A stretch of 64,000 bases of DNA, taken from the NCBI GenBank assembly GCA_951812955.1, contig OX638340.1, positions 2,912,001-2,976,000 on the forward strand. The letters run 5' to 3'. Shown piece after piece: positions 1 through 64,000 of the stretch (within the stretch, counting starts at the first letter, position 1; every line of letters begins with the position of its first letter). Origin of the DNA: an uncultured Gemmatimonadota bacterium (lineage in GTDB: Bacteria > JAAXHH01). The translations under genes were made by a program, and so were the position numbers. Below the pieces are notes generated by a model, which was not told the origin of the DNA, searched no databases, and worked only from the letters and a program-made list of their open reading frames with translations.

Positions 1-96
1 ATGTCACCTCGCGACCTTTCCCGGAGATGACGCTGGGCTTCTCAGCGATCTTCTAGCTACTCCCTTCGTCCACATGACTATCTGAATCTAAAGCAA

Positions 97-1548
97 ATGG
101 ATCACCATATGAACAGAGCGGCCTCGGCGCTGATTATCGCCGGCGGCGCGGGCGTGCGCCTTCAAACGGTAACCGGCCAGGTTCCCAAACCCTTGATGAA
201 GCTTTGCGGCGTGCCACTGATCAAGCGGATCATTTTGACAGCGGCCAGGGCCGGCATTTCGCGTTTCGTGATCGTAACGGGGTACCAGGCGGACCTCTTT
301 CACGAGGTCCTTTCGGACGATCCCGGCCTGGACGGCTGCCGGATCGAGTGGGTGCATAACGAGCGGTGGCACCTGCCCAACGGGGTTTCCGCCCTGGCCG
401 CCCGTTCCCGCCTGGCGGAACCGTTCGCGCTGCTCATGGCGGATCACCTCTTCGAGCAAAGTACGTTGGAGCGTCTGCTCGAGGAACCGGTCGCCGATGG
501 GGAATGTCTGCTCGCCGTCGACCGGAAAATCGATAGCGTGTACGACCTGGACGACGCCACCAAGGTCGAGGTGCGCGGGGACGAAGTTGTTCGCATCGAT
601 AAAGCGCTGCAGGAGTTCAATGCGGTAGACACGGGCATGTTCCTTTGTACGCCGGCACTGTTCGATGCCCTCGATGCCGTGGACGGACCGGAGGGGTGCG
701 CGTTGAGCGACGGCGTCCGGGCGCTGGCGGAAGACGGGAGGATACACGCCTTCGACGTCGGCGATGGATTCTGGCAGGACGTGGATACGCCCGAAATGCT
801 GGCGCACGGCGAAAAGAACCTCCTGGAGCGCCTAGTAAAGCCCACGGATGGCTGGATCGCCCGGTACTTGAACCGGCCGGTTTCGACCCGTCTCAGCCGA
901 TGGCTGGTCCGGACGCCGATCACCCCCAACATGGTGACCCTGGTCACCTTCCTGACCGGCCTGGCCGGAGCGTGGTTCGTGATGGGCGGCACGTACTGGA
1001 CGGTACTTCTTGGCGCCTTTCTTTTCCAGGTTTCGTCCATCCTCGATGGATGCGACGGGGAGGTGGCGGTCCTGACCTTCCGCGAGTCGAAATACGGTTC
1101 ATGGCTCGACACGATCACGGACAACCTGACCTACCTGGCGTTTTTCTCCGCCGTTGTCTGGGCCTATGCGGGCGGTTCCGACGTAACGGCAATCCGGTAC
1201 CTCGGCCTGGTATCCGTCGCCGTGGTGACCGCGTCGATTCTCGCGATGTACTACTACCTGATGCAGACCGGGGGAAGCGGAAGTCTCGTAAGGTTCAACC
1301 GCGCCTTCGAAAGACACGCCGTCGGGCGGCGCCGCAACCTCTCCGCCAGGCTGCTCAATCTGTTTCGGATGATGTGCAAAAGGGATTTCTTTACCTTGTT
1401 GTTGCTGGTTTTTGCCGCAATCGGACTCCTGAACTGGATGTTCTGGACCGTAACGGCCGGCGGCCTGGCCATGGGTCTGGCCATATTCATTTCGACGGGG
1501 CGGCTGTTGGCGCGGGACCGGGCGGTTGAGCAGATGGAGCGCTCATGA
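97..1548 (+). CDS. Bifunctional-type nucleotidyltransferase + CDP-alcohol phosphatidyltransferase (IPCT/DIPPS-like architecture)
   Basis: N-terminus ALIIAGGAGVRLQ...KPL resembles sugar/alcohol-phosphate nucleotidyltransferases. Hydrophobic C-terminal half carries the CDP-alcohol phosphotransferase motif DGCDGEVAV...G...G...D. The start may be ATG 109 (MNRAAS). The stop overlaps the next ATG (ATGA at 1545). Confidence 0.6.
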   Translation: MDHHMNRAASALIIAGGAGVRLQTVTGQVPKPLMKLCGVPLIKRIILTAARAGISRFVIVTGYQADLFHEVLSDDPGLDGCRIEWVHNERWHLPNGVSALAARSRLAEPFALLMADHLFEQSTLERLLEEPVADGECLLAVDRKIDSVYDLDDATKVEVRGDEVVRIDKALQEFNAVDTGMFLCTPALFDALDAVDGPEGCALSDGVRALAEDGRIHAFDVGDGFWQDVDTPEMLAHGEKNLLERLVKPTDGWIARYLNRPVSTRLSRWLVRTPITPNMVTLVTFLTGLAGAWFVMGGTYWTVLLGAFLFQVSSILDGCDGEVAVLTFRESKYGSWLDTITDNLTYLAFFSAVVWAYAGGSDVTAIRYLGLVSVAVVTASILAMYYYLMQTGGSGSLVRFNRAFERHAVGRRRNLSARLLNLFRMMCKRDFFTLLLLVFAAIGLLNWMFWTVTAGGLAMGLAIFISTGRLLARDRAVEQMERS

Positions 1549-2318
1549 GCGGATTACTGTACCATGTACGGGGACTTTTTACCCTCCGGATCAGGAAGGA
1601 TCTCAACTTCCGCAGGGTCCAGGAAACGGTCCCGGCGCTGCGCTGGCTGAAGCCGCGCAGGGGCGAGCGGATTCTCGATATAGGCTGCGGAGAAGGGACC
1701 TATGATTACCGGGTCGCCATGCGAGGCGCCGAGGTATTCGGTTTAGATTTGAACCGGCACCAATTGCGGCGTGCCGCGTCCTATCACAAGACCCCTTCGA
1801 CGGGATTCTTCTGTGCCGATGCGGGCGCGTTCCCCGTTCGCTCGGGACAGTTCGACACGGTCATGAGCCTGTGCGTCTTCGAGCACCTGCCGGACGACCG
1901 ACAGACGCTGAGGGAGATGTGGCGCGTATTGCGGCCCGGGGGACGCATCCTGTTGACGCTGGACAGTCTGAGCCTCGGGGGGATCGGCGAGGCGTGGCGC
2001 GACGAGCACCGGGAACGTCACAGCGTCCTTCAATTCTATTCGCATCCGTCGGTCGGCTCGTTGCTGGAGGCGTGTGGGTTCAGACTGATAAGACACCGCT
2101 ACCTGCTTCGTTCGAAGCTGGACCTGGCGCTGATCCGGTTGAGCTATGCTACCGAGCGCATGCACGCGATCCCGGCGGCGCTGGTCCGATTGGGGCTGGT
2201 ATCGATCGGCCGGGCAGTGTCTGCGGTTTTTAACCTGTTCACGAAAAACCACGGGGGATGGACGCTGTTGATCGAAGCAGACAGGAAGACCCCCCGTCCG
2301 GCGAATTCCCCACCATGA
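1545..2318 (+). CDS. Class I SAM-dependent methyltransferase
   Basis: ILDIGCGEGTY glycine-rich SAM-binding motif followed by acidic residue and VMSLCVFEH. The start overlaps the upstream stop. Confidence 0.6.
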   Translation: MSGLLYHVRGLFTLRIRKDLNFRRVQETVPALRWLKPRRGERILDIGCGEGTYDYRVAMRGAEVFGLDLNRHQLRRAASYHKTPSTGFFCADAGAFPVRSGQFDTVMSLCVFEHLPDDRQTLREMWRVLRPGGRILLTLDSLSLGGIGEAWRDEHRERHSVLQFYSHPSVGSLLEACGFRLIRHRYLLRSKLDLALIRLSYATERMHAIPAALVRLGLVSIGRAVSAVFNLFTKNHGGWTLLIEADRKTPRPANSPP

Positions 2319-3868
2319 AGCGTACCCTTGAGCAAACGGTTCCGGACCGGTCCGACACCGACGCATCGGCGATCGCCCGGGGCGCGGCCGTCAATTTCAT
2401 CGGAACGGTGGCGCGGCTTACCAAGTCCGTGTCGTTCATCGTCCTTACGCGGCTGTTCGGCGCCGAGATTTTCGGCCTGTACATGCTCGGATGGACCATC
2501 GTGGATCTCGTGGGAAAGGTGGCCCAGTTCTCGTTGGACAAGGGCTTGATCAATTTCATCCCGCGTATGCGCGAGGACGGGAAGAAGGACGCCATCCACC
2601 GAATCATCGCGCAGGCCCTGGGCGTGGGCCTGCTGCTGAGCGTTGGGGTCGGCGCCGCGCTATATGTCGGCGCGCCCGCGCTGGCCGAAGGGCTGCTCGA
2701 AAAGCCACGGCTCACCGGCATGCTGCGGTTGTTGGCGATCGGACTGCCGCTAATCGCCCTGACCCACATCATTTTGGGCGTCACCCGGGCTCACAAAGTC
2801 ATGAAGTACGACGCCATGGTCCGGGGCGCGGTCGAGCCGCTGGTGCTATTCGGGGCGGCCTGCGCCTTGTTCTACTGGGGCTGGCGCACCTACGGCATCG
2901 CCGCGGCCCACCTGGCCGCGCTGACCGGCGGCCTGCTGTTCGCCGTTTACGTGTTCACCAGGTTCTATTCCTGGCGTGCCTGTCTCGTCCACCTGCGCGA
3001 ACTGCGTTTCGTCACTCCGCTGACCCGATTCTCGCTGCCGGTAATGGGCTATGAACTGGTCTACATGGCCATGATACGTCTTGACGTGCTCATGGTCGGC
3101 TACTTCCTGCCGGCGGCGCAGGTGGGCATCTACGTGATCGCGGTCGAAATCGCCTTGCTGACCAAGAAGGTCCGCCAGTGGTTCGACCCGATTTTCAGTC
3201 CCATCGTCGCCGAACTGAATCACCGCAACGACCTGCCGCGGCTGGAGCGCAACCTCAGGCTGGTCACCCGGTGGGTCCTGACCATCGGCGTGGGGTTCCT
3301 CTGCGTCATAGCACTGATCGGCAATGAATTGCTGGGGCTGTTCGGTCCGGCATTCGTCACCGGGTTCATGGCGATGGTCGTCCTGGCCATGAGCCAGGTC
3401 GTATATGCCGCCATGGGTTCTGGCGATACCGTGCTCATCATGTCGGGCCGGCCCTATCTGAATCTCATCAACACGGTCGTGGTCGTAGCAGTGAATTTCG
3501 CCCTGAACCTGTGGCTGATACCATCCCTGGGCATCCTGGGCGCCGCCCTGGGAACGCTGGTATCCTTCGGCCTGCTGACACTAACGCGCCTGGTCGAGGT
3601 ATACCACCTGTTCCGGATCCATCCCCTGGACTGGCGCATTTTGAAGCCCTGCGCCGCAGCGGTCGTCGCCTTCGCATGCGCGTACATGGCGGGGGCCTAC
3701 GCGCCTGATGCCCCGTGGTTGCGCATGGCCGCGCTGCCTCTGATTTTCCTGGCCCCCTATCTCGGTGTGCTGTTCCTGATGGGTTTGGAAGAGGATGACC
3801 GGATCGTGCTCCGGCGCCTGCGGGGGCGGTGGGCACGAAGACGTGGGCACCGAGCTTCAGCGCCATGA
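2315..3868 (+). CDS. MOP-superfamily polysaccharide/oligosaccharide flippase (Wzx-like)
   Basis: About 14 predicted TM helices with the typical Wzx/polysaccharide-biosynthesis-protein layout. ATG 2315 (MKRTLEQ) overlaps the methyltransferase stop (ATGA). The track ORF starts earlier at 2258. Confidence 0.55.
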   Translation: MKRTLEQTVPDRSDTDASAIARGAAVNFIGTVARLTKSVSFIVLTRLFGAEIFGLYMLGWTIVDLVGKVAQFSLDKGLINFIPRMREDGKKDAIHRIIAQALGVGLLLSVGVGAALYVGAPALAEGLLEKPRLTGMLRLLAIGLPLIALTHIILGVTRAHKVMKYDAMVRGAVEPLVLFGAACALFYWGWRTYGIAAAHLAALTGGLLFAVYVFTRFYSWRACLVHLRELRFVTPLTRFSLPVMGYELVYMAMIRLDVLMVGYFLPAAQVGIYVIAVEIALLTKKVRQWFDPIFSPIVAELNHRNDLPRLERNLRLVTRWVLTIGVGFLCVIALIGNELLGLFGPAFVTGFMAMVVLAMSQVVYAAMGSGDTVLIMSGRPYLNLINTVVVVAVNFALNLWLIPSLGILGAALGTLVSFGLLTLTRLVEVYHLFRIHPLDWRILKPCAAAVVAFACAYMAGAYAPDAPWLRMAALPLIFLAPYLGVLFLMGLEEDDRIVLRRLRGRWARRRGHRASAP

Positions 3869-3940
3869 CGTTAGTGGTCCGGCGCCTGCGGGGCCTGTGC
3901 GGCCCGCCGCCTCTACCCGGTAAGAGGCCAAGCGCAAGCC

Positions 3941-5284
3941 GTGGGATGGAGGGGAGCGCGTACTTGGGACATCTGTCGACGGGGAGACTTGGTTATTTTG
4001 AATTACAGCGTGGTATTGTTCGCCGATACGGATGACATCACAGCCGGCGCCGGTCGATCGGTTTACGGCATTTCTCTGTTGGAACGGCACCTTCGGGTCT
4101 TTGCTTCCCTGGGGGCCCGGCGGGTAACCGTGGTCGGACCTGCACCCGGCCGGGGTTCGAAGGTCCGAGTCGACGGATTCGACGAACGCTGGTTCGCTGA
4201 GCTGCGCGCCGTCGACTGCGTGGGGGCCGAAGAAAGCCCTGCCCGCTGGCTGCCCGGGAAGGACGAAGTGGCCCTGGTGCTGGACGCCCACCACCTGTAT
4301 GACCCGCGTGTCCTGCGGGCCATGGTCGAAGGCGGCCCGAACCGTAAAGCCGCGGACTCGGCAGTCAGGGAATCCTGCAGGCTGCTGGTGGCCGACGCAG
4401 ACCTGCTCGCAAGCCTCACAGCGTGCTGGAACGGCTCCGAATCACTATGGTCATCGCTGGACTCGGCGCGGGAATCGACCTGCCCGGTATTCGATCTCCG
4501 CGAAATGGACCCCTATATCGTGGATCTGCGCCGAAGCCTGCCCCCCTGGTGGGTGGTCCTGGGTTCGGACCGGAAAGCGCGCCGGGCGGAGGCGCTTCTG
4601 ATCAATGCCGCACAGAAGGGAACGCTGGATTTTCCGGCGGAATTCATACATCCACCCCTGGAGAACCTGCTTACAAAGTGGATCTCGGCCGGAACCGTGA
4701 CGCCTAACCAGGTAACCACCCTCACCATATTGCTGGCCTTCCTGACCACCGGCCTGCTGGCCGTGGGGCAATCGGGCCCGGGTTACACGGCCGCCGGACT
4801 GATCATCGCCTTCATCGTCGGAGTACTGGACGGGGTCGACGGCAAGTTGGCCCGTGTTACGGTGCGATGCACGCGGTTCGGGGACCGATTTGAACACATC
4901 CTGGACGTGATCTGGGAGCTGACCTGGTACTGGGCCCTGGGGTGGATGCTCGGCGGCAGTGGCGATGTGGCGGGGCCTTTCGTGCTCGCTTCGGTAATCA
5001 CGCTCTTTTATCTGCTTGACAAGACGGCCACGGGGATGTTCAAGTCACGGCAGGGAATCGAACTGTTTGACTACGAGCCCATGGATCGCTTTTTTCGCCG
5101 TATCGGCGCCCGGCGCAACACGAACGTCCTGCTGCTGCTGGGTGGTACGGCGGCAGGTATGCTGGAGGAAGCGTTTACATGCGTGGCCATCTGGACGGTG
5201 ATTACGGCGGCGTTTCACTGGACGCGGGCGATCTGGGTGCTGTCGAAGCCGACATCGGCCGGCGATGTGAAACGGCTTCCTTAA
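3941..5284 (+). CDS. CDP-alcohol phosphatidyltransferase with degenerate N-terminal nucleotidyltransferase-like domain
   Basis: C-terminal motif DGVDGKLARVTVRCTRFGDRFEHILD matches D-x2-DG-x2-AR-x8-G-x3-G-x3-D. The N-terminal 220 aa align with the fold of the 97..1548 N-domain but lack GxGxRL. The start is GTG or TTG and uncertain. Confidence 0.5.
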   Translation: MGWRGARTWDICRRGDLVILNYSVVLFADTDDITAGAGRSVYGISLLERHLRVFASLGARRVTVVGPAPGRGSKVRVDGFDERWFAELRAVDCVGAEESPARWLPGKDEVALVLDAHHLYDPRVLRAMVEGGPNRKAADSAVRESCRLLVADADLLASLTACWNGSESLWSSLDSARESTCPVFDLREMDPYIVDLRRSLPPWWVVLGSDRKARRAEALLINAAQKGTLDFPAEFIHPPLENLLTKWISAGTVTPNQVTTLTILLAFLTTGLLAVGQSGPGYTAAGLIIAFIVGVLDGVDGKLARVTVRCTRFGDRFEHILDVIWELTWYWALGWMLGGSGDVAGPFVLASVITLFYLLDKTATGMFKSRQGIELFDYEPMDRFFRRIGARRNTNVLLLLGGTAAGMLEEAFTCVAIWTVITAAFHWTRAIWVLSKPTSAGDVKRLP

Positions 5285-5301
5285 CGCCAGCCACGATTTC
5301 T

Positions 5302-5337
5302 CCCGGGCATGGGCCGGCCCATGCCCGTTAATTTGGA
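5302..5337 (+). terminator. Intrinsic terminator-like GC palindrome after 3941..5284
   Basis: cccgggcatgggcc/ggcccatgcccg perfect palindrome followed by ttaatttgg. Confidence 0.45.
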
Positions 5338-5363
5338 TCAAAAAGTGGAATTGTGCGTCTAAT

Positions 5364-6803
5364 ATGCTTGATAATGAGCGAGTCGGCCATGGCTGTGCGT
5401 CGACGCTTGTGCTAAGCGGAGGCATCGTGTTTCGTTTCCTGGTCCACATCCTGGCGGTATCTCTGATCACGGGGCCGGCGGTCGCACAGGGATCGGACCG
5501 TCCCGTACAGGCCGTCCAATCCGTCCGGATGACGCTGGAGCAGTGCGTGGACAGGGCGTTGACGGTCAGTCCTGATATCGAGCAGGCGGCCCTTGCCGTC
5601 GAAGGCCTGGAAGCCAGGTTGAGCGAAGCGAAATTTGCGGGCATCGCACCCCGGTTGCAGTGGACCAACATCTTCGGTCCGGCGCCCGGCATAAAAGGCG
5701 ATACAGAACGGGTCGAGACCATCCGGAGCGACCTGTCCGACCTGGGCGTTTTTTCCCGCACGCAGATCGAATTGGTCCAGCCGCTGTATACCTTCGGGAA
5801 GCTCAGCAATGCGAAGAAGGCGGCCGGATACGGTCTCGAGGCGGGCGAGGCCGCCGTGGAATCCAGGAAGCACGACGTGGCCTTCCAGGTTAAGAAACTG
5901 TTCTACGGACTCGTGTTGGCCCGTGAACTCAGGGAAATCATTCTGGAAAGCGAAGAAAGCGTACGTGAAGCCCGGGAGCGCGTCAACGAGATGATCGAGG
6001 AGGATTCGGAAGATGTCGGCCAGAACGACCTGTTGAAAATCGATGTCTTCGAGTATGAAGTGCAACAGAGCCGGGCGCGGGCCGAGAAGTCGATCGAAAT
6101 AGGGAAGGCGGCGCTGAAATCGGTGCTTGAAATCGATCGCTCCAGCGATTTCGATATCGTCGACACGACCGCGGAACCCAGTACGGCAGACCTCGACGGA
6201 CTGGAATTCTACATCGAACAGGCGAAGAACCGGCGGTACGACATCCGGCAGCTCAGGGCCGGCGTGCTGGCCCGCCGCGCGCTGCTGAAGGTAGCCCGGA
6301 GCGACTACTACCCCCAGATCGCCCTTGCGGGGTCCATCCAGTGGGGTATCGCGCCCCACCGGCCGGAACTCGACAATCCGTTCCTCAGGGACGAGTTCAA
6401 TTTCCTGCGGGGGGGCGCGGTGATTACCTTGCGGCAGAACTTCAATTTCGGCCTGACCCGCGCGAAGTACCAGGCCAGGAAAGTGGAGCTGGAAGCGCTG
6501 GTGACCAGGGAATCACAGGCGATGAACGCGATCGAACTGCAGGTGGAATCGACCTACCGGGACGTGATCGAGGCCCGTACCAACGTCGTCAACAGCGACC
6601 GGGCGCTTCGCTCCGCCAGGGCATGGCTGACATCGGCAAAGCTGGGCTTCGACATCACGGGAGACAGTTCGGAATTGCTGGACGCCTTCACCGCGCACGC
6701 GAAAATGCAACATGCACACCGGCAGTCGCTTTTCCAGTACCGGGTTTCGCTGGCCGAACTCGATCACGTAACCGGTAACGGGATTTCAAATGTGCGGCGC
6801 TGA
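5364..6803 (+). CDS. TolC-family outer membrane efflux protein (outer membrane factor)
   Basis: Two-repeat coiled-coil/beta architecture with typical OMF sequence (LTLEQCVDRAL...; the ATG 5364 frame reads MTLEQCV only if the internal M is used). Probable true start is GTG 5430 (MFRFLVHILAVSLITGPAVAQ signal peptide) preceded by GGAGG. Confidence 0.6.
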   Translation: MLDNERVGHGCASTLVLSGGIVFRFLVHILAVSLITGPAVAQGSDRPVQAVQSVRMTLEQCVDRALTVSPDIEQAALAVEGLEARLSEAKFAGIAPRLQWTNIFGPAPGIKGDTERVETIRSDLSDLGVFSRTQIELVQPLYTFGKLSNAKKAAGYGLEAGEAAVESRKHDVAFQVKKLFYGLVLARELREIILESEESVREARERVNEMIEEDSEDVGQNDLLKIDVFEYEVQQSRARAEKSIEIGKAALKSVLEIDRSSDFDIVDTTAEPSTADLDGLEFYIEQAKNRRYDIRQLRAGVLARRALLKVARSDYYPQIALAGSIQWGIAPHRPELDNPFLRDEFNFLRGGAVITLRQNFNFGLTRAKYQARKVELEALVTRESQAMNAIELQVESTYRDVIEARTNVVNSDRALRSARAWLTSAKLGFDITGDSSELLDAFTAHAKMQHAHRQSLFQYRVSLAELDHVTGNGISNVRR

Positions 6804-6824
6804 CACACGGAACGGAGGATGGTC

Positions 6825-7655
6825 ATGAAGAATCGACGTGCGGGGGCGGGCAGGACGCTCAGTCTGGTGGCTGGCACCGTCCTGTTGCTCATTGCCACGT
6901 TCATCGATCCGTCTTCCGTCCTTCGCACGGACTCAGCGGATAAAGGAACGCCGCCCCGATTTTCCGTGCTGGGGATCGACTCTTTTGTTCCGGCAGCCGC
7001 GCGGGCGGATCATCCTCAACGCCGCGATGATCGTCGTGCGTCCGTCCTCATCGATGGCTTCGACAGTTCGGCCCCGGGCAGCTTCCCCCTGACCTGGAAG
7101 GCCTGGCGGGGAGACGATGACCTGGCTCGAAAAACGTATACGATCCGGGAGGAAAACGGAAACCGGTATCTCCACGCCGCCGACGACGGCTCATCCATCA
7201 TCATTCGCAAGCAGCTTAGCGAATGGGATGCGAACGAATACCCGGTGCTGTCATGGCGCTGGAGGGCGAAGGTCCTGCCCGAAGACGGAGATGAACGCAT
7301 CGGTTCCAGGAACGACAGTTCAGTGGCCGTGTACGTGGTCCTGGATCAGAACTTCATCGGCGTGCCCAAAACCCTGAAGTACGTCTGGAGTACCACCCTG
7401 CCGGTCGGCACCCATCACCGCCGCGACGGTATTGGCCGTCCCCACGTGATCGTGCTCGAAAGCGGTACGGAGAAGCTCGGGGAATGGGTCAAGGAGTCGG
7501 TCGACGTGTATGCGGACTATGTCCGGATCTTCGGGAAAAAGCCGCCCCGGAAAGCCGTAGGGATCGGTATTCTTACGGATGGCAACGCGACGGGAACGGA
7601 CTCGAAGGGGGATTACGACGACTTCATGGTTCATCGCCGGAACACCGGGTCCTGA
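6825..7655 (+). CDS. Secreted DUF3047-like protein
   Basis: Signal peptide MKNRRAGAGRTLSLVAGTVLLLIA. The central WKAWRGDDD...LSWRWRAKVLP block resembles DUF3047, a family assignment from memory. GGAGG RBS 6 nt upstream of ATG 6825. Confidence 0.35.
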   Translation: MKNRRAGAGRTLSLVAGTVLLLIATFIDPSSVLRTDSADKGTPPRFSVLGIDSFVPAAARADHPQRRDDRRASVLIDGFDSSAPGSFPLTWKAWRGDDDLARKTYTIREENGNRYLHAADDGSSIIIRKQLSEWDANEYPVLSWRWRAKVLPEDGDERIGSRNDSSVAVYVVLDQNFIGVPKTLKYVWSTTLPVGTHHRRDGIGRPHVIVLESGTEKLGEWVKESVDVYADYVRIFGKKPPRKAVGIGILTDGNATGTDSKGDYDDFMVHRRNTGS

Positions 7656-7690
7656 CCCGTCAATTCCGGCCGGAAGGTAGGAGGAAGAAA

Positions 7691-8290
7691 ATGCATGCTA
7701 TTTGCCGCGCACTCCGCCCCTTGGGACCACTTGTCGCCTGGGCGGCGGTGTCGTTGATCGCTTTCGGGAGTAACGCGCAGGAATACTCGCCCATCGAGAC
7801 CCTGAAACAGCGGGACGCCGCGTTACTCGGCCTGGATGGAGCCACCACCGAAGCGGCACGGGACAGTCTCGTGCGCCGGGCCGTCGTCGAGGGGTTCGAT
7901 TTCGTACGACACAGCCGTATCTCGCTCGGCAGGCACTGGCGGGAGAGGACGGACGCGGAACAAGAAGAATTCGTTTCGGTCCTGCGTAAGTGGACGGAAA
8001 ACCGGGCCCTCGACAAGTTGCGCAAGCGGTCGGACAGGACGACTTATGACGGAGAGGAGACCCGGGGCAGCAGGTCGCTGGTGAGAACCACGGTATGGTA
8101 CAAGGGTACCAAAACACTCGTCGACTACAAGATGGAGTTGCAGGAAGGGCACTGGCTCATTTACGACATGGTCATCGACGGGGCGAGCGTCGCGCTGGCC
8201 AACCGGGACGCATTCTACAAGAAGATCAGCAGGACCTCCTACGACGAATTGCTCGATACCCTACTCGCAAAAACCCTTGAAATAGAGTAG
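7691..8290 (+). CDS. MlaC/Ttg2D-family periplasmic lipid-binding protein
   Basis: Signal peptide followed by the C-terminal block HWLIYDMVIDGASVALANRDAFYKKI...LLDTLLAK typical of MlaC/toluene-tolerance Ttg2D. AGGAGG 6 nt upstream of ATG 7691. Confidence 0.5.
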   Translation: MHAICRALRPLGPLVAWAAVSLIAFGSNAQEYSPIETLKQRDAALLGLDGATTEAARDSLVRRAVVEGFDFVRHSRISLGRHWRERTDAEQEEFVSVLRKWTENRALDKLRKRSDRTTYDGEETRGSRSLVRTTVWYKGTKTLVDYKMELQEGHWLIYDMVIDGASVALANRDAFYKKISRTSYDELLDTLLAKTLEIE

Positions 8291-8370
8291 TATTTCTTGT
8301 ATATTTCCGGGTCTGTGAGATATACTCGTTTCAAGCGGTATATTCATGTCCTAAGTTTTTAGGAGACAGA

Positions 8371-9813
8371 ATGGCGAAGACGGTATACGACCGGTGTATC
8401 TTTTTCCTCGTCGACGGCGCCCGCGAAGACGTCATGCGGGAAATGACCGAGGCGGGCGAACTGCCTGCCCTGCGGCGCTACGTGCTGGACAGGGGAGACT
8501 ACCGAAAGGCGGTGACTTCGTTTCCGTCCACGACCGGTCCGGCCCATGTGCCCTTTCTGACCGGTTGTACGCCCGGTTCGTGCAATCTCCCCGGAATCCG
8601 CTGGTTCGACCGGTCCCAGCCCAATGGTCTCACCCATTTCCGCCAGGCGCGCAGTTACGTGGGTCCGGGAGGCCTGTATATCGACCAGGACCTCAAGGAT
8701 GAAGTCCACACCATCTTCGAGTACTTCGAGCGCCCGGCGGGGGTCTTCAGTTTTGTGAACAGGGGATTGGGCATATTCGAAAACCGGACGCTGCTGACCA
8801 GGGGCTGGTACTGGCTATACGCCCATTACTCCGGCCAGTGGCAGGCCGTGGACGACGCGGCCTGGCGGTACATCGACCGGGCCGTTGACCAGGGCGCCGA
8901 TTTCCTGTCGGTCGTATTCCCCGCGGTGGACGAATACTCGCATTACACCGATCCATTTTCGGACGCCACGTTGAACGCGTACCGGGAATTCGACCGGGGG
9001 CTCGGCAGGTTGGCGGAGCGGCTTCAACGGCAGGACAGACTGGACAGTACGCTTTTCGTGATCTCCAGCGATCATGGCCTGACCTCTACGCACACGCACT
9101 TCGAACTTTGGTCGTTTTTTGACGAATTGGGATTCAACACGCTGTATTATCCCCGGATCCTGCGCAACGGATGCGACGCGGCAACTATGGTCTCGGGCAA
9201 CGGCATGGCGCATATCTACCTCAAGAAAGGCGACTCCTGGGAAGAAAGGCCTTCCTACGAGGAGATCCGCACGCTGGGGGAAACGGACCCGATCGAAGCC
9301 CTGCTGGGGCAGGAGGCGATCGACCTTGTGGCGGCGGTCCAGGATGACTCGGTCATCGTCTGCGGGCGCCGGGGGATCAGTGAAATTAGGGAGACGCCCG
9401 AAGGCATCGCGTACCGGGTTATTGAGGGCCAGGATCCGTTCGGCTATGGAGGCATCCCGGCTGAAGCGTCCGATGAGCAATTGCTCTCCGCCACGTTCGA
9501 CACGGACTATCCCGACGCGCCTTACCAATTGCTGCGTGTCCTCGGTTCTCCGCGGTCGGGCGATTTGATCGTCAGTGCGCGAAAAGGCTACGATCTGAGA
9601 TACCGGTACGAGCATCCTGAGCACAAGTCGACCCATGGTTCACTGCATCGCGACCATATGCACGTTCCCTTGATGATGAATACGGAGATTGCGGCGGACC
9701 ACGTGCGCACCGTGGACCTCTTCCCCGCCATGCTGAACCTGACGGGGCGTTTGGTCGAAGGAACTATTGACGGCAGAGATTCTGTCACCGCCGCTTCGCG
9801 TGCGGTGGCGTAG
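8371..9813 (+). CDS. Alkaline-phosphatase-superfamily phosphodiesterase (type I phosphodiesterase/nucleotide pyrophosphatase-like)
   Basis: FFLVDGAREDV, FPSTTGPAHVPFLTG and ISSDHGLT metal-ligand motifs of the NPP/AP superfamily. AGGAGA RBS upstream. Confidence 0.6.
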   Translation: MAKTVYDRCIFFLVDGAREDVMREMTEAGELPALRRYVLDRGDYRKAVTSFPSTTGPAHVPFLTGCTPGSCNLPGIRWFDRSQPNGLTHFRQARSYVGPGGLYIDQDLKDEVHTIFEYFERPAGVFSFVNRGLGIFENRTLLTRGWYWLYAHYSGQWQAVDDAAWRYIDRAVDQGADFLSVVFPAVDEYSHYTDPFSDATLNAYREFDRGLGRLAERLQRQDRLDSTLFVISSDHGLTSTHTHFELWSFFDELGFNTLYYPRILRNGCDAATMVSGNGMAHIYLKKGDSWEERPSYEEIRTLGETDPIEALLGQEAIDLVAAVQDDSVIVCGRRGISEIRETPEGIAYRVIEGQDPFGYGGIPAEASDEQLLSATFDTDYPDAPYQLLRVLGSPRSGDLIVSARKGYDLRYRYEHPEHKSTHGSLHRDHMHVPLMMNTEIAADHVRTVDLFPAMLNLTGRLVEGTIDGRDSVTAASRAVA

Positions 9814-9822
9814 GAGTAATCC

Positions 9823-10914
9823 ATGTCCGAGCAGGTCCAGATTGCCCCGGCGCCGGAACCTGTCCCGCCGTCTCCCGCGCTGCCCGTACTGCAACCGGAC
9901 TCGGGCTATCTCGGGTACGACCGGGCGCTGTTGCGGCCCATGTCCCTCGGCACTAAGCTCCGAGCCTTGTTCAAGTACCTCTGGGTACGATTGAAGGGCG
10001 GACCGATGGCGGTGAACATGGAGGTGACCTATCTGTGCAACGCCACCTGCGATTTCTGTGATTACTGGAAGACGAAACGTTCAGGCAAGCTGGGCGATTA
10101 CGACTACATGGAGGCGCTCAGGAAGCTGAACCCCCTGACGGTCACGCTGACCGGCGGGGAACCCATGATCAACAAGCGACTGCCCGAGGCGGTCAGACGC
10201 ATCAAGGATGGCCTGGGATTCGTTTATATCGGCATGGTCACCCACGGATCTCTGCTGACCGTAGAAAAGGCCATGGCCCTGTGGGATGCCGGCGTGGACC
10301 ACATTTCGATCTCGTTGAACTATATCGGCCGCGAACATGACGAGGAACGGGGTATCGCGGGTTTGTACGAGCATATCTCCACGCTCGTTCCCCAGCTGAC
10401 GGCCCGAGGGGTCAACGTGATCTTCAACACGGTGATCATGCGTGAGAACCTGGACCACGTCGTACCCATCGCGCACCTGGCGCGTTCTATGGGCGCGAAG
10501 GTTTCCTACAGTTGCTACAGCGACTACAAGAATGGGAACGAAACCCACCTTGTGGATCCCGGTCACGAGGAGCAGTTGGAATCCGTGATCGAGGATCTGA
10601 TCTACCAGAAATCCCGATTGGGAAACATCGTCAATTCCGCCTGGTACTTGCGCCGGATCCCCGATTACTTCCAGGATGCGCTTCCAAGGTCCTGCACGGC
10701 AGCGGGCAAGTGGCTGGTGCAACTGACTCCCGACGGCAACGTAAAACCCTGTGCGGAACTGCCCGTAATGTCCGGGTATGCCGATTTCAAGCGGGTTTCA
10801 ACGAAGATCGACTGCAACCGGTGCTGGTACAGTTGCCGGGGTGAGACCGAATCTTCGTTGAAGCTTGTAAGGGTGCTGGAAGGCCTGGGCAGGGCCTGGC
10901 GCAGTAGCGCTTAA
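9823..10914 (+). CDS. Radical SAM enzyme with C-terminal Cys-rich (SPASM/twitch-like) region
   Basis: CNATCDFCDYW CxxxCxxC motif, TLTGGEPM SAM-binding motif. C-terminal C...CNRCWYSCRGE cluster. Pro/Ala-rich 60-aa N-terminal extension. Confidence 0.7.
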   Translation: MSEQVQIAPAPEPVPPSPALPVLQPDSGYLGYDRALLRPMSLGTKLRALFKYLWVRLKGGPMAVNMEVTYLCNATCDFCDYWKTKRSGKLGDYDYMEALRKLNPLTVTLTGGEPMINKRLPEAVRRIKDGLGFVYIGMVTHGSLLTVEKAMALWDAGVDHISISLNYIGREHDEERGIAGLYEHISTLVPQLTARGVNVIFNTVIMRENLDHVVPIAHLARSMGAKVSYSCYSDYKNGNETHLVDPGHEEQLESVIEDLIYQKSRLGNIVNSAWYLRRIPDYFQDALPRSCTAAGKWLVQLTPDGNVKPCAELPVMSGYADFKRVSTKIDCNRCWYSCRGETESSLKLVRVLEGLGRAWRSSA

Positions 10915-13900
10915 ACTACTACCGGCGCCAGTTCCCGGGCGAGGATCTTCCCGGTATGGGACAACAGGGACGCTGCGATATCCTCGGGCGTACCCGCGGC
11001 AACCACGTGACCGCCCCGGTCACCGCCTTCCGGACCTAGATCGACGATCCAGTCGGCCGTCTTGATGACGTCCAGGTTGTGTTCGATGACGAGCACGGTG
11101 TTCCCCTTGTCCACCAGCCTGTTGAGGACGTTCAGCAACTTGCGGATGTCGTCGAAGTGCAGCCCGGTGGTCGGCTCGTCCAGCAGGTAGACGGTCTTGC
11201 CGGTACCCGGCCGCGAGAGCTCCTTCGCCAGCTTGACGCGTTGCGCCTCGCCTCCCGAGAGCGTAATGGCCGACTGGCCGAGCTTGATGTAGTCGAGTCC
11301 CACGTCGTAAAGCGTCTGCAACATACGCCGGATGCGGGGCACGTTCTCGAAGTGCTCCAGGGCTTCGGCCACGGTCATCTCCAGCGTATCCGCGATCGTC
11401 TTACCCTTGTAGGTCACTTCCAGCGTCTCCTTCATGTAGCGCTTGCCGTCGCACACTTCGCAGGTCATCCACACGTCCGCCAGGAAATGCATCTCGATCT
11501 TGCGCACGCCGAGTCCCTGGCAGGCCTCGCACCGTCCAGCGGGCACGTTGAAGCTGAACCGTCGGGGTTCGTAGCCCCGCATCCGAGCCTCCACGGTCCG
11601 GGAGAAGAGCGACCGGATCGGCGCGAAGAGCCCGACGTAGGTGGATGGATCCGACCTGGGGGAATGGCCGATCGGGGTCTGGTCGATGTTTATGACCTTG
11701 TCCACGAACCGCAACCCCTTGATTTCATCGTGGGGTCCAGGGTTTACCTGGGCGCGGTGCAGGGTGGAGGCCAGCACAGGATGAAGGATGTCGTTGACGA
11801 GCGAGCTCTTTCCCGAACCGGACACCCCTGTGACGCAGATGAAAACGCCAAGGGGCAACGTCACGTCGATGTTCTTCAGGTTGTTCTGGCGCGCCCCGAG
11901 GATGCTAAGCCTGTTCCGGCCCGGCTTGCGGCGGTCCCGCGGCACTTCGATGCGAAGCCTGTTTCCCAGGTAACTGCCGGTGAGTGAAGTCTCGAGTTCC
12001 CTGAGGGCGGCGGGGGTGCCTTCGCCCACGATCCGGCCTCCGAACACCCCCGCTCCCGGTCCGAAATCCACCAGGTTGTCGGCATGCTCCAGCGTGTCGC
12101 GGTCGTGTTCGACCATGATCAGCGTATTGCCGAGATCGCGCAGGTTCTCCAGGGCATGGATCAGCCTGAGGTTGTCCCGCGGGTGAAGCCCGATCGTGGG
12201 TTCGTCCAGCACGTAGAGCACGCCGGTCAGCCCCGATCCGATCTGGCTGGCCAAACGGATTCGCTGTGCTTCGCCGCCCGATAGCGAGGGCGCCCGGCGG
12301 TCGAGGGTCAGGTATTCCAGCCCCACGTCGAGGAGGAAGCGCATGCGGTTTCTGATTTCCTTCATCACCTCGCCCACGACTTCCCGCTGCGGCGCCGAGA
12401 GTTTCAGGCCTTCGATGAAGTCCAGGGCACGGTCGGTGGACATGGCGCATAGCGCCGCAATGGACACGCCGTCGATCAGCACGGAAAGGCTTTCGGATCG
12501 GAGCCGTCCGCCTTCACATGCCGAGCAGGGCGTCGGCTGCAGGAGGCGGGCCAGTTCGGGAAAGCGGTTCGCGTAGCGGGCGACCAGTTCCACGGCCGGG
12601 AAGATGCCCCGGAACTGGAAGGACAGGCCGGGGACCCGTTGGTCCTCTATCCACCGGTCGCTGCCATAGAGCAACACCTGGAGCTGTTCTGCCGACAGCG
12701 CTTCAACGGGCGTCTCCAGGTTGAATCCCTGGGTGGACGCCACCAGTTCAAGCAGGTCGAGTATGGACCGTTCGCCCACCGTGCCTTCCTCCCAGATCGC
12801 AGCCGCGGCGTCCCTTATGGATTTCGAACGATCGGGAATCAACAGGTCGAGATCGATGCCGGGCTGGGTTCCGAGTCCCTCGCAATCGGGGCACATGCCC
12901 GCCCGGTGGTTGAATGAGAAGCTCTGGGGCGAGAGTTCGTCGTAACTGACTCCGCAGGCGGGACACGAATAGTACCGGCTGAAGCGGATATCGTGTGGAC
13001 CGGCGGAATCCGGTTCCTGCACCTCGGCGATCAGCAATCCCCCCGATAGGTCCAATGCCGTCTCCACCGAATCGGCCAGGCGCTGTCGGACGTCGCCCTG
13101 CATGACGATCCGGTCTACCACCACGCACAGTTCGTGGCGCCGCCGCCGGTCGATCTGAATGTCCTCTTCGAGCCGCCGCAACACGCCATCGATGCGTACC
13201 CGGATGAACCCGTTCCGGCGGGCCCTGTCCAGAAGGGCATCGTATCCCTCGGCGCCTTCGGGTTCCAGCGGCGCATGCAGCGTGGCGCGGGTCTGCTCCG
13301 GGAGGGTCATGATGCGGTCCACGATCTGGCTGGGCGTCTGCGCGCCGATGGGAACGCGGCAGGCGGGGCAGTGGGGCGCGCCGACCAGGGCGTAGAGTGC
13401 GCGCAGGTACTCGTAGATCTCCGTAATGGTGCCCACCGTGGAGCGTGGGTTCCGGCCCGGCGCCTTCTGTTCGATGGATATGGCCGGGGAAAGGCCGACG
13501 ATATGGTCCACCTTCGGCTTCTGCATCTGCTGGAGGAACTGGCGCGCGTAGGCTGAAAGGGATTCCACGTACCGTCTCTGGCCTTCCGCGTAGATCGTAT
13601 CGAGGGCCAGGGAAGTTTTCCCGGAGCCGGAAACGCCCGTGAACACGGTCATCCGGTCCCGGGGGACAGCCACGGTGAGGTCACGCAGGTTGTGCTCCCG
13701 CGCGCCGCGCACGGTGATCTCCCGTATGTGGCCGTCTCCTGCTGCGTCCTGCCTGACCGGTTTAGGAGCCACGGGGAGCGCCCGGGGCCGAAGCGCCTTC
13801 TCCAGGATCCGGCCCGTGGACGATCCGTCGACGCCCGCCACGGTCTCCGGCGTTCCCTCCGCGATGACGCGGCCGCCCGCGTCGCCGCCCTCCGGGCCCA

Positions 13901-16613
13901 GGTCGATGATCCAGTCGGCCGTCTTGATCACGTCGATGTTATGTTCGATGACAACGACGGTGTTGCCCTTGTCCACGAAGGCGTTCAGCACGGCGAGCAG
14001 ATGGGTGATGTCTTCGAAATGCAGGCCGGTCGTCGGTTCGTCCAGCACGTACATGGTCCGTCCCGTGCTTCGCTTGCACAGTTCACGGCCCAGCTTGATG
14101 CGCTGCGCCTCGCCCCCCGACAGCGTGGGCGCGGGCTGGCCCAGCTTGATATACCCCAGGCCTACGTCGTAGAGCGTCCTCAGCACCCGTGCGATGGACG
14201 GAACGTGCTCGAACAGTTCAAGCGCCTCCTGCACGTCCAGGTCGAGCACGTCGGCAATGGAGCGTCCCTTGTATTTCACCTCCAGGGTTTCCCGGTCGAA
14301 GCGCCTGCCTTCGCAAACGGGACAGGAGACCCACATATCCGCCAGGAAGTCCATCTCCACCCGCGTAGCCCCGTTGCCCTGGCAGGCTTCGCACCGGCCG
14401 CCCCGCACGTTGAAGCTGAACCGTCCCGGCCGGTAACCGCGCAACCTGGCTTCGGGGGTTTCGGCGAAGAGGGAGCGGATCGCGTCGAAGACCTTCGTGT
14501 AGGTTGCCGGATTCGATCTGGGCGTGCGGCCGATGGGGGCCTGGTCGATGTTGATCACCTTGTCCAGGTGCCCGACGCCCTTGAGGCCGTCATGTTCGCC
14601 CGGGTCCGTGCCGGCCTTGTTCAGCAGACGGGCCAGAGCCGCGTACAGGATGTCGTTGATCAGCGAGCTTTTACCGGAACCGGACACGCCCGTTACGCAC
14701 GTAAACCGTCCCACGGGCAGGCGCACGTCCAGGTTCTTGAGGTTGTTCTGACGGGCGCCCTGGATCATCAGCCACTTATCGGCCTCGCCGCGGCGCAAGG
14801 CCGGAATCGGGATCGTCTTCTTCCCGCACAGATACTGCCCGGTCAACGAAGCGGCGCTGGCTGCCACTATGCCGGGGCGGCCTTCGGCCACGATCTCGCC
14901 GCCGTTGACGCCGGCGCCCGGACCAAAATCCACGATGTGGTCGGAAGCCCACATGGTTTCTTCATCGTGCTCGACAATGATGACCGTATTGCCCTGGTCC
15001 CGCAACTGGCCCAGGGTATCCAAAAGCCGCCGGTTGTCCCTGGGATGCAGTCCGATACTCGGTTCGTCGAGCACGTACATCACGCCGACGAGCCCGCGGC
15101 CGATCTGGCTCGCGAGACGTATGCGCTGCGCCTCTCCGCCTGATAGCGTCGGCGCCGTGCGTTCCAGCGAAAGGTATTCGAGGCCCACGTTGAGGAGGAA
15201 GTCGAGCCGGGCGACTATTTCCTTGAGCGCTTCGTCGCCGATCTGGCGTTCGGCATCCGAAAGGGTCAGCTTCCGAAAGAAAGCGCGGATATCCAGTATC
15301 GGCAACCGGCACAGCGCGGCGATGGAGAGGCCGCCCAGGGTGACGGAAAGCGCTTCTGGCTTGAGGCGTTCTCCGCCGCAGCGATCGCATTGGCCTATGG
15401 CCATGTACCGTTCGATCTCGGTCTTGTGCCTGGGGGACTTGAGCGTATGGTACCGTTTTTCTAGGTCGGGAACGACCCCGTTGAACCGGTCCTTGTGCGA
15501 CCACTCGCCGCCCTTCCCGTTGTGGAAGGTGAAGGTGATTCGCTTGTATCCCAGGCCGTACAGCACCACCTTCCGCGCCTCTTCGTCCAACCGTTCCCAT
15601 GGCGTGTCCAGGCTGAAACCCACGTGTTGGGCTATCCCCTCGAAAAAGTGCCGTTTCCACTGGTTGGCGATGGTGCCGAGGGGTTCGATCGCCCCTTCGT
15701 TAATGGACTTCGCCGGATCGGGAATGATGAGCCTGGGTTCGATCCGCATCATGGTGCCCAGGCCGTGACAGTTCGGGCACATGCCCTGGGGGCTGTTGAA
15801 GGAGAACAGTTGCGGCGTGGGCTCCTCGTAACTCAGGTCACACGCGTTGCAGGCGTACCGCGTGCTGAAGAGCAGATCAGAAGTCCGGCCGTCCCCCTCC
15901 ATCTGGACCAACACGGAACCCTGGCTCAGGTGCAACGCGCCTTCCACCGCCTCGACCAGGCGGGTGCGGATGTCCTCCCGCACGACGAGCCTATCCGTCA
16001 CCACTTCGATCGTGTGCCGCATGTTTCGGTCCAGATCCGGATCCTCGGAGAGGTTGACGACGTCGCCGTTCACCCGGGCGCGCAGGTAGCCCTGCCGGCG
16101 CAGGTCCTCGAAGAGGTCCCGGTATTCGCCGCGGCGCCCCTGGATGACCGGCGCCAGTACGAGCAGCCGCGTTCCTTCGGGAAGCGCCAGGATCCGCGCG
16201 ACGATCTGTTCGAGGGTCTGCGCCCCTATCGACCCACCGCATTTCATGCAGTGAGGCGCCCCTACCCGGGCATACAGCACGCGCAGGAAGTCGTAGATCT
16301 CCGTGATCGTCCCGACGGTGGAACGGGGGTTCAGCCCGGCGGTTTTCTGTTCGATGGAGATGGCGGGCGCCAGTCCCGTGATCCGGTCGACGTCGGGTTT
16401 CTGCATCTGGCCGAGGAACTGTCTCGCGTAGGCCGATAGGGATTCGACGTAGCGCCGCTGGCCCTCCGCGTAAAGGGTATCGAAAGCCAGCGAAGACTTG
16501 CCGGATCCGGATACGCCGGTGAAGCAGATCAGTGCGTCTTTCGGCAGATCCAGGCTCACGTTCTTCAGGTTGTGAACGCGGGCCCCTTTGATTTGTATGG
16601 ATGTTGCGGCCAT
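10911..16613 (-). CDS. uvrA: Fused tandem UvrA-UvrA (two complete excinuclease ABC subunit A units in one 1900-aa polypeptide)
   Basis: MAATSIQIKGARVHNLKN...GVSGSGKSSLAFDTLYAEGQRRYVESLSAYARQF is a canonical UvrA N-terminus. It has four Walker A boxes, four LSGGEAQR signatures and multiple Zn-finger Cys clusters. The second full UvrA starts about aa 965 (IREITVRGAREHNLRDL...GVSGSGKTSLALDTIYAEGQRRYV). There is no stop between the units. The track ORF extends to 16667, but the UvrA-like start is ATG 16613. Confidence 0.85.
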   Translation of the reverse strand: MAATSIQIKGARVHNLKNVSLDLPKDALICFTGVSGSGKSSLAFDTLYAEGQRRYVESLSAYARQFLGQMQKPDVDRITGLAPAISIEQKTAGLNPRSTVGTITEIYDFLRVLYARVGAPHCMKCGGSIGAQTLEQIVARILALPEGTRLLVLAPVIQGRRGEYRDLFEDLRRQGYLRARVNGDVVNLSEDPDLDRNMRHTIEVVTDRLVVREDIRTRLVEAVEGALHLSQGSVLVQMEGDGRTSDLLFSTRYACNACDLSYEEPTPQLFSFNSPQGMCPNCHGLGTMMRIEPRLIIPDPAKSINEGAIEPLGTIANQWKRHFFEGIAQHVGFSLDTPWERLDEEARKVVLYGLGYKRITFTFHNGKGGEWSHKDRFNGVVPDLEKRYHTLKSPRHKTEIERYMAIGQCDRCGGERLKPEALSVTLGGLSIAALCRLPILDIRAFFRKLTLSDAERQIGDEALKEIVARLDFLLNVGLEYLSLERTAPTLSGGEAQRIRLASQIGRGLVGVMYVLDEPSIGLHPRDNRRLLDTLGQLRDQGNTVIIVEHDEETMWASDHIVDFGPGAGVNGGEIVAEGRPGIVAASAASLTGQYLCGKKTIPIPALRRGEADKWLMIQGARQNNLKNLDVRLPVGRFTCVTGVSGSGKSSLINDILYAALARLLNKAGTDPGEHDGLKGVGHLDKVINIDQAPIGRTPRSNPATYTKVFDAIRSLFAETPEARLRGYRPGRFSFNVRGGRCEACQGNGATRVEMDFLADMWVSCPVCEGRRFDRETLEVKYKGRSIADVLDLDVQEALELFEHVPSIARVLRTLYDVGLGYIKLGQPAPTLSGGEAQRIKLGRELCKRSTGRTMYVLDEPTTGLHFEDITHLLAVLNAFVDKGNTVVVIEHNIDVIKTADWIIDLGPEGGDAGGRVIAEGTPETVAGVDGSSTGRILEKALRPRALPVAPKPVRQDAAGDGHIREITVRGAREHNLRDLTVAVPRDRMTVFTGVSGSGKTSLALDTIYAEGQRRYVESLSAYARQFLQQMQKPKVDHIVGLSPAISIEQKAPGRNPRSTVGTITEIYEYLRALYALVGAPHCPACRVPIGAQTPSQIVDRIMTLPEQTRATLHAPLEPEGAEGYDALLDRARRNGFIRVRIDGVLRRLEEDIQIDRRRRHELCVVVDRIVMQGDVRQRLADSVETALDLSGGLLIAEVQEPDSAGPHDIRFSRYYSCPACGVSYDELSPQSFSFNHRAGMCPDCEGLGTQPGIDLDLLIPDRSKSIRDAAAAIWEEGTVGERSILDLLELVASTQGFNLETPVEALSAEQLQVLLYGSDRWIEDQRVPGLSFQFRGIFPAVELVARYANRFPELARLLQPTPCSACEGGRLRSESLSVLIDGVSIAALCAMSTDRALDFIEGLKLSAPQREVVGEVMKEIRNRMRFLLDVGLEYLTLDRRAPSLSGGEAQRIRLASQIGSGLTGVLYVLDEPTIGLHPRDNLRLIHALENLRDLGNTLIMVEHDRDTLEHADNLVDFGPGAGVFGGRIVGEGTPAALRELETSLTGSYLGNRLRIEVPRDRRKPGRNRLSILGARQNNLKNIDVTLPLGVFICVTGVSGSGKSSLVNDILHPVLASTLHRAQVNPGPHDEIKGLRFVDKVINIDQTPIGHSPRSDPSTYVGLFAPIRSLFSRTVEARMRGYEPRRFSFNVPAGRCEACQGLGVRKIEMHFLADVWMTCEVCDGKRYMKETLEVTYKGKTIADTLEMTVAEALEHFENVPRIRRMLQTLYDVGLDYIKLGQSAITLSGGEAQRVKLAKELSRPGTGKTVYLLDEPTTGLHFDDIRKLLNVLNRLVDKGNTVLVIEHNLDVIKTADWIVDLGPEGGDRGGHVVAAGTPEDIAASLLSHTGKILARELAPVVV

Positions 16614-16844
16614 GGGAATCAAGCCGGATTCAGCGGGTCGTTGGATCAGGGCGAACGGCGGCGGCACAGCAAGCGAAAGATGCTATACGGGTGTTTAGAA
16701 ATCAAGGTATTTTCAAGGTGGACCGTGAATGGCGGAAAAGACGCTTGTTCTATGCCGTTACCGGAGTTAACGTGGTGTCGGCCGGTCCATCAGAATGCGG
16801 CGCGCCGGCCCGCCGCAGCCGATGTCGGAAACGGGACGATCATC

Positions 16845-17570
16845 ATGTCGAACGACTGGTATATCGAATACTTCGACGAAGACTACTACCATTTCGACCA
16901 CCACGAGGATACGGATCTCGAAGTGGACGGACTCGCGCGCCTGTTGGACCGCCGCGAGAGGAAAAGGATACTGGACATTGGCTGCGGCTACGGACGGGTC
17001 AGCACACCGTTGCGGAAACGCGGCTATCGGGTCGTGGGCTACGACCTGTCCCCCGCCCTGCTGAAACGGGCCCGTGAAGGGGATCCCGGGGGAATCTGGG
17101 TCAGGGGAGACATGCGTGAACTGCCCTTTGCCGGAGCATTCGACACGGCCATCAGCCTGTTTAATGCCTTCGGGTACTTCGAAGAAGAAGAAGAAAACTT
17201 CAGGGTCCTGAAGTCTGTTTCGGAGGCATTGCACCCCGGCGGGCTGTTCGTATGCCAACTCGTCAACCGGGACTACCTTGTCCGCCGGTTCGCCGCCCAG
17301 GAAGTCCACCGCCGGGGAGACCTGGTCATACTGGAAGAGCGCGATTTCGATGCGATCGCGAACAGGGTGCTAACCAGGACGACCGTGATCAGTGGCGCGG
17401 ACAGACGGGAGTACGCGTCTTCCATCCGTGTCTACACCGTGACCGAGCTGGACCTGCTCCTGGCCGCTGCCGGCATGACGATACGGGAAGTCCACGGCGG
17501 ACTCGATTTCAGACCCTACGACTGGGATACGAACCAGTTGGTCATCATCGCCGAAAGAACCGATCGGTAG
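16845..17570 (+). CDS. Class I SAM-dependent methyltransferase
   Basis: ILDIGCGYGRVSTPL and VGYDLSP motifs. Divergent from uvrA. The upstream part of the track ORF (16572-) lacks homology. Confidence 0.6.
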   Translation: MSNDWYIEYFDEDYYHFDHHEDTDLEVDGLARLLDRRERKRILDIGCGYGRVSTPLRKRGYRVVGYDLSPALLKRAREGDPGGIWVRGDMRELPFAGAFDTAISLFNAFGYFEEEEENFRVLKSVSEALHPGGLFVCQLVNRDYLVRRFAAQEVHRRGDLVILEERDFDAIANRVLTRTTVISGADRREYASSIRVYTVTELDLLLAAAGMTIREVHGGLDFRPYDWDTNQLVIIAERTDR

Positions 17571-17680
17571 AGGATCCCGGGTGGCTCCGGTTTCCAATAA
17601 GCTTGACAAGACCCTGGTCCAATCTTAGGATTCAATGTCATTTCATTCTGTCTGAATACGGGAAAAACAAAGGATTCTAC

Positions 17681-18724
17681 ATGGCATCGGATCTGTTGCG
17701 CGTTGGCGTGATCGGATTGGGGTTCGGTCAATATCACATCCGTGGTTACCAGGCCTGTAACGGTGTGACGGTTGAGACGATCTGCAGCCGGACAACGGAA
17801 ACCGCGCAACGCGTGGCGAAGGACTACGGGATAGCCGAGACCCAGACGGATTACCGGGCGGTACTGGATCGCAAGGATATCGATGCCGTCAGTATCTGCA
17901 CGCCGGTGAACCTGCACAAGCAGATGGTCATCGAGGCCCTGGAATCCGGTAAACACGTCCTGTGCGAGAAACCGCTCGGGTTGAATACCGCGGAAGCCGG
18001 GGAAATGCTTGAAAGCGCGCGCCGGAGCGGCATGGTGCACATGACCAACTTCGGCTGGCGGTTCAATGGACCGGCCTTTCGCATGAAATCCCTGCTGGAC
18101 GAGGGTTACATCGGCAAGACCTACCATCTCAATGCCCGGTACATGATGGGTTACCGGGCAAGCCCCCGGAAGGAGCACAGCTGGCGTGAGCGGCGCATGG
18201 CGGCGGGACTCGGCGCCATGGGCGATCTCGGTGTACACCTGATCGATATGACACGGTGGTGGATCGGAGAATTCGAACGGGTATGTTCGCTGATGCACAC
18301 GCTCATCCCGGAACGTCCCGCGCCGGACTCATCCACCATGCGGGAGTCTGAACTGGAGGACGCCTGCGCTTTTATCTCACAGATGCAGGACGGGGTCCAG
18401 GCCGTTTTCCACGTGAGCCGTTGCGCCCTGAGCACGGACTACATCCACATAGATATCCACGGCAGCAATGGAGCCCTGCAGTTCCAGTTCCTGCGTGACA
18501 CCATGCAGGCCAGTCTGAAAGGCGGACAGGGCCTGCGAGGAAACATCCAGCCCCTGTCCGTGCCCGCCCGGAAGGGCGCGTTGTCTCCACAGCGACACTT
18601 TATCGACGCGATACGCTCCGGTGGGGAAGCCAATCCGAGTTTTCACGAAGGCTTCTGCGTGCAGCAGGTCGCTGACGCCATCACCGCTTCCGAGGAGAAA
18701 CAGGCATGGGTATCCCTCTTATGA
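17681..18724 (+). CDS. Gfo/Idh/MocA-family NAD(P)-dependent oxidoreductase
   Basis: LRVGVIGLGFGQYHI Rossmann N-terminus and EKPL motif. Confidence 0.7.
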   Translation: MASDLLRVGVIGLGFGQYHIRGYQACNGVTVETICSRTTETAQRVAKDYGIAETQTDYRAVLDRKDIDAVSICTPVNLHKQMVIEALESGKHVLCEKPLGLNTAEAGEMLESARRSGMVHMTNFGWRFNGPAFRMKSLLDEGYIGKTYHLNARYMMGYRASPRKEHSWRERRMAAGLGAMGDLGVHLIDMTRWWIGEFERVCSLMHTLIPERPAPDSSTMRESELEDACAFISQMQDGVQAVFHVSRCALSTDYIHIDIHGSNGALQFQFLRDTMQASLKGGQGLRGNIQPLSVPARKGALSPQRHFIDAIRSGGEANPSFHEGFCVQQVADAITASEEKQAWVSLL

Positions 18725-19626
18725 CATCGCGCTGGACAGCATTTAGGCGTTTTTCATTACTGCCGGTCCTTCTGGTCCTGTGCTGGATCCCTGGCTGTGC
18801 CGATCCCGATTCGGATACGGATTCCGCCGGCGCGGCCCGGGATGAAGCGCGCGTGATTGCGGAAGAGGTGATGGAGGCCATGGGTGGATTGGACAGCTGG
18901 CATGCCACCCGGTATATAGGGTTTTCCTTTTTCGGGTTTCGCACCCACTACTGGGATAAGGACACCGGCCGGTACCGCGTATCCTGGACCGACCGGGAAA
19001 GCGGCCAGTCTCACATCATCCTGATGAACCTGCAAACGGGCGATGGGAGCGTGTACGTGGACGGGGCGGAAGTCACCGACCCCGGGGAGCGGAATGGGTT
19101 TCTGGAGCGCGCACGGGGCGCGTGGATCAACGATACGTACTGGCTGCTGATGCCGTACAAGCTGCAGGATCCGGGCGTGGACCTGGCCTACGCGGGCGAG
19201 GAAGTCGTCGACGGGATAGTCTATGATACGTTACATCTCAGGTTCGATGAGGTGGGTAATACGCCCGGCGACGAATACTGGGCCTATATCAACCGGGACA
19301 CGCGCCTGATGGACAGATGGGTCTATCTCCTGCAGTTGCGGGAGGGACAGGACGAGCGAAGTCGCGGCGAATGGAAGTGGAACGACTGGCGCAAGTACGG
19401 CAAAATCCTGCTGTCCGCCGAGCGCGAAAGGATGGACGGCCAGAAACGCTCCCACGAAGACGTGGCCGTGTACGAACATGTGGCGGATCGGGTATTCACG
19501 TCTCCGGATCCGGTCACTCCTGATATGGTACTGGAACGAACCGATCCGGGCGATCCGGGCGCTTCTGAAGCCTCAGGTGCTTCAGGAGATACCGCCGACA
19601 CCCGGCCCGCCGGACGGTCAGAATGA
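18721..19626 (+). CDS. Secreted/lipoprotein-like hypothetical protein
   Basis: MTSRWTAFRRFSLLPVLLVLCWIPGCADP signal with lipobox-like LCWIPGC. Trp-rich with no recognised domain. ATGA overlap with the upstream gene. Confidence 0.4.
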   Translation: MTSRWTAFRRFSLLPVLLVLCWIPGCADPDSDTDSAGAARDEARVIAEEVMEAMGGLDSWHATRYIGFSFFGFRTHYWDKDTGRYRVSWTDRESGQSHIILMNLQTGDGSVYVDGAEVTDPGERNGFLERARGAWINDTYWLLMPYKLQDPGVDLAYAGEEVVDGIVYDTLHLRFDEVGNTPGDEYWAYINRDTRLMDRWVYLLQLREGQDERSRGEWKWNDWRKYGKILLSAERERMDGQKRSHEDVAVYEHVADRVFTSPDPVTPDMVLERTDPGDPGASEASGASGDTADTRPAGRSE

Positions 19627-19636
19627 TGGAGCCTTC

Positions 19637-19981
19637 ATGTCCACTGTCCCTCCCGCGCCCGAACACGTGGCCCTCGACCATCCGGAGAAGGGCGCACTGA
19701 CCGTCTTCTGGAATGACGGCAGCGCGAGACAGTATGCGCTGGCCGATCTTCGAAAAGCCTGTCCCTGCGCCACCTGCCGAGATCTGCGCGATCAGTTGTC
19801 CTCCACTGGCGGGTTGACCCTGCTCGCCAACGAATCCCTGGATCCGAGCGTCGAGGTGATCGACATGAGTACCGTGGGCCGGTATGCGCTTCAGTTCACC
19901 TGGAAGGACGGTCACAATACCGGTATCTATACCTACGAGTTTCTCTATGGCGAAGGGCAGGATCTCGAAGCGCCGAGTTGA
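19637..19981 (+). CDS. DUF971-family protein (gamma-butyrobetaine hydroxylase-like N-domain)
   Basis: LTVFWNDGSARQYALADLRKACPCATCRD matches the DUF971 core, including the CPCAxC motif. Confidence 0.5.
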   Translation: MSTVPPAPEHVALDHPEKGALTVFWNDGSARQYALADLRKACPCATCRDLRDQLSSTGGLTLLANESLDPSVEVIDMSTVGRYALQFTWKDGHNTGIYTYEFLYGEGQDLEAPS

Positions 19982-20051
19982 TGCCATGGATATGGATCCT
20001 TCCGTGTCTTGAAGCGCACGGAGGTCTATGGTCCGTGAAAGGTGGGATGTC

Positions 20052-21140
20052 ATGAAGGTCAAGGTTGGATTCCTGGGCGTTACCCATCCCCACTCCGGCC
20101 CCCATTTTCGCACCCTGGAGTTGTTGGACGGCGTGTCGGGAATCGTGGCATGGGACGAGGACGAAAATGCCCTGGGTACGTTGAAAAGCGAGGATCATGC
20201 CAAGCTGGAATCCACGGCGGCCACGTTCGATCAGATTATGGAACGGGAAGACATCCCCGTCGTCGTCTCGCTGGCGGCGAACGACCGTAATCCCGACTGG
20301 ATAATCCGGGCGGCAAGGGCGGGAAAGCACATACTTACCGAGAAACCGGTGGCGGCGAGCAGCCGTGACATGGCGCCAGCGCTCGATGCGGTGCGCAGCG
20401 CCGGCGTACACCTGGGGGTATACTACACCTGGCGGTCCAATCCCATTGTAAACGATATCCGTACGTTGATCGATGAGGGCGTTATTGGAAAGCTGATATC
20501 GGTCGAAGGGCGGATGGTCACTTCCCAGGTCCGATTCCGCGATCCCTCGCACTGGCTTTTCAAAAAAGGGATTTCGGGCGGCGGCATCCTGAGCTGGCTG
20601 GCCTGTCACTGGATCGACGCGATCCGGTACATTACCCGGAACGAAGTAGCGGCAGTCTCCGCCATGGTCGATACATTGAACGGACAGGCCATCGACGTCG
20701 AGGACACGGCCGGGATGATTATGCGTCTGGAAGGCGGCGCGATTGCCACGCTTCACGCGGGGTACCTCCTGCCGATCAGCACAGCCGGATACCTGTCCGG
20801 CAGCTACGACACCTACCTGAGTTTCAGGGGTCTCGAGGGCAATGTAACCTGGTATCCCACAGAGGAGGATCGACCGGTCGTCGTCGAGAGTACTTCGGGT
20901 GCCTGGAAAACGACCCCCCGCCGGGAGTTCAAGTACGTCATCGCGGAGACGGGCGCATACGGCGGCCAGTACGGACAGGATTTTGTCGACCGGTTCATCT
21001 CATCGGCCACTGGGGGAGATCCCCCGTCCGATGATGGGGAGAACGCCCTGCGCGTACTGCGGATCATAGAAGCCGCTTACCGGTCCAGCGAAACAGGACG
21101 CATGGTTTCCCTGGACCAGGACCGGTCCGGGGAGGATTAA
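20052..21140 (+). CDS. Gfo/Idh/MocA-family oxidoreductase
   Basis: MKVKVGFLGVTHPH N-terminus and EKPVA motif. Confidence 0.7.
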   Translation: MKVKVGFLGVTHPHSGPHFRTLELLDGVSGIVAWDEDENALGTLKSEDHAKLESTAATFDQIMEREDIPVVVSLAANDRNPDWIIRAARAGKHILTEKPVAASSRDMAPALDAVRSAGVHLGVYYTWRSNPIVNDIRTLIDEGVIGKLISVEGRMVTSQVRFRDPSHWLFKKGISGGGILSWLACHWIDAIRYITRNEVAAVSAMVDTLNGQAIDVEDTAGMIMRLEGGAIATLHAGYLLPISTAGYLSGSYDTYLSFRGLEGNVTWYPTEEDRPVVVESTSGAWKTTPRREFKYVIAETGAYGGQYGQDFVDRFISSATGGDPPSDDGENALRVLRIIEAAYRSSETGRMVSLDQDRSGED

Positions 21141-21146
21141 GCGCCC

Positions 21147-21974
21147 ATGGATTCAATGAGTGGCAAGATCGTGGTGGTTACCGGCGCATCGACCGGTATC
21201 GGGCAGGCGGCGGCCGAGGCCTTTGCCCGCGATGGCGCAACGGTCGTCCTTGCGGCCCGTTCCGAAGGGAGGCTGGTCCGGATCGCCGCGGATATAGAGA
21301 ATGCGGGTGGGCGGGCGGTTCCCATGGCCGTGGACGTCACGGATCGGACCGCCGTGTTCGAAAAGATGAAAGAGGTCGCGGAAACCCTCGGAAGTATAGA
21401 CGTGCTGGTCAATAATGCGGGAATCGGCCTGCTGAGCCCGGTGGAGGGTATGGATCCGGAGGAACTGAAACGAATCTTCGAGGTGAATTTCTTCGGCCTG
21501 ATCTGGTGCACGCAGGCGGCGCTGCCCTACATGATCAGGCAGAAACGCGGCAGGATCGTCAACATCTCATCCGTCGCGGGCAAGCGGGCGCTGCCCCACA
21601 TATCTGCCTACTGTGCCAGTAAATTCGCCCTGCAGGCTTTCTCGGACAGCCTGCGCATGGAAACGGCCGAACATGGGATCACCGTTACGGTCGTGTGCCC
21701 GCCCCGGGTCGACACGACCTTCCACGACACGCCCCTGATGAGACAGAAGGGACAGCGGATGAGCGCTCCCTCGATCTCCGCCGAATATGTGGCGGCGGAG
21801 ATTGTACGTGCTACCCGCAAAGGAAGCCGGGAAGTCGTGGTATCCTTCTACGGCAAGTTCTTCGTATTCTTCCACTGGCTTTCGCCCCGCCTGCTGGACT
21901 TCATCATGAAACGTCTCTGGATGCGGCTTGCCATGAAAAAGACCAAAAAGGCGGGTACGGAAGACCAGGGATGA
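21147..21974 (+). CDS. Short-chain dehydrogenase/reductase (SDR)
   Basis: VVVTGASTGIGQAAA TGxxxGIG motif, NNAG, YCASKFAL YxxxK catalytic motif. Confidence 0.75.
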   Translation: MDSMSGKIVVVTGASTGIGQAAAEAFARDGATVVLAARSEGRLVRIAADIENAGGRAVPMAVDVTDRTAVFEKMKEVAETLGSIDVLVNNAGIGLLSPVEGMDPEELKRIFEVNFFGLIWCTQAALPYMIRQKRGRIVNISSVAGKRALPHISAYCASKFALQAFSDSLRMETAEHGITVTVVCPPRVDTTFHDTPLMRQKGQRMSAPSISAEYVAAEIVRATRKGSREVVVSFYGKFFVFFHWLSPRLLDFIMKRLWMRLAMKKTKKAGTEDQG

Positions 21975-21986
21975 AGCCTGTTCCGG

Positions 21987-23408
21987 CTACCCGTTCACCG
22001 ATTTTGATATCTCCGCGACTGCGCCGAGGATCTTGTCCACCTCGGCCGCCGTGACCATGATATGCATCGAGGCGCGGTTGGCGTCCCAGTTTACCGCCAT
22101 GTGGGTCACGCTGCGGATGTAGATATTGTAATCTTCCCACAGTTTCGTATTCAGGTCCCGCGTGGGCACGCCCTTGATCCGGAAGGGAACCAGTCCCGCG
22201 TGCAGCCTCGGATCCTCGGAAGCGAATACCTCGACCCCGTCGATATTGCGGAGCCCGTTGGCCAGTTTGGTGGCCAGGTAGCGGATACGGGCCTCGATCC
22301 CCTCGGGGGTCAGGTGGTTGTGGAAGTCGAGCGCCGCGTTTACGGACACCCATTTCGGATAGCTGCTCGAACCCCGGCGTGTATACTTGCCCGCCGAAGC
22401 CATCCGCTCGAGAAAGCGCTCGTTCGTGGAGAGATCATTTCCGTACATGTCCTTGCCTGCGTAAGGCGTGGTCGAGATGACCGGCTCGATCCGGTCGAAC
22501 ATGTCCTCTTTAACGTAGAAGAAGCCGGACTGCATGGAGGCCAGCATCCACTTGTGCGACGGACCGGCGTACATGTCGCATCCCAGGTCGTGCATGTCGA
22601 GCTTGACCATGCCCGGCGGCTGCGCGCCGTCGACCAGCGTGATGACTCCCCTGGACCTGGCCATCTCGCAGATCTCCTTGACCGGCATGAACAACCCGTC
22701 CGTGTAATTCGTGTGGCAGAAGCTGAGCAATTTGGTCTTCGGCGTGATCGCGGCTTCGAAGGCCTTCAGAAGCTCGTCCGGAGAGTCCGGCGGATGAAGC
22801 TTCGGGTCCGACAGGTCGATGATCCCAACGTTCAGCTTGTCCCGGTGCGCGCGATTCAGCACGGGATTGGTTCCCGCGCCATGGTCGTGGTTGGTGTAGA
22901 GAATCTCGTCGCCGGGTTCGAGGACGGGGCCGAAAGTACCCGTGATCATTCCGTCCGTCGTGTTGTTCGCCAGGGCGAGTTCGTTGGGATTGCATCCAAC
23001 GTAATTTGCGAACTTGGCATAGAATGCGTCGGCGAATTCCTCGGTATAGAAATCCCTTCTGAAACTCACGTAATCATTGTTTATGCGGTTCAGCGCGTCG
23101 ATCTGCGCCATGTGTACGCTGCGTGGAGATGGTCCCCGGGTCCCGGTGTTCATGTACGCGATATCGGGGCGGATCAGGAACTGCTTGGTCACCAGTTTCC
23201 AGAATTTCTCGTCATCCGGTGCGGCGGCAGCGCCCATGTCGTTCATGGCTTCCGCGCCATGGGCCGGTTTCGTACCCAGCGAAAGAAGGGCGGAACCTGC
23301 CAGCGCACCGCCGAGAAAGCGTCCCAGAAAACCTCTGCGGCTTAGTGCCGCCAGTTCCTTGGGATTTTCGAATCTTGGATCGAAGTTGAAATCGGGCGAG
23401 GAGTACAT
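21987..23408 (-). CDS. Tat-exported class V aminotransferase-fold PLP enzyme (cysteine desulfurase/isopenicillin-N-epimerase-like)
   Basis: Twin-arginine signal SRRGFLGRFLGGALAGSALL...AHGAEA. Fold-type I/class V body with SHKWM-type PLP-Lys region (GPSHKWMLA). The upstream track start at 23459 is probably too long. Confidence 0.6.
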   Translation of the reverse strand: MYSSPDFNFDPRFENPKELAALSRRGFLGRFLGGALAGSALLSLGTKPAHGAEAMNDMGAAAAPDDEKFWKLVTKQFLIRPDIAYMNTGTRGPSPRSVHMAQIDALNRINNDYVSFRRDFYTEEFADAFYAKFANYVGCNPNELALANNTTDGMITGTFGPVLEPGDEILYTNHDHGAGTNPVLNRAHRDKLNVGIIDLSDPKLHPPDSPDELLKAFEAAITPKTKLLSFCHTNYTDGLFMPVKEICEMARSRGVITLVDGAQPPGMVKLDMHDLGCDMYAGPSHKWMLASMQSGFFYVKEDMFDRIEPVISTTPYAGKDMYGNDLSTNERFLERMASAGKYTRRGSSSYPKWVSVNAALDFHNHLTPEGIEARIRYLATKLANGLRNIDGVEVFASEDPRLHAGLVPFRIKGVPTRDLNTKLWEDYNIYIRSVTHMAVNWDANRASMHIMVTAAEVDKILGAVAEISKSVNG

Positions 23409-23578
23409 GGGAGTACCTCCGGTTCGGCAGCCTGTCACCGGGCAAGTGTACCACGGCACAGGTCGTGTGACCGCATCCGGTCGAAGTGGCTGTGATGCGA
23501 TGGGGAATGGTTACTTGAAAATATGTGCCATTGGGCGATTCGGGTCAACCTGTATTTAGCCAGAAGCCCAAGAATTCA

Positions 23579-23606
23579 CTTGACAAACCACCCCTTTTCC
23601 GTATAT
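23579..23606 (+). promoter_or_regulatory. Sigma70-like promoter of cspA (TTGACA-16-TATATT) followed by about 145-nt 5'UTR
   Basis: TTGACA at 23579-23584 and TATATT at 23601-23606. Long leaders are typical of cold-shock genes. Confidence 0.5.
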
Positions 23607-23754
23607 TTGCCACGAAGGTCCATATCTCTTCAATCTCTCCCCGACAATCCATGCGCAACCGCGAACCAGAGTATCTCGCCGACTTTGTCGGTGCCGTGTA
23701 TTCATTTGGATCGTCAGGGAAACCATTTCTTCCTAGAAGGGTAGGAGTGTCAGT

Positions 23755-23961
23755 ATGGAACGCGGCACGGTAAAGTGGTTTAACGAACGCAAGGGGTTCG
23801 GATTCATCGCGCGCGACGACGGAGACGACGTGTTCGTCCACTACTCGGCGATTGTCGCTCAGGGATTCAAGACGCTGAACGAAGGCGATGAAGTCACCTT
23901 CGAGATCACGGAAGGTCCCAAGGGACTCCAGGCCGCAAATGTAACCAAGGTGTCCAGTTAG
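23755..23961 (+). CDS. cspA: Cold-shock protein, CspA family
   Basis: [33 protein letters not shown] with RNP1/RNP2 motifs. 68 aa. AGGAG RBS. Confidence 0.9.
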
Positions 23962-23994
23962 AGGACACCTTCCATAGTGCAGAACAGATCAGAT

Positions 23995-24037
23995 AGCCCG
24001 TGGGCCGATTGACACCGTCTCACGGGCTATTTTGTTT
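23995..24037 (+). terminator. Rho-independent terminator of cspA
   Basis: agcccgtg...cacgggct stem followed by attttgttt. Confidence 0.6.
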
Positions 24038-24129
24038 CAAATACCGCAACCGCGACTGCAGACATCAGCATCCCGTCCGCGGCAGGCATCAGGAGCCGCC
24101 CGAATGTCGGGTGATAAGGAGTTCATCAA

Positions 24130-25032
24130 ATGCCCGGCGAAATCACGCCCTTACCGTTGACCGGTTTCTCTACGTCCTGCTTCGAGTTCCACTTCCCCCG
24201 CCTCAGCATTGGCATTGCCGAATACGACGAAGGCCCAACGGGATGTACGGTATTCATTTTCGACCAGGGCGCCGTCACCGCCGTCGACATACGGGGAGGC
24301 ATGCCCGGTGTCGTCGAATCTGAGTACCGGTTCCACCACGCCATTTGTTTCGCTGGCGGGTCGTTGCACGGACTTGAAGCTGTTTCCGGTGTGCGGTCCG
24401 TCCTGACCGCCAAAGAAACCCCCAGTAATCCACCACCGCTGCCCCTGGTCGCTGGCGCGATCATTTTCGACTGGTTTAAACGAAAGGGCTTCATCTACCC
24501 GGACAAGGCGCTCGGCGCGGCCGCTGCGGAAGCGGCGTCCAAGGGTCGTTTCTACAATGGCCGTCGCGGCGCGGGACGCTGGGCGGGCGTGGGGCAGGGC
24601 GGCGCATACAGGGAGATCGGACCGACGAAGATTGCCGTTTTCACCGTGGTGAACGCTCTGGGCGATATCGTCGACCGAGATGGCCGGGTGCGTACACGGG
24701 ATCACATCCATCCCTGTGAAAAACTCGAGGCCCGTCTCGCCAGGGGAGGGAGGTCATCAGCCGACCAGGTGGGACAACACACTACCCTGACGCTCGTCGT
24801 GACCAACCAGAAATGGGATCACGGCGAACTGAGCCAGATCGGAAGACAGGTTCACGCCTCCATGGCCCGCGCGATCCAACCCTTCCACACGATGCGGGAC
24901 GGGGACGTACTCTTTACGGCTACGACCGGCGAAGTGGAGAACAAGCGACTCAAGAGCTCGATGGACTTCGGGATGATCGCCTCGGAACTGGCGTGGGATG
25001 CCGTGCTAAACAGCCTGGGGGAAGAGGACTGA
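24130..25032 (+). CDS. P1/S58-family peptidase (DmpA/L-aminopeptidase D-Ala-esterase-like)
   Basis: GCTVFIF and TTLTLVVTN motifs and overall 300-aa Ntn-hydrolase-like pattern. Family call is moderate. Confidence 0.5.
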   Translation: MPGEITPLPLTGFSTSCFEFHFPRLSIGIAEYDEGPTGCTVFIFDQGAVTAVDIRGGMPGVVESEYRFHHAICFAGGSLHGLEAVSGVRSVLTAKETPSNPPPLPLVAGAIIFDWFKRKGFIYPDKALGAAAAEAASKGRFYNGRRGAGRWAGVGQGGAYREIGPTKIAVFTVVNALGDIVDRDGRVRTRDHIHPCEKLEARLARGGRSSADQVGQHTTLTLVVTNQKWDHGELSQIGRQVHASMARAIQPFHTMRDGDVLFTATTGEVENKRLKSSMDFGMIASELAWDAVLNSLGEED

Positions 25033-25072
25033 AGGGACGAGGGCGCCGGGATTGAAGATCAGGTCAAGCCGC

Positions 25073-25163
25073 TTTGGAGCGGACGCCGCTGGCACGGATC
25101 GAATCGGAGCGGACGCCGTTGACAAGGCTCCAATCGGGGCGACCGCCGCTGACAAGGCTCGAA
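25073..25163. repeat. Three contiguous imperfect 30-bp tandem repeats in a convergent intergenic region
   Basis: ggagcggacgccgctggcacggatcgaatc / ggagcggacgccgttgacaaggctccaatc / ggggcgaccgccgctgacaaggctcgaaat. Confidence 0.7.
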
Positions 25164-25179
25164 ATTGACAACGCCTGGA

Positions 25180-27717
25180 TTACCGCGCGAGGTTTTCGTA
25201 GACCGCTTGCGCTTCACGGAACTGGCCGATCACGTGGTCTATCTCTTCCTGTGAGCGCCAGCCCGGGTGCGCTTCGGCCATTTCGATGAGCCGGTCGATC
25301 CACCGGACGAAATACCCGGCGGATTCCCGGTTGCGGATCGGATCATCTCCCACGTAGATCCGTATGGGTTGTGTCGTGGCCAGCGGAAAACGGTCGTCGA
25401 TGGGGTGGGTCCAGGGGGCACCTTCTGCCTGGAAGGTGTACCATCCGCTCTCACGAACCGTCCACTCTTCCTCGAAGACCGCACGCTTTCCGTCTTCGGC
25501 CAGGGGTATTTCCTTCACAATCTGCCCATTCCTGTAGACCAATACCTTCTCGAGCGGGACGATGCTGTGCATTTCGCCGGCGAGCGAGATCGCACCGCCC
25601 TCTTCAGGTAGATGGATGGTCTCGCCGGGTCCCATGCCGTTGATGGTAAACCCCAGGAGCGGTCCGTTGGTGGCAAAAGTCCGACCGGCCTTCAGTCCCG
25701 CCAGCCAGGCGTCCCAGGACAGGGATTCGTCGCCCAGGTGGACATAGGACCGGACCTGTCCCACGATTGCGGTCCGGTACATGCTGCTGATCGAATCCTC
25801 ACCGCCGGTCAGGACGATGTTGAAGTCGTTGTTGAGCAAATGGTGCCATACGCTGAGGACGGCATGGCCGGCCCCGGAGATCTCGAGTGCTTCCACGGTT
25901 CCCAGTGCCGCGTCGACGGGAAAAGCCTTGGCGCCGCCCAGCGTCGGGTTGTCTCCCCCCAGCGGATCCGCATCGCCGAAAAAGGGATGGACGTATCCGC
26001 GGAAGGCGCCCTGTTCTCCGGCCAGCCGCAACATGTCCGTGTTCGATGGGTAGAGGCTGTGTATTGCGGTTCCCTCGTAGCCGGACGCAAAGGGCGACAG
26101 CAGAAAGTCCGAAAGGTCGATGAAGTAGACGTGACCGTGAAAGGCCGGCCGGTATTCCTCGCCCACGTGCAGGATGCGGTCCGGCGTGGACAGGGCGTCC
26201 GGCCTGCCCGTGAAAAACTGGTAGTCCAGCACGCGGTTGTCCTTGTTTGCCACGAGTTCGTTGACCACGGCCTGATCTTCCGCGTCCGACATGTGCATCA
26301 GGTTCTCCAGGGTGTTATGCAGGTCGCCTGCGTAGTTCATATGCACGTGGGTGCTGCCGCTGTACCAGCCCCTGGAGGGCATGTCCACCATGCGTGAGAG
26401 CGTAAGGGCAACAGCGGTGGTCTTGCCTTCCTCGATCTCTACTGTAGTGCTCACGGGATGATATTCAAAGCCCCGCATGGCTTCCACCGTCAAGGGTCCG
26501 GACGGAACATCGAGGACGAACGAACCGGCACCATGAAAGAAATGCTCGCGGAGACGGCCGACGCGGTGGTAGGCGCCCTCCGGGGCATAGGATTTCCCGT
26601 CTTCGGCTTTTACATAGACACGGGCCGCGGTCGGCTTTCCCGTTTCACCGTCCAGCACGGTGACCGCAGCGCGACCGTGGGAACCGCGCCAGCGCTTTTC
26701 GTTGATCTTGACGTCAGTCAGTCTGCCTCCGACGGTTTCCATGACTCGCATCACGGGCAAACCGGGTTGATTTGAGATAAAGGCGATTTTGGAACCGTCC
26801 GGCGACCAGCGGGGGTAGAAGTCGTCCCATTCGCCGAAGGTGATTTTATATGGGTGCCCCCCGTCTGCCGGCAGGAGGTAGAGTTTCGTGTACTGGCCGC
26901 CGCTGTGGGAGGCATAGACAAAGCGTGAGCCGTCCGGAGACCAGTGCGGACGCGTCCGGTACAGGGTCTGTTCTTCGTGGACGATCCAAGCTTTGTCGAT
27001 ACCGTCCGGTTCGACCGGCATGCGCCATACGGCACCCGATCCAAGTGGGATGCCCCGGTTGCTGACGAACATGAGTTCCTTGCCGTCGGGCGACCAGTGC
27101 GGTTCGATGTGCAGGTCGTACGCGCCGAAATACAGGCGGCGCTTACCGTAGTCATTGTCCCGCGTCAGCTGAATCGGATCTCCGGAGGCGAGGCCGTCTT
27201 TCATGTCCTGAACGAAGATGTTGAAATAGCCGCCGGGTTCCGTGGACACGTAGGCCAGCCTGGAGCCATCGGGCGACCACGCAGGGTCGAGATACAGGTG
27301 GTCTCCGGTAGTCAGCGGCGTGGATGCTCCCGTTTCCACGTCCAGGACCATGAGATCGATCGTCCTGTTGTCGGTTTCAGCCGTGTATACGATCCACCTG
27401 CCGTTGGGCGACCAGGCCGGCGAGGAATCGTAGGTTTCGTTATCGGTAAGTTCGTATGCGATGTTTTCGCCCAGCCCGATACGCCATATGGAACCGTGCA
27501 GGCCAAAGGCCAGTTCGTTTCCTTCGGGCGACCACGCCGGCCGCCGGGGCGTAGTCGTCGAGGGCGGCGGCAGGTAGAAGTTGTGCATGTAGTTGCCGCC
27601 GGTCAGGGCGGCCTGGTACGCCGTGGGAGGGGGTTGCTGGGACACCGAGCGATCTGTCGCCGCCAGGCAGCAGAAGGCCAGCACCAGTCGCAGGGAACCG
27701 GGTAGTCTCGTCATCAT
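25180..27717 (-). CDS. Secreted TolB-like (PD40) beta-propeller protein fused to CehA/McbA-type (PHP-like) metal-dependent hydrolase domain
   Basis: Signal peptide. Repeated WSPDG/WSPNG PD40 motifs in the N-terminal 400 aa. C-terminal GSTHVHMNYAGD...HPFFGD metal-binding His clusters. Confidence 0.55.
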   Translation of the reverse strand: MMTRLPGSLRLVLAFCCLAATDRSVSQQPPPTAYQAALTGGNYMHNFYLPPPSTTTPRRPAWSPEGNELAFGLHGSIWRIGLGENIAYELTDNETYDSSPAWSPNGRWIVYTAETDNRTIDLMVLDVETGASTPLTTGDHLYLDPAWSPDGSRLAYVSTEPGGYFNIFVQDMKDGLASGDPIQLTRDNDYGKRRLYFGAYDLHIEPHWSPDGKELMFVSNRGIPLGSGAVWRMPVEPDGIDKAWIVHEEQTLYRTRPHWSPDGSRFVYASHSGGQYTKLYLLPADGGHPYKITFGEWDDFYPRWSPDGSKIAFISNQPGLPVMRVMETVGGRLTDVKINEKRWRGSHGRAAVTVLDGETGKPTAARVYVKAEDGKSYAPEGAYHRVGRLREHFFHGAGSFVLDVPSGPLTVEAMRGFEYHPVSTTVEIEEGKTTAVALTLSRMVDMPSRGWYSGSTHVHMNYAGDLHNTLENLMHMSDAEDQAVVNELVANKDNRVLDYQFFTGRPDALSTPDRILHVGEEYRPAFHGHVYFIDLSDFLLSPFASGYEGTAIHSLYPSNTDMLRLAGEQGAFRGYVHPFFGDADPLGGDNPTLGGAKAFPVDAALGTVEALEISGAGHAVLSVWHHLLNNDFNIVLTGGEDSISSMYRTAIVGQVRSYVHLGDESLSWDAWLAGLKAGRTFATNGPLLGFTINGMGPGETIHLPEEGGAISLAGEMHSIVPLEKVLVYRNGQIVKEIPLAEDGKRAVFEEEWTVRESGWYTFQAEGAPWTHPIDDRFPLATTQPIRIYVGDDPIRNRESAGYFVRWIDRLIEMAEAHPGWRSQEEIDHVIGQFREAQAVYENLAR

Positions 27718-27854
27718 GTCACTCCGCGGTTATGTAGATGGCTTTCCATTCAAGTCCGCTCTTATGGGATGGGCAGCGAACGGTGGAATATTGAGGCTTT
27801 CGTACGCGAACCGCGTATCCATGTTGGACTTGCGGGTGGGACCTACGCCACGAA

Positions 27855-28664
27855 TCAGTTCCGTTCCAACGCTTTTTCGACTTCGGAATCCCAGGTGCCG
27901 TCCACGCGTATCCCATATTCGGCTACGCCCCCAGTGGCCCGTGGTCCGGTGATATAGGGCCGGTAGTCGCGGCCGTCCTCAATGAGGCGGTCCGGCGCGT
28001 AGTCCGCGCGGAGGAAGTGGAAGGCGATGCCGGCCCGGGCCTTATTCGTACTGTTATGACCCGTGCAGTGCGCGGTGCCATAGCAGAAGAACAGCGCGCC
28101 GCCTGCCTTCAGCTCGATGATATCCGCTTGTTCCTCCGGCGGGTAGCAGCGTATGTGGTGGTCGCTGTACTGGTCCCGGCTATGCTCGTAGGCTGTCCGG
28201 TAGCTGTCCGGGATCACCTGCATGGTGCCGTTTTCGACGTTCGCGTCGTGCACGGCAATCCAGACGGCCGTTCCCATAAGGGGATCGCTGATCTTGAAAT
28301 AGGCGTTGTCCTGGTGCCAGTGGGTGCCCATGCCGTCTCCGCCCGGTTTGAGGAAGACCTGGTCCAGTTGGAGAATATAGGGGTCTCCGATCAACTGGGA
28401 GATGGCGGCGATCACGTCGGGCTGGAACGGAAGGGCCCTGAACAGGTCGCTGTGGCTGAACATAGGGCACAACTGCAGGTTGCGCCGCGTCGTGGACTTC
28501 GTCTCTCCATCGCCCTCCGTGGCCACGTTGCGCAAGGCGCCTTCTTCCATGAGACGATCGATTTCGGCCTGAAGCGCCCGGGTATCCTCGTCGGAGAAGA
28601 ACCCGGGTTTAGCCACGTAGCCATGAGATTTGAAATGGTCGACTTCTTCCTTTGTCAATACCAT
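27855..28664 (-). CDS. Phytanoyl-CoA dioxygenase (PhyH)-family Fe(II)/2-oxoglutarate oxygenase
   Basis: MVLTKEEVDHFKSHGYV N-terminus, HWHQDNAYF HxD motif, C-terminal His. Confidence 0.65.
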   Translation of the reverse strand: MVLTKEEVDHFKSHGYVAKPGFFSDEDTRALQAEIDRLMEEGALRNVATEGDGETKSTTRRNLQLCPMFSHSDLFRALPFQPDVIAAISQLIGDPYILQLDQVFLKPGGDGMGTHWHQDNAYFKISDPLMGTAVWIAVHDANVENGTMQVIPDSYRTAYEHSRDQYSDHHIRCYPPEEQADIIELKAGGALFFCYGTAHCTGHNSTNKARAGIAFHFLRADYAPDRLIEDGRDYRPYITGPRATGGVAEYGIRVDGTWDSEVEKALERN

Positions 28665-28796
28665 CGTCCTTCGTCCTTTGCCCGGTCCGGCCGGCCGGAA
28701 TGCCCAGGTTCATCCTGCACAAGGTCCGGCGTGGACCTGTTCATGCGCAGAGCCAGCCCATGGTGTCGGCGCCCGGCTCAACACGGTGCCGTCGTG

Positions 28797-31700
28797 TCAG
28801 AAGCTCATGCGAGCCAGCAGGCCGATTCGGTGATCGGACGCGCTGCCATGCCGCTCGAGTCGCATACCGGAGAGTTCCAGGGATGCGCCGCTGGCGCGAG
28901 AACCCGATTGGGAGAGTCTGGCGCCCAGCCGCATCCGCCGCCGGTCGTCTCCGAGGAGATACATTTCGCCGAAAGGCGTCATCAACATGCCAATGGACGG
29001 ATACGCGAGCCCGTAACCGACCTCGGCCTTGAACGCACGGGTGTTGTCCCGGCCGTTCACGGATGTACCGGCAAGCGGTCTGTCACGCCACATCATGCCC
29101 GAGTCTCCCGTACCGGCGCCAATACGCGGCGCGATGGACATGGATAGACCGGTCCCGCCCGCACCGGGATTGAGGTAGGCGGCAACGGAGAACCCGTTTT
29201 CGCTGTATCCATCGGCGGTGTGCACCGCCAGGAACCTGCCCTGCGCGTTTACGCCCACCCGGCCGCCTGACAGGCGCAAGCCTCCCGAGACCTCCAGACC
29301 CTGGCCCGTCTGGCCGGTGCCGCCGTCATAACGTCCGGCAACCTGGGCATAGGGCGTGATCGTGGTTCCGCCGGCAAGCGTCGACGTACGTGACCCTTCC
29401 AGGCCGATCCGGACCCGCTGCACGTCGCTTTCGATGTCGCTCAACGACGGGGATTCGCTGTCGGCGGTCGAAAGACGCAACAGGCCGGCGTCCCCGATTA
29501 CATCGAGACCCGTGCCGCCCGTCCCCGCCACCCGCATGCGCGTGCCCACCATGGCCATGCGCATGGAGAGATCGCTCGCAGCATCCTCCACATCGACTTC
29601 GCCGGTGCCGAGACCCACAATCGACCACACTTCCGTAAGACAGGTGCTGCTTGCCCATCGCAGGTATGGCAGCACACTGGTAAGGCGCGATTCCAGGCTG
29701 CCGCTCGCGACCGTTACGTCGTAATCGGACTGGCCCGCCGCGTGCGAAAGGGCAATACCCGCCATCCAGTTGCGCTCCGTGGCCACATCAAAACCGACGT
29801 AAGCCGTCTTCATGTCGCCATCGTAGCTGGTATTCACGTCGGGTTCGCCCTGGAAGTTCTGCAAATCGCCGGCGCCCCAGACAGACCATCGGAGACCTCC
29901 GTTGGCCGTGCCATCCTCCAGCGCGTACGAGAACGAACTCGTGCTCAACAGGTATCCGCTGTTAACGTAGCGCCGGTTTTCGCCGTCGTTCAACAGCGCC
30001 AGGTGTTTCGCCGAAACCTGGCGTCCGTGGCCGGTAAGTCTGGCCAGGGCCGCCACACTGGACGCGAATCCGTCTATCCTGCGACCTCCCACGGTGAATC
30101 CCTGTCCGCCCGTTCCATCGGAGAAGCGGCCGCCGATCGTTGAGGAGACGCTGGACAGCATGTTCCGGCCCATGGCGCTCAGGATGTTCTCGTAGACCAT
30201 CCGTTCCGCCGCGATGGCCGTAACCGTCACGCCGACGGTAAGGCTGGCCTCGCCGGCCGCGTTCCGGGCGGTGACCGTCACTGTGGCGGAACCCTTGCGA
30301 ACGCCTGTTACGGTCAGCGTGGCCGCCGACATAACGGCCGTTGCCACGCTGTTATCGGATGTGGACGCGGTTAAACTCAGATCTGTACCGCTGAACAGCG
30401 CACCCGCGTTGATTGTCTCGCTTTCACCCGAGTCCAGTGATACCGAAGGCGGACTGCCCACGATTGCCGGGGCATCGTAGGAGTCGGTTATTGTGACCGT
30501 CGCGGAATCCAGGTCCTGGCCATCGTAACTCGCCGTGACGATGATCGTCTCTCCTCCGGACTCGTACACATCGTCGTTGATGACCGTGATGGCAAGCTCG
30601 GAAGAACCTTCCGTGGCCTCGCCTGGAATCGTAATACTCAGGTTGCCACGGACGCTGTAGTCATCGCTGCTGGCCGTACCGGATAGCGCAAGCGGGATTA
30701 CCGTCGTGATCGGTATGGCCCCGCTCGTCTGCGTCGCCGTCACGTTCACGGTCTGCGTACCGCCGTCTTCGGACACAGCCTCGGGGGTAACAGAAAGCGT
30801 AATCTCCGGGACGTAGCCGGTCAGATCGAAATAGAATCCTGACCCGATTACGAGTTCCGTCCCGTCGACCATGACGGTTTCCGTGTAACTCACCTTGGGC
30901 GAGCCCGTATCTTCGTCGCCGTCCACAGCCGGGTTGTCGAAGTAATACTCTACATAACCTCCCCCGGCCTGCGCTGCCGCGATAAGCTCACGAGTGTAAT
31001 AGACCCCATTCAGGTCCTGGTCATCGAAAATGTTCATGTTCTCGATCGATGGGTTGGCACCGTTGAAAACGAGCAGGCCGTCTGTTTGCAGGAAAAAAAT
31101 GTAGATCTCACCCAGCCGCCAGTTTCCGTCCTCGACCCGGAAGGCCTCGACGACGTCACTGTGAAGATCGAATCCCACTTCATCGATGGCGCCTTTGTAG
31201 GCTGCTTTGGCCGCCTGGACAAATGACCTGAGGCTTGCCCGGTCCATCACGTCCGCCGCGGTTACGTCTCCAACAGGAAGAGGAGGTACGAGAACGTCCA
31301 GCACCGTGATCGTCGACGACCCGATATCCTCTCCCTCGTAAGTGGCCTTAACCACGATGGTCTCGCCGTCTTCCTCGGCTACGTCGTCGATCACATCGAA
31401 GGTAAGCGTCGTGGAAGCCGACGTGGCATCCCTTGGAATGATGATTTCGAGCGTTCCGTCCGAGGTATAGTCATCGCTTGTGGCCGTACCCTCGAGTGTC
31501 AGGTCGATGATCGTAGCCACCGGCACCGGGTCGTCGGTGAGCGTGGCCGTCACGGTCACCTCCTGGCCGTCTTCGCCTTCGACGAGGGTTTCACGGTCCA
31601 CCTCCAATGTGATCGCCGGGACGTCGTCCACGGGTCTTCGGTAAAAACCGGCGCCCACGACGAAGGTCTGGCCGGGATAAAAATCCGGATATTCAATAGT

Positions 31701-34700
31701 CTCAGCGTAACTCACCTTGGGCGAACCGAGCTCTTCGTCTCCCATGACCGACGGGTCGTCATAGTGGTACTCGACAAATCCACCGCCCCCAATCGCGACG
31801 TTGATGAGGTCTTCAATGAAGCGCTTGCCGTTCAAGTCTTCCAGGTCGATCCGAATGGCGCCTTCCTGCGTTATGTCCGCCCCGTGGAAGAACACGAACC
31901 CTTGCGTTGTCAGGACGAACAGGTAGATGGCGCCTTCCCTGAACGGTCCTCCTTCTTCCCTCAATGCGGCTTTCAGCCTCCCGACCTCCACGCCGCGCGT
32001 TTCGAAGGCCTCAAAAGTCCAGTCTACGGTGCCTCGCACGAAGGCCTTCAGCGTTTCCTTGTCCACCACGTCCTGCGCACGCACAGCTGGCGGATCCGGA
32101 AGCGTGACTTCTGAAACAGCATCGGGGATATCCATGTTGAAGCCGCCTACCAGGATGAAATCACCCACGCCGAACCCGGATGCGTACGAAGTGGCGTAGG
32201 CCACGCGGTTGGGATCGTCATTGGGATCGTTCGGATCATCCCAGGTGAATTCGACGAAACCCCCTCCTGAATTGGCCGCCGCGAGGATCTTCTGAACGAC
32301 TTTTTCTCCTTTGTCGTCTTCCAGGTCGCTAATGTCAATGCCGTCGCGGGTCGGGTCGTCGCCGTGGAAGAACATCTCGCCTGCAATCGTCAGGACCGAA
32401 AGGTACAGGTCTCCTTGTTTCCAATCGCCTTCGGAACGGAACGCGACACCCAGGGCCGGGAGTTCGTTGGCGTCGGTAATGCGTTCCAGGGAATCGGCCA
32501 CAGTTTCGACAAATCCCTTCAGCGTCTCGCGGTCTACTACTTCGCTGGCCACGATCGTTGTTTTTTCCTTCACCGTGATCGTCGCCGACCCGATATCCTC
32601 TCCCTCGTAAGTGGCCTTAACCACGATGGTCTCATTGGCGCCGTCGATCACATCATCCACCACGTCGAAGGTGAGCGTGGTGGAAGCCGCGGTGGCATTC
32701 CTTGGGATAATGACCTCCAGCGTTCCTTCCACGGTGTAGTCATCGGAAGTGGCCGTACCGTCAAGAGACAGGTTGATGATCGTCGCCACCGGCACCGGGT
32801 CATCGGTCAGCGTGGCAGTTACCGTCACTTCCTGGCCGTCACGGCCTTCGACTACGGATTCCGGATCCACGGCCAGCGTGATCTCCGGTACGTCGTCCAC
32901 AGGTCTTCGGTAGAAGCCTGCGCCTACGACGAAGGTCTGCCCGGGATAATAATGCGGGAATTCAACCGTTTCGGCATAACTCACCTTGGGCGAACCCAGC
33001 TCTTCATCACCCATAACCGAAGGATCGTCATAGAAGTACTCGACAAAACCACCACCTGCTACCGCGGTATTTATGAGATCTTCGATAAAGCGCTTGCCGT
33101 TCAGGTCTTCGAGATCGATCCGGATCGCACCTTCCTGCGTCATGTCCGCCCCGTGAAAGAACACGTACCCATTCGTTGTAAGAATAAACAGGTAGATGGA
33201 GCCTTCTCTAAATGGTCCGTCTTCTTGCCTCAAAACGGCTGTCAGTGTCCCGGCCTCGACACCATGCGTCTCGAAAGCGGTAAAGGACCATTCGATCGCG
33301 CTTTTCACGAAAGCCTTAAGACTCTCCTTGTCCACCACGTCCCGTGCCTGGACAGCGGGCAAATCGGGCAGCATACCCTCTTCCGGATCGGGAATGTCCA
33401 TGTTGAAGCCGCCCACCAGGATGAAATCACCCGACCCAACAAAACCGGATGTATATCGGACCGCGTAAGCCAGCCGGTTCGGATCATCATTGGGATCATT
33501 CGGATCATCCCAGGCAAAATCTACGAACGCTCCCTCGGCGTCCGCTGAGATGATATCCTGAACTACTTTATTGGCGTTGTCGTCTTCCACATCGCTTATA
33601 TCGAACCCGTCCCGGGTGGGATCGTCACCGTGGAAAATCAATACGCCTTCAGGGGTGAGCACCGAAAGGTACAGGTCTTCATGTTTCCAATCGCCTTCTT
33701 CTCGGAGGACACCCCACAATCGAGGGACCTCGTTGATATCGGTAACCCGTTCGAGAGAATCCGCCACCATGTCGACGAATGCCTTCAATGTCACATCATC
33801 CTCCACGTCAGCGGCCGTAATACGTCCAGTAGCGTCAAGAATCGACAGCGTGTCGGCCGCCACTTCCTCCAGGTCGTGGTTGGCAGTGACGATGATGGTT
33901 TCGCCGTCCGCTTCCGCTACTTCGTTGTCCGCCACGTCGAACGTCAGTTCCGTGGTCCCTTCCGTCATCTCGGCGGGTATCGTGACGACCATCTCGCCGG
34001 TTACTGTGTAGTCGGTGTTCTCCACGGCCGTGCCCGACAGGGTCAGCGGCATTCGAACCGATACGGGCAATGCACCATCGGCCCGGGTTTGCGTAGCCGT
34101 CACGGTCACGGTCGCGGTCTCGCCCTCGGTCAACACATCGGGGTCTGCGGCCAGCTCGATCGTACCCACATGATCTTCAAGTTCGTCGAAGTATAAACCG
34201 GAGCCAATGATGTAATCGTTGCCATGAAACACAAACTCTTCGGCGTAGCTCAACTTCGGCGAACCGGTATCTTCGTCTCCCATGACATCCGGATCGTCAT
34301 AGTGATATTCGACAAAACCGCCACCTGCCTGTGCCGCGGCGATGAGATCCTGGATGAAGTACTTCCCGTTTACGTCCTGTTCATCCCATGCAGACATGTT
34401 CTGCAGGCTGGCGTTGGCTCCATGGAAGAACCAGTCTCCCTCGGTGGTCAAAACGAACAGGTAGGTGTGTTCGTGCCTCCAGGGGCTGCCTTCCTGCCTG
34501 AAAATATCCAGGTTCGCTGACAAGATGTCGAAACCGTATTGTTCGAGGGCTGTCTGGTAAGTGGTGATGGATCCCTCTACGAACTTTACGAGGGTACCCC
34601 GGTCCATCACCTCGGAAGCCGTGACCTCCGGGTGGGGAAGCTCATCCGGATTTATCGTGGGTGTGGGAGGGCTCGAACCGGAAAGATTCTGGCGGAATCC

Positions 34701-35240
34701 GCCGACCATGATCACCTTCTGTCCGGTTATACCTGAAGTGTAGCTCACGGCATAGGCAGTTTTAGCGGTATCTTCGTCCCCCTGCTCGTCCGGATCATCC
34801 CAGTAGTAATCGACGAAGTCGCCACCCTCCACGTCCGCGGCCGTTAAGAGCGCTTGCACCACCTTTGTGCCCATCGCATCTTCGACATCAGAGATATTTG
34901 CTGTATTTACCGAGTGGTCATTGGCATGAAGCCATACAATACCGCCCGGCAAAAGGATGATGAGGAAGGTGGTGCCGTCATTCCAGTCTTCCTCGTCGCT
35001 GATTTTGTGGATCCATCCGCTGATATCGTTCGGATTGGTAACCGCTTCCGCATCGGCCTTCGCATACAGCACGAACTGCTTGAGGGTCGCGTCGTCCATT
35101 ACCTGGCCGGCCGTAATCGGTTCGACCTGGGCAGCAGCCGGCCCTGCTCCAATGAGTAGGCTTACCACACCCATCATTACCCCTAAAACCAGAGTTGATA
35201 ACATCAATCTATCAGAAATAGAGGAACTCATAATTGGCAT
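28797..35240 (-). CDS. Giant (2147 aa) outer-membrane-anchored surface protein with repeated sCache_2-like and Calx-beta-like domains and C-terminal beta-barrel
   Basis: Signal peptide MPIMSSSISDRLMLSTLVLGVMMGVVSLLIGAGPAAAQ. Seven repeats of the pattern ...YLFVLT..G...FHG......D.....G.......I..A..GGGFVEY.YDDP....KVSYA... (sCache_2-like). Four Calx-beta-like repeats (..VTVTAT......L.LSGTA...DYT......IP...T.G...LTFDV.DD...E..ETI.V). Big_2-like segment. About 550-aa C-terminal Gly/Ser/Ala-rich beta-strand region ending ...ARMSF. Confidence 0.6.
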   Translation of the reverse strand: MPIMSSSISDRLMLSTLVLGVMMGVVSLLIGAGPAAAQVEPITAGQVMDDATLKQFVLYAKADAEAVTNPNDISGWIHKISDEEDWNDGTTFLIILLPGGIVWLHANDHSVNTANISDVEDAMGTKVVQALLTAADVEGGDFVDYYWDDPDEQGDEDTAKTAYAVSYTSGITGQKVIMVGGFRQNLSGSSPPTPTINPDELPHPEVTASEVMDRGTLVKFVEGSITTYQTALEQYGFDILSANLDIFRQEGSPWRHEHTYLFVLTTEGDWFFHGANASLQNMSAWDEQDVNGKYFIQDLIAAAQAGGGFVEYHYDDPDVMGDEDTGSPKLSYAEEFVFHGNDYIIGSGLYFDELEDHVGTIELAADPDVLTEGETATVTVTATQTRADGALPVSVRMPLTLSGTAVENTDYTVTGEMVVTIPAEMTEGTTELTFDVADNEVAEADGETIIVTANHDLEEVAADTLSILDATGRITAADVEDDVTLKAFVDMVADSLERVTDINEVPRLWGVLREEGDWKHEDLYLSVLTPEGVLIFHGDDPTRDGFDISDVEDDNANKVVQDIISADAEGAFVDFAWDDPNDPNDDPNRLAYAVRYTSGFVGSGDFILVGGFNMDIPDPEEGMLPDLPAVQARDVVDKESLKAFVKSAIEWSFTAFETHGVEAGTLTAVLRQEDGPFREGSIYLFILTTNGYVFFHGADMTQEGAIRIDLEDLNGKRFIEDLINTAVAGGGFVEYFYDDPSVMGDEELGSPKVSYAETVEFPHYYPGQTFVVGAGFYRRPVDDVPEITLAVDPESVVEGRDGQEVTVTATLTDDPVPVATIINLSLDGTATSDDYTVEGTLEVIIPRNATAASTTLTFDVVDDVIDGANETIVVKATYEGEDIGSATITVKEKTTIVASEVVDRETLKGFVETVADSLERITDANELPALGVAFRSEGDWKQGDLYLSVLTIAGEMFFHGDDPTRDGIDISDLEDDKGEKVVQKILAAANSGGGFVEFTWDDPNDPNDDPNRVAYATSYASGFGVGDFILVGGFNMDIPDAVSEVTLPDPPAVRAQDVVDKETLKAFVRGTVDWTFEAFETRGVEVGRLKAALREEGGPFREGAIYLFVLTTQGFVFFHGADITQEGAIRIDLEDLNGKRFIEDLINVAIGGGGFVEYHYDDPSVMGDEELGSPKVSYAETIEYPDFYPGQTFVVGAGFYRRPVDDVPAITLEVDRETLVEGEDGQEVTVTATLTDDPVPVATIIDLTLEGTATSDDYTSDGTLEIIIPRDATSASTTLTFDVIDDVAEEDGETIVVKATYEGEDIGSSTITVLDVLVPPLPVGDVTAADVMDRASLRSFVQAAKAAYKGAIDEVGFDLHSDVVEAFRVEDGNWRLGEIYIFFLQTDGLLVFNGANPSIENMNIFDDQDLNGVYYTRELIAAAQAGGGYVEYYFDNPAVDGDEDTGSPKVSYTETVMVDGTELVIGSGFYFDLTGYVPEITLSVTPEAVSEDGGTQTVNVTATQTSGAIPITTVIPLALSGTASSDDYSVRGNLSITIPGEATEGSSELAITVINDDVYESGGETIIVTASYDGQDLDSATVTITDSYDAPAIVGSPPSVSLDSGESETINAGALFSGTDLSLTASTSDNSVATAVMSAATLTVTGVRKGSATVTVTARNAAGEASLTVGVTVTAIAAERMVYENILSAMGRNMLSSVSSTIGGRFSDGTGGQGFTVGGRRIDGFASSVAALARLTGHGRQVSAKHLALLNDGENRRYVNSGYLLSTSSFSYALEDGTANGGLRWSVWGAGDLQNFQGEPDVNTSYDGDMKTAYVGFDVATERNWMAGIALSHAAGQSDYDVTVASGSLESRLTSVLPYLRWASSTCLTEVWSIVGLGTGEVDVEDAASDLSMRMAMVGTRMRVAGTGGTGLDVIGDAGLLRLSTADSESPSLSDIESDVQRVRIGLEGSRTSTLAGGTTITPYAQVAGRYDGGTGQTGQGLEVSGGLRLSGGRVGVNAQGRFLAVHTADGYSENGFSVAAYLNPGAGGTGLSMSIAPRIGAGTGDSGMMWRDRPLAGTSVNGRDNTRAFKAEVGYGLAYPSIGMLMTPFGEMYLLGDDRRRMRLGARLSQSGSRASGASLELSGMRLERHGSASDHRIGLLARMSF
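31300..33820. repeat. Two near-identical tandem 1.26-kb direct repeats inside the giant gene (each encoding Cache-Cache-Calx unit)
   Basis: Protein units aa 474-895 and 896-1313 are about 80% identical. This produces mirrored spurious antisense ORFs (31764..32114 vs 32364..33548). Confidence 0.7.
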
Positions 35241-35396
35241 CTCCCATCTTTGGATGGAATTTAAGATTCGAAAGTACGATTAAAGTCTGGTTTATGTAGC
35301 AATTGCAGTATGAAATTTCACTTTCTTTCTACGTCAAGTCAAAGTTCGACCTTCATTCAGATTCCATTAGATAGAAATGTAATTTTAATAACTGCT

Positions 35397-36798
35397 TCAA
35401 TCAGGTAACGCCTCGTTGCCGAACCGCTCGATGGCATCCAGGGTCTCCAGGACATCGTCCCATGAAGTGGTGTAGTTTACAATACAGAGTCTCAACGAGA
35501 ACTTCTCCCAGAGATTGGTAGAGGATATGAACGCACGGTCTTCCCAGAAGATGCGGACGAGGACCTTCTTGTTGATTGCGTCCAGGGCGGACTCGTCGAG
35601 GTCTGCATGACCGGGATTGACGCGGAAGCATACGATGCCCAGCGACCCTGGTAACAACATCTCCAAGGTATTGCTGTTCCTGATGTAATCCTCAGCTTGG
35701 GCAGCCAGTTCAAGTCCTTTGGAAACGGCTCGACGGAAGGCCGCCATGCCGAAGATCTGCACGGACATCCAAATCTTCAATGCCCGTACGGACCTGCTGA
35801 GTTGCAGACCTCGGTCGGAGAAATTCGGATGATTCGCCCCCCACACCGTGTCCTGCAGGATATCGTGCCGCACCGCGAAGGCGCGCTCCAGCGTACCGAG
35901 GTCCTTTACCATCAGGCACCCGGCTTCGTATGGCTGGTAAAACAACTTATGCGCGTCCAGGCCGATCGAATCGGCGCGCCCGATGCCTCGCAGAAGAGGT
36001 TTCCCCCGTTCGGTAATGACCGCGAAACCGCCGTAGGCGGCGTCGACGTGGAACCAGATGCCTTCCGCTTCGCATAGATCCGCCATCGTTTCAAGCGGGT
36101 CGATCGCGCCCGTGCTGCTCGCTCCGGCGTTGGCGCATACGGCGACCGGTTTATACCCTGCCGATCGATCCTGTTCTATCGCGTGCTTCAGCGCTTCCGA
36201 ATCAAGACGGTAGCGCGCGTCGGTCTGTATCAGCCGTGCGTTCTCGTCGGGAATGCCGATGATCCTGGCTGCCCGGACCAGTGCGCTGTGACTCTGGTCG
36301 CTCATGTACACGGTAGCGTTGTCGGGATTGCCTGCCGCTTCCCGCGCCGCGACCAGGGCTTCCAGACTGGCCGCAGATCCCCCGCTTGTCATGAGCCCTC
36401 CCGCGGTCTCCGGGTATTCAAGCCATCGCCTGAACCAGTCGATAACGACCAGTTCCATCTGGCTGGCCCCGCTAGAGGTCAACCAGGTGCACTGGTTCAC
36501 CTGGTGCGCGGACACCATGAAGTCGGCGAAGCACCCCGGGCCAGGTCGGCGAAGACGGCATGAACGCAAAAAAACGGGGATGGTCGTTACGGGCGCCGAG
36601 GGGCAGGATCTCCTTCGCCGCCCTTTCAAGGACCTCCGTCGCGGAGCTTCCCTGTTCGGGCGGTTCCTCCATGAGCTGGTCTTCGAGCTCCTTCTTGAAT
36701 TCACCGTCCCAGGCATGTTCTTCAGGGAGCTTCTTGATGCGTTCAACGATCAACTCCGCCGTCTTGTTGGCGAGTTCAAGCATGGTCTCGGGCGACAT
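35397..36798 (-). pseudogene. Group II PLP-dependent amino-acid decarboxylase (DDC/GAD/DABA-decarboxylase family) interrupted by a 1-nt frameshift near 36528
   Basis: The N-terminal part (frame of track ORF 36472..37029) carries the hallmark HPRFFAFMPSSPTWPGVL. The body (ORF 35397..36746) carries SGGSAASLEAL and DAHKLFYQP PLP-Lys. Homology switches frame between ...PTWPGVL and ADFMVSAHQ. Confidence 0.6.
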
Positions 36799-37012
36799 CT
36801 GAAGGTCGCCGTTCGATTCAGCGGAAGTGCCTGTGCCATGCCCGCAGCCGGGTTTGGACGGATCGTGTGGAACGGCTATTTTGCCAGGATCGGATCGCAC
36901 GACGATAAATACCCGGGGATTTAGTGAAGCTGGTGTGAAGGTGTTAAAGGGTTGGTAAATCCAAGTATATATATACGAATTCTTGCCAAATAAAACATTT
37001 AAATATCTGTAC

Positions 37013-38260
37013 TTATTCCCACGAATCAAGGTACTCCTTCTGATCCGATGTCATCTTGTCACACGACAAGCCCATGCTTTCGAGTTTCATACCCGCGATA
37101 TCCCTGTCAATTTCTTCGGGAAGCACGTGAATACCCGGGGTCAGATCCTCGTGGCGTTTTACCAGGAACTCGGCGGCAAGCGCCTGGTTGGCGAAGGAAA
37201 GGTCCATCACGGCCGCCGGATGTCCCTCGCCCGCAACGAGATTGACCAAGCGTCCCTCTCCGAGAACGTGCAGTCTCCGGTTGTTTTCGAGCGTGTACTC
37301 CTCGACAAAAGGCCTTGCGGGACGTCGTGCTACCGCCAACTCGTCAAGTGCTTCCAGGTCGATCTCCACGTCGAAATGACCGGCGTTGGCCAGTACCGCG
37401 CCATCTTTCATGGCGGCCAGGTGGTCGCGGTTCACGACGCTTCGATTACCCGTCACGGTAATGAACAGGTCGCCCACTACGGCTGCTTCTTCCATCGGCA
37501 TGACGCGATATCCTTCCATGGCCGCTTCCAGCGCCGGAACGGGATCCACTTCCGTAATGACAACATGCCCACCCAGGCCCCGCACCCGCGAAGCCACGCC
37601 GCGGCCGCACCAGCCGTACCCGCACACCACAACGGTTTTGCCTGCAATCAGAAGGTTTGTTGCCCGTATGACACCGTCCAGCGCGCTCTGTCCCGTTCCA
37701 AAGCGGTTGTCGAACAGGTGCTTGGTTCTTGAATCGTTGACCGCAATCACCGGAAAGGTCAACGCTCCTTCGCGCGCCATGCTTCGCAATCGGCTTATTC
37801 CCGTCGTGGTCTCTTCCGTTCCTCCAATAACCCGTTCCAAGTGCTGTCGGTGACTAAGGTGTGCGGTCGTTACCAGGTCCGCCCCGTCGTCGAGCAGTAT
37901 ATCCGGTTTCGCCTCCAGCACGGTGTGCAGGTGTCTTCTGAAGGTGTCGGCGTCTTCACCCCTTTTTGCGAAAACTGGAATCTCGTGGTGCACGACCAGA
38001 CTGGCCGCTACATCGTCCTGGGTGCTCAGGGGATTGGAAGCGCATACGATCGGTTCCGCTCCACCCGCCTTTATCGCGGTGACCAGATTCGCCGTCTTGG
38101 TCGATATGTGCAGGCACACGCCTATACGCAGGTCTTCGAAAGGCTTTTCATGACAAAAACGGTCTTTAATGGACTGCAACACCGGCATCTGCCGGGCATC
38201 CCACTCCATTCGCGTTGCGCCGGCTTCAGCAAGATTCGGATCGCGGATATCAGGTTTCAT
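37013..38260 (-). CDS. ahcY: Adenosylhomocysteinase (S-adenosyl-L-homocysteine hydrolase)
   Basis: NAD-binding VVVCGYGWCGRGVA. Conserved HISTKTANL block and IAVNDS. 415 aa full length. Confidence 0.9.
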   Translation of the reverse strand: MKPDIRDPNLAEAGATRMEWDARQMPVLQSIKDRFCHEKPFEDLRIGVCLHISTKTANLVTAIKAGGAEPIVCASNPLSTQDDVAASLVVHHEIPVFAKRGEDADTFRRHLHTVLEAKPDILLDDGADLVTTAHLSHRQHLERVIGGTEETTTGISRLRSMAREGALTFPVIAVNDSRTKHLFDNRFGTGQSALDGVIRATNLLIAGKTVVVCGYGWCGRGVASRVRGLGGHVVITEVDPVPALEAAMEGYRVMPMEEAAVVGDLFITVTGNRSVVNRDHLAAMKDGAVLANAGHFDVEIDLEALDELAVARRPARPFVEEYTLENNRRLHVLGEGRLVNLVAGEGHPAAVMDLSFANQALAAEFLVKRHEDLTPGIHVLPEEIDRDIAGMKLESMGLSCDKMTSDQKEYLDSWE

Positions 38261-38594
38261 GTTTTGGTTTCGTTATGGGTTGGTCAGCGATTGCCGCCGC
38301 ACGCAACCGCACCCACAAATCATGAAGTCGAGCGTATGGAAAAGTGTTACAACGGTTTAGGGAATATATGACTTCTGTTTTGAAACGCGTCAAGGTATAT
38401 GCAGCGGGTTGTAACGCTGGACCAGTTCCGCTCGGTGAATCAGAGATGCACACGCTTAAATGAATACCTTATATGATCTTGACATCCCCGGGCTGCGACG
38501 ACTAACATGGTGGGGCAAATGCTCAGGTTAAATTACTGATTTTCCGGGTCTTACACTGACCGCTCTTCCAGCCCTCCGATAGTTCGGACACCCC

Positions 38595-39938
38595 ATGCTC
38601 GACCTCTCCAGAAAACGCATCAACCGCACCATCCTAACCCTTGCGTGGCCGGCCATTCTGGAAAACCTGATGCACACGTCGGTCTATATCGTCGACAGCA
38701 TCTTCATCGGCTCCCTGGGCACGCTGGCCTTCGCCGCCGTCGGCCAGAGTTCCATGATCCTCTTTACCGTGGTTTTCGTGTTCTACGGGGTCGGGGTGGC
38801 CACGGGCGCCGTCGTGGCGAGGAACCTGGGCCGCAACGACAAGAAGACCGCCGCCGAAGCCGCCGGGCAGGGGATCATTCTGGGCACGACCATCGGGCTC
38901 ATGGTGGCATCGCTGGGGTTGATGTTCGGCGAGGACCTGATGGTGTTTCTGGGGACCGAGCCCGACGTCGTTGCGCGGGCCCAGGAGTACATGCCCATCG
39001 TCTTCGCCTTCAGCGTGCTGAGATTGTTCATCTACACCAGCAGCGGCATCCTGCGGGCGGCCGGCGACACCAAGACGCCCATGTGGATCACGGGCATCAT
39101 GAACATATACAACATTCTCGCAGACTGGGTGCTGATCTTCGGAATCGGACCCTTCCCGGAACTGGGCATTACCGGCGCGGCCCTGGCTACGGGTACGGCC
39201 TATGCGCTGGGCGCCGCTTTGCTGGTATTCAAGCTGTTTCGCCGTCACGCGAAATTCAGGCTGCAGGGCAGCGACCTGGGGCGGATCAGACCGGATCAAA
39301 TGCGGACCATCTTTCGGATCGCCGTACCGAATCTCGGGGAACAGATGGTCATGCAAAGCGCTTATTTCTCGTTCATGTGGATCGTGACCAGCCTGGGCAC
39401 GACGGCCCTGACCGCGCATTTCATGACCATACGGGTGGAGATGGTGTCCTTCATGCCCGTATTCGGGCTTTCCATGGCCGTGGCCACCGTGGTCGGTCAA
39501 AGCCTGGGGGCGGAACGCCCGGAGATCGCGGAGCTCGCCGTGAAGAAAGCCGCTCGAATCGGCCTGCTCGCCATGAGTGCGCTCGGTCTCGTCTTCGTCG
39601 CCGTACCCGGTCTGCTCGTAGGTATCTACAGTCCGTCGCCGGAAGTGTATGAACTGGCCGTGCTCTGCGTGCGTATCGCCGCCCTCGAATTGCCGACATC
39701 GGCCCTGCTGATGATCTACACCGGCGCCATGCGAGGCGCGGGAGACACCGTGAGCCCCATGCTGATCAGCATCTTCGGGGCGATCTTCCTGCGGATCGGC
39801 ATGATGTACGTGTTGGTGATCGAGCTGGGATTGGGATTGCCGGGGGTATGGTACGGTACGGCGCTTGACTGGGGCATCCGCCTGGTGATCGCCTGGTTCC
39901 TTTTCCGTAGGGGACGCTGGAAAAGGATCGCGATCTAG
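38595..39938 (+). CDS. MATE-family multidrug/oligosaccharidyl-lipid efflux transporter
   Basis: 12-TM two-fold repeat. N-terminal LTLAWPAILENLMHTSVYIVDSIFIG is typical of NorM/DinF MATE proteins. Confidence 0.8.
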   Translation: MLDLSRKRINRTILTLAWPAILENLMHTSVYIVDSIFIGSLGTLAFAAVGQSSMILFTVVFVFYGVGVATGAVVARNLGRNDKKTAAEAAGQGIILGTTIGLMVASLGLMFGEDLMVFLGTEPDVVARAQEYMPIVFAFSVLRLFIYTSSGILRAAGDTKTPMWITGIMNIYNILADWVLIFGIGPFPELGITGAALATGTAYALGAALLVFKLFRRHAKFRLQGSDLGRIRPDQMRTIFRIAVPNLGEQMVMQSAYFSFMWIVTSLGTTALTAHFMTIRVEMVSFMPVFGLSMAVATVVGQSLGAERPEIAELAVKKAARIGLLAMSALGLVFVAVPGLLVGIYSPSPEVYELAVLCVRIAALELPTSALLMIYTGAMRGAGDTVSPMLISIFGAIFLRIGMMYVLVIELGLGLPGVWYGTALDWGIRLVIAWFLFRRGRWKRIAI

Positions 39939-40068
39939 TGGGCAGATCCCTGCCCGTATACGGTTTGACAGCGAGCAAGCGGGCGACTACCATTAGATGC
40001 CCGCTTGCCTGTCAACTAGATGTCCGATTGCCTGTCGACGCATGGCGTTTCCGGGAGATTCGTATCAA

Positions 40069-40512
40069 ATGAGAGTCGTATTACAGCGCGTCTCGAGCGC
40101 TTCGGTCACGATCGATGGCGCCGTAACCGGAGAAATCGGTCCCGGTCTCGTGCTGCTCCTCGGCATTGCCAGGGATGATGGGCCGGAGGACGTGGAGTAC
40201 GTCGTAAGCAAGTGTGTCGGACTGAGGATCTTCGGAGACGATCAGGGAAAGATGAATCGATCCCTGTTAGACGCGGGGGGCGAGGTACTGGCGATTTCGC
40301 AGTTTACTTTGTTCGGTGATACCCGCAAGGGTCGCAGGCCCAGTTTCGATGGCGCCGCGCCTCCGGAACACGCCGAACCGCTGTACGAACTGGCCGTTGA
40401 ACGCCTCAGGGAACATGGCCTACGGGTCGCTACCGGCCGTTTCGGCGCCTACATGGAAGTGTCGCTGGTCAACGACGGACCCGTGACCTTAACCGTCGAG
40501 TCCCGCCGATGA
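40069..40512 (+). CDS. dtd: D-aminoacyl-tRNA deacylase
   Basis: [13 protein letters not shown]...ISQFTLFGD...SFDGAAPPE...NDGPVT conserved Dtd motifs. The track ORF starts earlier at 39997. Confidence 0.8.
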
Positions 40513-41108
40513 AGCAGATCGTCCTGGCCTCCTCCTCACCCAGGCGGTCCGCCCTGCTCAGGCAGATTGGGATGACTTTCGAAGTGGTGCCGCCGGATGT
40601 CGACGAATCCCGGTTTTCCTTTGACGACGACCCTCCTGGCACGGTGGAAAGACTTGCCCTGGAGAAGGCTCGCAGCACGGCCCGCAGGGTCGACGCCCGT
40701 GGCCGCCTGGTGCTTGGCGCGGACACGGTGGTCCTATTCGAAGGCCAGGTGCTCGGAAAGCCGGTGGACGCGGATGATGCGTTCAGCATGCTGGGCAGGC
40801 TGACCGGCCGCACCCACCGGGTCCTGACCGGGTTTGCCCTGCTCGAGCCCGAAACGACGCGTTCCGTGACGGCGCACGAGTGGACGACCGTCTACATGCG
40901 TGACTGCACCCACCAGGATATTCGCGCATACGTGGATACCGGCGAGCCCCTGGACAAAGCGGGTTCCTATGGCGCCAACGCGCTGGGCGCCGGACTGATT
41001 ACCCGGGTCGAAGGCTGTTTCTATAACGTGATCGGCCTTCCCCTTTCCCGGCTGCTGATTGCGCTTGAAACCTTCGACGGCGCCGCGGCCGGCCGAAGGA
41101 CGGAATAA
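40509..41108 (+). CDS. maf: Maf-family nucleoside triphosphate pyrophosphatase
   Basis: [14 protein letters not shown] and GADTVV motifs. Overlaps the dtd stop (ATGA). Confidence 0.75.
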
Positions 41109-41116
41109 CCTCGCCC

Positions 41117-41635
41117 ATGGCCGATTTCCGAGGACATGTATGGGGAGGCCTGGTAGCCACGCTCCTTTCTCTGGCGCTCTGTGTCGCCGGACTGTGGTGG
41201 ACGGAACTTCTCGGTCCCTACCTGACCCTGGAAGTTTGGCCCAGGGTGCTTCTGCTGCTTTCGATCGGATTGTTGTCGGCCTGTTTTCCGGACGTGGATA
41301 CCGAGAGCAAATCGCAGCGGCTGTTCTACCGTCTGTTGATTCTGCTCGATATCTGGTTTATCTTGATCGGGGACTACCGGACAGCGGCCCTGCTGGGTCT
41401 CGGCGCCATGCTTCCGCTGCTCGGCAAGCACAGGGGGTGGACCCATACCTGGCTGGCCATGTTGCTGGTGCCCGCGCTGTTCCTGCTCGTCCCCATGTAT
41501 CTGAGAGGAACTGTTGAGTCCTTTCCGATAGTCTGTTACGTTGTATCGGTTTCGGCCTATGCCAGCCACCTGGTGCTCGATGGATATATCGAACACACGG
41601 GCAGGCGTATCCGCCGCCTGGTCGGGGCAAACTGA
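41117..41635 (+). CDS. Membrane-bound metal-dependent hydrolase-like protein (YdjM/DUF457-like)
   Basis: Four-five TM helices with conserved His (FRGH, GWTHTW, SHLVLD). Confidence 0.35.
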   Translation: MADFRGHVWGGLVATLLSLALCVAGLWWTELLGPYLTLEVWPRVLLLLSIGLLSACFPDVDTESKSQRLFYRLLILLDIWFILIGDYRTAALLGLGAMLPLLGKHRGWTHTWLAMLLVPALFLLVPMYLRGTVESFPIVCYVVSVSAYASHLVLDGYIEHTGRRIRRLVGAN

Positions 41636-41664
41636 ACTGCGGTTGAAGTCATCCTGGAGGAATC

Positions 41665-41958
41665 ATGAAAAGCGCACTGGAAATCGCCATGGAAAAGACC
41701 GCCGGCGCACAGGAAGGCGGCAAGTTGACGGACGAGCAACGTACCGGGATCGCCGACCTGGAAAAGGAATACCAGGCCAAGATCGCGGAACAGGAGATCA
41801 TGAACGAATCGAAAATCAAGGCGTTGGCGGTTCAGACGCAGGGTCCCGAGTTTCAGGAGCAGGTACACGCCCTGCGGGAACAGTTGGTCCAGGAGCGGGA
41901 ACGTCTGGAAGAGGAAAAGAAGGCGAAAATACAGGCGGTTCGCGACCAGGCCTCCTAG
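41665..41958 (+). CDS. Small charged coiled-coil protein of unknown function
   Basis: 97 aa, Glu/Lys/Gln-rich heptads. GGAGG RBS. Confidence 0.3.
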   Translation: MKSALEIAMEKTAGAQEGGKLTDEQRTGIADLEKEYQAKIAEQEIMNESKIKALAVQTQGPEFQEQVHALREQLVQERERLEEEKKAKIQAVRDQAS

Positions 41959-42018
41959 GATTACCTCTCCCGGTACCGGGTGTTCTACGCACTCAACATG
42001 CGCATCGGAGAATTTGAC

Positions 42019-43011
42019 ATGGCAAAAAAGCGTTTGCGCATCGCCTTGATCGGATGCGGAGGCAATATGCGGGGCGCCCACGTGCCGCGCATCCAGGCCG
42101 ACGGCGGCGTCGAGCTTGCCGCGGTCGCGGATACTTCGGAAGAAGCCGCCCTGGCATTGCTGGACAGGTGGGGCAGCCCGGTGCCCTGCTACGCCGATTA
42201 CCGGGAGATGATCCAGGATCAAAAAATCGACGCGGTGATGGTCAGTTCGCCTCACGCCTTGCATTACGAGCAGGTGGACTACGCCCTGGATCAGAATCTG
42301 CACGCCCTCGTCGAGAAGCCGCTCACCATTTCATCGCGGCATACGCGCGCTCTAATCAAGAAAGCGAAGGAAGAGAACCGGATTCTCATGGTCAGCTACC
42401 AGCGCAATTTCATGGCGCCGCATGCCTACGCACGGGAGTTGATTCGAAAGGGCACGATCGGCGAAGTGCGCGGCGTCGTAGCCTACGTCACGCAGAACTG
42501 GGGCGGTACCCGCGGATGGAGACTGGACCCGGCCCTGTCCGGCGGCGGCATGTTTCTCGATACGGGCAGTCATCTCGTGGCTTCCACGCTGTGGATTACG
42601 GATCTCAAACCTCTTGAGGTGAGCGCTTTCCTGGATCTGGCGGGCAGGGACGTGGATATCAACATGGTCGTGGCGGTTCGGTTCGAGGGCGGCGCGTACG
42701 GCACGCTGAACACCTTTGGAAACGCTTCCCGGCATGACGAACGCATCGCGATCCATGGCAGCGAAGGCAGCCTGGTGTTCCACCTGCACCAGTGGCGCGT
42801 CCAATCGGTGCTCTTGAACGACCAGCCCCTGAGCATACCCAAAAGGATCCGGGAGGATACGCCGGACGCGGCGTTCTTTCGCACGATTCGAAACGGCGGG
42901 AAGGGATATGAACTCCCGCACTTCGCGCTCGCCGTATCCCAGGTCAGCGAGGCGGCATACCGTTCGGTGGAGGAAGGAAAGCCCGCCCAGGTCGCGGGAC
43001 GGACCGCCTGA
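42019..43011 (+). CDS. Gfo/Idh/MocA-family oxidoreductase
   Basis: LRIALIGCGGNMRGAHVP N-terminus and EKPL motif. Confidence 0.7.
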   Translation: MAKKRLRIALIGCGGNMRGAHVPRIQADGGVELAAVADTSEEAALALLDRWGSPVPCYADYREMIQDQKIDAVMVSSPHALHYEQVDYALDQNLHALVEKPLTISSRHTRALIKKAKEENRILMVSYQRNFMAPHAYARELIRKGTIGEVRGVVAYVTQNWGGTRGWRLDPALSGGGMFLDTGSHLVASTLWITDLKPLEVSAFLDLAGRDVDINMVVAVRFEGGAYGTLNTFGNASRHDERIAIHGSEGSLVFHLHQWRVQSVLLNDQPLSIPKRIREDTPDAAFFRTIRNGGKGYELPHFALAVSQVSEAAYRSVEEGKPAQVAGRTA

Positions 43012-43033
43012 GCAACGGAACCAGGAGAATCCC

Positions 43034-43825
43034 ATGAGCGAAAAGGGACGGTTGGCCGGCAAGAAGGCGGTCGTCACCGGAGCGGGACGTGGCATCGGCC
43101 AGGCCATCGCGCTGAGACTCGCACAGGAAGGCGCCCATGTCGCCGCCGTGGACATCGACCGCGACAGCGCGGAAGCGACGGCCGGCCTGATCCGGGACGG
43201 CGGAGGCGCCGCCGCAGCGTTGACGGTTGACCTGGTCCGCGTCGACCTCATCGAACCCATGATCGAAGAAGCCGTATCGACGTTGGGCAGGCTGGATATC
43301 CTGGTCAACAACGCGGGAAGGGTGGAGATCAAACCGTTTCTCGACGTAACCGAAACGGAATGGGACCAGATCATGGATCTCAATCTGAAAGGGACGTATT
43401 TCTGCATGCAGGCGGGGGCCCGCAGGATGATCCGGCAGGGGGACGGCGGTCGCATCATCAACATGTCCTCCATTTCGGGCAGGCACGGCCGGGCCGATTC
43501 GAGCGTGTACGCAGCCAGCAAGATGGGGATCATCAGCATCACGCAGTCCGCCGCGCTTGCCTTCGCGGATCACGGGATCCTGGTCAACGCACTGTGCCCG
43601 GGCGTCGTGGCCACGCCCATGTGGGACCACATCGACGAGGACCGTGCCCGCCTGTTCGGCTACGAGCGGGGAACGGCCCGTGCGCGGCTCGTGGAGAAGA
43701 TTCCCCTCAAACGAGTCGCCCAGACCGAGGAGATTGCCGCCGCGGCTGTCTTCATCGCTTCCGATGAAAACACGCTGATTACCGGTCAGGCGATTAATGT
43801 AGACGGCGGCATGGAAATGAACTGA
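43034..43825 (+). CDS. SDR-family oxidoreductase (3-oxoacyl-ACP reductase/glucose dehydrogenase-like)
   Basis: AVVTGAGRGIGQAIA, NNAG and YAASKMG motifs. The track ORF begins earlier at 42908. Confidence 0.75.
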   Translation: MSEKGRLAGKKAVVTGAGRGIGQAIALRLAQEGAHVAAVDIDRDSAEATAGLIRDGGGAAAALTVDLVRVDLIEPMIEEAVSTLGRLDILVNNAGRVEIKPFLDVTETEWDQIMDLNLKGTYFCMQAGARRMIRQGDGGRIINMSSISGRHGRADSSVYAASKMGIISITQSAALAFADHGILVNALCPGVVATPMWDHIDEDRARLFGYERGTARARLVEKIPLKRVAQTEEIAAAAVFIASDENTLITGQAINVDGGMEMN

Positions 43826-43878
43826 ATCCACGGGTGGCGCGTTAGAGCAAACCCAGACGCGGCCGTTCGGGATTGACC

Positions 43879-43907
43879 TTGACAGTGCTGAGCGTCCGCC
43901 GTATACT
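43879..43907 (+). promoter_or_regulatory. Consensus sigma70-type promoter (TTGACA-17-TATACT) upstream of kptA
   Basis: TTGACA at 43879-43884, 17-nt spacer, TATACT at 43902-43907. Confidence 0.5.
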
Positions 43908-43976
43908 CGGTAGGTTCCAGATCTAAAGGCTGATCCCACCACTTCGTACTGGCCAGGCACAGGAAAGACACTATCA

Positions 43977-44579
43977 ATGGATCCAATAAGACGCGAGAGA
44001 CTTTCCAAGCTCCTTTCCCTGATACTCCGGCATAAACCCGAAAGATTCTCCATATCCCTCGATGAAAGGGGATTCGCACTGATCGACGACATCGTCGAGG
44101 CCATCCAGGAGAAGTTCGATCATCTGTCGACGGATGAAATCCTTGAGATAGCCGACGGCGCCGAGAAGAGAAGGTTCGAAGTGGACGGGGACCGCATACG
44201 GGCGCGGTACGGACACAGTTTCCCCATCGATCTGGGGCTGCCTCCCGCGGACCCGCCCGAGTTTCTCTACTACGCGACGGTACCCGCGCGGGCCTCGGTC
44301 ATAACCAATGGCGGCCTGTCCCCGAGCGACCGCCAGTATGTCCATCTTTCCCTGTCCGAAGAAATCGCGACGCAGGTAGCCATGAACCAGACGGATTCGC
44401 CGGTTGTTTTCCGCATCAACGCCCGGCAGGCAACCGAGGCCGGCGTGAACTTCTACGATCGCTCGCCAGTCATCCTGACGTCGGGCGTGCCCTCGGAGTT
44501 TATCGACGTGCTGAAGGAAGCGGCGCCTCCTCCCGCCGTATTTGGCCGCCGCAGGCGGAAGGCTCCTCCGCGCAGATAG
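43977..44579 (+). CDS. kptA: RNA 2'-phosphotransferase (Tpt1/KptA family)
   Basis: LSKLLSLILRHKPERFSISLDERGF, ARYGHS and HLS motifs. Confidence 0.7.
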   Translation: MDPIRRERLSKLLSLILRHKPERFSISLDERGFALIDDIVEAIQEKFDHLSTDEILEIADGAEKRRFEVDGDRIRARYGHSFPIDLGLPPADPPEFLYYATVPARASVITNGGLSPSDRQYVHLSLSEEIATQVAMNQTDSPVVFRINARQATEAGVNFYDRSPVILTSGVPSEFIDVLKEAAPPPAVFGRRRRKAPPRR

Positions 44580-44580
44580 C

Positions 44581-45696
44581 ATGCGCCGCCTCGTCCTCCC
44601 CTTACTGGGCCTGCTGCTTGCGATTAGCCTGCTATTGTTCGACCTGACCATCCTGTGGTCGGGCCGCACCGCCATACGTCCCGTGATGCAGAAAGGCGTC
44701 GCCCTGGGGGTATTCAAAGCCTCCAAGGGAATGTCCTACTACCAGTCCTCCCTGGAAGACATCGCGGCCCTGGGCGCATCCCACCTTTCCGTACCTGTTT
44801 TCATCCTGCAGGATTCCGTAGATTCCGTCACCCATTTCTCCCGCCCGTCGGACGGCGCCACGCGGGAACAGCACGAACGCGTCGTCCGGGAAGTCATCGA
44901 CTACGCCCACCGGATGGGCTTGAAGGTCCTGCTCACGCCCATCGTCAACCTGGATCGCCCCGGCAAGAATGAATGGCGCGGGACCATAGCTCCGCGAGAC
45001 GTAGACGCATGGTTTGAGAGTTACCGGGGTCAGATCCGTCATTACGCCCTGCTGGCGGCGGAAATGGACGTTGAGTATCTGAGCGTCGGTACCGAACTCG
45101 TATCGACCGAAAGGTTCACCGGGCAGTGGCGGGAGATCATCGCCGAGGTGCGTGGGGTCTTTCCGGGACAACTCACCTATTCCGCGAACTGGGACCGGAT
45201 CGACCAGGTCGCCTTCTGGGACGAACTCGACTACGTGGGGATATCGGCGTACTACGAGTTGTCGGAATCTGAGGACCCCACCGTGGAAGAACTGGTCTCC
45301 GCGTGGAGCCCGGTCAAGGCGGGGTTGTTGCGCTGGCAGGCCCGGTGGAACAAACCCCTGCTGTTCACCGAGATCGGTTACATGAGCCAGTCCGGGGTCG
45401 CCGGCCATCCCTGGAACTATGTGTCGGAGGCCCCCCTCGACCTGGAGGCTCAGCGGATATGCTACGAGGCGCTGCGGCTGGCCTGGGAAGGGGAGGAACG
45501 GTTTGCAGGCCTGTACCTGTGGATATGGGAACCGGACAAACGGGGTGAATTGGACCGGGGTTACAATTTCGCGGGGAAACCCGCGGAAACCGTCGTGCGC
45601 GACTGGTTCCACAGCCTGCCGGACAATGCCAACGTCCTCGATTACGCCGTCAACGGCATGGAGAGGTTTCTGCGTTCCCTGCGAACGGGACTGTGA
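44581..45696 (+). CDS. Secreted putative glycoside hydrolase (clan GH-A TIM-barrel-like)
   Basis: Signal peptide. EYLSVGTEL and LLFTEIGYMS look like acid/base and nucleophile Glu of clan GH-A. Family unassigned. Confidence 0.35.
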   Translation: MRRLVLPLLGLLLAISLLLFDLTILWSGRTAIRPVMQKGVALGVFKASKGMSYYQSSLEDIAALGASHLSVPVFILQDSVDSVTHFSRPSDGATREQHERVVREVIDYAHRMGLKVLLTPIVNLDRPGKNEWRGTIAPRDVDAWFESYRGQIRHYALLAAEMDVEYLSVGTELVSTERFTGQWREIIAEVRGVFPGQLTYSANWDRIDQVAFWDELDYVGISAYYELSESEDPTVEELVSAWSPVKAGLLRWQARWNKPLLFTEIGYMSQSGVAGHPWNYVSEAPLDLEAQRICYEALRLAWEGEERFAGLYLWIWEPDKRGELDRGYNFAGKPAETVVRDWFHSLPDNANVLDYAVNGMERFLRSLRTGL

Positions 45697-45758
45697 GGTA
45701 ACCGGCGCGCGCCGCTCTCGGACCGCCGCTCTCGGGACGCCTGGCCAGCCTGGACCGT

Positions 45759-47687
45759 CTAAACGGACACCGGCGCCTCGTGACCACCGTAGCCGAGTGC
45801 TTTCACGTCCCGATGCAGCCGATCGAGCACCCTGGTCCGTACCTCTTCGAACATCTCCCGGGTCAGGAAACTCACGCCGGGCAGGTCGCCCTTGGGCTGA
45901 CCCACGAAAACGTCGGACGGCAGATCGTATTCGGACTCCGTGATCCCCTGTTTCTGTTCGAGGGAAAACCCCAGGATGTGGGCCCGGTAGGTGGCGTCCA
46001 GCACCCGCTCGGCTGAGAAGGGCACGCCGAAAACGGACTCGATGCCTTCGCTGACCTGGTCCGGCGGGGCCATGGTGAACAAACATCCGCCATGCAGGTC
46101 CTTGTTGACCATCTTCCACCCTTCCTCGGTGATGTTGTGGACCCAGTAGTCCGCCGAATCGGGCTTGCAGTCCGGGTCCATCACGTATAGCAGGAAGGTG
46201 CGCATGGACATGTGGCCGCCGGCCACGGCGAAGGGGTAGCCCGGATTGGTCTGTCCCAGATAGGCGGAGAACTCGACCCCTTTGGCATGCATCGCGAAGC
46301 CCTCGCCACCGATCTCTTCGGCAATCACCCGGACACCCTTTCCGAATAGGGGTTCGCGGCCATAGGCGATATCCTCTTTAAGTCGGCGCGCACCTTCCGC
46401 GTCCCCGAAGGTTACGCCGCCCGCAACGGTGCCGTTACCACGGGAATTGTAGTCCATCAGGAAGGAGAGCACGACGTTGGCCGATATGGTATCGAACCCC
46501 AGGTCGTCGTCCAGCCGGGCGAGTTCCAGGTTGTCATGTGGATCCAGGATGCCGAGGTTGGCGCCGGACAGTTCCATGGGCTCGAACTCGAACCGGCCGA
46601 GGTAATCTCCATGGTTCCTCCGGGCCTTGCGCCAATCGGGATCCTTGCCGCCTTCCGGGATGTCGTAGAAGTCCTGGTGGCACGTTATCTGGCAGCCGTA
46701 GCAGCTCTTGTCGATGACGATGAAATCGTCCGATTCCCGCATGGTTTCCAGGTGTACCGGAACGGCCACGTTCTCGCCGGGCGGTTCGAAGTTCCGGTAG
46801 GGCAGCACGCCGAATCCATCGAGGATCTTGCTGTTCTTGCCCGTTCCGCCCAGTCCGTTCCGGTTGTGTGGATGGCGGTAACCCCGGCTCTGCTCGCCCC
46901 GCCCGATCTCGTTGTTGATGACCTTGAGCCGGTCGTCGCCCTTTCGGTAATAGTCCGTTTCCGACCTGGCCACAATGCCGATGATGTTCTTGGAACCGAG
47001 CACCGAGCCCATGCCGAGCCGGCCCGCGAACCGCCACTTGTCTTCCCCGCTCATCAACTGTTCCTGCGTCGATCCGACAATGGCCGCGTACCAGACCGTT
47101 TTCCAGTTTTCACCGGCCGGTCCGACGACGGCGAAATGGGCGTGGTATTCCTTGTCTTCATCGTTGTACTGCTCATCCAGATAGACCATCTTGTCCCGTA
47201 CCCGCGCGCCGACAAGATGTGCCGGGGCTTCGATCAGGGAAATATAGGGGCCGTCACTGGTCTGCTTTATAACCAGGAAGCTGGGACGATCCGCGCGGCC
47301 GGTGAGTATCAGGTCGCCGATGCCGGTATAGGAGAACTTGCGTCCGAAACTCCCGCTCATGGCCGACCAGACGGGCATGGGCTTTCCCGCCCGGGTACGT
47401 TTCAACGGGGAAAAACCCGAGAAATACGCCCGCAGCCCGGTCATGAACTGCGTGCCGGTGAAGCAGCCGGTGTTGATGACCAGCGGGGCATCCGGCGCGA
47501 AGGGATCGCTCACTTCATAGCCCGAGAGGATCTTGAACGACCGGCCGATGCCCCCGAGGAAGTCCATGTCGTCCTTGACCCGAAGGTCGTCGCTTCGGAC
47601 CTCGCGACCGGCGGACAGGTCGTATTCGATGCGGGTGTAGGTATAGTCGGTCACGTCTCCCGGCGTGCCGTTTCCAGGTTTCAGCAC
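45759..47687 (-). CDS. Aldehyde:ferredoxin oxidoreductase (AOR)-family tungsto/molybdopterin enzyme
   Basis: The N-terminal domain pattern aligns with AOR N-domain. Cys cluster ...SCYGCQITCHQ. 642 aa. Confidence 0.55.
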   Translation of the reverse strand: MLKPGNGTPGDVTDYTYTRIEYDLSAGREVRSDDLRVKDDMDFLGGIGRSFKILSGYEVSDPFAPDAPLVINTGCFTGTQFMTGLRAYFSGFSPLKRTRAGKPMPVWSAMSGSFGRKFSYTGIGDLILTGRADRPSFLVIKQTSDGPYISLIEAPAHLVGARVRDKMVYLDEQYNDEDKEYHAHFAVVGPAGENWKTVWYAAIVGSTQEQLMSGEDKWRFAGRLGMGSVLGSKNIIGIVARSETDYYRKGDDRLKVINNEIGRGEQSRGYRHPHNRNGLGGTGKNSKILDGFGVLPYRNFEPPGENVAVPVHLETMRESDDFIVIDKSCYGCQITCHQDFYDIPEGGKDPDWRKARRNHGDYLGRFEFEPMELSGANLGILDPHDNLELARLDDDLGFDTISANVVLSFLMDYNSRGNGTVAGGVTFGDAEGARRLKEDIAYGREPLFGKGVRVIAEEIGGEGFAMHAKGVEFSAYLGQTNPGYPFAVAGGHMSMRTFLLYVMDPDCKPDSADYWVHNITEEGWKMVNKDLHGGCLFTMAPPDQVSEGIESVFGVPFSAERVLDATYRAHILGFSLEQKQGITESEYDLPSDVFVGQPKGDLPGVSFLTREMFEEVRTRVLDRLHRDVKALGYGGHEAPVSV

Positions 47688-47987
47688 GATATCCCCCTCG
47701 CTGTTGTACGGGTATCTGTTAACATCGTCATCGTTTTGGTATTCAAACGGGACCGCGCTGCATCACCACGCGGTCACGTATAATATATCAGGATTACGCA
47801 TACGAAAACAGCAATAATCCCTGCGGGGCAATGGGCGGTTGACAATTCCCCTGTATTTCATTAAAAATAACTGAAATCCACCACCAGGAACCATACGCAG
47901 GCGTGATTCACGAAATACGCGGATAACTCGACACCCCGACCGCGCCAACCACACACCACTTCGAGCTACGCCAAGCCGAGGACATCG

Positions 47988-48911
47988 ATGACAGACCTTT
48001 CCCAGCAGACCGAACCCGCGATCGAGGTCCCCCGGATCGTGGACGATGAACAGATCCAGTTCTACGTGGATAACGGGTATCTCGTCGTGCCCGACTTGAT
48101 GACCGGCGACGAACTGCAGGAACTGAAGGACGACCTGGTCGACGTGGCCCGGGGAAAGTATCCCTGCAGGGGGCTTGACCCGCCGGCGCCCGATGACACC
48201 GACGACGACGTGTTGCAGCGCATCCTGTGTATCCACCAGCCCCACTTCGTCAGCCAGGTGATCGAGCAGTACGTGCGCCATCCGAAGATCTGCGGGGTGC
48301 TGAGCCAGATTACCGCGGCCCATCTGCCCTACTGGGACGGGAGCGTAAAGTGCATGCAGTCCATGTACTTCATCAAGCCGCCCCGGTTCCAGGGCCAGGC
48401 CTGGCACCAGGACGAGATCTTCATCCCCACGCGGGACCGGTCCCTGATCGGCGCGTGGATCGCCGTGGACGACGCCACGATCGAGAACGGTTGCCTGTAT
48501 GTCGTGCCCGGTTCACACCGGAACGGTTATCTCTATCCGCAGCGGCAGCACGAGAACCCCGACGAGTTCGACTTTGCGCCCGAGAGCTACGGATTCGACG
48601 AGTCCGTGGAAGTGCCGGTCGAAGTCCGCGCCGGAGCCCTGGTCTTCTTCAACGGCTATCTCCTGCATCGGTCCTACAAGAACCGCAGCGATCAGCCCCG
48701 CCGCGTGCTGGTGAACCACTACTGCAACGCGTGGAGCCTGCTGCCCTGGGGCATCGAAGAGGGCGAGCGTCCCGCCACGGCCGACCGTCGCACGATCGTT
48801 CCGGTTTCCGGCACCGACCCCTACGCCTGGAAGGGCTACGAACCCACGCAGGACACGATCTGGATACGCAACTGCAAGGCGGCGGATGATATGAAGGAGG
48901 AGGCGGAGTAG
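47988..48911 (+). CDS. PhyH-family Fe(II)/2-oxoglutarate dioxygenase
   Basis: FYVDNGYLVVPDL N-terminus, WHQDEIF HxD motif, GSHRNGY. Confidence 0.65.
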   Translation: MTDLSQQTEPAIEVPRIVDDEQIQFYVDNGYLVVPDLMTGDELQELKDDLVDVARGKYPCRGLDPPAPDDTDDDVLQRILCIHQPHFVSQVIEQYVRHPKICGVLSQITAAHLPYWDGSVKCMQSMYFIKPPRFQGQAWHQDEIFIPTRDRSLIGAWIAVDDATIENGCLYVVPGSHRNGYLYPQRQHENPDEFDFAPESYGFDESVEVPVEVRAGALVFFNGYLLHRSYKNRSDQPRRVLVNHYCNAWSLLPWGIEEGERPATADRRTIVPVSGTDPYAWKGYEPTQDTIWIRNCKAADDMKEEAE

Positions 48912-49170
48912 ACGGGGCCCGGCGAGAGATAGCTATTATCAAACTCGCACCGGGTAACGTCGTCGATTGCGAACCTGTAGACTTTAAGGGCGCCGTCGTT
49001 CGGCGTACTTTTGACCAGCGTCCTCTCAACCGGTGTTCTTTCGGCCGGCGTCCTCGTATTCTCCTCTAACCCAGCCTGCGTGTCCATCCTGATCAGCCCG
49101 CAAATCCGTTGACGTAACGGCCTCTTCCCCTTAGCTTCCGCTTTGCTTGTAATACCTAAACGCCTTATCA

Positions 49171-50664
49171 ATGTATCATCCCGTTTCCCGCGGAGCCCCC
49201 GTGAACGTCATCTGCATCTGCCTGGACACCTTTCGCGCCGACATCATCGGCCCGGGCAGGAAGTTCAGCCACGCGCACACGCCCAATCTCGACGCTTTCC
49301 ACGGCGGCAGCATCCGGTTCAACCGAGCGTATGGCGAAGGGCAGCCCACGCTGCAGGTCCGCCGCGCGCTGTTCACCGGGATGCGCAGTTTCCCCTGGCG
49401 TTACAACTTCGACCGGCGCGGACACTGGCATCATGCTCCAGGCTGGCACAAGATTCCCCCGGAGCAGGACACGATCGCCGAGGTGCTGCTGGAACGAGGG
49501 TACCTGACGGCCCTCATCGCCGACACCTATCATATGTTCAAGCCCACCATGAACTTTGCCCGGGGATTCGCGCACCTGGATTTTGTGCGGGGGCAGGAAT
49601 CGGACAACTGGAAAAGCGGTGACCCCCGGCTGGTGGAGGCGCAGCTCGCCCGGCACGTCCGGTCGCCCGTGGACATGGCCCGGCACGTGGGACTTGTGAA
49701 CTACCTGCTCAACCAGCGACACCGGAGGGAAAAGGACGACTACCAGTGCGCCCGGGTATTCAATTCGGCCTGCGAGTGGCTGGCCGACAACCATACGGCG
49801 GGGCCCTTCTTCCTGTGGGTAGACAGCTTCGATCCCCACGAGCCATGGGATCCGCCGCCGGAATATGCGGACCGGTACTGCGAGCATGACGGCCTCGATT
49901 TCATCCAGCCCGGCCCCGCTTACAGTAGAGGCGGGCCAGGCGGGGGCGGCCCGGGCGGACCATCGGAAGCGGAACTCAGGCGCATCGAGGCGCTGTACCT
50001 CGGCGAGGTCACCCTCGTGGACGAGTATGTGGGCCGGTTGCTGAACGCGGCCGCGGACCTGAACCTGCTCGATGAGACCATGGTCGTGATTCTGTCGGAC
50101 CACGGCACACAACTGCTGGACCAGGGGAAGTTCGGCAAGGGGCCTGATGAACTGCATCCCTTCAATACCCAGCTCAACCTCATGATGCGGGTACCTGGCG
50201 GGCCCGCGGACCTCGACGTGGACGCCTTCGTGCAAAACCACGACCTCATGCCCACGCTGCTCGGACGGCTCGGGATGCGGGCGGAGTGGACGGACGGGGA
50301 GGACCTGTGGCCGTTGGTCACGGGCGAAAAGGCATCGGTTCGCGACCGCGTGGTGACCGGATGGGCGGGCTTTGTCACGGGGAACGCCGTGGGCAGGGCC
50401 AGCGTCCGAGACGATCGCTGGAACTACTGCACGGCGGTGGGGTACGAGGACGAGGCTGGCGATGAACTCTTCGACCTGGAGGCTGATCCGGAAGAGCGGC
50501 GAAACGTGGCCGGTCTCCATCCAGAGATCGTCGCGGATCGCCGTACCGACGTGGAGGCCGTGATCGGCCAGCCTCTCCCCGGACAGATGGTGGAGGTGTG
50601 CGATGCGGCCCCCGGGCCCATGTCGCACTGGCTGGGACAGTTGCTGAAGAAGAGACAGGGTTGA
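49171..50664 (+). CDS. Sulfatase-like AP-superfamily hydrolase lacking canonical C/S-x-P-x-R formylglycine motif
   Basis: ICICLDTFRAD metal-binding N-terminus and SDHG. The position of CxPxR reads TLQVRRALFTG. Confidence 0.55.
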   Translation: MYHPVSRGAPVNVICICLDTFRADIIGPGRKFSHAHTPNLDAFHGGSIRFNRAYGEGQPTLQVRRALFTGMRSFPWRYNFDRRGHWHHAPGWHKIPPEQDTIAEVLLERGYLTALIADTYHMFKPTMNFARGFAHLDFVRGQESDNWKSGDPRLVEAQLARHVRSPVDMARHVGLVNYLLNQRHRREKDDYQCARVFNSACEWLADNHTAGPFFLWVDSFDPHEPWDPPPEYADRYCEHDGLDFIQPGPAYSRGGPGGGGPGGPSEAELRRIEALYLGEVTLVDEYVGRLLNAAADLNLLDETMVVILSDHGTQLLDQGKFGKGPDELHPFNTQLNLMMRVPGGPADLDVDAFVQNHDLMPTLLGRLGMRAEWTDGEDLWPLVTGEKASVRDRVVTGWAGFVTGNAVGRASVRDDRWNYCTAVGYEDEAGDELFDLEADPEERRNVAGLHPEIVADRRTDVEAVIGQPLPGQMVEVCDAAPGPMSHWLGQLLKKRQG

Positions 50665-50864
50665 ATCGTGGGTGGGCGGCGTGTAGGCGGCGTGTAAGCC
50701 GATCGCGCCCAACGCCGAAGCCATGCGCGCACCGAACCGCGCATAAACGATGGTCTGAAATAGCGGTCTGAAATAGCCATGAAGAAGAGTATGCAATCCA
50801 AACCTTTTATTGAGTTGTACAATTGTACATCTGATGTGGTCTTCATGCAACAGGAGTATTCAGC

Positions 50865-51647
50865 ATGCGGTTAGCAGGCAGGGCGGCCATCGTGACCGGC
50901 GCGGGGGACGGGATAGGGCGCGGGATCGCGCTGGCGCTTGCCCGGGAAGGCGCTTCGGTGGCGGTGTGCGACGTGAACGCCGACACGGTGACGGAGACCG
51001 GACGGCTGGTCGCCGAGACGGGACGGCCCGTCCTGGCGGAATCTCTGGACATCACCGACCACGGCGGGGTCAGGTCCTTCGTAGAGAGGGCGGCGTCCCG
51101 GATGGGGCGGATCGACATCCTGGTTAATAACGCCGCCATCATGCCCGTGTCCCCCGTCGAAGAGCAGGACGAAGCGGTGATGGCCCGCATCCTCTCCGTC
51201 AACCTGCTGGCCCCCGCCGTCTTCAGCAAGTATTGTATCCCGCACATGCGAGCCGCGGGCGGCGGATCGATCATTCACATGGCGAGTGTCACGGGCCACA
51301 ATGGGCATCCGGGGGTCGCGGTCTACGGGGCGACGAAGGGTGGACTGATCGCGCTGGCCCGGGGACAGGCCATGGAACTCGCCGTGGACAGGATCAGGGT
51401 GAATACAGTCTCTCCCGGCACGGTGGATTCCCCCATGTTGCACAACTTCGTGAATGAGAACGCCGAGGATCCGGAAGCCGCGCTCAGGGCCTTCGATCGG
51501 CTGCACCCCATCGGCCGGATTGCCACCATCGAGGAGGTCGCCAACGTCTTCGTGTTCCTGGCGAGCGACGAATCCAGCGATATCACGGCGGCGGATATCC
51601 GCTGCGACGGCGGCTACGCGGTCCAGGGCCGGCAGCCGACGGAATAA
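50865..51647 (+). CDS. SDR-family oxidoreductase
   Basis: AIVTGAGDGIGRGIA, NNAA and YGATKGG motifs. Confidence 0.75.
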   Translation: MRLAGRAAIVTGAGDGIGRGIALALAREGASVAVCDVNADTVTETGRLVAETGRPVLAESLDITDHGGVRSFVERAASRMGRIDILVNNAAIMPVSPVEEQDEAVMARILSVNLLAPAVFSKYCIPHMRAAGGGSIIHMASVTGHNGHPGVAVYGATKGGLIALARGQAMELAVDRIRVNTVSPGTVDSPMLHNFVNENAEDPEAALRAFDRLHPIGRIATIEEVANVFVFLASDESSDITAADIRCDGGYAVQGRQPTE

Positions 51648-51720
51648 CGGCAAGGAGAAGATCCGCTCATCTGCGACGGCGGCTACGCGGTCCAGGGCCG
51701 GCAGCCGACGGAATGACGGC
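51596..51720. repeat. Direct duplication of the last 50 bp of the SDR gene, including stop
   Basis: atccgctgcgacggcggctacgcggtccagggccggcagccgacggaatAacgg ... atccgctcatctgcgacggcggctacgcggtccagggccggcagccgacggaatGacggc. Confidence 0.8.
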
Positions 51721-51759
51721 TAGATTTCATCGGCCAGGAAACAGCTGCAAGGAGAACAT

Positions 51760-52743
51760 ATGTCAGTAGGAGTTTGCGCCTATTCATTCAATACGGGTCC
51801 CGACGCCTTCGAGCTCATGGACATGGCCGTCGAACACGGACTGGCCGGCGTGGAGTTCCCCCCGGACGACTGCTTGCCCGACCTGGCGCCGGCCACGCTG
51901 GAATCGGCCCGCGCCTGTGCGGAGGAACGCGGACTGTTCGTCGTGGCCGACGGCGGTCAGGTGGAGCGGGAGATGCTGGAGCGTCTCATCCCCGCGGCCT
52001 CCGGCCTCGGCGCGTCGACGTTGCGGGTGGTCATGAGCGGCGTACTCGGCGGGGACCGGCGTCCGCTGGCGGGACGGTGGAATGCCCATCTCGCGGATTG
52101 CAGGGATATTTTGCGCGAAGTCCTGCCGAAGGCGGAAGAGCATGGCGTGACCATCGCGGTGGAAAATCACTCCGACGCCACGTCCCACGACATGGCCTGG
52201 CTGTGCGAGGAATTGGACAGCCCGTACGTCGGCATTACGCTCGACGTGGGCAACGTGCTGGCGGTGTGTGAAGAACCCTTCGGGTACACGGAACGGCTGC
52301 TGCCCCATCTCCGTCATATCCACCTCAAGGACTATACGCTGCATCCTTCCAACGAGGGATTCCGCATAGCGCGATGCCCGCTGGGAGCAGGCGTGGTCGA
52401 CTATCCCGCCCTGCTGTCCCTGATCGACGGTTACCACGGCACGCGGGACCAGGGGGGCGGGATCGCGAAGACCATCGAACTGGGCGCCATATACGCCCGT
52501 CACGTGCGCATGCTCATGGCCGATTACTGGGCGGAGTATCCGGAACGGGACGTTAAAGAACTGTTGCCCTTTCTGCGGTTGTACTGGGCCCATGTTCGAC
52601 CGAAGGAAGAAGACTGGCGAACGCCCAGAGAGAAGGACGAACCGGTCGAGGTGCTGAAGGCATACGAGAATCGGCAATTCGAAGATAGCGTGTCCTATCT
52701 GAAGGAAATCGGGGCCGTCCAATCGAACTCCGTTACAACCTGA
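51760..52743 (+). CDS. Sugar phosphate isomerase/epimerase (xylose-isomerase-like TIM barrel)
   Basis: MSVGVCAYSF, AGVEF, VENH and HLKD motifs. Confidence 0.65.
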   Translation: MSVGVCAYSFNTGPDAFELMDMAVEHGLAGVEFPPDDCLPDLAPATLESARACAEERGLFVVADGGQVEREMLERLIPAASGLGASTLRVVMSGVLGGDRRPLAGRWNAHLADCRDILREVLPKAEEHGVTIAVENHSDATSHDMAWLCEELDSPYVGITLDVGNVLAVCEEPFGYTERLLPHLRHIHLKDYTLHPSNEGFRIARCPLGAGVVDYPALLSLIDGYHGTRDQGGGIAKTIELGAIYARHVRMLMADYWAEYPERDVKELLPFLRLYWAHVRPKEEDWRTPREKDEPVEVLKAYENRQFEDSVSYLKEIGAVQSNSVTT

Positions 52744-52760
52744 ACAAGGCGGGTCGGCAA

Positions 52761-53855
52761 ATGAGCTTTTCCGTTAATTCCGGTGACCACCTTGAAACGA
52801 AGGCGGTCGAAATGAAGATGGAACGCCTCGACCAGTCCGACATGCATGGTTCCATCGGTTCGATACCCGACCAGGTGGAAGCGGCCTGGGGGGATATGAC
52901 GGGGCGCGTTTTCCCCGACGCCTGCCGCGACGTGGACCACGTCGTGGTAGCCGGGATGGGTGGATCGGCCCTGGGCGCGCATCTGATAATGGACGTATTC
53001 CGCGACAGGCTGTCCGTACCGGTGACCGTGGTTTCAGATTACCAGGCGCCCGCGTGGATCGACGAACGGACACTCATCGTGTTGTCCAGTTATTCCGGGG
53101 GCACGGAGGAGGTGCTGAACATGGCGCAGCAGGGCGCGTCCCGTAACATTCCCATGATCGCGCTGACTACCGGAGGCGAACTGGCGGCGCTCGCCGAAGG
53201 AAATCGCTGGCCGGCCGTAGTGTTCGGCAGCGAACTGAATACGTGCGGGCAGCCTCGGATCGGCCTGGGTTACGCGGTGACGTACCTACTCGGGATTTTC
53301 CGGCAACTGGGCTTCGTAGACCTCGCCGCGACGGAGATTACCCGGGCCATCATGCTGCTACGTGAGACGAATCAGGATTACAGGGAACCGGGAGAGGAAA
53401 ACCCCGCCTTCGAGCTGGCGCGATCGACGCAGGGCAAAACGGTGATGATCATGGCCTCCGAGCATCTCACCGGCAATGCCCACATCATGGCCAACCAGTG
53501 GAACGAGAATGCCAAGAACATGGCGGCGTGGTTCGCCATACCCGAGCTCAACCACCATCTGCTCGAAGGGATGACCTACCCCCGGGAAAACCAAAACGGG
53601 CTCGTCGCCGTGCTGGTCCAGTCCGACCTCTACGATCCGCGCAACCGCCGCCGACACGAGATCACCCGCGCCTTGCTCGAGGAACAGGAGATCGCCTGCC
53701 CGGTCATCAAGCCACGGGGAGATACGGCCCTGGAACAGGCTTTCGACCTGCTCCTGCTCGGCACCTATGCCAGTTTCTACCAGGCGGTCTTAAACGCAAC
53801 CGATCCATCCCCCATTCCCTGGGTCGATCAGTTCAAGCGTCGCATGGCCGGCTAA
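52761..53855 (+). CDS. Bifunctional phosphoglucose/phosphomannose isomerase-family protein (SIS domain)
   Basis: VVVAGMGGSALGAHL SIS motif and overall 340-aa PGI/PMI archaeal-type layout. Confidence 0.6.
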   Translation: MSFSVNSGDHLETKAVEMKMERLDQSDMHGSIGSIPDQVEAAWGDMTGRVFPDACRDVDHVVVAGMGGSALGAHLIMDVFRDRLSVPVTVVSDYQAPAWIDERTLIVLSSYSGGTEEVLNMAQQGASRNIPMIALTTGGELAALAEGNRWPAVVFGSELNTCGQPRIGLGYAVTYLLGIFRQLGFVDLAATEITRAIMLLRETNQDYREPGEENPAFELARSTQGKTVMIMASEHLTGNAHIMANQWNENAKNMAAWFAIPELNHHLLEGMTYPRENQNGLVAVLVQSDLYDPRNRRRHEITRALLEEQEIACPVIKPRGDTALEQAFDLLLLGTYASFYQAVLNATDPSPIPWVDQFKRRMAG

Positions 53856-53914
53856 AGGCACCACCCGCCACGATGTAGATCCCTTCCGGGTCACGCATCG
53901 AAAGACGGTACGGC

Positions 53915-56900
53915 ATGAGTGAAATCGTTACATACCTTGGTGGAAAGACGCTGCTGATTACCGGCGCCACGGGATTCCTCGCGAAAGCGGTCGTGGAAAA
54001 GATCCTGCGGTGCGCGCCGGAGGTCGGCCGCGTATACCTTGTCGTCAGGCCCCGCCGCAAGAAGGACGGCACTACGCTGTCGGCGGCGGAGCGCGTGGAG
54101 GATGAAATACTCCAGTCCGCCGCTTTCGCCCGTTTGCGCGAGATGCACGGCGACCGATTCGCACCATTCATGGCGGAGAAGGTTCATGCTGTCGAGGGGG
54201 ATCTGACCCTGGACCACCTGGGATTGGAGCCGGAACTGTACCGGCTTCTTTCCGAAGAGGTCAATGTCGTAATGACCTGTGCCGCTTCCGTTACCTTCGA
54301 CGAAGAAATCGACGCCGCCCTGCAGCTGAACGCTCTGGGCGCCAGGCGGATGATGGAATTCGCCAGAACGTGCAACCGCGCCATACTCGTCCACGTATCC
54401 ACGGCCTATGTCAATGGCCAGCTCAAGGGGCGCATCCCGGAAGTTCCACCACGGCCGGACTGGTCCATGGCCCAGGAAATGGGGATCAGCGACGCGCCAT
54501 TCGACCTGGAAAAGGAAATCCGGGGTATTTTGGCGAGGGCCGAAGAAATCCATGTTGCGTCACGATCGGCTGTCCAGCAGAAACGGTTCCGTAGGTCAGC
54601 CCTTCAACAGAACGCGCGGCCCACGCAGCGCTGGCTTGACGCCCAGATGGAGACCTTCCGTAAACGCTGGCTGAAGGAACAGCTTATCGAAGAAGGGATG
54701 CGCCGGGGACAGCAGTGGGGCTGGCACGACAGCTACACCTTGACGAAGGCCATGGGCGAACAACTGATCGTCAAGCATCGGGGCGAACTGCCCACGGTCA
54801 TCATTCGTCCGTCCATCGTGGAAAGCAGTCTCGTCGAGCCGGAACCGGGATGGATAGAAGGGCTCAAGGTCGCCGACCCGCTGATCGACGCGGTGAGCAA
54901 GGGCCGCCTGCCGGATTTTCCCGGCGATAAGGACATGATCGTGGACATCATCCCGGTGGACATGGTGGTAAACTCCATGCTGGCCGCCATGGAGCACACG
55001 GTCCGGGAGGGCGGAATCAGCGTGTACCACGTGTCTACGGGCGACCGGAATCCAATCCGATTCCAACAGGCCTTCGAACTTTCCTACGAGTACTTCCTGC
55101 AGCATCCACGCCTGAACCGGAACAACGAACCCATACCCATCCGGCGCTGGACCTATCCGACCCTCGCCCAGTTCAGACGGCGGTACAACCTGCGCTACGT
55201 CTATCCACTGAACACCGCGCTCTGGGTGTTCAACCGCTTCAGCCGCATCACCTTCCTGAATAACTGGAAGCGCAGAATAACCGTGCTGAAATCGGCGATC
55301 TCCCGCATGCTCTACTACGCTTCGATCTACAGTCCCTACACGTCCCTGGAATGCACCTTCGAAACCGGTCGGACGGTCGGCCTGCACGAACGGCTCGGGC
55401 CCGATGACCGGCTGCTGTTCAACGGCGACGTATCCAGAATACAATGGAAGACCTACTTCCAGGATATTCATATTCCAGGGTTGAAGCGCCACGTGTTGAA
55501 GACCGACGAACCCAGGCCCACGGTTACAGAAGAGGAGGAGGTTGCGGAGCGGTCGGGGTTTACCCAGGCGGAGGATGACCCCCTGCCCCACCTCGACACG
55601 TTGACGGATATATTGGCCAAGAGCGCGGATATGTACGGAGACAAGACCGCGATGCAGATGGAGCGTGAGGGGGTATGGGTCCGGTATTCTTTCAAGGACG
55701 TGCACGACCTGGCCGGCCACATGGGCTGGCAATGGCGGTCCGGCGGGCTGCACCCGGGCGACCGCGTCCTGCTGTTTTCGGAAAACAAGCCCGAATGGGG
55801 GATCGCCTGTTTTGCGGGTCTGGTGGCCGGAGCGGTGATCGTGCCCGTAGACCGGCGGTCATCGGCGCAGGAAGTGTGGCGCATTGCCCGGTTCACCGGT
55901 TCGAAGGCTGTCCTGTGTTCGGAAAGCGGTTTCGAGATGCTGAAAGCCTCGGAAGCACCGGACCTGGAGGTCGCTTTCTGGAATATCGACAACTACGGCC
56001 TCCCTTTCGATGCCTCGCGGCCGTCGGCGTCGCCGGTCGCCTTGAACGAGGAACCGCCCGCCTGGGCGCCGGTTCAACCCGATGCGCCGGCCGCCATCAT
56101 GTTTACACGGGGCATGGCTGCGGAGTCGCACGGCGTGGTGCTGTCCCATCGGAATTTCGTATCGAACCTGCTGTCTCTTGCCGAGATTCTGCGCGCCTAC
56201 CGGACCGACCATTTCCTCTCTCTGCTGCCCATGAGCCAGGCCCTCGAGTTCACCGGGGGATTCCTCATGCCCTTCTACGCGGGAGCGACCATTACCTATA
56301 CCGCTTCGGTACGTCCTCGATCCCTGGTCGCCCTGATGGTTGAATCCGAAATCAACTGCCTGATCGCGGCGCCCCGGATTTTCGGACTGATGCACCGGCC
56401 GCTGCAGCGTGCGGCCCGTGAATCGGATACGGACGTGGTTTCCCGCATGCGACTGCTGGTCAGCGGCGGCGGTACGCTCGCGTCGGATCTCTACCACGCC
56501 TACCGCGATTTCGGCCTCACCATACACGAGGGATACGGGCTCACGGAAGCGGCGCCGGTCGTGGCCGTGAACCCCATGGACCGAAGCAAACCGTCCTCCG
56601 TCGGCATCGCCCTTCCGGAGGTCGACGTGCGTATCGCAAATCCCGATGAGGATGGGAAGGGAGAAATCGTCGTGCGCGGGTCGAACGTCATGCTGGGATA
56701 TTTCGAGAACCCGTCGGCGACGGAGCATCGCATCCGCGACGGCTGGCTTCACACGGGGGACATCGGTTACATCGACCGGGACGGCTACTTGTACATCGCC
56801 GACCGCATGGAGCGCAGCCGCGGATCGAAGGATGTACCGGATGGTCGTCCGGGGAACGGCAAGTCCCGCAGCGCCACCGCCTTCTTCGACGTGGACGGAA

Positions 56901-57535
56901 CCATCGTCGACGCCACGATCGTACACTACTACGCCTTTTACAGGACCTGGGGTTATTCCGTTCCGAAGCGTCTGCTTTGGACCCTGGGCTTTCTGCCGAA
57001 GGTCGTCTATTACATGGTGCTGGACAAAATCAGCAGAAGCCGTTTCAACCAGGTCTTCTACAGGCAATACCGGGGATTCGAGCGCGGCGAGTGCGTATCC
57101 CGCAGCGAACGCCTCTTCAACGAAGTCATGCGGCCGCGCATGTTCACCGGCGCCGTCGAACGCATTCGGGAGCATCAGCAAAGAGGCGAGCGCGTGGTCC
57201 TGGTCACCGGATCCCTCGATTTTATCGTGGAACCCCTCGCGGAGTACACCAAGGCCGACGATCTCATCGCCCTGTCCATGAAGGAGGAGAACGGCCGGCT
57301 GACGGGAGAGCCGGAAGGGCCGCCGATCGGCGACGAGGAGAAGGCCCGTATCGTCCGGGATTACGCCGAACGGCGCGGCATCGACCTGGACCGAAGTTAC
57401 GCCTATGCCGACAGCAGATCGGACCGGCCCATGCTGGACCTGGTGGGACACGCCGTCGTGGTGAACCCGGGCGGGAAACTCAGAAAGGCTGCGGAAGCCG
57501 GCGGCTGGGAAGTCGTTAGCTGGACCCACGTATGA
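53915..57535 (+). CDS. Tri-domain fusion: fatty acyl-CoA/ACP reductase (FAR, NAD_binding_4 + sterile domain) - degenerate AMP-binding (adenylation N-lobe) - HAD-IB phosphatase
   Basis: LLITGATGFLAKAVVEKIL and YTLTK (FAR). The second domain has YGLTE and GEIVVRGSNVMLGYF...TGDIGYIDRDGYLYIADR, but its P-loop reads FTRGMAAESHG instead of (S/T)SGTTGxPKG and it stops after ADR. The third domain has FFDVDGT and VTGS...D...ADS motifs. Confidence 0.65.
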   Translation: MSEIVTYLGGKTLLITGATGFLAKAVVEKILRCAPEVGRVYLVVRPRRKKDGTTLSAAERVEDEILQSAAFARLREMHGDRFAPFMAEKVHAVEGDLTLDHLGLEPELYRLLSEEVNVVMTCAASVTFDEEIDAALQLNALGARRMMEFARTCNRAILVHVSTAYVNGQLKGRIPEVPPRPDWSMAQEMGISDAPFDLEKEIRGILARAEEIHVASRSAVQQKRFRRSALQQNARPTQRWLDAQMETFRKRWLKEQLIEEGMRRGQQWGWHDSYTLTKAMGEQLIVKHRGELPTVIIRPSIVESSLVEPEPGWIEGLKVADPLIDAVSKGRLPDFPGDKDMIVDIIPVDMVVNSMLAAMEHTVREGGISVYHVSTGDRNPIRFQQAFELSYEYFLQHPRLNRNNEPIPIRRWTYPTLAQFRRRYNLRYVYPLNTALWVFNRFSRITFLNNWKRRITVLKSAISRMLYYASIYSPYTSLECTFETGRTVGLHERLGPDDRLLFNGDVSRIQWKTYFQDIHIPGLKRHVLKTDEPRPTVTEEEEVAERSGFTQAEDDPLPHLDTLTDILAKSADMYGDKTAMQMEREGVWVRYSFKDVHDLAGHMGWQWRSGGLHPGDRVLLFSENKPEWGIACFAGLVAGAVIVPVDRRSSAQEVWRIARFTGSKAVLCSESGFEMLKASEAPDLEVAFWNIDNYGLPFDASRPSASPVALNEEPPAWAPVQPDAPAAIMFTRGMAAESHGVVLSHRNFVSNLLSLAEILRAYRTDHFLSLLPMSQALEFTGGFLMPFYAGATITYTASVRPRSLVALMVESEINCLIAAPRIFGLMHRPLQRAARESDTDVVSRMRLLVSGGGTLASDLYHAYRDFGLTIHEGYGLTEAAPVVAVNPMDRSKPSSVGIALPEVDVRIANPDEDGKGEIVVRGSNVMLGYFENPSATEHRIRDGWLHTGDIGYIDRDGYLYIADRMERSRGSKDVPDGRPGNGKSRSATAFFDVDGTIVDATIVHYYAFYRTWGYSVPKRLLWTLGFLPKVVYYMVLDKISRSRFNQVFYRQYRGFERGECVSRSERLFNEVMRPRMFTGAVERIREHQQRGERVVLVTGSLDFIVEPLAEYTKADDLIALSMKEENGRLTGEPEGPPIGDEEKARIVRDYAERRGIDLDRSYAYADSRSDRPMLDLVGHAVVVNPGGKLRKAAEAGGWEVVSWTHV

Positions 57536-58767
57536 AAGCGGTTCAATACATCAAAAGCGTACCCAGGTACCTGTTCGTACGGACGATCGGCCATCGCAGC
57601 CCCGTTTTGGCGACCGGCGCCCTGTCGTGCATACGCATGGTAGACGTCGATCCCCCGGTGCTTCCGACTCCGGCATGGGTGCGCATCAGACCGCGCTTGA
57701 CCGGCATATGCGGATCAGACCTCTCCACCATCAAGGCCGGCGGAAGCCCTTACTTTTCCCCCCTGATATCCTCGCCTTTTGTCCTTGGACACGAAGTGGT
57801 GGGCGAGGTCCTGGAGACCGGTCCCGAATCAGGGGGCGTGTCCCGGGGGGACCGCGTGGCCATCGAACCCGGTCTGTGCTGCCCTGTTCGGGGCATCGAC
57901 CCGCCGTGCCCGTCGTGCCGGGAGGGAGATTTCGGCCTGTGTGAGATGGTTATGCACGGCGATATTTCCCCTGGCATTCAGACGGGGTATTGCAGGGACA
58001 CGGGCGGCGGATGGAGCACATCCCTGGTCGCACACCCCTTCCAGGTCCATCCGGTGCCCGAGCGGCTGACCGATGAGGAAGCGGTCCTGATAGAACCATT
58101 CAGCTGTTGCCTGCACGCCGTGATGAAATCCTTTCCCTCCGATGATGAGACGGTGCTCGTAATCGGGTGCGGTGCGATCGGGTTGCTTACTATCGCATCC
58201 ATACGGGCCCTGGGAGCCAAATGCCGGATTCTCGCCGCCGCCCGTTATGGCCATCAGGAGACCCTGGCGGCTGAACTGGGCGCCGACCGGGTCATCGGCC
58301 GGGGCGACGGCCTATACGAAAGCTTGAGCGAGGTGACCGGGGCGGAAATCCATCGTCCGGAGATCGGGCGGCCCGTATTCATCGGCGGCGCAAACCGGAC
58401 CTTCGATTGTGTCGGTTCCTCCCGCTCCATCGACGACGCCCTTCGACTGACCGGATCCGGTGGATGCGTCACCGTCGTAGGCATGCCGGGTATACCTTCC
58501 GGCATCGACTGGACAGCCGTCTGGTACAAGGAATTGAAAGTCCAGGGCGCGTATGCGTACGGGACGGAAAAATATGAAAACCGATCCGTGCGGACCTTCG
58601 ACCTTGCCATGCGGTTGCTGGAGGAGGGCAAGGTCGATCTGAAACCCCTGTTAACGGACCTTTATCCTCTGAAGGACTACCGGAAGGCGATCGGCCGGGC
58701 GCTGAAAGCCGGAAGCCAGGGCGCGGTCAAGGTGGCCTTCGACCTGCGAGACGAACCGGCGCGGTAG
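57532..58767 (+). CDS. Zinc-dependent medium-chain alcohol dehydrogenase
   Basis: GICGSDL, GHE, CPSCREGDFGLC structural-zinc motif, GCGAIG. ATGA-coupled to the upstream gene. Confidence 0.7.
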   Translation: MKAVQYIKSVPRYLFVRTIGHRSPVLATGALSCIRMVDVDPPVLPTPAWVRIRPRLTGICGSDLSTIKAGGSPYFSPLISSPFVLGHEVVGEVLETGPESGGVSRGDRVAIEPGLCCPVRGIDPPCPSCREGDFGLCEMVMHGDISPGIQTGYCRDTGGGWSTSLVAHPFQVHPVPERLTDEEAVLIEPFSCCLHAVMKSFPSDDETVLVIGCGAIGLLTIASIRALGAKCRILAAARYGHQETLAAELGADRVIGRGDGLYESLSEVTGAEIHRPEIGRPVFIGGANRTFDCVGSSRSIDDALRLTGSGGCVTVVGMPGIPSGIDWTAVWYKELKVQGAYAYGTEKYENRSVRTFDLAMRLLEEGKVDLKPLLTDLYPLKDYRKAIGRALKAGSQGAVKVAFDLRDEPAR

Positions 58768-58805
58768 CCCGGATTCATTGAGAAAACGCAAAACGGAGTT
58801 CCCCC

Positions 58806-60491
58806 GTGCCCTACCTGAAGATTCTGCGCGCGGAAGTTCCGCAAGTGCATGTCCTCTCAAAGGATGTCACTACCCTGGGCCGTTCCGGGGAAGTCGATAT
58901 GCCCATCAGAGGGGACCGCGGTGTCTCCAAACTCCACGCGCGGATCGAAAGCGAGGCTGCGGGCTACGTGATCACGGACCTGGGCAGCCGGAACGGTACG
59001 TATGTCAACGATCATCCGGTCGCCGGGGAACCCGCCCCGCTGCTTTCAGGCGATCATATCAGGGTCGGACAGACTGTCCTGGTATTTGAAGGGGGAGAAC
59101 CGGATGGGACGCATTCCGCGGGCACGGGAACCGCGGATGCGGAGGCCGTGGCGAGTAAGGACGATCCGCAGGCGCCGGCGTCGCTGTTCCGGGCGGATCA
59201 ACTGCCCTATACGCAGGCTGGCCGCCCGCCCGTCCGTCAGCGTGCAGGCGCGGACAACCACCTGCTGAAGCTGACGGATCTGAGCAAGGCCGTCATGACG
59301 GTGCGCAGCGAAGCGGAACTGGGAGATCTCGTTACCCGGCGCCTGCTCGAGTGGCTGGAGGCCGACTGCTGTGCGATCGTCCATCCCCTGGACACCGAGG
59401 ATGGTTACGACCTCGAGATAAGGTCGCTGGTATCCCGTACCGGAAGAGAAGCCGGCGGCATCTCAATCAGCACCACCGCGGTGAAACAGGCCCTGGAAAA
59501 CCGGATGGCCTCCATCACCACGAATGCCCTGGGGGATGAACGGTTCAGGGACCAGCACAGCGTCATCCTCCGCGGGCTGGCGTCCATTCTGTGCGTACCC
59601 CTGTGGCATGAAGACCGGGTATTCGGTCTGCTGTACCTCGATTCATCGGATCCCGCCGCGCAGTTTACCGTGGATCACCTCGGTCTCGTCAGCGCGGCCG
59701 CCAACCTGGCCGCCATCAAGACCGACAACCTGCGCCTGTTCGACGCGGCCGTCGCCAAGAGCGCGCTGGACAAGGAACTGGCCCTGGCCGGGGAGATTCA
59801 GGCGGGCCTGCTGCCCGGAGAGCGCTACGTGTTCCAACGTCTTGCCTGCGCGGGAAAGCTCCAGTCCTGCGCGGCGATCGGTGGCGACTACTACGATTTT
59901 ATTCCTATTGGCGAGAACGTCCTGACGGTGACGATCGCCGACGTTACCGGACACGGTCCCTCCAGCGCGATGCTCATGGTCGCCTGCAAGACCATGCTGA
60001 CCACCCTCATAGAGATCCGGGTTCCCCTGACGGAACGGGTGACGCGGTTGAATGAATACATGGTCCACCACGCTGCATCCAACCAGTTCATTACTTTCTT
60101 CCACGCCGAAATCGACCTGGAGCACCGGTCGCTGAACTATTGCAACGCCGGCCACAATCCCCCCATGCTCCTGCCGCCCGGCGACGCGCCGCCTGCGAGA
60201 CTGCATTCCGCAGGCCCGCCGTTGGGGATCGTTTCCTGTCCCTTTGACCTGGAGACCGTGGATTTTCCGCCAGGGTCCAGGCTGGTCATGTACACGGACG
60301 GAATCACCGAGGCCTCAGACCCGGAAGGGGTGCTTTACGAGGAAGACCGGCTGGAATCGCTGCTGACAAGGTGTCGCCGGCAGGACGCGGACGCGTTGAA
60401 AAACAGCATCCTGGCGGAACTTCTGGAATTCACCGCGGGACGGGAACAGGATGACGACGTTACCCTGGCCGTAGTGGAATACACCACCTAG
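58806..60491 (+). CDS. FHA - GAF - PP2C/SpoIIE-type serine phosphatase signalling protein
   Basis: N-terminal FHA (TLGRS...SKLHARIE...GSRNGTYVN). Central GAF-like region. C-terminal GGDYYDF...DVTGHG...YTDGITEA. Confidence 0.65.
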   Translation: MPYLKILRAEVPQVHVLSKDVTTLGRSGEVDMPIRGDRGVSKLHARIESEAAGYVITDLGSRNGTYVNDHPVAGEPAPLLSGDHIRVGQTVLVFEGGEPDGTHSAGTGTADAEAVASKDDPQAPASLFRADQLPYTQAGRPPVRQRAGADNHLLKLTDLSKAVMTVRSEAELGDLVTRRLLEWLEADCCAIVHPLDTEDGYDLEIRSLVSRTGREAGGISISTTAVKQALENRMASITTNALGDERFRDQHSVILRGLASILCVPLWHEDRVFGLLYLDSSDPAAQFTVDHLGLVSAAANLAAIKTDNLRLFDAAVAKSALDKELALAGEIQAGLLPGERYVFQRLACAGKLQSCAAIGGDYYDFIPIGENVLTVTIADVTGHGPSSAMLMVACKTMLTTLIEIRVPLTERVTRLNEYMVHHAASNQFITFFHAEIDLEHRSLNYCNAGHNPPMLLPPGDAPPARLHSAGPPLGIVSCPFDLETVDFPPGSRLVMYTDGITEASDPEGVLYEEDRLESLLTRCRRQDADALKNSILAELLEFTAGREQDDDVTLAVVEYTT

Positions 60492-60589
60492 CCAGACCTC
60501 CGGGTGAACGCCGCCCGCGGCGTGACCCGCGGTTCCGACCCGCATGTCCTCCGCCCGCCTCAGAACAGTCGCCCGGCCAAGGCGCCAGT

Positions 60590-61642
60590 CTATATCCAAC
60601 CGTGATCGATGCTTACCGGCGTGCCGGACTGCTGATGCGTCCACTGTCCCCCGCTGGCCAGCGGTACCTCCCGGCCGGAAATGGACGACTGTTCGGCGGC
60701 GAACAGGATCTCCATGACGTGACGGCCCCATTCACCGGGCGTGGGCGGTTCGATGTCCTTGCGGATGGACTCGACAAACCCCTTCCACTCGTTGTACATG
60801 GGATGGGGCGGGTCGTCGAAGGGCACGTCCTCCCACTTGTTGTCCTTGCCGACCCTGACGTACTTCTCGCCCGATTCGCTGAAGCGCAGCGAGCCGTTCG
60901 CGCAGATCACCTGGCATTCGTGGTTGGGCCCGCCGTCGGCGTAACCCACGGCCACCGCCACGCCCGCCGTGCCGTTCTTGTACCGGATGAAGGCCGTGGA
61001 GGAGTCGTCCGCGGCCTGGTAGTGCGCCCGGTTGCCAATGGAGGCGGAGACCGATATTGCCTGGGAAGCCATGACCCAGGAGAGGCGGTCCACCACGTGG
61101 ACGCCGTTGGTCATCCACATGCCGCCGCCGTGGAACCTGCTGCGGTACTGGGGCCTGCGGCCGCCGTGCCCCCACTGCTTGGACATGTAGCATACTGCCG
61201 TGATAGCAGGGCCAAGCGCTCCGGAGTCCAGGATTTCCTTCGCCTTGACGCTGGTGCCGTAGAAATGCTGCGTCAGGCCCACCATGAGCTTGACGCGATT
61301 GGCCGCGGCTGCGGCGATCATGTCGTCGCACTGGTCCAGGCTGATTGCCATGGGTTTCTCCACCAGGACGTGCTTGCCGGCGTTGCAGGCGTCCACGGTA
61401 AGGCGGTGGTGAAGCTGGTGGCCAAGGACGATGGCCACGGCTTCGACCTCGTCGTCCGCCAACAGCTCCGTGTGGGTTTCGTAACCCCTGGGGATATCGT
61501 ACTTTTCCATGTATTCACGTCGCTTTTCTTCGAGCAGGTCCGCGACCGCGACGATCTCCACGCCAACCTGGTTGGTGATGGCCTCGCAGTGCGGACGGGC
61601 GATGCCGCCCAGGCCGATTATACCGACGCGCAGATTAGACAC
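60590..61642 (-). CDS. Gfo/Idh/MocA-family oxidoreductase
   Basis: LRVGIIGLGGIARPH and EKPMA motifs. Confidence 0.7.
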   Translation of the reverse strand: MSNLRVGIIGLGGIARPHCEAITNQVGVEIVAVADLLEEKRREYMEKYDIPRGYETHTELLADDEVEAVAIVLGHQLHHRLTVDACNAGKHVLVEKPMAISLDQCDDMIAAAAANRVKLMVGLTQHFYGTSVKAKEILDSGALGPAITAVCYMSKQWGHGGRRPQYRSRFHGGGMWMTNGVHVVDRLSWVMASQAISVSASIGNRAHYQAADDSSTAFIRYKNGTAGVAVAVGYADGGPNHECQVICANGSLRFSESGEKYVRVGKDNKWEDVPFDDPPHPMYNEWKGFVESIRKDIEPPTPGEWGRHVMEILFAAEQSSISGREVPLASGGQWTHQQSGTPVSIDHGWI

Positions 61643-62180
61643 AGGTAACGCTCCTTTGATGGGTGCATGGAAGTGGGCTGGCGGGGGTGGTTCAGATCAC
61701 GCCACCGCCGCGATCATATTCTGCTATCAGCTTCCTTCGGAATCTGTACGCTACTATCTGAATATAAAAGACGGCAGATCTTCTGCAGGCAATGGATTTA
61801 ACAACGCGAAACTTCAACATACCATCGCCCATCAGCATCGCCTTATACCGGTCACAGGTTGTTTCAGTCCGGATTATCGGCCTGAGTTCAAATATTCTGT
61901 ATAGATGAAGGTCATGTCATTATATTAGCGATCGTCTGTCAGCGCAGACATCATCTGCGCTGTAGTAAAGTGATCAGTAATACACCCCCGCCAAGAATTT
62001 CTCGTAGCGTGCATTTTATTCCACATATCATCAATTACGCCCGCGATCCCAGGTCTGTGTTCAAAGCCTTGCCGGGTTCAGTCGCAATGGCGTTTGCAAC
62101 AATAGAGCTTGTTAAGTAAGAAGCACCTGTTTTTCTGGTTGGATAACACGTGGATCTATGGAACAGAATGGAATCTCAGG

Positions 62181-64000
62181 ATGGTTAATCTAGTACAGTC
62201 GTTTACGAGCCAGTGGAAGCAGGCGACGTTTGCCAGTGTGATCATGACATTGATCCTCATTCCTTATAGCTTCGCACTCTCGGCACTGATATTCCACGGT
62301 CCGCTTCAATCATTCACCTTGCCCGGGACCGGCCTACTGATATACGGCGCATTGATCTCCTGCTTATTGTTTGCCCTGGCCGGCAGCCACCGTGGTGTGC
62401 TCGCCGGGCCACACGAAATCGCCGCCGCGGCGTTCGCAACGATGAGCGCCGCCGTTGGAGTGAGTATGGTGAACGCGCCTGCCGAAGCGACTTTCATGAC
62501 CATGATCACTCTGTTCATACTCACCAGTGTGATTACAGGCCTGATCTTCTTTGGGATCGGTATCAGCCGGCTGTCCTACTTGCTGCGTTTCATCCCCTAT
62601 CCGGTTGCGGCCGGGTGTTTCGCCGGTTTCGGCTGGATTCTCTGCGTGGCCGCCCTGTCTATGATGAGTTCGATGTCACTTGAATGGCATACACTTCCTC
62701 GCCTTTTCGATGCCGATACAGTTTGGAAATGGATACCTGGTATCGCATTCGGAGTCATTCTATTGGTTGTCACGCGACGCGGAAACGCCATTCCCGTTCT
62801 AATTTGGAGTTTCCTGATCCTCACCGGAGTTTTTCATCTGGTTCTTTACGTTTTTGGCATTTCGATTGAAACGGCCAAGTCGGCCAATCTCCTTTGGTCC
62901 GGAAGCGGCGTTACCGGCGGCTTATGGCCCGTGTTCGGCCTTGATGATTTCAGCCTCGTGGACTGGAACGTGGTTGGGGAGCAGATTCCAGCGGTCATGG
63001 TCGTTGTATTGCTCATGGTACTGTGCTTGCTATTGAATTCGAACATAATGGAGGTGGCCTCCGGCGAGGAAATCAATCTTGACAAGGAATTCCGCGTGGC
63101 CGGCGCGGCGGGCATAATTGCCGGGGCGGGAGGCAGTCTCCCGGGGATACACTTCCCGGTATTGTCATCGACATCGCAAAAGCTGGGCGCCGACACGCCG
63201 TGGACGGGAGTCCTGACCTCACTGTGGTTAGGGTTGACCCTGATCTTCGGCAGCGCGGTACTGGAACTGATCCCGATATCATTAACAGGTGGGTTGCTGT
63301 TCTTCATTGGCGTTGACCTGCTGAACAACTGGTTGATTAAAGTCCGCCGGAGGGTCAGTGGAATCGAACACGGCGTCATCATCCTCATGGCACTGGGTAT
63401 TGTCGTCTTCGGATTTGTCGAAGGCATAGGCATCGGGATGCTTGCCAGCCTTTGTCCTTTGGCCGTTCATCTCCTACGGCTGGAACCGGTTGTGTCGTTG
63501 GAGACTGGAACGGACCATCGCAGCGCCAGGGTCAGGTCCGTACCCGACCGGGGCATTCTCCTTGCGCATGCTGAGCGGATCAAGATCGTCCGGTTGTGCG
63601 GCTATATGTACTTCGTCATAAATTACCGGTTGATGAATCACCTTAAGAAACTTATGGGACAGTCGCCTTCTCCGAAGTTCATCGTGCTCGACTGCTCGGA
63701 GGTCAAGTGGTTCGATGCATCTGCGATCAGTACGTTATGCATGTTTCTCTATACCACCGGATCCAGCGGGGTACGGGTCTTGTTTGCAGCCCCTCCAGCT
63801 CAGCTTCAGTCAAGTCTGGCTCATGATCTTCCAGACGCGTTGCGGAGCAGGATCTGGTTTGAAAAGAATCTGGACCATGCGCTGGAACGATGTGAAGACG
63901 CAATCATCGCGTCTGAAATCCGAAAACACGACGTTTCTTCGGAGGACGACCGGACAAACCTGCTGGATCTCGTGGGCGATGTAATGGAAGACCATCTTGA
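62181..64000 (+). CDS. SulP-family anion transporter with C-terminal STAS domain (3'-partial, runs off window; not in the supplied ORF track)
   Basis: The reading frame is open from 62106 to the window end. N-terminal FASVIMTLILIPYSFALSALIFHGPL matches SulP N-terminus. Multiple TM helices. C-terminal STAS-like block from KIVRLCGYMYF... to ...VRVLFAAPP. Markedly lower GC than the rest of the window. Confidence 0.5.
   Translation, partial: MVNLVQSFTSQWKQATFASVIMTLILIPYSFALSALIFHGPLQSFTLPGTGLLIYGALISCLLFALAGSHRGVLAGPHEIAAAAFATMSAAVGVSMVNAPAEATFMTMITLFILTSVITGLIFFGIGISRLSYLLRFIPYPVAAGCFAGFGWILCVAALSMMSSMSLEWHTLPRLFDADTVWKWIPGIAFGVILLVVTRRGNAIPVLIWSFLILTGVFHLVLYVFGISIETAKSANLLWSGSGVTGGLWPVFGLDDFSLVDWNVVGEQIPAVMVVVLLMVLCLLLNSNIMEVASGEEINLDKEFRVAGAAGIIAGAGGSLPGIHFPVLSSTSQKLGADTPWTGVLTSLWLGLTLIFGSAVLELIPISLTGGLLFFIGVDLLNNWLIKVRRRVSGIEHGVIILMALGIVVFGFVEGIGIGMLASLCPLAVHLLRLEPVVSLETGTDHRSARVRSVPDRGILLAHAERIKIVRLCGYMYFVINYRLMNHLKKLMGQSPSPKFIVLDCSEVKWFDASAISTLCMFLYTTGSSGVRVLFAAPPAQLQSSLAHDLPDALRSRIWFEKNLDHALERCEDAIIASEIRKHDVSSEDDRTNLLDLVGDVMEDHL

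Follow-up and report, generated by a model that had tools for sequence, protein, structure and literature searches.

Di-inositol phosphate is a heat-protective solute made by an archaeal enzyme. The bifunctional IPCT/DIPPS of Archaeoglobus fulgidus (AF0263, PDB 4MND) and the DIP-type fusions linked to inositol-phosphate synthase (MIPS) genes in further archaea and in bacteria share their two-domain architecture with the full-length product of the first gene of the locus described here (g1; E=4e-48). A second A. fulgidus protein, the CDP-alcohol phosphotransferase AF2299 (PDB 4O6M/4O6N/4Q7C), has the architecture of the fourth gene product (g4); its cytidylyltransferase-like domain is non-catalytic, and lipids are not among its substrates (PMC4634129). 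The nearest lipid-processing relatives by profile are PgsA1, RsPIPS and AIPS, which have the same class I CDP-alcohol phosphotransferase (CDP-AP) fold and metal site. PIP and archaetidylinositol-phosphate synthases follow the opposite logic, with CDP-diacylglycerol or CDP-archaeol as donor and inositol phosphate as acceptor, and need an Arg at position D4+1, next to the fourth aspartate (D4) of the motif, together with further arginines (PMC4634129, PMC6506517). In M. tuberculosis PgsA1, this Arg, conserved in inositol-phosphate users, is R94, and the R94K and R94Q variants lose most of their activity (PMC6506517).

As outlined in PMC4587543 (Jorge et al. 2015), Rhodothermus marinus converts CDP-inositol and dialkylether glycerol to ether glycerophosphoinositol via BEPIS, encoded in a MIPS-IPCT-BEPIS operon. 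Such a CDP-inositol-to-lipid logic has also been predicted for Bacteroides and Prevotella, where a likewise Kennedy-like route would lead from CDP-inositol to PI or an inositol sphingolipid; the genes of these host-associated Bacteroidota are small, separate and clustered with MIPS (PMC9246714). For ceramide diphosphoglycerate of Caulobacter crescentus (CpgD/CpgA), the head-group precursor is activated by an IPCT-like cytidylyltransferase before its attachment to an anionic lipid of the outer membrane (PMC12275187). Unlike g1, CpgD is a free-standing nucleotidyltransferase acting on phosphoglycerate, and the transferase is not known as a CDP-AP.

The window, i.e. the whole stretch of DNA analysed, comprises 64,000 nt of an uncultured Gemmatimonadota bacterium (GCA_951812955.1, contig OX638340.1, positions 2,912,001-2,976,000, forward strand); all features given below lie on its plus strand. 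It opens with the 3' end (1..56) of a BlaR1-like (Peptidase_M56) sensor gene, assigned from L001 and L089 by gene calling and Pfam. In all close relatives, such a gene and a BlaI-like repressor gene immediately precede g1 (synteny, L004-L009), and the pair is a possible regulator. A preliminary description had reported two paralogous fusion genes, g1 and g4, bracketing a methyltransferase and a flippase gene in a translationally coupled unit ending at 5284. All of these features are present, but the unit does not end there: five further co-oriented genes (g5 to g9), conserved together with it, reach 10914. The ATGA overlaps between g1, g2 and g3 can be read directly in the sequence at 1545-1548 and 2315-2318, and gene calling in contig L001 (96% identical) gives the same 4-nt overlaps. 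Translational coupling holds for these three genes but not for g4, which is preceded by a gap of ~130 nt. All organisms carrying the cluster are MAGs.

Based on Pfam, NCBIfam and PDB matches and a family alignment (A1), g1 (97-1548) encodes a 483-aa fusion of a CTP:inositol-1-phosphate cytidylyltransferase (IPCT)-like domain (residues ~10-245) and a CDP-alcohol phosphotransferase membrane domain with six TM helices (~250-483). Pfam detects NTP_transf_3/NTP_transferase plus CDP-OH_P_transf, and the NCBIfam model for IPCT/DIPPS matches over the full length with 237 bits (cut-off 580), in agreement with the IPCT/DIPPS-like architecture recognized initially. The GGAGVRL and DGxDG motifs are intact, as had been noted. 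In g1 the former, an NTP-binding signature (G17, G19, R21), occupies residues 16-22 (142..162) and is followed by K31 (187-189); these residues are invariant both in A1 and in DIP-type enzymes. The aligned transferase motif reads D317-G-C-D320-G-E-V-A-V325 ... G334-S-W-L-D338-T-I-T-D342 (1045..1122), with DGCDGE at residues 317-322. Its four aspartates are intact, while the signature Arg is replaced by Val. Full activity of g1 is assumed in spite of this departure from the "absolutely conserved" CDP-AP signature. The best PDB matches of the N-domain are all bona fide IPCTs (4MND, E=4e-48; 4JD0, 3e-26; 2XME, 3e-22), compared to 7e-13 for the runner-up nucleotidyltransferase class, and no glycosyltransferase, Wzy, Wzz, initiating transferase, polymerase, chain-length regulator or ligase was found in the 64-kb window. 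Therefore, the alternative considered in the preliminary description, a different class of NTP-transferase encoded within a standard O-antigen cluster, does not apply.

The gene g2 (1545..2318; Pfam/NCBIfam), which overlaps the g1 stop, encodes a class I SAM-dependent methyltransferase (Methyltransf_11) that has a single hydrophobic segment at the C-terminus. Its orthologues are confined to loci possessing both g3 and g4. Overlapping the g2 stop, g3 (2315..3868; Pfam/NCBIfam) encodes a multi-pass flippase of the MOP superfamily (Polysacc_synt). The listed g3 ORF begins at 2258, and homologues align from residue 20, corresponding to the ATG at 2315. Orthologues of g3 are present in L001, L005-L010, L036 and L089. 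Judged from this gene content, the product may be both methylated and flipped.

Pfam, hhalign, an AF2 model and Foldseek identified g4 (3998..5284) as a CDP-alcohol phosphotransferase whose N-terminal cytidylyltransferase-like domain is non-catalytic. The longest ORF covers 3941-5284 with a GTG start at 3941, and the start is most likely the TTG at 3998, with GGGGAG located 10 nt before it; homologues have lengths of 424-428 aa, and the model shows the long ORF as disordered over residues 1-18. Pfam detects the CDP-OH_P_transf domain alone. The motif (4829..4906) reads D-G-V-D-G-K-L-A-R ... G-D-R-F-E-H-I-L-D, so Glu replaces D3 and Val occupies D4+1; given the change of D3, full activity is again an assumption. 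BLASTP aligns g1 and g4 across their C-terminal halves (E=2e-13), and hhalign of the two family alignments covers the full length (7-461 against 19-420) with 99.9% probability. By these comparisons the paralogy of both proteins is well beyond chance, and the loss of the nucleotidyltransferase signature from g4 bears out the degenerate N-domain proposed earlier. The g4 model (pLDDT 87.9) has AF2299 as its top Foldseek match (whole-chain TM-score 0.77-0.81), with 13-15% identity in the structural alignment. In both, the N-domain is homologous to nucleotidyltransferases but lacks the signature, whereas AF2299 keeps the D4+1 Arg (DRYSD) that is Val in g4.

A GC-rich hairpin (5304..5327; 10 bp stem with 8 G-C pairs, then a T-rich tail) begins 20 nt past the g4 stop. 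The total of hairpin-type sites across the region does not exceed the shuffled expectation; this is the strongest one, and it is a possible terminator or attenuator separating g1-g4 from the export genes. These encode a TolC-like outer-membrane factor (OEP; g5, 5364..6803; Pfam/NCBIfam), a DUF3047 protein (g6, 6819..7655; Pfam) and an MlaC/HpnM-like periplasmic lipid-binding protein (g7, 7691..8290; Pfam/NCBIfam). Signal peptides are predicted for all three, that of g6 being an N-terminal signal or anchor, and g6 would therefore be exported. The last two products are predicted to be cytoplasmic: an alkaline-phosphatase-superfamily phosphodiesterase (PF01663; g8, 8371..9813; Pfam), limited to the Gemmatimonadota-type version of the cluster, and a radical SAM enzyme (g9, 9823..10914; Pfam/NCBIfam) that combines a CX3CX2C motif with an auxiliary-cluster cysteine motif towards its C-terminus. 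Orthologues of g9 (36-43% identity) are located directly 3' of lipid-type fusions (see below) in Nitrospira, Myxococcota and other MAGs.

We compared 85 fusion loci from genomes other than the source. The fusions fall into three clades: a DIP type, a lipid type including g1 and a dead-domain type including g4. DIP-type fusions adjoin MIPS and phosphatase genes. MIPS adjacency was observed in 19 of 42 DIP-type loci but in none of 34 lipid-type loci (p=1.4e-6), which never had an IMPase gene beside the fusion either; neither gene was found in the 64-kb window or in the 10-kb flanks of the lipid-type fusions. Instead, the 34 lipid-type loci contain genes for TolC-like OEP (27), MlaC (25), MMPL (21), LPG_synthase_TM flippase-like (12) and DUF3047 (11, from four phyla) proteins, as well as PlsB, GT4, flippase and radical SAM genes. 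The MMPL partner, absent from our window, is closest to the hopanoid/sterol exporters HpnN/BstA, g7 scores best against HpnM, and the C-terminal PF03706 domain carried by 13 lipid-type representatives of ~800 aa is the MprF flippase domain, all scores in these comparisons with HpnN/HpnM, BstABC and MprF being far below the family cut-offs. Relative to HpnN/HpnM and BstABC, the TolC-like OEP and the DUF3047 protein are additional partners, both uncharacterised. Long DIP-type proteins bear phosphatase-type domains (DUF4202/HD-like or HAD) in place of the flippase domain.

The nucleotidyltransferase signature and the four metal-binding aspartates are common to g1 and DIP-type fusions, and identity amounts to 42% over the nucleotidyltransferase domain and 48% over the linker and TM1-3, making the region around the CDP-alcohol site the best-conserved part of g1. 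Among 48 N-domain columns conserved to at least 90% in MIPS-linked DIP-type fusions, 42 are identically conserved in the g1 clade, and we found a single specificity-type difference. Of 41 signature columns, g1 has 35-39 in common with free-standing nucleotidyltransferases encoded next to MIPS, but only 23 with the nucleotidyltransferase of L088, a cluster of different chemistry. The head group handled by g1 is most likely inositol phosphate itself. It is unlikely, against this degree of conservation and the direct linkage of g4-type relatives to MIPS, that the same architecture and lipid destination serve another head group, such as a modified cyclitol, glycerol phosphate, phosphoglycerate or an amino-alcohol phosphate. 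Such a head group would agree with the lack of MIPS from the window and the flanks of the 34 lipid-type loci, and related clusters contain GFO/IDH/MocA, GMC and aminotransferase genes whose products could remodel a cyclitol. Moreover, L088 indicates that the family can alter its substrate signature, and IPCT-like folds do activate other phospho-compounds, as in the case of CpgD (PMC12275187). In this scenario g2 would act on the head group, as do phosphoethanolamine N-methyltransferases; among solved proteins, g2 indeed matches phospho(methyl)ethanolamine N-methyltransferases best (E=8e-16), though generically.

The acceptor half differs profoundly. TM4-6 of g1 is unalignable to DIP-type enzymes (11% identity), and its longer TM4-TM5 loop bears GSGSL and KRDFF motifs. 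Position D4+1 is Arg in 100% of DIP-type proteins and also in AfDIPPS, AF2299 and PIP synthases, but Asn in 113 of 118 g1-family proteins (Asn343 in g1) and Val, Asn or Leu, never Arg, in the g4 family. In addition, D4+4 is Tyr (Tyr346) instead of Asp, R432 of DIP-type enzymes is replaced by Phe and their C-terminal RR is missing. Two features speak against a lipid acceptor: the equivalent of RsPIPS R153 is kept in all three clades, and the six TM helices of g1 come without the extra helices of eukaryotic enzymes using lipid acceptors (PMC4634129). The missing D4+1 Arg nevertheless points to an acceptor other than inositol phosphate and, taken together with the MIPS and IMPase distribution and the lipid-trafficking neighbours and fusion partners, strongly supports the earlier suggestion that the product is probably not DIP itself. 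Transfer to a polyprenyl-phosphate-linked or glycan intermediate, yielding a surface polymer or capsule component decorated with inositol or polyol phosphate, would rely on g3 flipping Wzx-style and on exit via the TolC-like channel. MOP flippases usually act on polyprenyl-diphosphate-linked glycans, the units flipped by characterised members of the g3 family, and GT4 glycosyltransferases flank some related loci. The Bacteroides capsule contains inositol (PMC9246714). But the window lacks the glycan assembly genes listed above, including an initiating phosphoglycosyl transferase, lipid carriers (MlaC, HpnN-like MMPL) make up the conserved partners, and many lineages use, or fuse, an MprF-type phospholipid flippase domain as flippase, which renders this option improbable. 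Taking g1 at face value as a bifunctional IPCT/DIPPS for di-myo-inositol phosphate or a related phosphodiester solute, with g4 as an AF2299-like enzyme for a second one, would accord with the top NCBIfam and PDB matches, the structural proximity of g4 to AF2299 and the JGI annotation of some homologues as CDP-L-myo-inositol myo-inositolphosphotransferase, but is hardly credible in view of the subthreshold NCBIfam score, the missing arginines, the divergent acceptor half, the lipid-export neighbours and flippase fusions in place of MIPS, IMPase, DUF4202 or HAD partners, and a host from a mesophile-type MAG lineage rather than a (hyper)thermophile.

We consider it reasonably probable that the locus encodes a Kennedy-type pathway that places a phospho-inositol head group onto a membrane lipid and delivers the product to the outer membrane. 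The N-domain of g1 would convert CTP and L-myo-inositol-1-phosphate to CDP-inositol, and its membrane domain would bind this CDP-alcohol at the conserved di-metal site formed by the four aspartates and transfer inositol phosphate to a different kind of acceptor. As a second transferase of the same ancestry, g4 cannot make its own donor and would therefore have to use the CDP-inositol from g1. Candidate acceptors are lipid alcohols, e.g. diacyl- or dialkyl-glycerol or ceramide, and g1 and g4 might each use a different one or form a heterodimer. The methyltransferase g2 may modify the head group or the lipid, g3 may move the product to the periplasmic leaflet, and g7, g6 and g5 may carry it to the outer membrane, while possible roles of g8 and g9 are tailoring or turnover of the lipid or its head group. 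A membrane lipid is the most likely identity of the conjugate, and the outer membrane its most likely destination.

This pathway resembles the BEPIS route, as outlined for Rhodothermus, in its proposed chemistry: CTP activates the head group and not the lipid, and a CDP-alcohol phosphotransferase acts on a lipid alcohol. Alphaproteobacterial BEPIS-type clusters also carry a g4-like gene; in Polymorphobacter sp. and one other genome it is flanked by a small CDP-alcohol phosphotransferase gene on one side and by those for MIPS and a free-standing IPCT on the other. Another distant relative of g4, in L087, is accompanied by genes for MMPL, MOP flippase and radical SAM proteins and by one resembling serine palmitoyltransferase (553 bits). 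According to the same outline, IPCT and transferase are separate genes of a MIPS operon in Rhodothermus, whereas here IPCT is fused to a DIPPS-derived transferase, MIPS is unlinked, a dead-domain paralogue is present, and the locus is extended by methyltransferase, MOP flippase, export, phosphodiesterase and radical SAM genes. The lysyl-PG-synthase-like (flippase-type) gene near the predicted Bacteroidota genes parallels the LPG_synthase_TM genes and fusions of the lipid type, but that route, unlike our locus, comes without an outer-membrane export module, methyltransferase or radical SAM gene (PMC9246714). In contrast to PgsA1, RsPIPS and AIPS, g1 carries, and g4 would depend on, an IPCT domain. 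Both the lineage and this gene set for bacterial inositol-lipid synthesis appear to be undescribed.

The operon comprises nine co-oriented genes on the + strand (window 97-10914), here named g1 to g9. The first gene (g1, 97-1548, 483 aa) encodes an N-terminal nucleotidyltransferase domain joined to a C-terminal CDP-alcohol phosphotransferase (CDP-AP) membrane domain. It is followed by a Methyltransf_11 SAM methyltransferase (g2, 1545-2318), a Polysacc_synt/MOP flippase (g3, 2315-3868) and g4 (ORF 3941-5284), for which the CDP-AP domain is the sole Pfam match. The ATGA overlaps between the first three genes are seen directly in the sequence at 1545-1548 and 2315-2318. For g4, translation most likely starts at the TTG at 3998, which has GGGGAG ahead of it: homologues are 424-428 aa long, and in the structural model of the long ORF residues 1-18 are disordered. 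The remaining genes encode a TolC-like OEP (g5, 5364-6803), a DUF3047 protein (g6, 6819-7655) and an MlaC/HpnM-like protein with HpnM as its closest family (g7, 7691-8290), each with a signal peptide, as well as a cytoplasmic PF01663 phosphodiesterase (g8, 8371-9813) and a cytoplasmic radical SAM enzyme (g9, 9823-10914). Sequence and fold searches gave as nearest solved relatives phosphoethanolamine N-methyltransferases and MitM for g2, NPP for g8, and PqqE, BlsE, SkfB and MoaA for g9; these matches are generic and do not fix a substrate. A promoter/terminator scan of positions 1-11200 was overall not above shuffled expectation, with only a strong hairpin at 5304-5327, 3' of g4, standing out, and tRNA and Rfam scans of the window gave no matches.

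A neighbour-joining tree of 85 sequences, used only jointly with context data, divides the fusion proteins into three clades. The DIP type (435-460 aa) occurs in ANME-1, Thermoplasmata, Nitrospirota, Planctomycetota, Zixibacteria and others; the lipid type (470-540 aa) includes g1, and the dead-domain type includes g4. The best solved relative of g1 is the A. fulgidus fusion of inositol-1-phosphate cytidylyltransferase (IPCT) with DIPPS, the enzyme making DIPP, precursor of the solute DIP (4MND, E=4e-48, residues 10-378). T. maritima IPCT (4JD0, 3e-26) and A. fulgidus IPCT (2XME, 3e-22) come next, and other NTP-transferase classes start at 7e-13, so that the N-domain fits IPCT best. The NCBIfam IPCT/DIPPS model (NF041135; EC 2.7.7.74 + 2.7.8.34) matches g1 end to end with 237.3 bits and g4 with 50.8 bits, both below the curated equivalog cut-off of 580. 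All IPCT-type motifs (GxGxR...K, PNGxS, MxDH, DDxTKV, DTGxF, WxDVD) are present in g1, with G17, G19, R21, K31, N95, S98, D116, H117, D153, T155, D178, W226, D228 and D230 in place; the mapping of T. maritima IPCT 'D112' to D116 is approximate, the numbering of the printed alignment being offset. In the DIP-type clade, 48 N-domain columns reach at least 90% conservation; the lipid-type clade conserves the identical residue in 42 of them, and just one column behaves like a specificity difference. The sugar-1-phosphate nucleotidyltransferase 2GGO departs from roughly half of this signature. Free-standing nucleotidyltransferases adjoining inositol-phosphate synthase (MIPS) genes have 35-36 of 41 signature columns in common with g1, and one from a chemically different cluster (L088, see below) has 23/41. 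IPCT-like enzymes can take other substrates, as CpgD does (PMC12275187). The coupling to an IPCT supplying CDP-inositol that characterizes BEPIS is found here in cis, as the IPCT domain of g1; relatives of g4 have a free-standing IPCT and MIPS alongside. Profile scans of the window found no MIPS gene.

Identity between g1 and DIP-type proteins is 42% in the nucleotidyltransferase domain, 48% in the linker and TM1-3 (the CDP site) and 11% in TM4-6, the acceptor side. TM4-6 form the acceptor pocket in solved CDP-APs (PMC4634129). The four metal-binding aspartates are invariant in the g1 family and the DIP type, and both g1 and g4 score above the PF01066 gathering cut-off of 22 (30.3 and 38.4 bits). 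Each retains seven of the eight residues of the CDP-AP signature D1xxD2G1xxAR...G2xxxD3xxxD4, the Arg being Val in g1 and D3 being Glu in g4. Because these changes are family-wide and conserved, both proteins are probably active.

All DIP-type proteins, as well as AfDIPPS, AF2299 and PIP synthases, have Arg directly after the fourth aspartate (D4+1). The counterpart of this Arg in M. tuberculosis PgsA1, R94, is reported to be conserved in CDP-APs using inositol phosphate and to be critical, activity being lost in R94K and R94Q (PMC6506517). In g1 this position is Asn343; within its family, 113 of 118 proteins have Asn here and 110 of 118 have Tyr at D4+4. In g4 it is Val, and in the g4 family Val, Asn or Leu, never Arg. 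In addition, the lipid type has RDFF where DIP-type proteins have RDxR, and it lacks their C-terminal 'IRR'. A loss of all phosphate-binding arginines from the acceptor half was ruled out, as the equivalent of RsPIPS R153 (g1 R429) is kept in all clades; the acceptor argument is thus confined to the D4+1 Arg, R432 and the C-terminal RR. Judged by its sequence, g1 is an IPCT/DIPPS-like protein but probably not a DIPP synthase. The preliminary description had proposed that the product is probably not DIP itself, and this view is strongly supported by the absent D4+1 Arg, the acceptor half of 11% identity and the missing linkage to MIPS and phosphatase genes.

This linkage was surveyed in 80 related loci taken from species-representative genomes, of more than 590 existing. 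Together with other look-ups, 83 loci and the window start were clustered; all flanking ORFs were grouped de novo and their labels checked against Pfam. DIP-type genes have MIPS directly upstream in 19 loci, and next to them an IMPase-family gene (8 loci) or a DUF4202/HD-like gene (22). Lipid-type genes are accompanied by OEP (27 loci), MlaC (25), MMPL (21), LPG_synthase_TM (12) and DUF3047 (11) genes, as well as by GMC and GFO/IDH/MocA oxidoreductases, GT4, PlsB and radical SAM genes. MIPS adjoins none of 34 lipid-type loci, compared to 19 of 42 DIP-type loci (Fisher p=1.4e-6). The DIP type alone has IMPase, DUF4202 and HAD partners, of which scans of the window revealed none. The MMPL partner is closest to the hopanoid/sterol exporters HpnN and BstA. 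The radical SAM neighbours, joined by single linkage, did not hold as one group: the cluster is heterogeneous, and its KSB1 members are MoaA-like, lie several kb from the fusion gene and were not counted. True g9 orthologues are present in five loci (L026, L030, L031, L033, L090), and g9-type genes are also found without a fusion gene nearby (L092). The minimal module conserved elsewhere consists of LPG_synthase_TM, the fusion gene and a radical SAM gene (L026, L029, L032, L090). In L002:14829-18116 and 13 other Latescibacterota/Gemmatimonadota loci, OEP, the fusion gene, MlaC and MMPL are followed by a conserved 266-aa membrane protein without a Pfam match, which has an internal repeat with 'GAFKDSPFEGF'-like motifs, and then by GMC and GFO/IDH/MocA oxidoreductases.

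The two types also differ in their fusion partners. Completion of DIPP in solute synthesis needs a phosphatase, whereas lipid head-group transfer needs a flippase. A full-library profile search gave 2,733 representative clusters at E<=1e-30. Among the best 150 of these 2,733, a C-terminal LPG_synthase_TM, the flippase domain of MprF, is present in thirteen lipid-type proteins about 800 aa long; long DIP-type proteins, likewise among the best 150, have DUF4202/HD-like or HAD phosphatase domains instead. The fusions provide independent, if indirect, support for a lipid product. The DUF4202/HD-like gene is 189 aa long and lies directly downstream of the DIP-type IPCT/DIPPS gene in 22 loci (L042, L044, L047 and 19 more); among fused proteins (P0401, P0405, P0477, P0475), some have it joined to the DIP-type enzyme and others have a HAD domain there instead. 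From this adjacency and these fusions, DUF4202 is a candidate DIPP phosphatase where the IMPase-type neighbour is missing.

The claim that g1 and g4 are paralogous fusion genes, the second with a degenerate nucleotidyltransferase domain, held in both parts. BLASTP aligns the two across their membrane halves (E=2e-13), and a profile-profile comparison of the two family alignments (hhalign) matches them over the full length including the N-domains with 99.9% probability, pairing 'LLMADHLFE' of g1 with 'LVLDAHHLYD' of g4. The active-site residues, complete in g1, are deleted or replaced in g4: the GxGxR...K signature and the DDATKV...VDTG segment are gone, and equivalents of R21, K31 and D116 are absent, although the nucleotidyltransferase topology is kept. 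In an AlphaFold (AF2) model of g4 (pLDDT 87.9), superposition confirmed the fold of the CDP-AP domain. The best Foldseek matches are the AF2299 entries 4O6M, 4Q7C and 4O6N (TM 0.77-0.81), followed by IPCT-DIPPS. With AF2299, an archaeal CDP-AP with a non-catalytic cytidylyltransferase-like domain, g4 shares both the two-domain fold and the catalytically void N-domain. Across sequences down to 29% identity, 24 columns of the g4 family are invariant, the N-domain contributing some of them, which argues that the family is maintained by selection and not decaying.

Proteins 84-96% identical to g1 occur in Gemmatimonadota MAGs; an exact-sequence lookup returned no match for g1 and none for protein P0239. 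The 96%-identical locus L001, on a 2.47-Mb contig, has the same nine genes, with a BlaI/BlaR1-like pair upstream and a fused double UvrA gene downstream. The g1-g2-g3-g4 block recurs in the Latescibacterota MAG locus L010 and in a 63%-identical relative, L089. Both have a radical SAM-SPASM gene after g4; the contig of L089 extends further and carries the same OEP-DUF3047-MlaC-phosphodiesterase genes next. In all Gemmatimonadota-type loci, a BlaI-like repressor and a BlaR1-like M56 sensor-protease are encoded immediately upstream of g1 (window 1-56; L001:7674-9948; L089:7555-9890). This pair raises the possibility that envelope-stress-type control acts on the lipid operon.

Genes resembling g4 were also found in other settings, which indirectly support a lipid product made from CDP-inositol. 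In Polymorphobacter sp. (Sphingomonadales) and a second genome, one lies between a small CDP-AP gene, whose product has Tyr at D4+1, and MIPS with a free-standing IPCT. The locus L087:1465-15133 contains two g4-like genes, a MOP flippase, two radical SAM genes, an Asp/Arg hydroxylase, SDR and MMPL, together with a serine-palmitoyltransferase-like gene scoring 553 bits against a cut-off of 640; it may be a bacterial phospho-sphingolipid cluster. The locus L088:838-14576 combines a g4-like transferase, LPG_synthase_TM, another CDP-AP, MMPL, radical SAM and B12-radical SAM genes with HAD, the nucleotidyltransferase of altered substrate signature (23/41 IPCT columns), a class III aminotransferase and a GFO/IDH/MocA oxidoreductase. 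This gene content suggests that the head group of the lipid is modified, perhaps as an amino-cyclitol.

Taken together, our analysis confirmed the observations of the preliminary description and supports its cautious interpretation, in which an activated head group or phospho-alcohol conjugate would be methylated and flipped. An assignment to a Wzx/Wzy-type O-antigen or capsule cluster does not fit, as Pfam and NCBIfam scans of the operon and most remaining large ORFs of the window (at least about 250 aa) found no initiating transferase, glycosyltransferases, Wzy or chain-length regulator. In the best explanation, which we favour with moderate confidence, the locus would draw on CDP-inositol to build a phospho-inositol membrane lipid that is then flipped and exported to the outer membrane; the lipid-export neighbours and the flippase-domain fusions point indirectly to such a product. 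In Rhodothermus marinus, BEPIS, encoded with MIPS and IPCT, is reported to transfer inositol phosphate from CDP-inositol to dialkylether glycerol (summarised in PMC4587543). The chemistry proposed here is the same as that of BEPIS and hence not new. BEPIS homologues in Sphingobacteria and Alphaproteobacteria were reportedly noted by Jorge, Borges and Santos in 2015. For Bacteroides vulgatus and Prevotella, this same Kennedy-like logic has been predicted, with a lysyl-PG-synthase-like gene nearby (Heaver et al. 2022; PMC9246714).

Several other genes in the window deserve mention. A 1206-aa fusion (53915-58767, +) of fatty-acyl reductase (NAD_binding_4 and Sterile), AMP-binding acyl ligase and HAD-IB has a Zn-alcohol dehydrogenase gene after it and resembles enzymes of the fatty-alcohol or ether-lipid type; it could bear on g1 or g4 if the acceptor, like that of Rhodothermus BEPIS, were an alkylglycerol. 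Inositol dehydrogenases and inosose dehydratases/isomerases are found within the families of several GFO/IDH/MocA oxidoreductases and of a xylose-isomerase-like TIM-barrel protein (17252-21974, 41980-43011, 51760-52743, 60590-61642), but these families are too generic for a link to the operon. A 1918-aa ORF (10911-16667, -) consists of two complete UvrA units in tandem (UvrA_inter x2, UvrA_DNA-bind x2, four ABC ATPase modules); since the same 1918-aa gene is present in L001, it is not an assembly artefact of the window. Finally, a 2147-aa protein (28797-35240, -) contains seven serial Cache (sCache_2/dCache_2) domains and a Big_2 domain, and weakly matches the autotransporter beta-domain; by its domain content, it is an unusual giant surface protein made of ligand-sensing modules.

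Inositol lipids are regarded as rare among bacteria, and to our knowledge only two routes are established, PIP synthase and BEPIS, the latter in a single organism. Four aspects of our findings appear to be new: a DIPPS-derived, IPCT-fused lineage in this role in several mostly uncultured phyla; the addition of a dead-domain paralogue, a methyltransferase and a MOP flippase in the Gemmatimonadota-type version; the consistent linkage of the lineage to a TolC-like/MlaC/DUF3047/MMPL export set and radical SAM enzymes; and a residue and fusion-partner rule setting it apart from true DIPP synthases. In the openly accessible literature, we found no description of the lineage, the gene set or the rule, and for DUF3047, Gemmatimonadota inositol lipids and BEPIS nothing beyond the papers cited.

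The putative lipid-type system occurs in Gemmatimonadota, Latescibacterota, Zixibacteria-like bacteria, KSB1, Nitrospirota, Myxococcota and other MAGs. Tentatively, and with considerable doubt, we suggest that DIPPS-derived fusions switched their acceptor from inositol phosphate to lipid and define an unrecognised, phylogenetically broad outer-membrane phospho-inositol lipid system. The system would include its own MOP or MprF-type flippases, some of them fused, a dedicated export route through periplasm and outer membrane (MlaC-like, DUF3047, TolC-like, HpnN-like MMPL), and radical SAM and methyl tailoring. If this is true, such lipids, possibly ether-linked or sphingoid, could be one origin of the 'phospho-hexose' intact polar lipids in soils and sediments, and could act as anionic outer-leaflet lipids, comparable to ceramide phosphoglycerate in Caulobacter. 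By the proposed rule, solute-making DIPP synthases would be recognized by Arg at D4+1, RDxR and a phosphatase-domain partner; Asn, Val or Tyr at D4+1 would indicate otherwise, with RDFF and a flippase-domain partner marking the lipid type. Lipid-type enzymes now bear the labels 'DIPP synthase' or 'NTP transferase domain protein'. In MAG studies, this systematic misannotation can pass for evidence of thermophily or osmoadaptation, and the rule would remove it. Our analysis also links these enzymes to a conserved set of lipid-export genes across several mostly uncultured phyla. The makers of environmental phospho-inositol lipids, the transport of such a lipid to the outer membrane, and the roles of DUF3047 and the associated radical SAM enzymes become directly testable.

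Follow-up and report, generated by a model that had tools for sequence, protein, structure and literature searches.

While an earlier note had described the five co-directional genes under study as a self-contained unit, we found that they form the distal two-thirds of a larger cluster, which comprises nine genes in three modules and spans positions 97–10914 of the analysed window, a stretch of 64 kb (Table 1). The biosynthetic genes g1–g4 (97–5284), overlooked at that time, are same-strand upstream partners of g5–g9 by Pfam, NCBIfam and synteny, and three protein families in the cluster are without known function. In the reading we prefer, to which we assign a probability of about one half, the cluster would make a CDP-alcohol-derived head group, tailor it with a radical SAM (rSAM) and an alkaline-phosphatase-superfamily (AP) enzyme, flip the product across the inner membrane and move it to the outer membrane, giving an unusual envelope lipid, probably of inositol type.

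Table 1. Genes and candidate signals of the nine-gene cluster, in window coordinates
Feature	Position	Strand	Assignment	Basis
g1	97..1548	+	Bifunctional IPCT/DIPPS-like protein: N-terminal nucleotidyl(cytidylyl)transferase, C-terminal CDP-alcohol phosphotransferase membrane domain	NTP_transferase/NTP_transf_3 and CDP-OH_P_transf (Pfam)
g2	1545..2318	+	Class I SAM-dependent methyltransferase	Methyltransf_11/25, 78 and 73 bits
g3	2258..3868	+	MOP-superfamily (Wzx/Polysacc_synt-like) flippase	Polysacc_synt 68.7 bits, Polysacc_synt_3 62.9 bits
g4	3941..5284	+	Second CDP-alcohol phosphotransferase; N-terminal domain of about 200 aa without assignment	CDP-OH_P_transf 38.4 bits
Hairpin	5304..5327	+	GC-rich, 10-bp stem, then TTAATTTGG; g4–g5 gap	Terminator-like search
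g5	5364..6803	+	TolC-like outer-membrane factor (OEP), signal peptide, no lipobox	OEP 135.7 bits, two repeats
g6	6819..7655	+	DUF3047 protein: N-terminal membrane anchor or signal, disordered linker, beta-sandwich	PF11249 125.7 bits
g7	7691..8290	+	Periplasmic MlaC-like lipid-binding protein, signal peptide	PF05494 99.3 bits
Promoter motif	8277..8305	+	Sigma-70-like, TTGAAA-N17-TATATT, extended -10 TGTATATT; 5′ of g8	
g8	8371..9813	+	Cytoplasmic NPP-type (phosphodiesterase/nucleotide pyrophosphatase) AP-superfamily enzyme	PF01663 Phosphodiest 102.5 bits
g9	9823..10914	+	rSAM enzyme, uncharacterised SPASM/twitch-like family	PF04055 68 bits

ORFs and Pfam scores bore out the five families that had been named for g5–g9, and the neighbourhood comparison that the earlier note had proposed found the genes syntenic elsewhere. 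By ORF calls that are crude for the relatives' loci, the order of all nine genes is kept in about 27 related sponge and marine MAG loci (L004–L030; 60–97% identity), g1 being syntenic in every close relative and g2 missing from L023 alone. Complete nine-gene synteny was restricted to this one lineage (at least 60% identity), which was sampled from sponges and seawater. Spacers within the distal five genes are 15 (g5–g6), 35 (g6–g7), 80 (g7–g8) and 9 nt (g8–g9). Of the individual ribosome-binding sites claimed for all five, GGAGG-type sites were seen 5′ of g6, g7, g8 and g9 but no clear Shine-Dalgarno sequence was seen before g5, whose start is ambiguous (ATG 5364 or GTG 5409). For g7 the first ORF start (7484) is unlikely and ATG 7691 the most likely, because the ribosome-binding site GGAGGAAGAAA precedes it and a signal peptide comes after. 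The reported 4-bp overlap between the g9 stop and that of a convergent ORF (10911–16667) held, but the label uvrA needed amending, the 1918-aa product being a double-length UvrA of two complete units in tandem.

The genes probably do not form the one operon that had been suggested, since there is a hairpin together with a conserved motif ahead of g5, and a promoter motif, likewise conserved, ahead of g8. The hairpin, the top terminator-like match within 1–11500, may serve as a terminator of the g1–g4 unit or mark its boundary; in relatives this gap ranges from 79 to 220 nt and contains GC hairpins, and the conserved motif lies immediately 5′ of g5, in two copies in L007, L012 and L022. Only two promoter-like matches were found in 1–11500, both inside the g7–g8 gap, and both hexamers of the g8 motif are kept in 11 of 12 relatives, with a variable intervening spacer. 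Because conserved promoter-like motifs occur in both gaps of about 80 nt, the sequence suggests three transcription units (g1–4, g5–7 and g8–9). Modules matching these blocks occur independently of one another in other phyla: OEP-(DUF3047)-MlaC, to which an HpnN-like MMPL gene may be added, OEP-MlaC-AP, AP-rSAM and MIPS-IPCT-like-rSAM.

Within the upstream module, the top NCBIfam model for g1 was NF041135 (IPCT/DIPPS), matched over the full length at 237 bits, well below the equivalog cut-off of 580, and its top PDB sequence match was the Archaeoglobus fulgidus IPCT/DIPPS (4MND; E 4e-48, residues 10–378). Its CDP-OH motif reads DGCDGEVAV, with Val in place of the Arg of DGxxAR. Residues 204–423 of g4 match the DIPPS, AIPS and PIPS models of NCBIfam, and g4 is a paralogue of the C-terminal half of g1 (27% identity to g1 residues 225–420, E 2e-13) in which the third Asp of the CDP-OH motif is replaced by Glu. 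No NCBIfam equivalog was reached by g2, the nearest being the DVU_1556 family (78 bits against a cut-off of 155). The true start of g3 is probably near 2320, to judge from relatives' alignments that begin at about residue 21 (coverage 0.96). No MIPS gene is present in the window, so inositol is only a candidate for the alcohol.

Signal peptides were predicted on all three transport proteins, g5–g7. In NCBIfam g5 stayed under the cut-offs (TIGR01844, 50.6 against 225; NodT, 15 against 210), and the sole match of g7 was HpnM at 55.3 bits against a cut-off of 160, a score that rules it out as an HpnM equivalog; the neighbourhoods of homologues nevertheless fit the HpnM analogy drawn earlier. The AF2 model of g6 (pLDDT 83) has a beta-sandwich from about residue 75, with Foldseek matches to CBM11/4/30/61, GH11/12 and the beta-sandwich of glucuronyl C5-epimerase, so that the predicted fold resembles carbohydrate-binding modules. 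The same families adjoin one another elsewhere: in many distant loci an OEP homologue has MlaC, DUF3047 or AP next to it, OEP-DUF3047-MlaC is followed by MMPL in L088 and by rSAM in L032, and a natural MlaC::DUF3047 fusion was found (P0207). No gene of the window encodes an MMPL protein or an Mla ABC component of the inner membrane that could feed MlaC, and among the scanned ORFs none of MlaD, MlaE, MlaF, MlaB and MlaA lies beside g7.

The complete NPP catalytic set is invariant in g8 (D15, T54/T55, D187/H191, D234/H235 and H418/H422/H429). Because none of nine aligned homologues has a signal peptide, the enzyme appears to act in the cytoplasm rather than the periplasm. For g9, the profile search that had been proposed assigned the protein to no characterised family, as every NCBIfam cut-off was unreached (best matches PqqE and PTO1314, about 90 bits against 306–381; HpnH, 40 against 225). 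Its invariant cysteines comprise CNAxCDFC and five C-terminal residues (CX13GX4C ... CX2CX3C, 'CWYSCRGE'), and its AF2 model (pLDDT 83) gave only generic Foldseek matches such as SkfB, BlsE, PqqE, MoaA and viperin (TM 0.5–0.6), the nearest folds including enzymes of nucleotide-linked substrates (BlsE, viperin, MoaA, AbmM and DesII). The family is small and sharply delimited, with only 57 representatives (50%-identity clusters) at E<=1e-30 among 1.84 billion proteins. One member is a DedA/VTT::rSAM fusion (P0294); another, P0254, is an NTase::rSAM fusion whose NTase part is 49% identical to g1 residues 10–245 (E 7e-68), encoded in one operon (L170) ahead of LPG_synthase_TM, PMT_2/GT-C and a CDP-OH transferase, in that order. 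This link to a nucleotidyltransferase suggests a nucleotide-activated substrate for g9.

Homologue neighbourhoods in other lineages were dominated by envelope-lipid functions (HpnN-like MMPL, MlaC, flippase-like LPG_synthase_TM, DedA, PlsC, GT-C, MIPS, CDP-alcohol transferases and squalene-hopene cyclase, SHC), which fits the earlier idea, largely right, that an unusual envelope lipid or phospho-compound is made or modified and also exported. In a Methylomirabilota MAG (L041), MIPS, a g1-like gene and rSAM occur in that order, adjoining SHC and an HpnN-like MMPL gene (574 bits against a cut-off of 752); MIPS also lies at most 9 kb from rSAM in a Dadabacteria locus; and in L108 the genes for NTase, a g4-like protein, rSAM, OEP, MlaC and AP stand together in different order and orientation. 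Other rSAM arrangements were AP-rSAM-PlsC, AP-rSAM-LPG_synthase_TM, AP-DedA-DedA-x-rSAM and MlaC-MMPL-rSAM. Among the distant loci inspected, which are phylogenetically non-independent and represent the top 80 out of at least 365 and out of at least 462 matches, MlaC was directly upstream of the AP homologue in 20 of 71 and OEP near it in 10, on contigs of 36–63% GC, and rSAM was present in 9 of the 71, adjacent to AP in most. Many AP and DUF3047 homologues stand without cluster partners, and most of the distant rSAM homologues (Dadabacteria, Thermodesulfobacteriota) had housekeeping neighbours, with no lipid genes found by tblastn.

Domains, catalytic motifs, synteny, fusions and predicted cell locations are what the sequences show; the substrate, the step order, the transport direction and the reactions of g8 and g9 are our inference. 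Under the preferred reading, the N-terminal domain of g1 would use CTP to activate the phosphate of an alcohol that is most likely myo-inositol (as its 1-phosphate) or a closely related cyclitol or polyol, and the DIPPS/PIPS-like membrane transferases g1-C and g4 would pass the phospho-alcohol to one or more acceptors, with g2 supplying a putative methylation step. In the cytoplasm, g9 may act by radical chemistry on the phospho-alcohol or on its CDP-activated form, and g8 may cleave a phosphoester or phosphodiester, for example to take off the extra phosphate left by DIPPS/PIPS-type reactions. The lipid-linked product would then be flipped across the inner membrane by g3 and carried through the periplasm by g5–g7, with g7 binding the lipid by its acyl or hydrophobic portion, the CBM-like g6 binding or presenting the polar head and g5 acting as recipient of the lipid at the outer membrane, an arrangement analogous to HpnN/HpnM for hopanoids and BstA/B/C for sterols. 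The sequence would fit either direction of transport, export or retrograde, and the coupling of a cytoplasmic AP enzyme to periplasmic partners is explained only indirectly.

Among other explanations, a polyprenyl-phosphate route is rather unlikely: in the cytoplasm the phospho-alcohol or a sugar would be assembled on undecaprenyl phosphate, after which g3 would flip it and a periplasmic GT-C would transfer it to lipid A, LPS, capsule or another glycolipid, with OEP, MlaC and DUF3047 handling the finished glycolipid. The MOP/Wzx family of g3 typically flips polyprenyl-linked units; a sister lineage (L027, L029, L093 and L094) has a 525-aa multi-TM protein inserted between g4 and g5 that is homologous to the PMT_2/GT-C of L170 (31%, E 5e-60); a Gemmatimonas locus contains a GT4 glycosyltransferase, polyprenyl synthase genes adjoin rSAM or AP in six loci, and the CBM-like fold of DUF3047 would also suit a glycolipid. 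However, neither a GT-C nor a glycosyltransferase was found among the scanned ORFs of 1–28 kb, MlaC-type cargo consists of diacyl or hopanoid-like lipids rather than polyprenyl-linked glycans, and we know of no action of DIPPS/PIPS-type CDP-alcohol phosphotransferases on polyprenyl phosphate. It is improbable that g1, g4 and g8 instead make a soluble polyol-phosphodiester solute, like di-myo-inositol phosphate (DIP) or glycerophosphoinositol, with AP as the intermediate's phosphatase and OEP-DUF3047-MlaC as a functionally separate neighbour. The nearest characterised relative of g1 does synthesise DIP, by a pathway that requires a phosphatase, g8, a cytoplasmic protein, has kept its phosphoesterase site intact, and the three blocks apparently have their own promoters and are separate elsewhere; yet DIP is a solute of hyperthermophiles, unlike the sponge and seawater lineage here, the flippase would be superfluous, AP homologues lie most often directly 3′ of MlaC and OEP rather than of CDP-alcohol transferases, and the rSAM/NTase partners elsewhere are membrane-lipid proteins (LPG_synthase_TM, GT-C, DedA, PlsC and MMPL).

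We likewise give little credence to a retrograde role of g5–g8, in which the inner membrane would receive, by way of OEP and MlaC, exogenous or mislocalised phospholipid of the outer membrane, whose head group the cytoplasmic NPP-type enzyme would strip off for recycling or to scavenge phosphorus. The Mla pathway is usually taken to be retrograde, the OEP-MlaC-AP triad occurs widely in loci lacking biosynthetic genes, one group of triad loci continues with FadR/YsiA-type TetR and ETF genes, and lipid phosphodiesterases are found among the eukaryotic NPP relatives, with ENPP7 as a weak PDB match. But the triad of the window and of related loci sits between head-group biosynthesis genes and rSAM, no inner-membrane importer is encoded nearby, and the TetR/ETF neighbours may be mere lineage synteny. 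A hopanoid or isoprenoid lipid, with the rSAM extending or modifying a triterpenoid side chain (cf. HpnH, HpnJ), AP removing phosphate from a phosphoribosyl- or phospho-intermediate and MlaC and OEP exporting the product (cf. the role proposed for HpnM and HpnN), is very improbable. It could draw on the SHC and MMPL genes of L041, HpnN-like MMPL genes in L036, L038 and L088, the HpnM-only NCBIfam matches of every MlaC-like protein here, recurrent polyprenyl synthase and HpnL-like (LPG_synthase_TM) genes, and the proposed hopanoid association of HpnL, HpnM and HpnN (PMC12324291). Against it stand the sub-cut-off HpnH and HpnM scores, a window without SHC, HpnN, HpnH or a squalene-synthesis gene, SHC in only 1 of 56 distant rSAM loci, and a CDP-alcohol chemistry of g1 and g4 that is placeless in known hopanoid pathways. 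Least credible is a juxtaposition of unrelated co-directional genes conserved through close genome kinship, already disfavoured even though full synteny is confined to one lineage and most of the distant g6, g8 and g9 homologues lack the other partners. The arrangement is not one of chance, given an order shared by about 27 loci and portions recurring in other phyla: the same families re-associate in altered order and orientation, at very different GC and low identity (22–47%), in L032, L036, L041, L088, L108, L170, 10 triad loci and 9 AP+rSAM loci, and three independent domain fusions link them (MlaC::DUF3047, NTase::rSAM and DedA::rSAM).

Comparing the cluster with known systems, g1 shares the two-domain architecture of IPCT/DIPPS (AF0263, PDB 4MND; CTP:inositol-1-phosphate cytidylyltransferase / CDP-inositol:inositol-1-phosphate transferase) and aligns over both domains, with MIPS directly 5′ of its homologue in L041, but differs in its sub-equivalog score, its altered CDP-OH Arg and a mesophilic marine or sponge-associated host. 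A CDP-inositol 'alternative' PI pathway has been proposed, and is unconfirmed, in Bacteroidetes (Heaver et al. 2022, PMC9246714); those clusters have an LPG-synthase-like flippase gene, as do loci related to the present cluster, whereas neither they nor DIP synthesis include the second transferase paralogue, methyltransferase, MOP flippase, rSAM, NPP-type enzyme and outer-membrane-directed transport module seen here. Hopanoid trafficking by HpnN (RND/MMPL), HpnM (MlaC-like) and HpnL (AglD/LPG-synthase-TM-like) with the rSAMs HpnH and HpnJ, and sterol trafficking by BstA/B/C, share the logic of a lipid-tailoring rSAM beside an MlaC-like carrier and a flippase-like protein; the carriers' signal peptides likewise point to the periplasm, and other lineages of the present families add an HAE3/MMPL exporter next to MlaC or rSAM homologues (best models HpnN and BstA), yet our proteins fall under all equivalog cut-offs and their chemistry is CDP-alcohol based. 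The outer-membrane partners proposed for hopanoids are the MlaA-like HpnS and the lipocalin HpnT (2025 preprint PMC12324291), in place of which the present cluster has a TolC-like barrel and DUF3047. Although g7 is a bona fide PF05494 member, as in the Mla system (MlaFEDB-MlaC-MlaA/OmpC), it is paired with a TolC-like factor and with DUF3047, to which MlaC is fused in some organisms. The likeness of g9 to the twitch/SPASM enzymes BlsE, viperin, MoaA, DesII and AbmM is at the level of the fold, with only 15–22% identity. Calditol synthase Cds, compared here by description, and HpnJ set the precedent for an rSAM remodelling a sugar or cyclitol polar head of a lipid (review PMC13459092); unlike HpnJ, g9 is not B12-binding, and its small bacterial family, with a five-Cys C-terminal domain, is genetically tied to genes of head-group activation.

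The five co-directional genes that an earlier note had described as a compact operon (a TolC-like OEP protein, a DUF3047 protein, an MlaC-like protein, an AP-superfamily enzyme and a radical SAM enzyme, or rSAM) were recovered by ORF and Pfam analysis with small corrections, and the convergent end, with a 4-bp overlap of the g9 and uvrA stops, was seen as well. The gene set and the general idea hold, but the unit is larger, with four further genes upstream (g1 to g4), and modular. Spacers within g5 to g9 measure 15, 35, 80 and 9 nt; g6, g7, g8 and g9 each have a GGAGG-type ribosome-binding site upstream. The label "uvrA" needs correction: the convergent ORF differs from a usual uvrA in that its 1918 aa comprise two complete UvrA units in tandem, the second beginning near residue 985.

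Features of the nine-gene cluster and its surroundings in the window
Feature	Position	Strand	Remarks
g1, nucleotidyltransferase fused to CDP-alcohol phosphotransferase	97-1548	+	profile and PDB matches
g2, SAM methyltransferase	upstream of g5	+	profile match
g3, MOP/Wzx-type flippase	upstream of g5	+	profile match
g4, DIPPS/PIPS-like CDP-alcohol transferase	upstream of g5	+	paralogue of g1 C-terminal half
Terminator-like hairpin	5304-5327
Conserved motif 5′ of g5	5328-5364
g5, OEP, two repeats	5364-6803	+	479 aa; Pfam above gathering score
g6, DUF3047	6819-7655	+	278 aa; Pfam above gathering score
g7, MlaC	7484-8290, likely start 7691	+	199 aa; Pfam above gathering score
g8, Phosphodiest (AP superfamily)	8371-9813	+	480 aa; Pfam above gathering score
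g9, Radical_SAM	9823-10914	+	363 aa; Pfam above gathering score
Double UvrA	10911-16667	-
Methyltransferase, two GFO_IDH_MocA oxidoreductases, SDR, class-V aminotransferase	16572-23459		past the double UvrA
Long ORF	28797-35240	-	2147 aa

Gene-neighborhood conservation, which the earlier note had proposed as a check, bore the cluster out: the nine genes and, after them, the convergent double UvrA occur in one and the same order in approximately 27 loci (60-97% identity). The loci come from marine and sponge MAGs that are labeled Latescibacterota or Gemmatimonadota and have chromosomes of about 3.9 Mb. The double UvrA is itself kept at the same position in all close relatives (71-99% identity), with UvrA_inter and UvrA_DNA-bind domains each matched twice by Pfam in one of them (L004). 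A sister lineage (L027, L029, L093, L094) has two additional genes inserted between g4 and g5 (L029 2917-5437), of which one encodes a second, unrelated radical SAM protein of 328 aa (26% identity to g9, in the core only) and the other a 525-aa multi-TM GT-C/PMT_2-like protein.

For the head-group enzymes, we compared g1 with the bifunctional IPCT/DIPPS family (NF041135), defined by a fused cytidylyltransferase and CDP-alcohol transferase, the signature DG(x)2AR...G(x)3D(x)3D, an equivalog score and the use of inositol-1-phosphate. This was the best model for g1, with a full-length alignment and matching two-domain architecture at 237 bits versus the equivalog score of 580, and the best solved relative was the A. 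fulgidus IPCT/DIPPS (4MND, E 4e-48). Inspection of alignments by eye showed that the CDP-alcohol motif of g1 (window 1050-1075) reads DGCDGEVAV, with Val replacing the Arg of DGxxAR, and that of g4 (window ~4850-4930) reads DGVDGKLAR...GDRFEHILD, with Glu replacing the third Asp; these altered signatures could reflect an unusual donor or acceptor specificity. A MIPS gene lies beside a g1-like gene in one homologous locus (L041), an adjacency that lends support to inositol-1-phosphate as the substrate, and a search of the 64-kb window for homologues of MIPS, SHC, MMPL, LPG_synthase_TM and GT-C found none. Past the double UvrA, the window's GFO_IDH_MocA proteins belong to the inositol-dehydrogenase family, the same gene set is also found downstream in L004, and GMC and GFO_IDH_MocA oxidoreductases lie upstream of OEP-DUF3047 in L169; such genes may provide the cluster with a cyclitol or alter one for it.

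The AP-superfamily enzyme g8 belongs to the NPP/Phosphodiest family (PF01663, 102.5 bits), which is recognized by its bimetal ligands (Asp; Asp/His; Asp-His; His) and a Thr/Ser nucleophile. The full NPP catalytic set is retained: across 9 homologues, with identities as low as 39%, there is no change at D15, T54/T55, D187, H191, D234, H235, H418, H422 or H429. A search of PDB sequences gave weak NPP and PMH matches only. The ORF begins 14 residues ahead of the first metal ligand with no in-frame upstream extension possible, and neither g8 nor any aligned homologue has a signal peptide or N-terminal transmembrane anchor, which places the enzyme in the cytoplasm. With no export signal, a secreted or ecto NPP and a periplasmic phosphotransferase of the EptA, LtaS or OpgB type were both rejected.

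Membership of g9 in the radical SAM superfamily is clear (PF04055, 68 bits versus a cut-off of 29.5), and its cluster motif C72-x3-C76-x2-C79, within CNAxCDFC, is invariant in 45 sequences. The AF2 model, a confident one (pLDDT 83), predicts a beta/alpha core, a partial TIM barrel and a twitch/SPASM-like tail. A SPASM domain is defined by seven cysteines (CX9-15GX4C, gap, CX2CX5CX3C, gap, C) and a twitch domain by a partial set; g9 has five invariant C-terminal cysteines, C291...G305-x4-C310 (CX13GX4C) followed by C331-x2-C334-x3-C338 (CX2CX3C), so the seven-Cys motif is incomplete; the nearest folds found by Foldseek are twitch/SPASM enzymes (SkfB, BlsE, CteB, SuiB, PqqE, MoaA, viperin, AbmM and DesII; TM 0.5-0.6). 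The profile searches of this enzyme that had been called for reached no named NCBIfam family (PqqE, MoaA, AhbD, HpnH, NirJ, viperin and others): scores were 90 versus 381 for PqqE, 89.7 versus 306 for PTO1314, 56.5 versus 284 for MoaA, and 39.8 versus a cut-off of 225 for HpnH. On scores, g9 was rejected as HpnH, PqqE, MoaA or Tes. A PDB profile search gave at most 69 bits and reached no PDB family, and the PDB-sequence and Foldseek searches returned generic SPASM/twitch relatives, none naming a substrate. The family is small: when 1.84 billion representatives were searched exhaustively with phmmer, only 57 reached E<=1e-30. Nothing resembling it was found in a 2026 review of lipid-modifying rSAM enzymes, which covers Tes, Mss, Gms, Grs, Gmm, Cds, HpnH/J/P/R, Jaw5 and the ladderane enzymes (PMC13459092).

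Turning to the transport genes, g7 is a periplasmic member of the MlaC family (PF05494, 99.3 bits versus a cut-off of 26) and g5 of the TolC/OEP factors (PF02321, 135.7 bits in two stretches); both have predicted signal peptides, that of g7 being MHAICRALRPLGPLVAWAAVSLIAFGSNA/QE and that of g5 an N-terminal signal-like segment. HpnM (TIGR03481) is defined by at least 160 bits and a place in a hopanoid (shc/hpnN) locus, and g7 was rejected as HpnM at 55.3 bits with SHC/HpnN homologues absent from the window. Likewise, g5 was rejected as a type I secretion TolC (TIGR01844, 50.6 versus 225) and as a NodT lipoprotein OMF (TIGR01845, 15.1 versus 210, no lipobox Cys visible). The third protein, g6, falls within DUF3047 (PF11249, 125.7 bits versus a cut-off of 27), a family without known function that the literature found merely lists; in its predicted model, a beta-sandwich similar to carbohydrate-binding modules follows an N-terminal anchor and a disordered linker. 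A stand-alone homologue (P0239, in L087) lies among phosphate-acquisition genes (Porin_5, PstS-like PBP_like_2, a Na/Pi cotransporter and Pst permeases), a setting that hints at phosphate-containing ligands for some DUF3047 proteins.

Single-operon organization would entail one promoter, no internal promoters or terminators, and genes that always occur together. Genes g5 to g9 are co-directional with short gaps, yet conserved promoter-like motifs precede g8 and a conserved motif precedes g5. By consensus matching, on which all promoter and terminator calls rest, no more than two sigma-70-like matches turned up in 11.5 kb, both of them in the g7-g8 gap, where TTGAAA-N17-TGTATATT is kept in 11 of 12 relatives with a variable spacer between hexamers, and the g4-g5 gap contains the region's best terminator-like hairpin. 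Immediately 5′ of g5 is a motif of about 33 nt, TTGGATCAAnAGGTGnACGGnCGCGTCTAATAT, which is conserved in relatives, occurs in 2-3 tandem copies in some (L007, L012, L022) and may be a promoter or regulator-binding site; its overlap with the annotated ATG at 5364 suggests that the true g5 start is the GTG at 5409. An Rfam scan of the whole window gave no RNA family at gathering score, so the 80-nt gaps contain no riboswitch. Blocks g1-4, g5-7 and g8-9 are found separately in other phyla, and the promoter and terminator calls, as weak evidence, agree with three such modules.

These distant neighborhoods come from the best 80 of at least 365 rSAM relatives in GTDB genomes and the best 80 of at least 462 AP relatives in metagenomes, best-scoring subsets that are phylogenetically non-independent, with crude ORF calls and Pfam run on representatives only. 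Among the best 80 rSAM-anchored loci, we found OEP-DUF3047-MlaC-rSAM and OEP-g1like-MlaC-MMPL-rSAM-polyprenyl synthase in Latescibacterota, HpnN-like MMPL ... SHC ... MIPS-g1like-rSAM in Methylomirabilota, AP-rSAM-aldolase-PlsC in Calditrichota, and AP-rSAM-LPG_synthase_TM in Ignavibacteria and Zixibacteria. For the 71 AP loci below 50% identity, drawn from the best 80 of at least 462, genuine MlaC was directly upstream in 20, genuine OEP was upstream in 10 and rSAM was present in 9 (adjacent in most); AP-anchored contigs ranged from 36 to 69% GC. Locus L108 combines the nucleotidyltransferase, a g4-like transferase, rSAM, OEP, MlaC and AP in another order and orientation, and L088 has OEP-DUF3047-MlaC-MMPL. 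The rSAM copies of Dadabacteria and Thermodesulfobacteriota sit among housekeeping genes, at times beside a shorter AP-type enzyme. This enzyme of about 334 aa, a different AP subtype from g8 in the same neighborhood, is encoded on the strand opposite to rSAM at a distance of 0.8-2.5 kb upstream (L002/L003 8206-9210 (-), L051, L056, L077, L080), with two small conserved ORFs (~55-98 aa) between them. CysS, SDR, YjeF, TsaE, GlnE, BatA, DUF58 and PriA, as well as PEPCK, ETF, TetR, AdoHcyase and dNK, were rejected as functional partners of distant AP/rSAM genes and ascribed to lineage synteny.

Natural fusions link several of these families. P0207 joins MlaC to DUF3047 with both domains above Pfam cut-offs, and is the sole solid fusion of this type: the candidate P0209 is weak (23.6 bits), and no MlaC domain could be demonstrated in the extra N-terminal sequence of P0205 or P0206. 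In P0254, a nucleotidyltransferase with 49% identity to the g1 N-domain (E 7e-68) is fused to an rSAM of the g9 family; the fused gene is followed in its operon by LPG_synthase_TM, PMT_2/GT-C and a g1/g4-like CDP-alcohol transferase. The GT-C-like protein of the sister lineage is 31% identical to its counterpart in the nucleotidyltransferase-rSAM operon L170. In P0294, a DedA/VTT membrane domain is fused to a more distant rSAM-family member. Another candidate, P0246 (AP C-terminus and rSAM N-terminus), looks like frameshifted read-through and was not counted among the fusions.

Overall, the locus is real, non-trivial and best filed as a lipid biosynthesis-plus-trafficking locus. At a probability of about 0.5, we read it as a modular system for an unusual envelope lipid, for which we infer the substrate, the reaction order, the g8 and g9 reactions and the direction of transport. 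Genes g1 to g4 would activate an alcohol phosphate with CTP, transfer it and flip the product; an alcohol of inositol type is the likeliest, in view of the families that g1 matches and of the adjacent MIPS gene. Cytoplasmic tailoring of the head group would fall to g8 and g9: the nucleotidyltransferase-rSAM fusion and the nucleotide-substrate relatives of the fold suggest that rSAM acts on the CDP-alcohol or a precursor, and g8 would take off a phosphate or split a diester, a step required by DIPPS- and PIPS-type reactions. Rather unlikely, in our judgment, is the more specific proposal that the g9 family is a new lipid-pathway rSAM remodeling a nucleotide-activated cyclitol (CDP-inositol or its phosphate) before lipid transfer, yielding an undescribed bacterial phospholipid head group, with OEP-DUF3047-MlaC as a new outer-membrane delivery route in which the CBM-like protein reads the head group, all spread over Latescibacterota, Gemmatimonadota, Zixibacteria, Calditrichota, Ignavibacteria, Methylomirabilota and others.

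Five rival explanations were weighed, each judged less likely. For juxtaposition by chance, many distant g6, g8 and g9 homologues stand without partner genes; the DUF3047 homologues P0237 and P0239 lie in neighborhoods unrelated to the cluster, which shows that DUF3047 and MlaC do not invariably go together. Set beside this are the nine-gene order of the close relatives and the fusions. Hopanoid tailoring can point to the SHC and HpnN-like genes of Methylomirabilota, to the NCBIfam match of all MlaC-like proteins to HpnM only, and to HpnN and the sterol exporter BstA as best models of the MMPL proteins; the HpnM matches are below cut-off, and none of the MMPL proteins reached the curated cut-offs. 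Decoration of a polyprenyl-linked glycoconjugate would suit the Wzx-type flippase and the polyprenyl synthase of one Latescibacterota arrangement, with the g1 and g4 affinities on the other side. A DIP-like soluble product, made beside an unrelated transporter, would fit the IPCT/DIPPS affinity of g1, and has to be weighed with the MlaC and OEP genes that recur upstream of AP. Retrograde lipid salvage would keep the carriers and reverse their direction, leaving the CTP-activating and transferase genes g1 and g4 to be accommodated.

A search of the literature library found no description of this gene set. Bacterial inositol-type and unusual phospholipids and their outer-membrane routes are poorly known beyond a few model organisms. 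The cluster is a genetically coherent, multi-phylum candidate for unusual phospholipid synthesis and outer-membrane delivery, and it gives DUF3047, the cytoplasmic NPP-type enzyme and the small rSAM family, all three without known function, a functional context; for these families three Rosetta-stone fusions make specific biochemical experiments possible. If the reading is true, a CDP-alcohol-linked rSAM step would be added to lipid head-group chemistry, and the cluster could explain unknown polar lipids of sponge symbionts and sediment bacteria. Compared with known systems, it differs from Mla, in which the MlaFEDB inner-membrane complex and the MlaA lipoprotein are encoded with MlaC, in that no MlaD/MCE, MlaE, ABC ATPase or MlaA was found among the ORFs of 1-28.6 kb scanned with Pfam. 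Its likeness is to HpnN/HpnM, for which such transport has been proposed (PMC12324291): in the favored reading, g5 to g7 would likewise take the lipid through the periplasm to the outer membrane.

What the first reader, a model, noticed from the sequence alone, without database searches (positions are those of the whole stretch)
10911..16613. Single-chain double UvrA: two complete class-I-like UvrA units fused into one 1900-aa protein
Both halves retain Walker A/B, ABC signatures, Zn modules and the regions corresponding to the UvrB-binding and insertion domains. There is no stop or linker gene between them. UvrA normally works as a homodimer, so this would be a covalent dimer. Fused UvrA duplications have been noted in a few genomes, but as far as I recall they derive from truncated class II-like units. 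A fusion of two full-length units is unusual, and the two halves have clearly diverged. That suggests functional specialisation, repair or resistance-type.
Basis: partly seen in the sequence, partly recalled or inferred. Interest (0 to 1): 0.7.

Follow-up and report, generated by a model that had tools for sequence, protein, structure and literature searches.

The report
Fused double-length UvrA repair protein
One 1900-residue gene really does encode two complete copies of the DNA-damage sensor UvrA joined head to tail, but this fused form is common in many bacterial phyla and has already been noted in Planctomycetes, so it is a genuine, unstudied but not new kind of repair protein.

Summary
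Confirmed. Window 10911..16613, minus strand, is one uninterrupted 1900-aa ORF made of two full-length class I UvrA units (aa 3-942 and 964-1895) joined by a 21-aa non-conserved linker. Each unit alone passes NCBI's UvrA equivalog cut-off. Each has a UvrB-binding domain, an insertion domain, two Walker A/B and signature sets and 12 zinc cysteines. Both units are under equally strong purifying selection (dN/dS about 0.1), while the linker is relaxed.

It is not an assembly artefact. More than 160 full-length homologues from independent assemblies share the same in-frame layout. N units and C units form two reciprocally monophyletic clades, which points to one old duplication and fusion within this family.

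It is not unusual. Among the best 150 cluster representatives in a 1.8-billion-protein library, 110 are complete double UvrAs and 31 of those are full|full. [quoted passage not shown] Chlamydia trachomatis uvrA encodes 1786 aa.

Best reading: a single-chain UvrA pseudo-dimer acting as the nucleotide excision repair damage sensor, with mild fixed asymmetry between its units. Nothing supports a resistance-type role. Whether the genome also has a single uvrA could not be tested.

New member of a known, uncharacterised kind. Interest is modest.

The parts
10911..16613 (-). Complete CDS of the double UvrA: 1900 aa plus the stop codon at 10911-10913. An alternative upstream GTG start at 16667 would give 1918 aa.
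   Evidence: Homologues and the UvrA HMM start at residue 3 of the ATG form.
13788..16607 (-). N unit (aa 3-942): a complete class I UvrA, and the more canonical of the two.
   Evidence: 1477 bits against an HMM of 62 single UvrAs, covering HMM positions 10-945 of 949. NF001503 scores 1440.6 bits against a 1147 cut-off. 1222 bits to C. thermocellum UvrA 9gxk, aligned over residues 6-941.
13725..13787 (-). Inter-unit linker (aa 943-963, PRALPVAPKPVRQDAAGDGHI): non-conserved and probably flexible.
   Evidence: The linker is 18-55 aa (median 24) with no conserved sequence across 67 non-redundant doubles. Its dN/dS is 0.31-0.46, against about 0.1 in the units.
10929..13724 (-). C unit (aa 964-1895): a complete class I UvrA that is systematically more diverged.
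   Evidence: 1344 bits, covering HMM positions 11-944. NF001503 scores 1320.8 bits against 1147. AF2 model pLDDT 84.8. Best structural matches are class I UvrAs 2r6f, 3uwx and 3zqj over about 945 columns, TM 0.75-0.82.
15900..16220 (-). UvrB-binding domain of the N unit (aa 132-238).
   Evidence: Pfam PF17760 UvrA_inter, 129.9 bits, profile positions 1-107 of 109.
15408..15737 (-). Insertion (DNA-binding) domain of the N unit (aa 293-402).
   Evidence: Pfam PF17755, 110 bits, profile positions 2-110 of 110.
13017..13340 (-). UvrB-binding domain of the C unit (aa 1092-1199). It carries the family-wide G162E-equivalent change (E1122).
   Evidence: Pfam PF17760, 107.2 bits, profile positions 1-108 of 109. 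Position analysis.
12594..12854 (-). Insertion domain of the C unit (aa 1254-1340): shorter and more diverged.
   Evidence: Pfam PF17755, 50.4 bits, profile positions 1-91 of 110. Folded with pLDDT about 60-88 in the AF2 model.
16494..16517 (-). Walker A of the N unit, ATP-binding domain I (GVSGSGKS). The three other Walker A motifs lie at 14667-14690, 13614-13637 and 11805-11828.
   Evidence: Coordinates verified by translation. Invariant across N units, C units and single UvrAs.
16681..16713 (-). Nearly invariant upstream block AAAATACCTTGATTTCTAAACACCCGTATAGCA, 68 to 100 nt before the ATG. Probably a promoter or operator of the gene.
   Evidence: Alignment A2 of the upstream regions of the window, L001, L002, L003 and L016, although coding dS is about 0.45. 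No Rfam family matched and no sigma-70 consensus was found.

Best explanation
The gene encodes a natural single-chain version of the UvrA dimer, the damage sensor of bacterial nucleotide excision repair (NER).

Shown by computation:
- One polypeptide carries two complete class I UvrA units.
- All four ATPase sites, six zinc modules, two UvrB-binding domains and two insertion domains are intact.
- Both units are under equally strong purifying selection.
- A short, fast-evolving linker joins them.
- The residues that form the protomer-protomer interface and the DNA 'wedge' in solved UvrA dimers are kept in both units.

Inferred:
- The N and C units fold back on each other through their ATP-binding-I domains to make an intramolecular pseudo-dimer equivalent to UvrA2.
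- This scans DNA, uses ATP binding and hydrolysis to test deformability, and loads UvrB through two composite UvrB sites. [quoted passage not shown]
- Fusion makes dimerisation independent of concentration. It also lets the two protomers diverge slightly: the C unit evolves about 9% faster and differs from the N unit at six fixed positions (three C-derived, one N-derived, two variable among single UvrAs), three of them around the proximal ATP site and interface.
- It most likely serves as the organism's main UvrA rather than as a drug-resistance paralogue.
For: Architecture and motifs.

Fold of the C unit is class I UvrA.

Selection: dN/dS is 0.10-0.125 for the N unit, 0.085-0.13 for the C unit and 0.31-0.46 for the linker, measured against five relatives.

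Conservation of the fusion:
- All 120 best hits are full-length doubles with a linker of 15-55 aa.
- N units are monophyletic at 80% bootstrap, C units at 87%, and N plus C against single UvrAs at 99%.
- N-N and C-C distances correlate at r = 0.96, with 0 of 999 Mantel permutations reaching that value. The two units have therefore evolved as one gene since a single fusion.

Interface and wedge residues. Those of C. thermocellum UvrA (R54, Y55, S58, Y62, Q65, F66, G80, L81, P83, A84, I85, L507, M508, V510; PMC12796330) are conserved in both units.

Role in NER:
- In Tuwongella immobilis the fused UvrA is detected by mass spectrometry together with UvrB, UvrC and UvrD (PMC8567305).
- A 1786-aa uvrA is present in the reduced genome of C. 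trachomatis, and a double UvrA sits on a 0.82-Mb Kinetoplastibacterium contig. This argues that doubles can serve as a housekeeping UvrA.
- The neighbourhood holds unrelated housekeeping genes, with no biosynthetic cluster or efflux partner next to the gene.
Against:
- I could not measure whether an 18-24-aa linker spans the distance from the C-terminus of one protomer to the N-terminus of the other in solved dimers.
- I could not search the rest of the source genome. A separate single uvrA, and the presence of uvrB and uvrC, remain untested. None lies in the 64-kb window or beside any double-uvrA locus.
- Some positions invariant in single UvrAs are changed. K161/G162 in the UvrB-binding domain of the C unit, and R696/T697/N701 of the PIGRTPRSNPATY motif in its signature domain II, differ. 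One unit could therefore be impaired for UvrB or DNA contact.
- No biochemical work on any fused UvrA was found in the held literature.
Confidence: 0.68

Rival explanations
1. Specialised paralogue. The double UvrA coexists with a canonical single UvrA and has a distinct job, such as tolerance of particular adducts or intercalators, or a stress-specific repair route. This would resemble class II UvrA proteins such as DrrC, Ecm16 and UvrA2.
For: - UvrA paralogues with non-NER roles are well documented (PMC9328131).
- The C unit has family-specific substitutions in its UvrB-binding domain and in the DNA-contact motif of signature domain II.
- Whether a second uvrA exists in this genome could not be tested.
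- Single UvrAs do exist in some members of the same broad groups: L071 (Planctomycetia) and L079 (Kiritimatiellia).
Against: - Both units pass the UvrA equivalog cut-off and keep the UvrB-binding domain, whose absence defines class II.
- The fold matches class I better than class II.
- There is no resistance or biosynthetic neighbourhood.
- The planctomycete paper treats the fusion as 'the UvrA protein', and it is expressed with UvrBCD.
- Doubles occur in minimal genomes.
Confidence: 0.17
2. Inter-chain assembly. The two units of one chain do not pair with each other. Two or more chains associate (N with N', C with C', or N with C') to give a four-unit or larger complex with properties different from UvrA2.
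For: - The interface residues are identical in both units, so homotypic and heterotypic pairings are all chemically possible.
- Linker geometry could not be checked.
Against: - The linker is always present and is at least 18 aa, as expected if it must span a defined distance within one pseudo-dimer.
- Fixed N/C differences sit at interface positions (V509/T1463; position 84 is T or A in N units but A in C units). This fits a dedicated heterotypic N:C interface.
- These are only suggestive.
Confidence: 0.12
3. Artefact. Two adjacent uvrA genes were merged by a sequencing or assembly error, such as a missed stop codon or frameshift.
For: None found.
Against: - The same continuous frame is seen in 162 full-length homologues from NCBI, ENA, JGI and Logan assemblies, including long-read chromosomes of 3.9-8 Mb.
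- Linker lengths differ only by whole codons.
- There is no Met or other plausible start at the beginning of the C unit.
Confidence: 0.01

Closest known systems
Fused (double) UvrA of Planctomycetes, e.g. Tuwongella immobilis (PMC8567305)
   Same: It has the same architecture: two uvrA genes fused, twice the E. coli length. Planctomycete and Gemmataceae proteins (P0075, P0105, P0112, P0114, L006, L007) are 52-60% identical over the full length. They fall in the same N-unit and C-unit clades as the window protein. The protein is expressed alongside UvrB, UvrC and UvrD.
   Different: The window protein comes from a lineage labelled Latescibacterota or Gemmatimonadota. It lacks the roughly 350-aa repeated C-terminal extension found in many planctomycete and armatimonadote versions.
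Canonical class I UvrA (E. coli, G. stearothermophilus 2R6F, C. thermocellum 9GXK, M. tuberculosis 3ZQJ)
   Same: Each unit is a complete class I UvrA. The N unit scores 1222 bits against 9gxk, aligned end to end. The C unit is 52-54% identical to 2r6f, 3uwx and 3zqj. All catalytic, zinc, wedge and dimer-interface residues are present.
   Different: The canonical protein is a chain of about 940 aa that forms a non-covalent homodimer. Here the two protomers are covalently joined and non-identical (56% identity).
Chlamydia-type double-length UvrA (C. trachomatis CT333, 1786 aa; NCBIfam NF001885/PRK00635, 1809 positions)
   Same: It is a double-length protein annotated as excinuclease ABC subunit A. 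A Chlamydiales MAG protein (P0166, 1885 aa, full|full) has its N unit nearer the window family's N clade and its C unit nearer the C clade.
   Different: The window protein scores 1399 bits against NF001885, whose cut-off is 3054, so it is not that equivalog. Both window units align best to the first half of that model, which implies a much more derived second half in the Chlamydia type. Many representatives of about 1780-1810 aa lack the insertion domain in unit 2. That PRK00635 is built from Chlamydia sequences is my recollection and was not tested.
Class II UvrA (D. radiodurans UvrA2, DrrC, Ecm16) and their roughly 1600-aa tandem doubles
   Same: They share the ABC-ATPase core and zinc modules, and tandem doubles of these also exist: 22 representatives, for example in Acanthopleuribacter pedis.
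   Different: [quoted passage not shown] Both window units have this domain. Structural similarity to 2vf7 and 7sh1 is lower: 36% and 30% identity, TMq 0.68 and 0.62.

Membership tests
Class I UvrA (NER damage sensor), applied to each unit | End-to-end match above the curated equivalog threshold (NCBIfam NF001503 / TIGR00630) | tested here: met
   The N half scores 1440.6 bits and the C half 1320.8 bits, against a cut-off of 1147. TIGR00630 gives 1385.7 and 1275.9 bits against 729.8.
Class I UvrA, applied to each unit | UvrB-binding domain present (its absence defines class II) | tested here: met
   PF17760 scores 129.9 bits (aa 132-238) and 107.2 bits (aa 1092-1199). The C-unit model aligns over about 945 columns to full-length class I structures.
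Class I UvrA, applied to each unit | Insertion domain present | tested here: met
   PF17755 scores 110 bits in the N unit and 50.4 bits in the C unit, against a cut-off of 23.2. The C-unit copy is shorter, covering profile positions 1-91 of 110.
Class I UvrA, applied to each unit | Two intact ABC ATPase sites (Walker A, Q-loop, signature, Walker B, H-loop) and three Zn modules | tested here: met
   All motifs and all 12 Cys are present in the window protein. They are 96-100% conserved across 67 N units and 67 C units, except Zn module 1, which is lost in a few homologues.
Class I UvrA | Binds UvrB and damaged DNA, and supports UvrABC incision | not testable with these tools
   The only indirect evidence is co-expression of a fused UvrA with UvrB, UvrC and UvrD in T. 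immobilis.
Class I UvrA | uvrB and uvrC present in the same genome, and no other uvrA | not testable with these tools
   No uvrB, uvrC or second uvrA is in the 64-kb window.
Fused double UvrA, full|full family (Planctomycetes-type) | One ORF with two complete units in the order N-unit clade, linker, C-unit clade | tested here: met
   The window N and C units fall in the respective monophyletic clades with planctomycete, verrucomicrobial, armatimonadote, latescibacterial and gemmatimonadote members.
Chlamydia-type double UvrA (NCBIfam NF001885) | Score above the equivalog cut-off of 3054 bits | tested here: not met
   1399.3 bits.
Class II UvrA / resistance-type (DrrC, Ecm16) | Lacks the UvrB-binding domain and first Zn module, and is often encoded in a biosynthetic gene cluster | tested here: not met
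   Both units have the domain and the Zn1 cysteines. The neighbours are unrelated housekeeping genes.

The most novel reading that the evidence does not exclude
The covalent fusion may have produced a functionally asymmetric sensor. The C unit carries fixed changes next to the proximal ATP site (S519T, E551R), at the interface (V509T), in its UvrB-binding domain (G162E) and in the DNA-contact motif of signature domain II. It could have become a regulatory or 'clamp' protomer, leaving the two composite UvrB-loading sites non-equivalent. The enzyme might then load a single UvrB, or load UvrB with a preferred polarity. A symmetric homodimer cannot do this.
Probability: 0.2. Interest if true: 0.6.

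Novelty: new member of a known kind. Interest (0 to 1): 0.3.

Why it matters
The gene is a natural, conserved single-chain UvrA 'dimer'. Its practical value is as a tool. The two protomers are encoded separately within one chain, so each of the four ATPase sites, each UvrB-binding domain and each DNA-contact surface can be mutated in one protomer only. That would address long-standing questions about the roles of proximal and distal sites and of protomer asymmetry in damage recognition and UvrB loading, which are hard to test with homodimers.

In evolutionary terms, the fusion marks one old event shared by proteins labelled Latescibacterota/Gemmatimonadota, Zixibacteria, Planctomycetota, Verrucomicrobiota and Armatimonadota. 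Several other double-UvrA architectures also exist. As a discovery it is modest. The architecture is already in the databases, has been mentioned in print, and is most probably an ordinary housekeeping repair protein.

Tried and rejected
- Literature on UvrA classes. The Goosen & Moolenaar 2008, Timmins 2009 and Pakotiprapha 2008 papers are not held. The first search was swamped by UVRAG papers. Other searches gave only class I/II descriptions, until led to the planctomycete statement. A phrase search found no other paper that states the fusion.
- Exact look-up of the window protein in public assemblies. Neither the ATG form nor the GTG form is on record. The closest is P0001 at 98% identity.
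- Naming complete genomes that carry close homologues. P0054 and P0060 lie on unnamed long-read metagenome contigs.
- Second uvrA, uvrB or uvrC. None lies in the window or beside any double locus. The whole genome could not be searched.
- Full-chain structure or pseudo-dimer model. The chain exceeds the 1200-aa limit, so only the C unit was modelled.
- Promoter, terminator and Rfam scans around the gene gave nothing above background. An inverted-repeat scan of the upstream region found only a GC-rich palindrome outside the conserved block.
- The C-terminal extension of planctomycete doubles has no Pfam match.
- Orthology between the window family and distant doubles (Chloroflexota, Heimdallarchaeota, class II tandems) could not be resolved by distances or the NJ tree.
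- Artefact hypothesis: rejected (see rival explanations).
- Resistance-type hypothesis: rejected on domain content and gene context.

Full report
**1. Observation**

The coordinates hold one long ORF on the minus strand. It runs 10911..16667 from the first GTG. The translation has no stop or frameshift. GC content is unremarkable for the window.

Each half is a complete UvrA unit:
- Scanned alone, each half matches the NCBIfam UvrA equivalog NF001503 end to end, at 1440.6 and 1320.8 bits against a cut-off of 1147.
- Pfam finds one UvrB-binding domain (PF17760, 129.9 and 107.2 bits) and one insertion domain (PF17755, 110 and 50.4 bits) in each half.
- The halves are 56% identical over 950 aa.
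- Four Walker A, four LSGGE signatures, four Walker B, four H-loops and all 12 zinc cysteines are present.
- The N unit aligns over residues 6-941 to C. thermocellum UvrA (9gxk, 1222 bits).
- An AlphaFold2 model of the C unit (pLDDT 84.8, pTM 0.75) matches full-length class I UvrA structures over about 945 columns: 2r6f, 3uwx and 3zqj, TM 0.75-0.82, 52-54% identity. It matches class II UvrA2 and Ecm16 less well, at 36% and 30% identity.

**2. Real gene, not an artefact**

- All 120 best hits among 5.8 billion proteins are full-length doubles of 1880-2350 aa, apart from one truncated 1229-aa hit (P0039), at 58-98% identity over 99-100% of the query for the full-length ones.
- The closest 90% cluster holds 23 members from independent assemblies. 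Eleven of the 15 listed members are 1898-1918 aa, and some sit on contigs of 2.5-3.9 Mb.
- A scan of one genome per GTDB species returned 17 full-length or near-full-length doubles plus a truncated one.
- Against five relatives, dN/dS is 0.10-0.125 for the N unit, 0.085-0.13 for the C unit and 0.31-0.46 for the 21-codon linker. Both units are thus functional and equally constrained.
- The linker is 18-55 aa (median 24) with no conserved sequence.

**3. Source and context**

The nearest sequences carry the labels Latescibacterota or Gemmatimonadota. Neighbours are unrelated housekeeping genes:
- a radical SAM gene, convergent, overlapping the stop codon by 4 bp;
- a phosphodiesterase;
- MlaC;
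- GFO/IDH/MocA oxidoreductases;
- a short-chain dehydrogenase.

No uvrB, uvrC, second uvrA, biosynthetic cluster or efflux system lies in the 64 kb. About 70-100 nt upstream of the ATG there is a nearly invariant 33-nt block shared with four relatives. It is presumably a promoter or operator. It matches no Rfam family and no sigma-70 consensus.

**4. Evolution of the fusion**

I built an HMM from 62 single UvrAs. With it, every one of the 119 full-length doubles among the 120 hits shows the same asymmetry: the N unit scores roughly 55-190 bits (typically 100-150) higher than the C unit.

An NJ tree of 67 non-redundant doubles and 61 singles (916 columns, 100 bootstraps) gives:
- monophyletic N units (80%);
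- monophyletic C units (87%);
- a split of all double units from the singles (99%).

N-N and C-C distances correlate at r = 0.96, with 0 of 999 Mantel permutations reaching that value. The C unit evolves about 9% faster. Within this family there was therefore one duplication and fusion, and the two units have travelled together since. The family includes proteins labelled Planctomycetes, Verrucomicrobia, Armatimonadota, Latescibacteria and Gemmatimonadota. One caveat applies: the singles were selected by shared peptide patterns and are biased towards Firmicutes, Actinobacteria and Chloroflexi.

**5. How common are double UvrAs?**

An exhaustive HMMER search of 1.84 billion cluster representatives, using the C unit as query, listed 150 best hits. 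Of these, 110 are complete doubles:

| Architecture (unit 1 \| unit 2) | Representatives |
|---|---|
| full \| full, as here | 31 |
| full \| unit without insertion domain | 40 |
| tandem class-II-like units, no UvrB-binding domain in either (about 1600 aa) | 22 |
| smaller classes | 17 |

Named examples:
- full|full doubles in Chlamydiales, Chloroflexota and Heimdallarchaeota MAGs;
- a full|no-insertion double on a 0.82-Mb Kinetoplastibacterium contig;
- a class-II tandem in Acanthopleuribacter pedis.

Whether these distant doubles share the window family's fusion event is unresolved. Fusions of two full-length units are among the commonest types.

**6. Prior knowledge**

[quoted passage not shown] It detects all four UvrABCD proteins of Tuwongella immobilis by mass spectrometry.
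- C. trachomatis ct333 (uvrA) is 5361 bp and encodes 1786 aa (PMC6686042).
- NCBIfam holds an 1809-position 'excinuclease ABC subunit A' model, NF001885. The window protein does not reach its cut-off: 1399 bits against 3054.
- I found no biochemical or structural study of any fused UvrA in the held library. The classic review papers on UvrA classes are not held.

**7. Mechanism**

In solved UvrA dimers the protomers meet through ATP-binding domain I. The contacts are R54, Y55, S58, F66, G80, L81, P83, A84, I85, L507, M508 and V510, and residues Y62, Q65 and F66 form a wedge that enters the DNA. [quoted passage not shown] All of these residues are conserved in both units of the window protein and across the family.

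I therefore infer an intramolecular N:C pseudo-dimer that works like UvrA2. It would have four ATPase sites and two composite UvrB sites. Dimerisation would be independent of concentration, and the two protomers would be free to diverge.

The fixed asymmetry is small. Only six positions differ consistently between N and C units:
- I29/T989
- G162/E1122, in the UvrB-binding domain
- V509/T1463, at the interface
- S519/T1473, next to Walker B
- E551/R1505, next to the H-loop
- F772/Y1726

The C unit also has softer changes in the PIGRTPRSNPATY motif of signature domain II.

Not shown:
- the intramolecular pairing itself;
- whether the linker can span the required distance;
- UvrB binding;
- whether this is the only uvrA in the genome.

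**8. Verdict**

The gene is a new member (Latescibacterota/Gemmatimonadota lineage) of a known, widespread but experimentally uncharacterised family of fused full-length UvrAs. It is most likely the cell's NER damage sensor. Interest is modest at 0.3. Its main value is as a natural single-chain system for dissecting protomer asymmetry in UvrA.

Noticed in passing
P0029, P0075, P0098, P0105, P0112 (about 2250-2350 aa) and P0065/P0096 (about 2118 aa); not in the window: Many planctomycete and armatimonadote double UvrAs carry a roughly 350-aa C-terminal extension made of two roughly 170-aa internal repeats (motifs PW..[DN]GR.WH and DTPAFR.FL). The 2118-aa forms have one repeat. There is no Pfam match at E<=1, so this is an uncharacterised domain fused to UvrA.
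   Followed up: partly
window 16681-16713 (minus strand), also about 16734-16750 and 16766-16771: A nearly invariant block, AAAATACCTTGATTTCTAAACACCCGTATAGCA, lies 68-100 nt upstream of the uvrA start. It is conserved in four relatives although coding dS is about 0.45. It is probably a promoter or operator. It matches neither the sigma-70 consensus nor any Rfam family.
   Followed up: partly
window 28797-35240 (minus strand): A 2147-aa ORF with seven Cache-type sensor domains, a Big_2 domain and a weak autotransporter beta-domain match. This is an unusual architecture.
   Followed up: no
window 53915-57535 (plus strand): A 1206-aa fusion of a fatty-acyl reductase-like domain (NAD_binding_4/Sterile), an AMP-binding adenylation domain and a HAD hydrolase domain.
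   Followed up: no
P0173 cluster (1916 aa), P0167 (1915 aa), P0250 (1809 aa): Double-length UvrAs are also annotated in Heimdallarchaeota (Asgard archaea) MAGs, in Chloroflexota, and on the 0.82-Mb contig labelled Candidatus Kinetoplastibacterium crithidii. Distances do not resolve whether these share the window family's fusion event.
   Followed up: partly
window 9823-10914 (plus strand) against 10911-16613 (minus strand): The convergent radical SAM gene and the double uvrA overlap by 4 bp at their 3' ends. No terminator-like site lies between them.
   Followed up: no
L018-L080 single-uvrA loci: uvrB lies immediately upstream of uvrA in 17 of the single-uvrA loci, but in none of the double-uvrA loci L001-L019.
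   Followed up: yes
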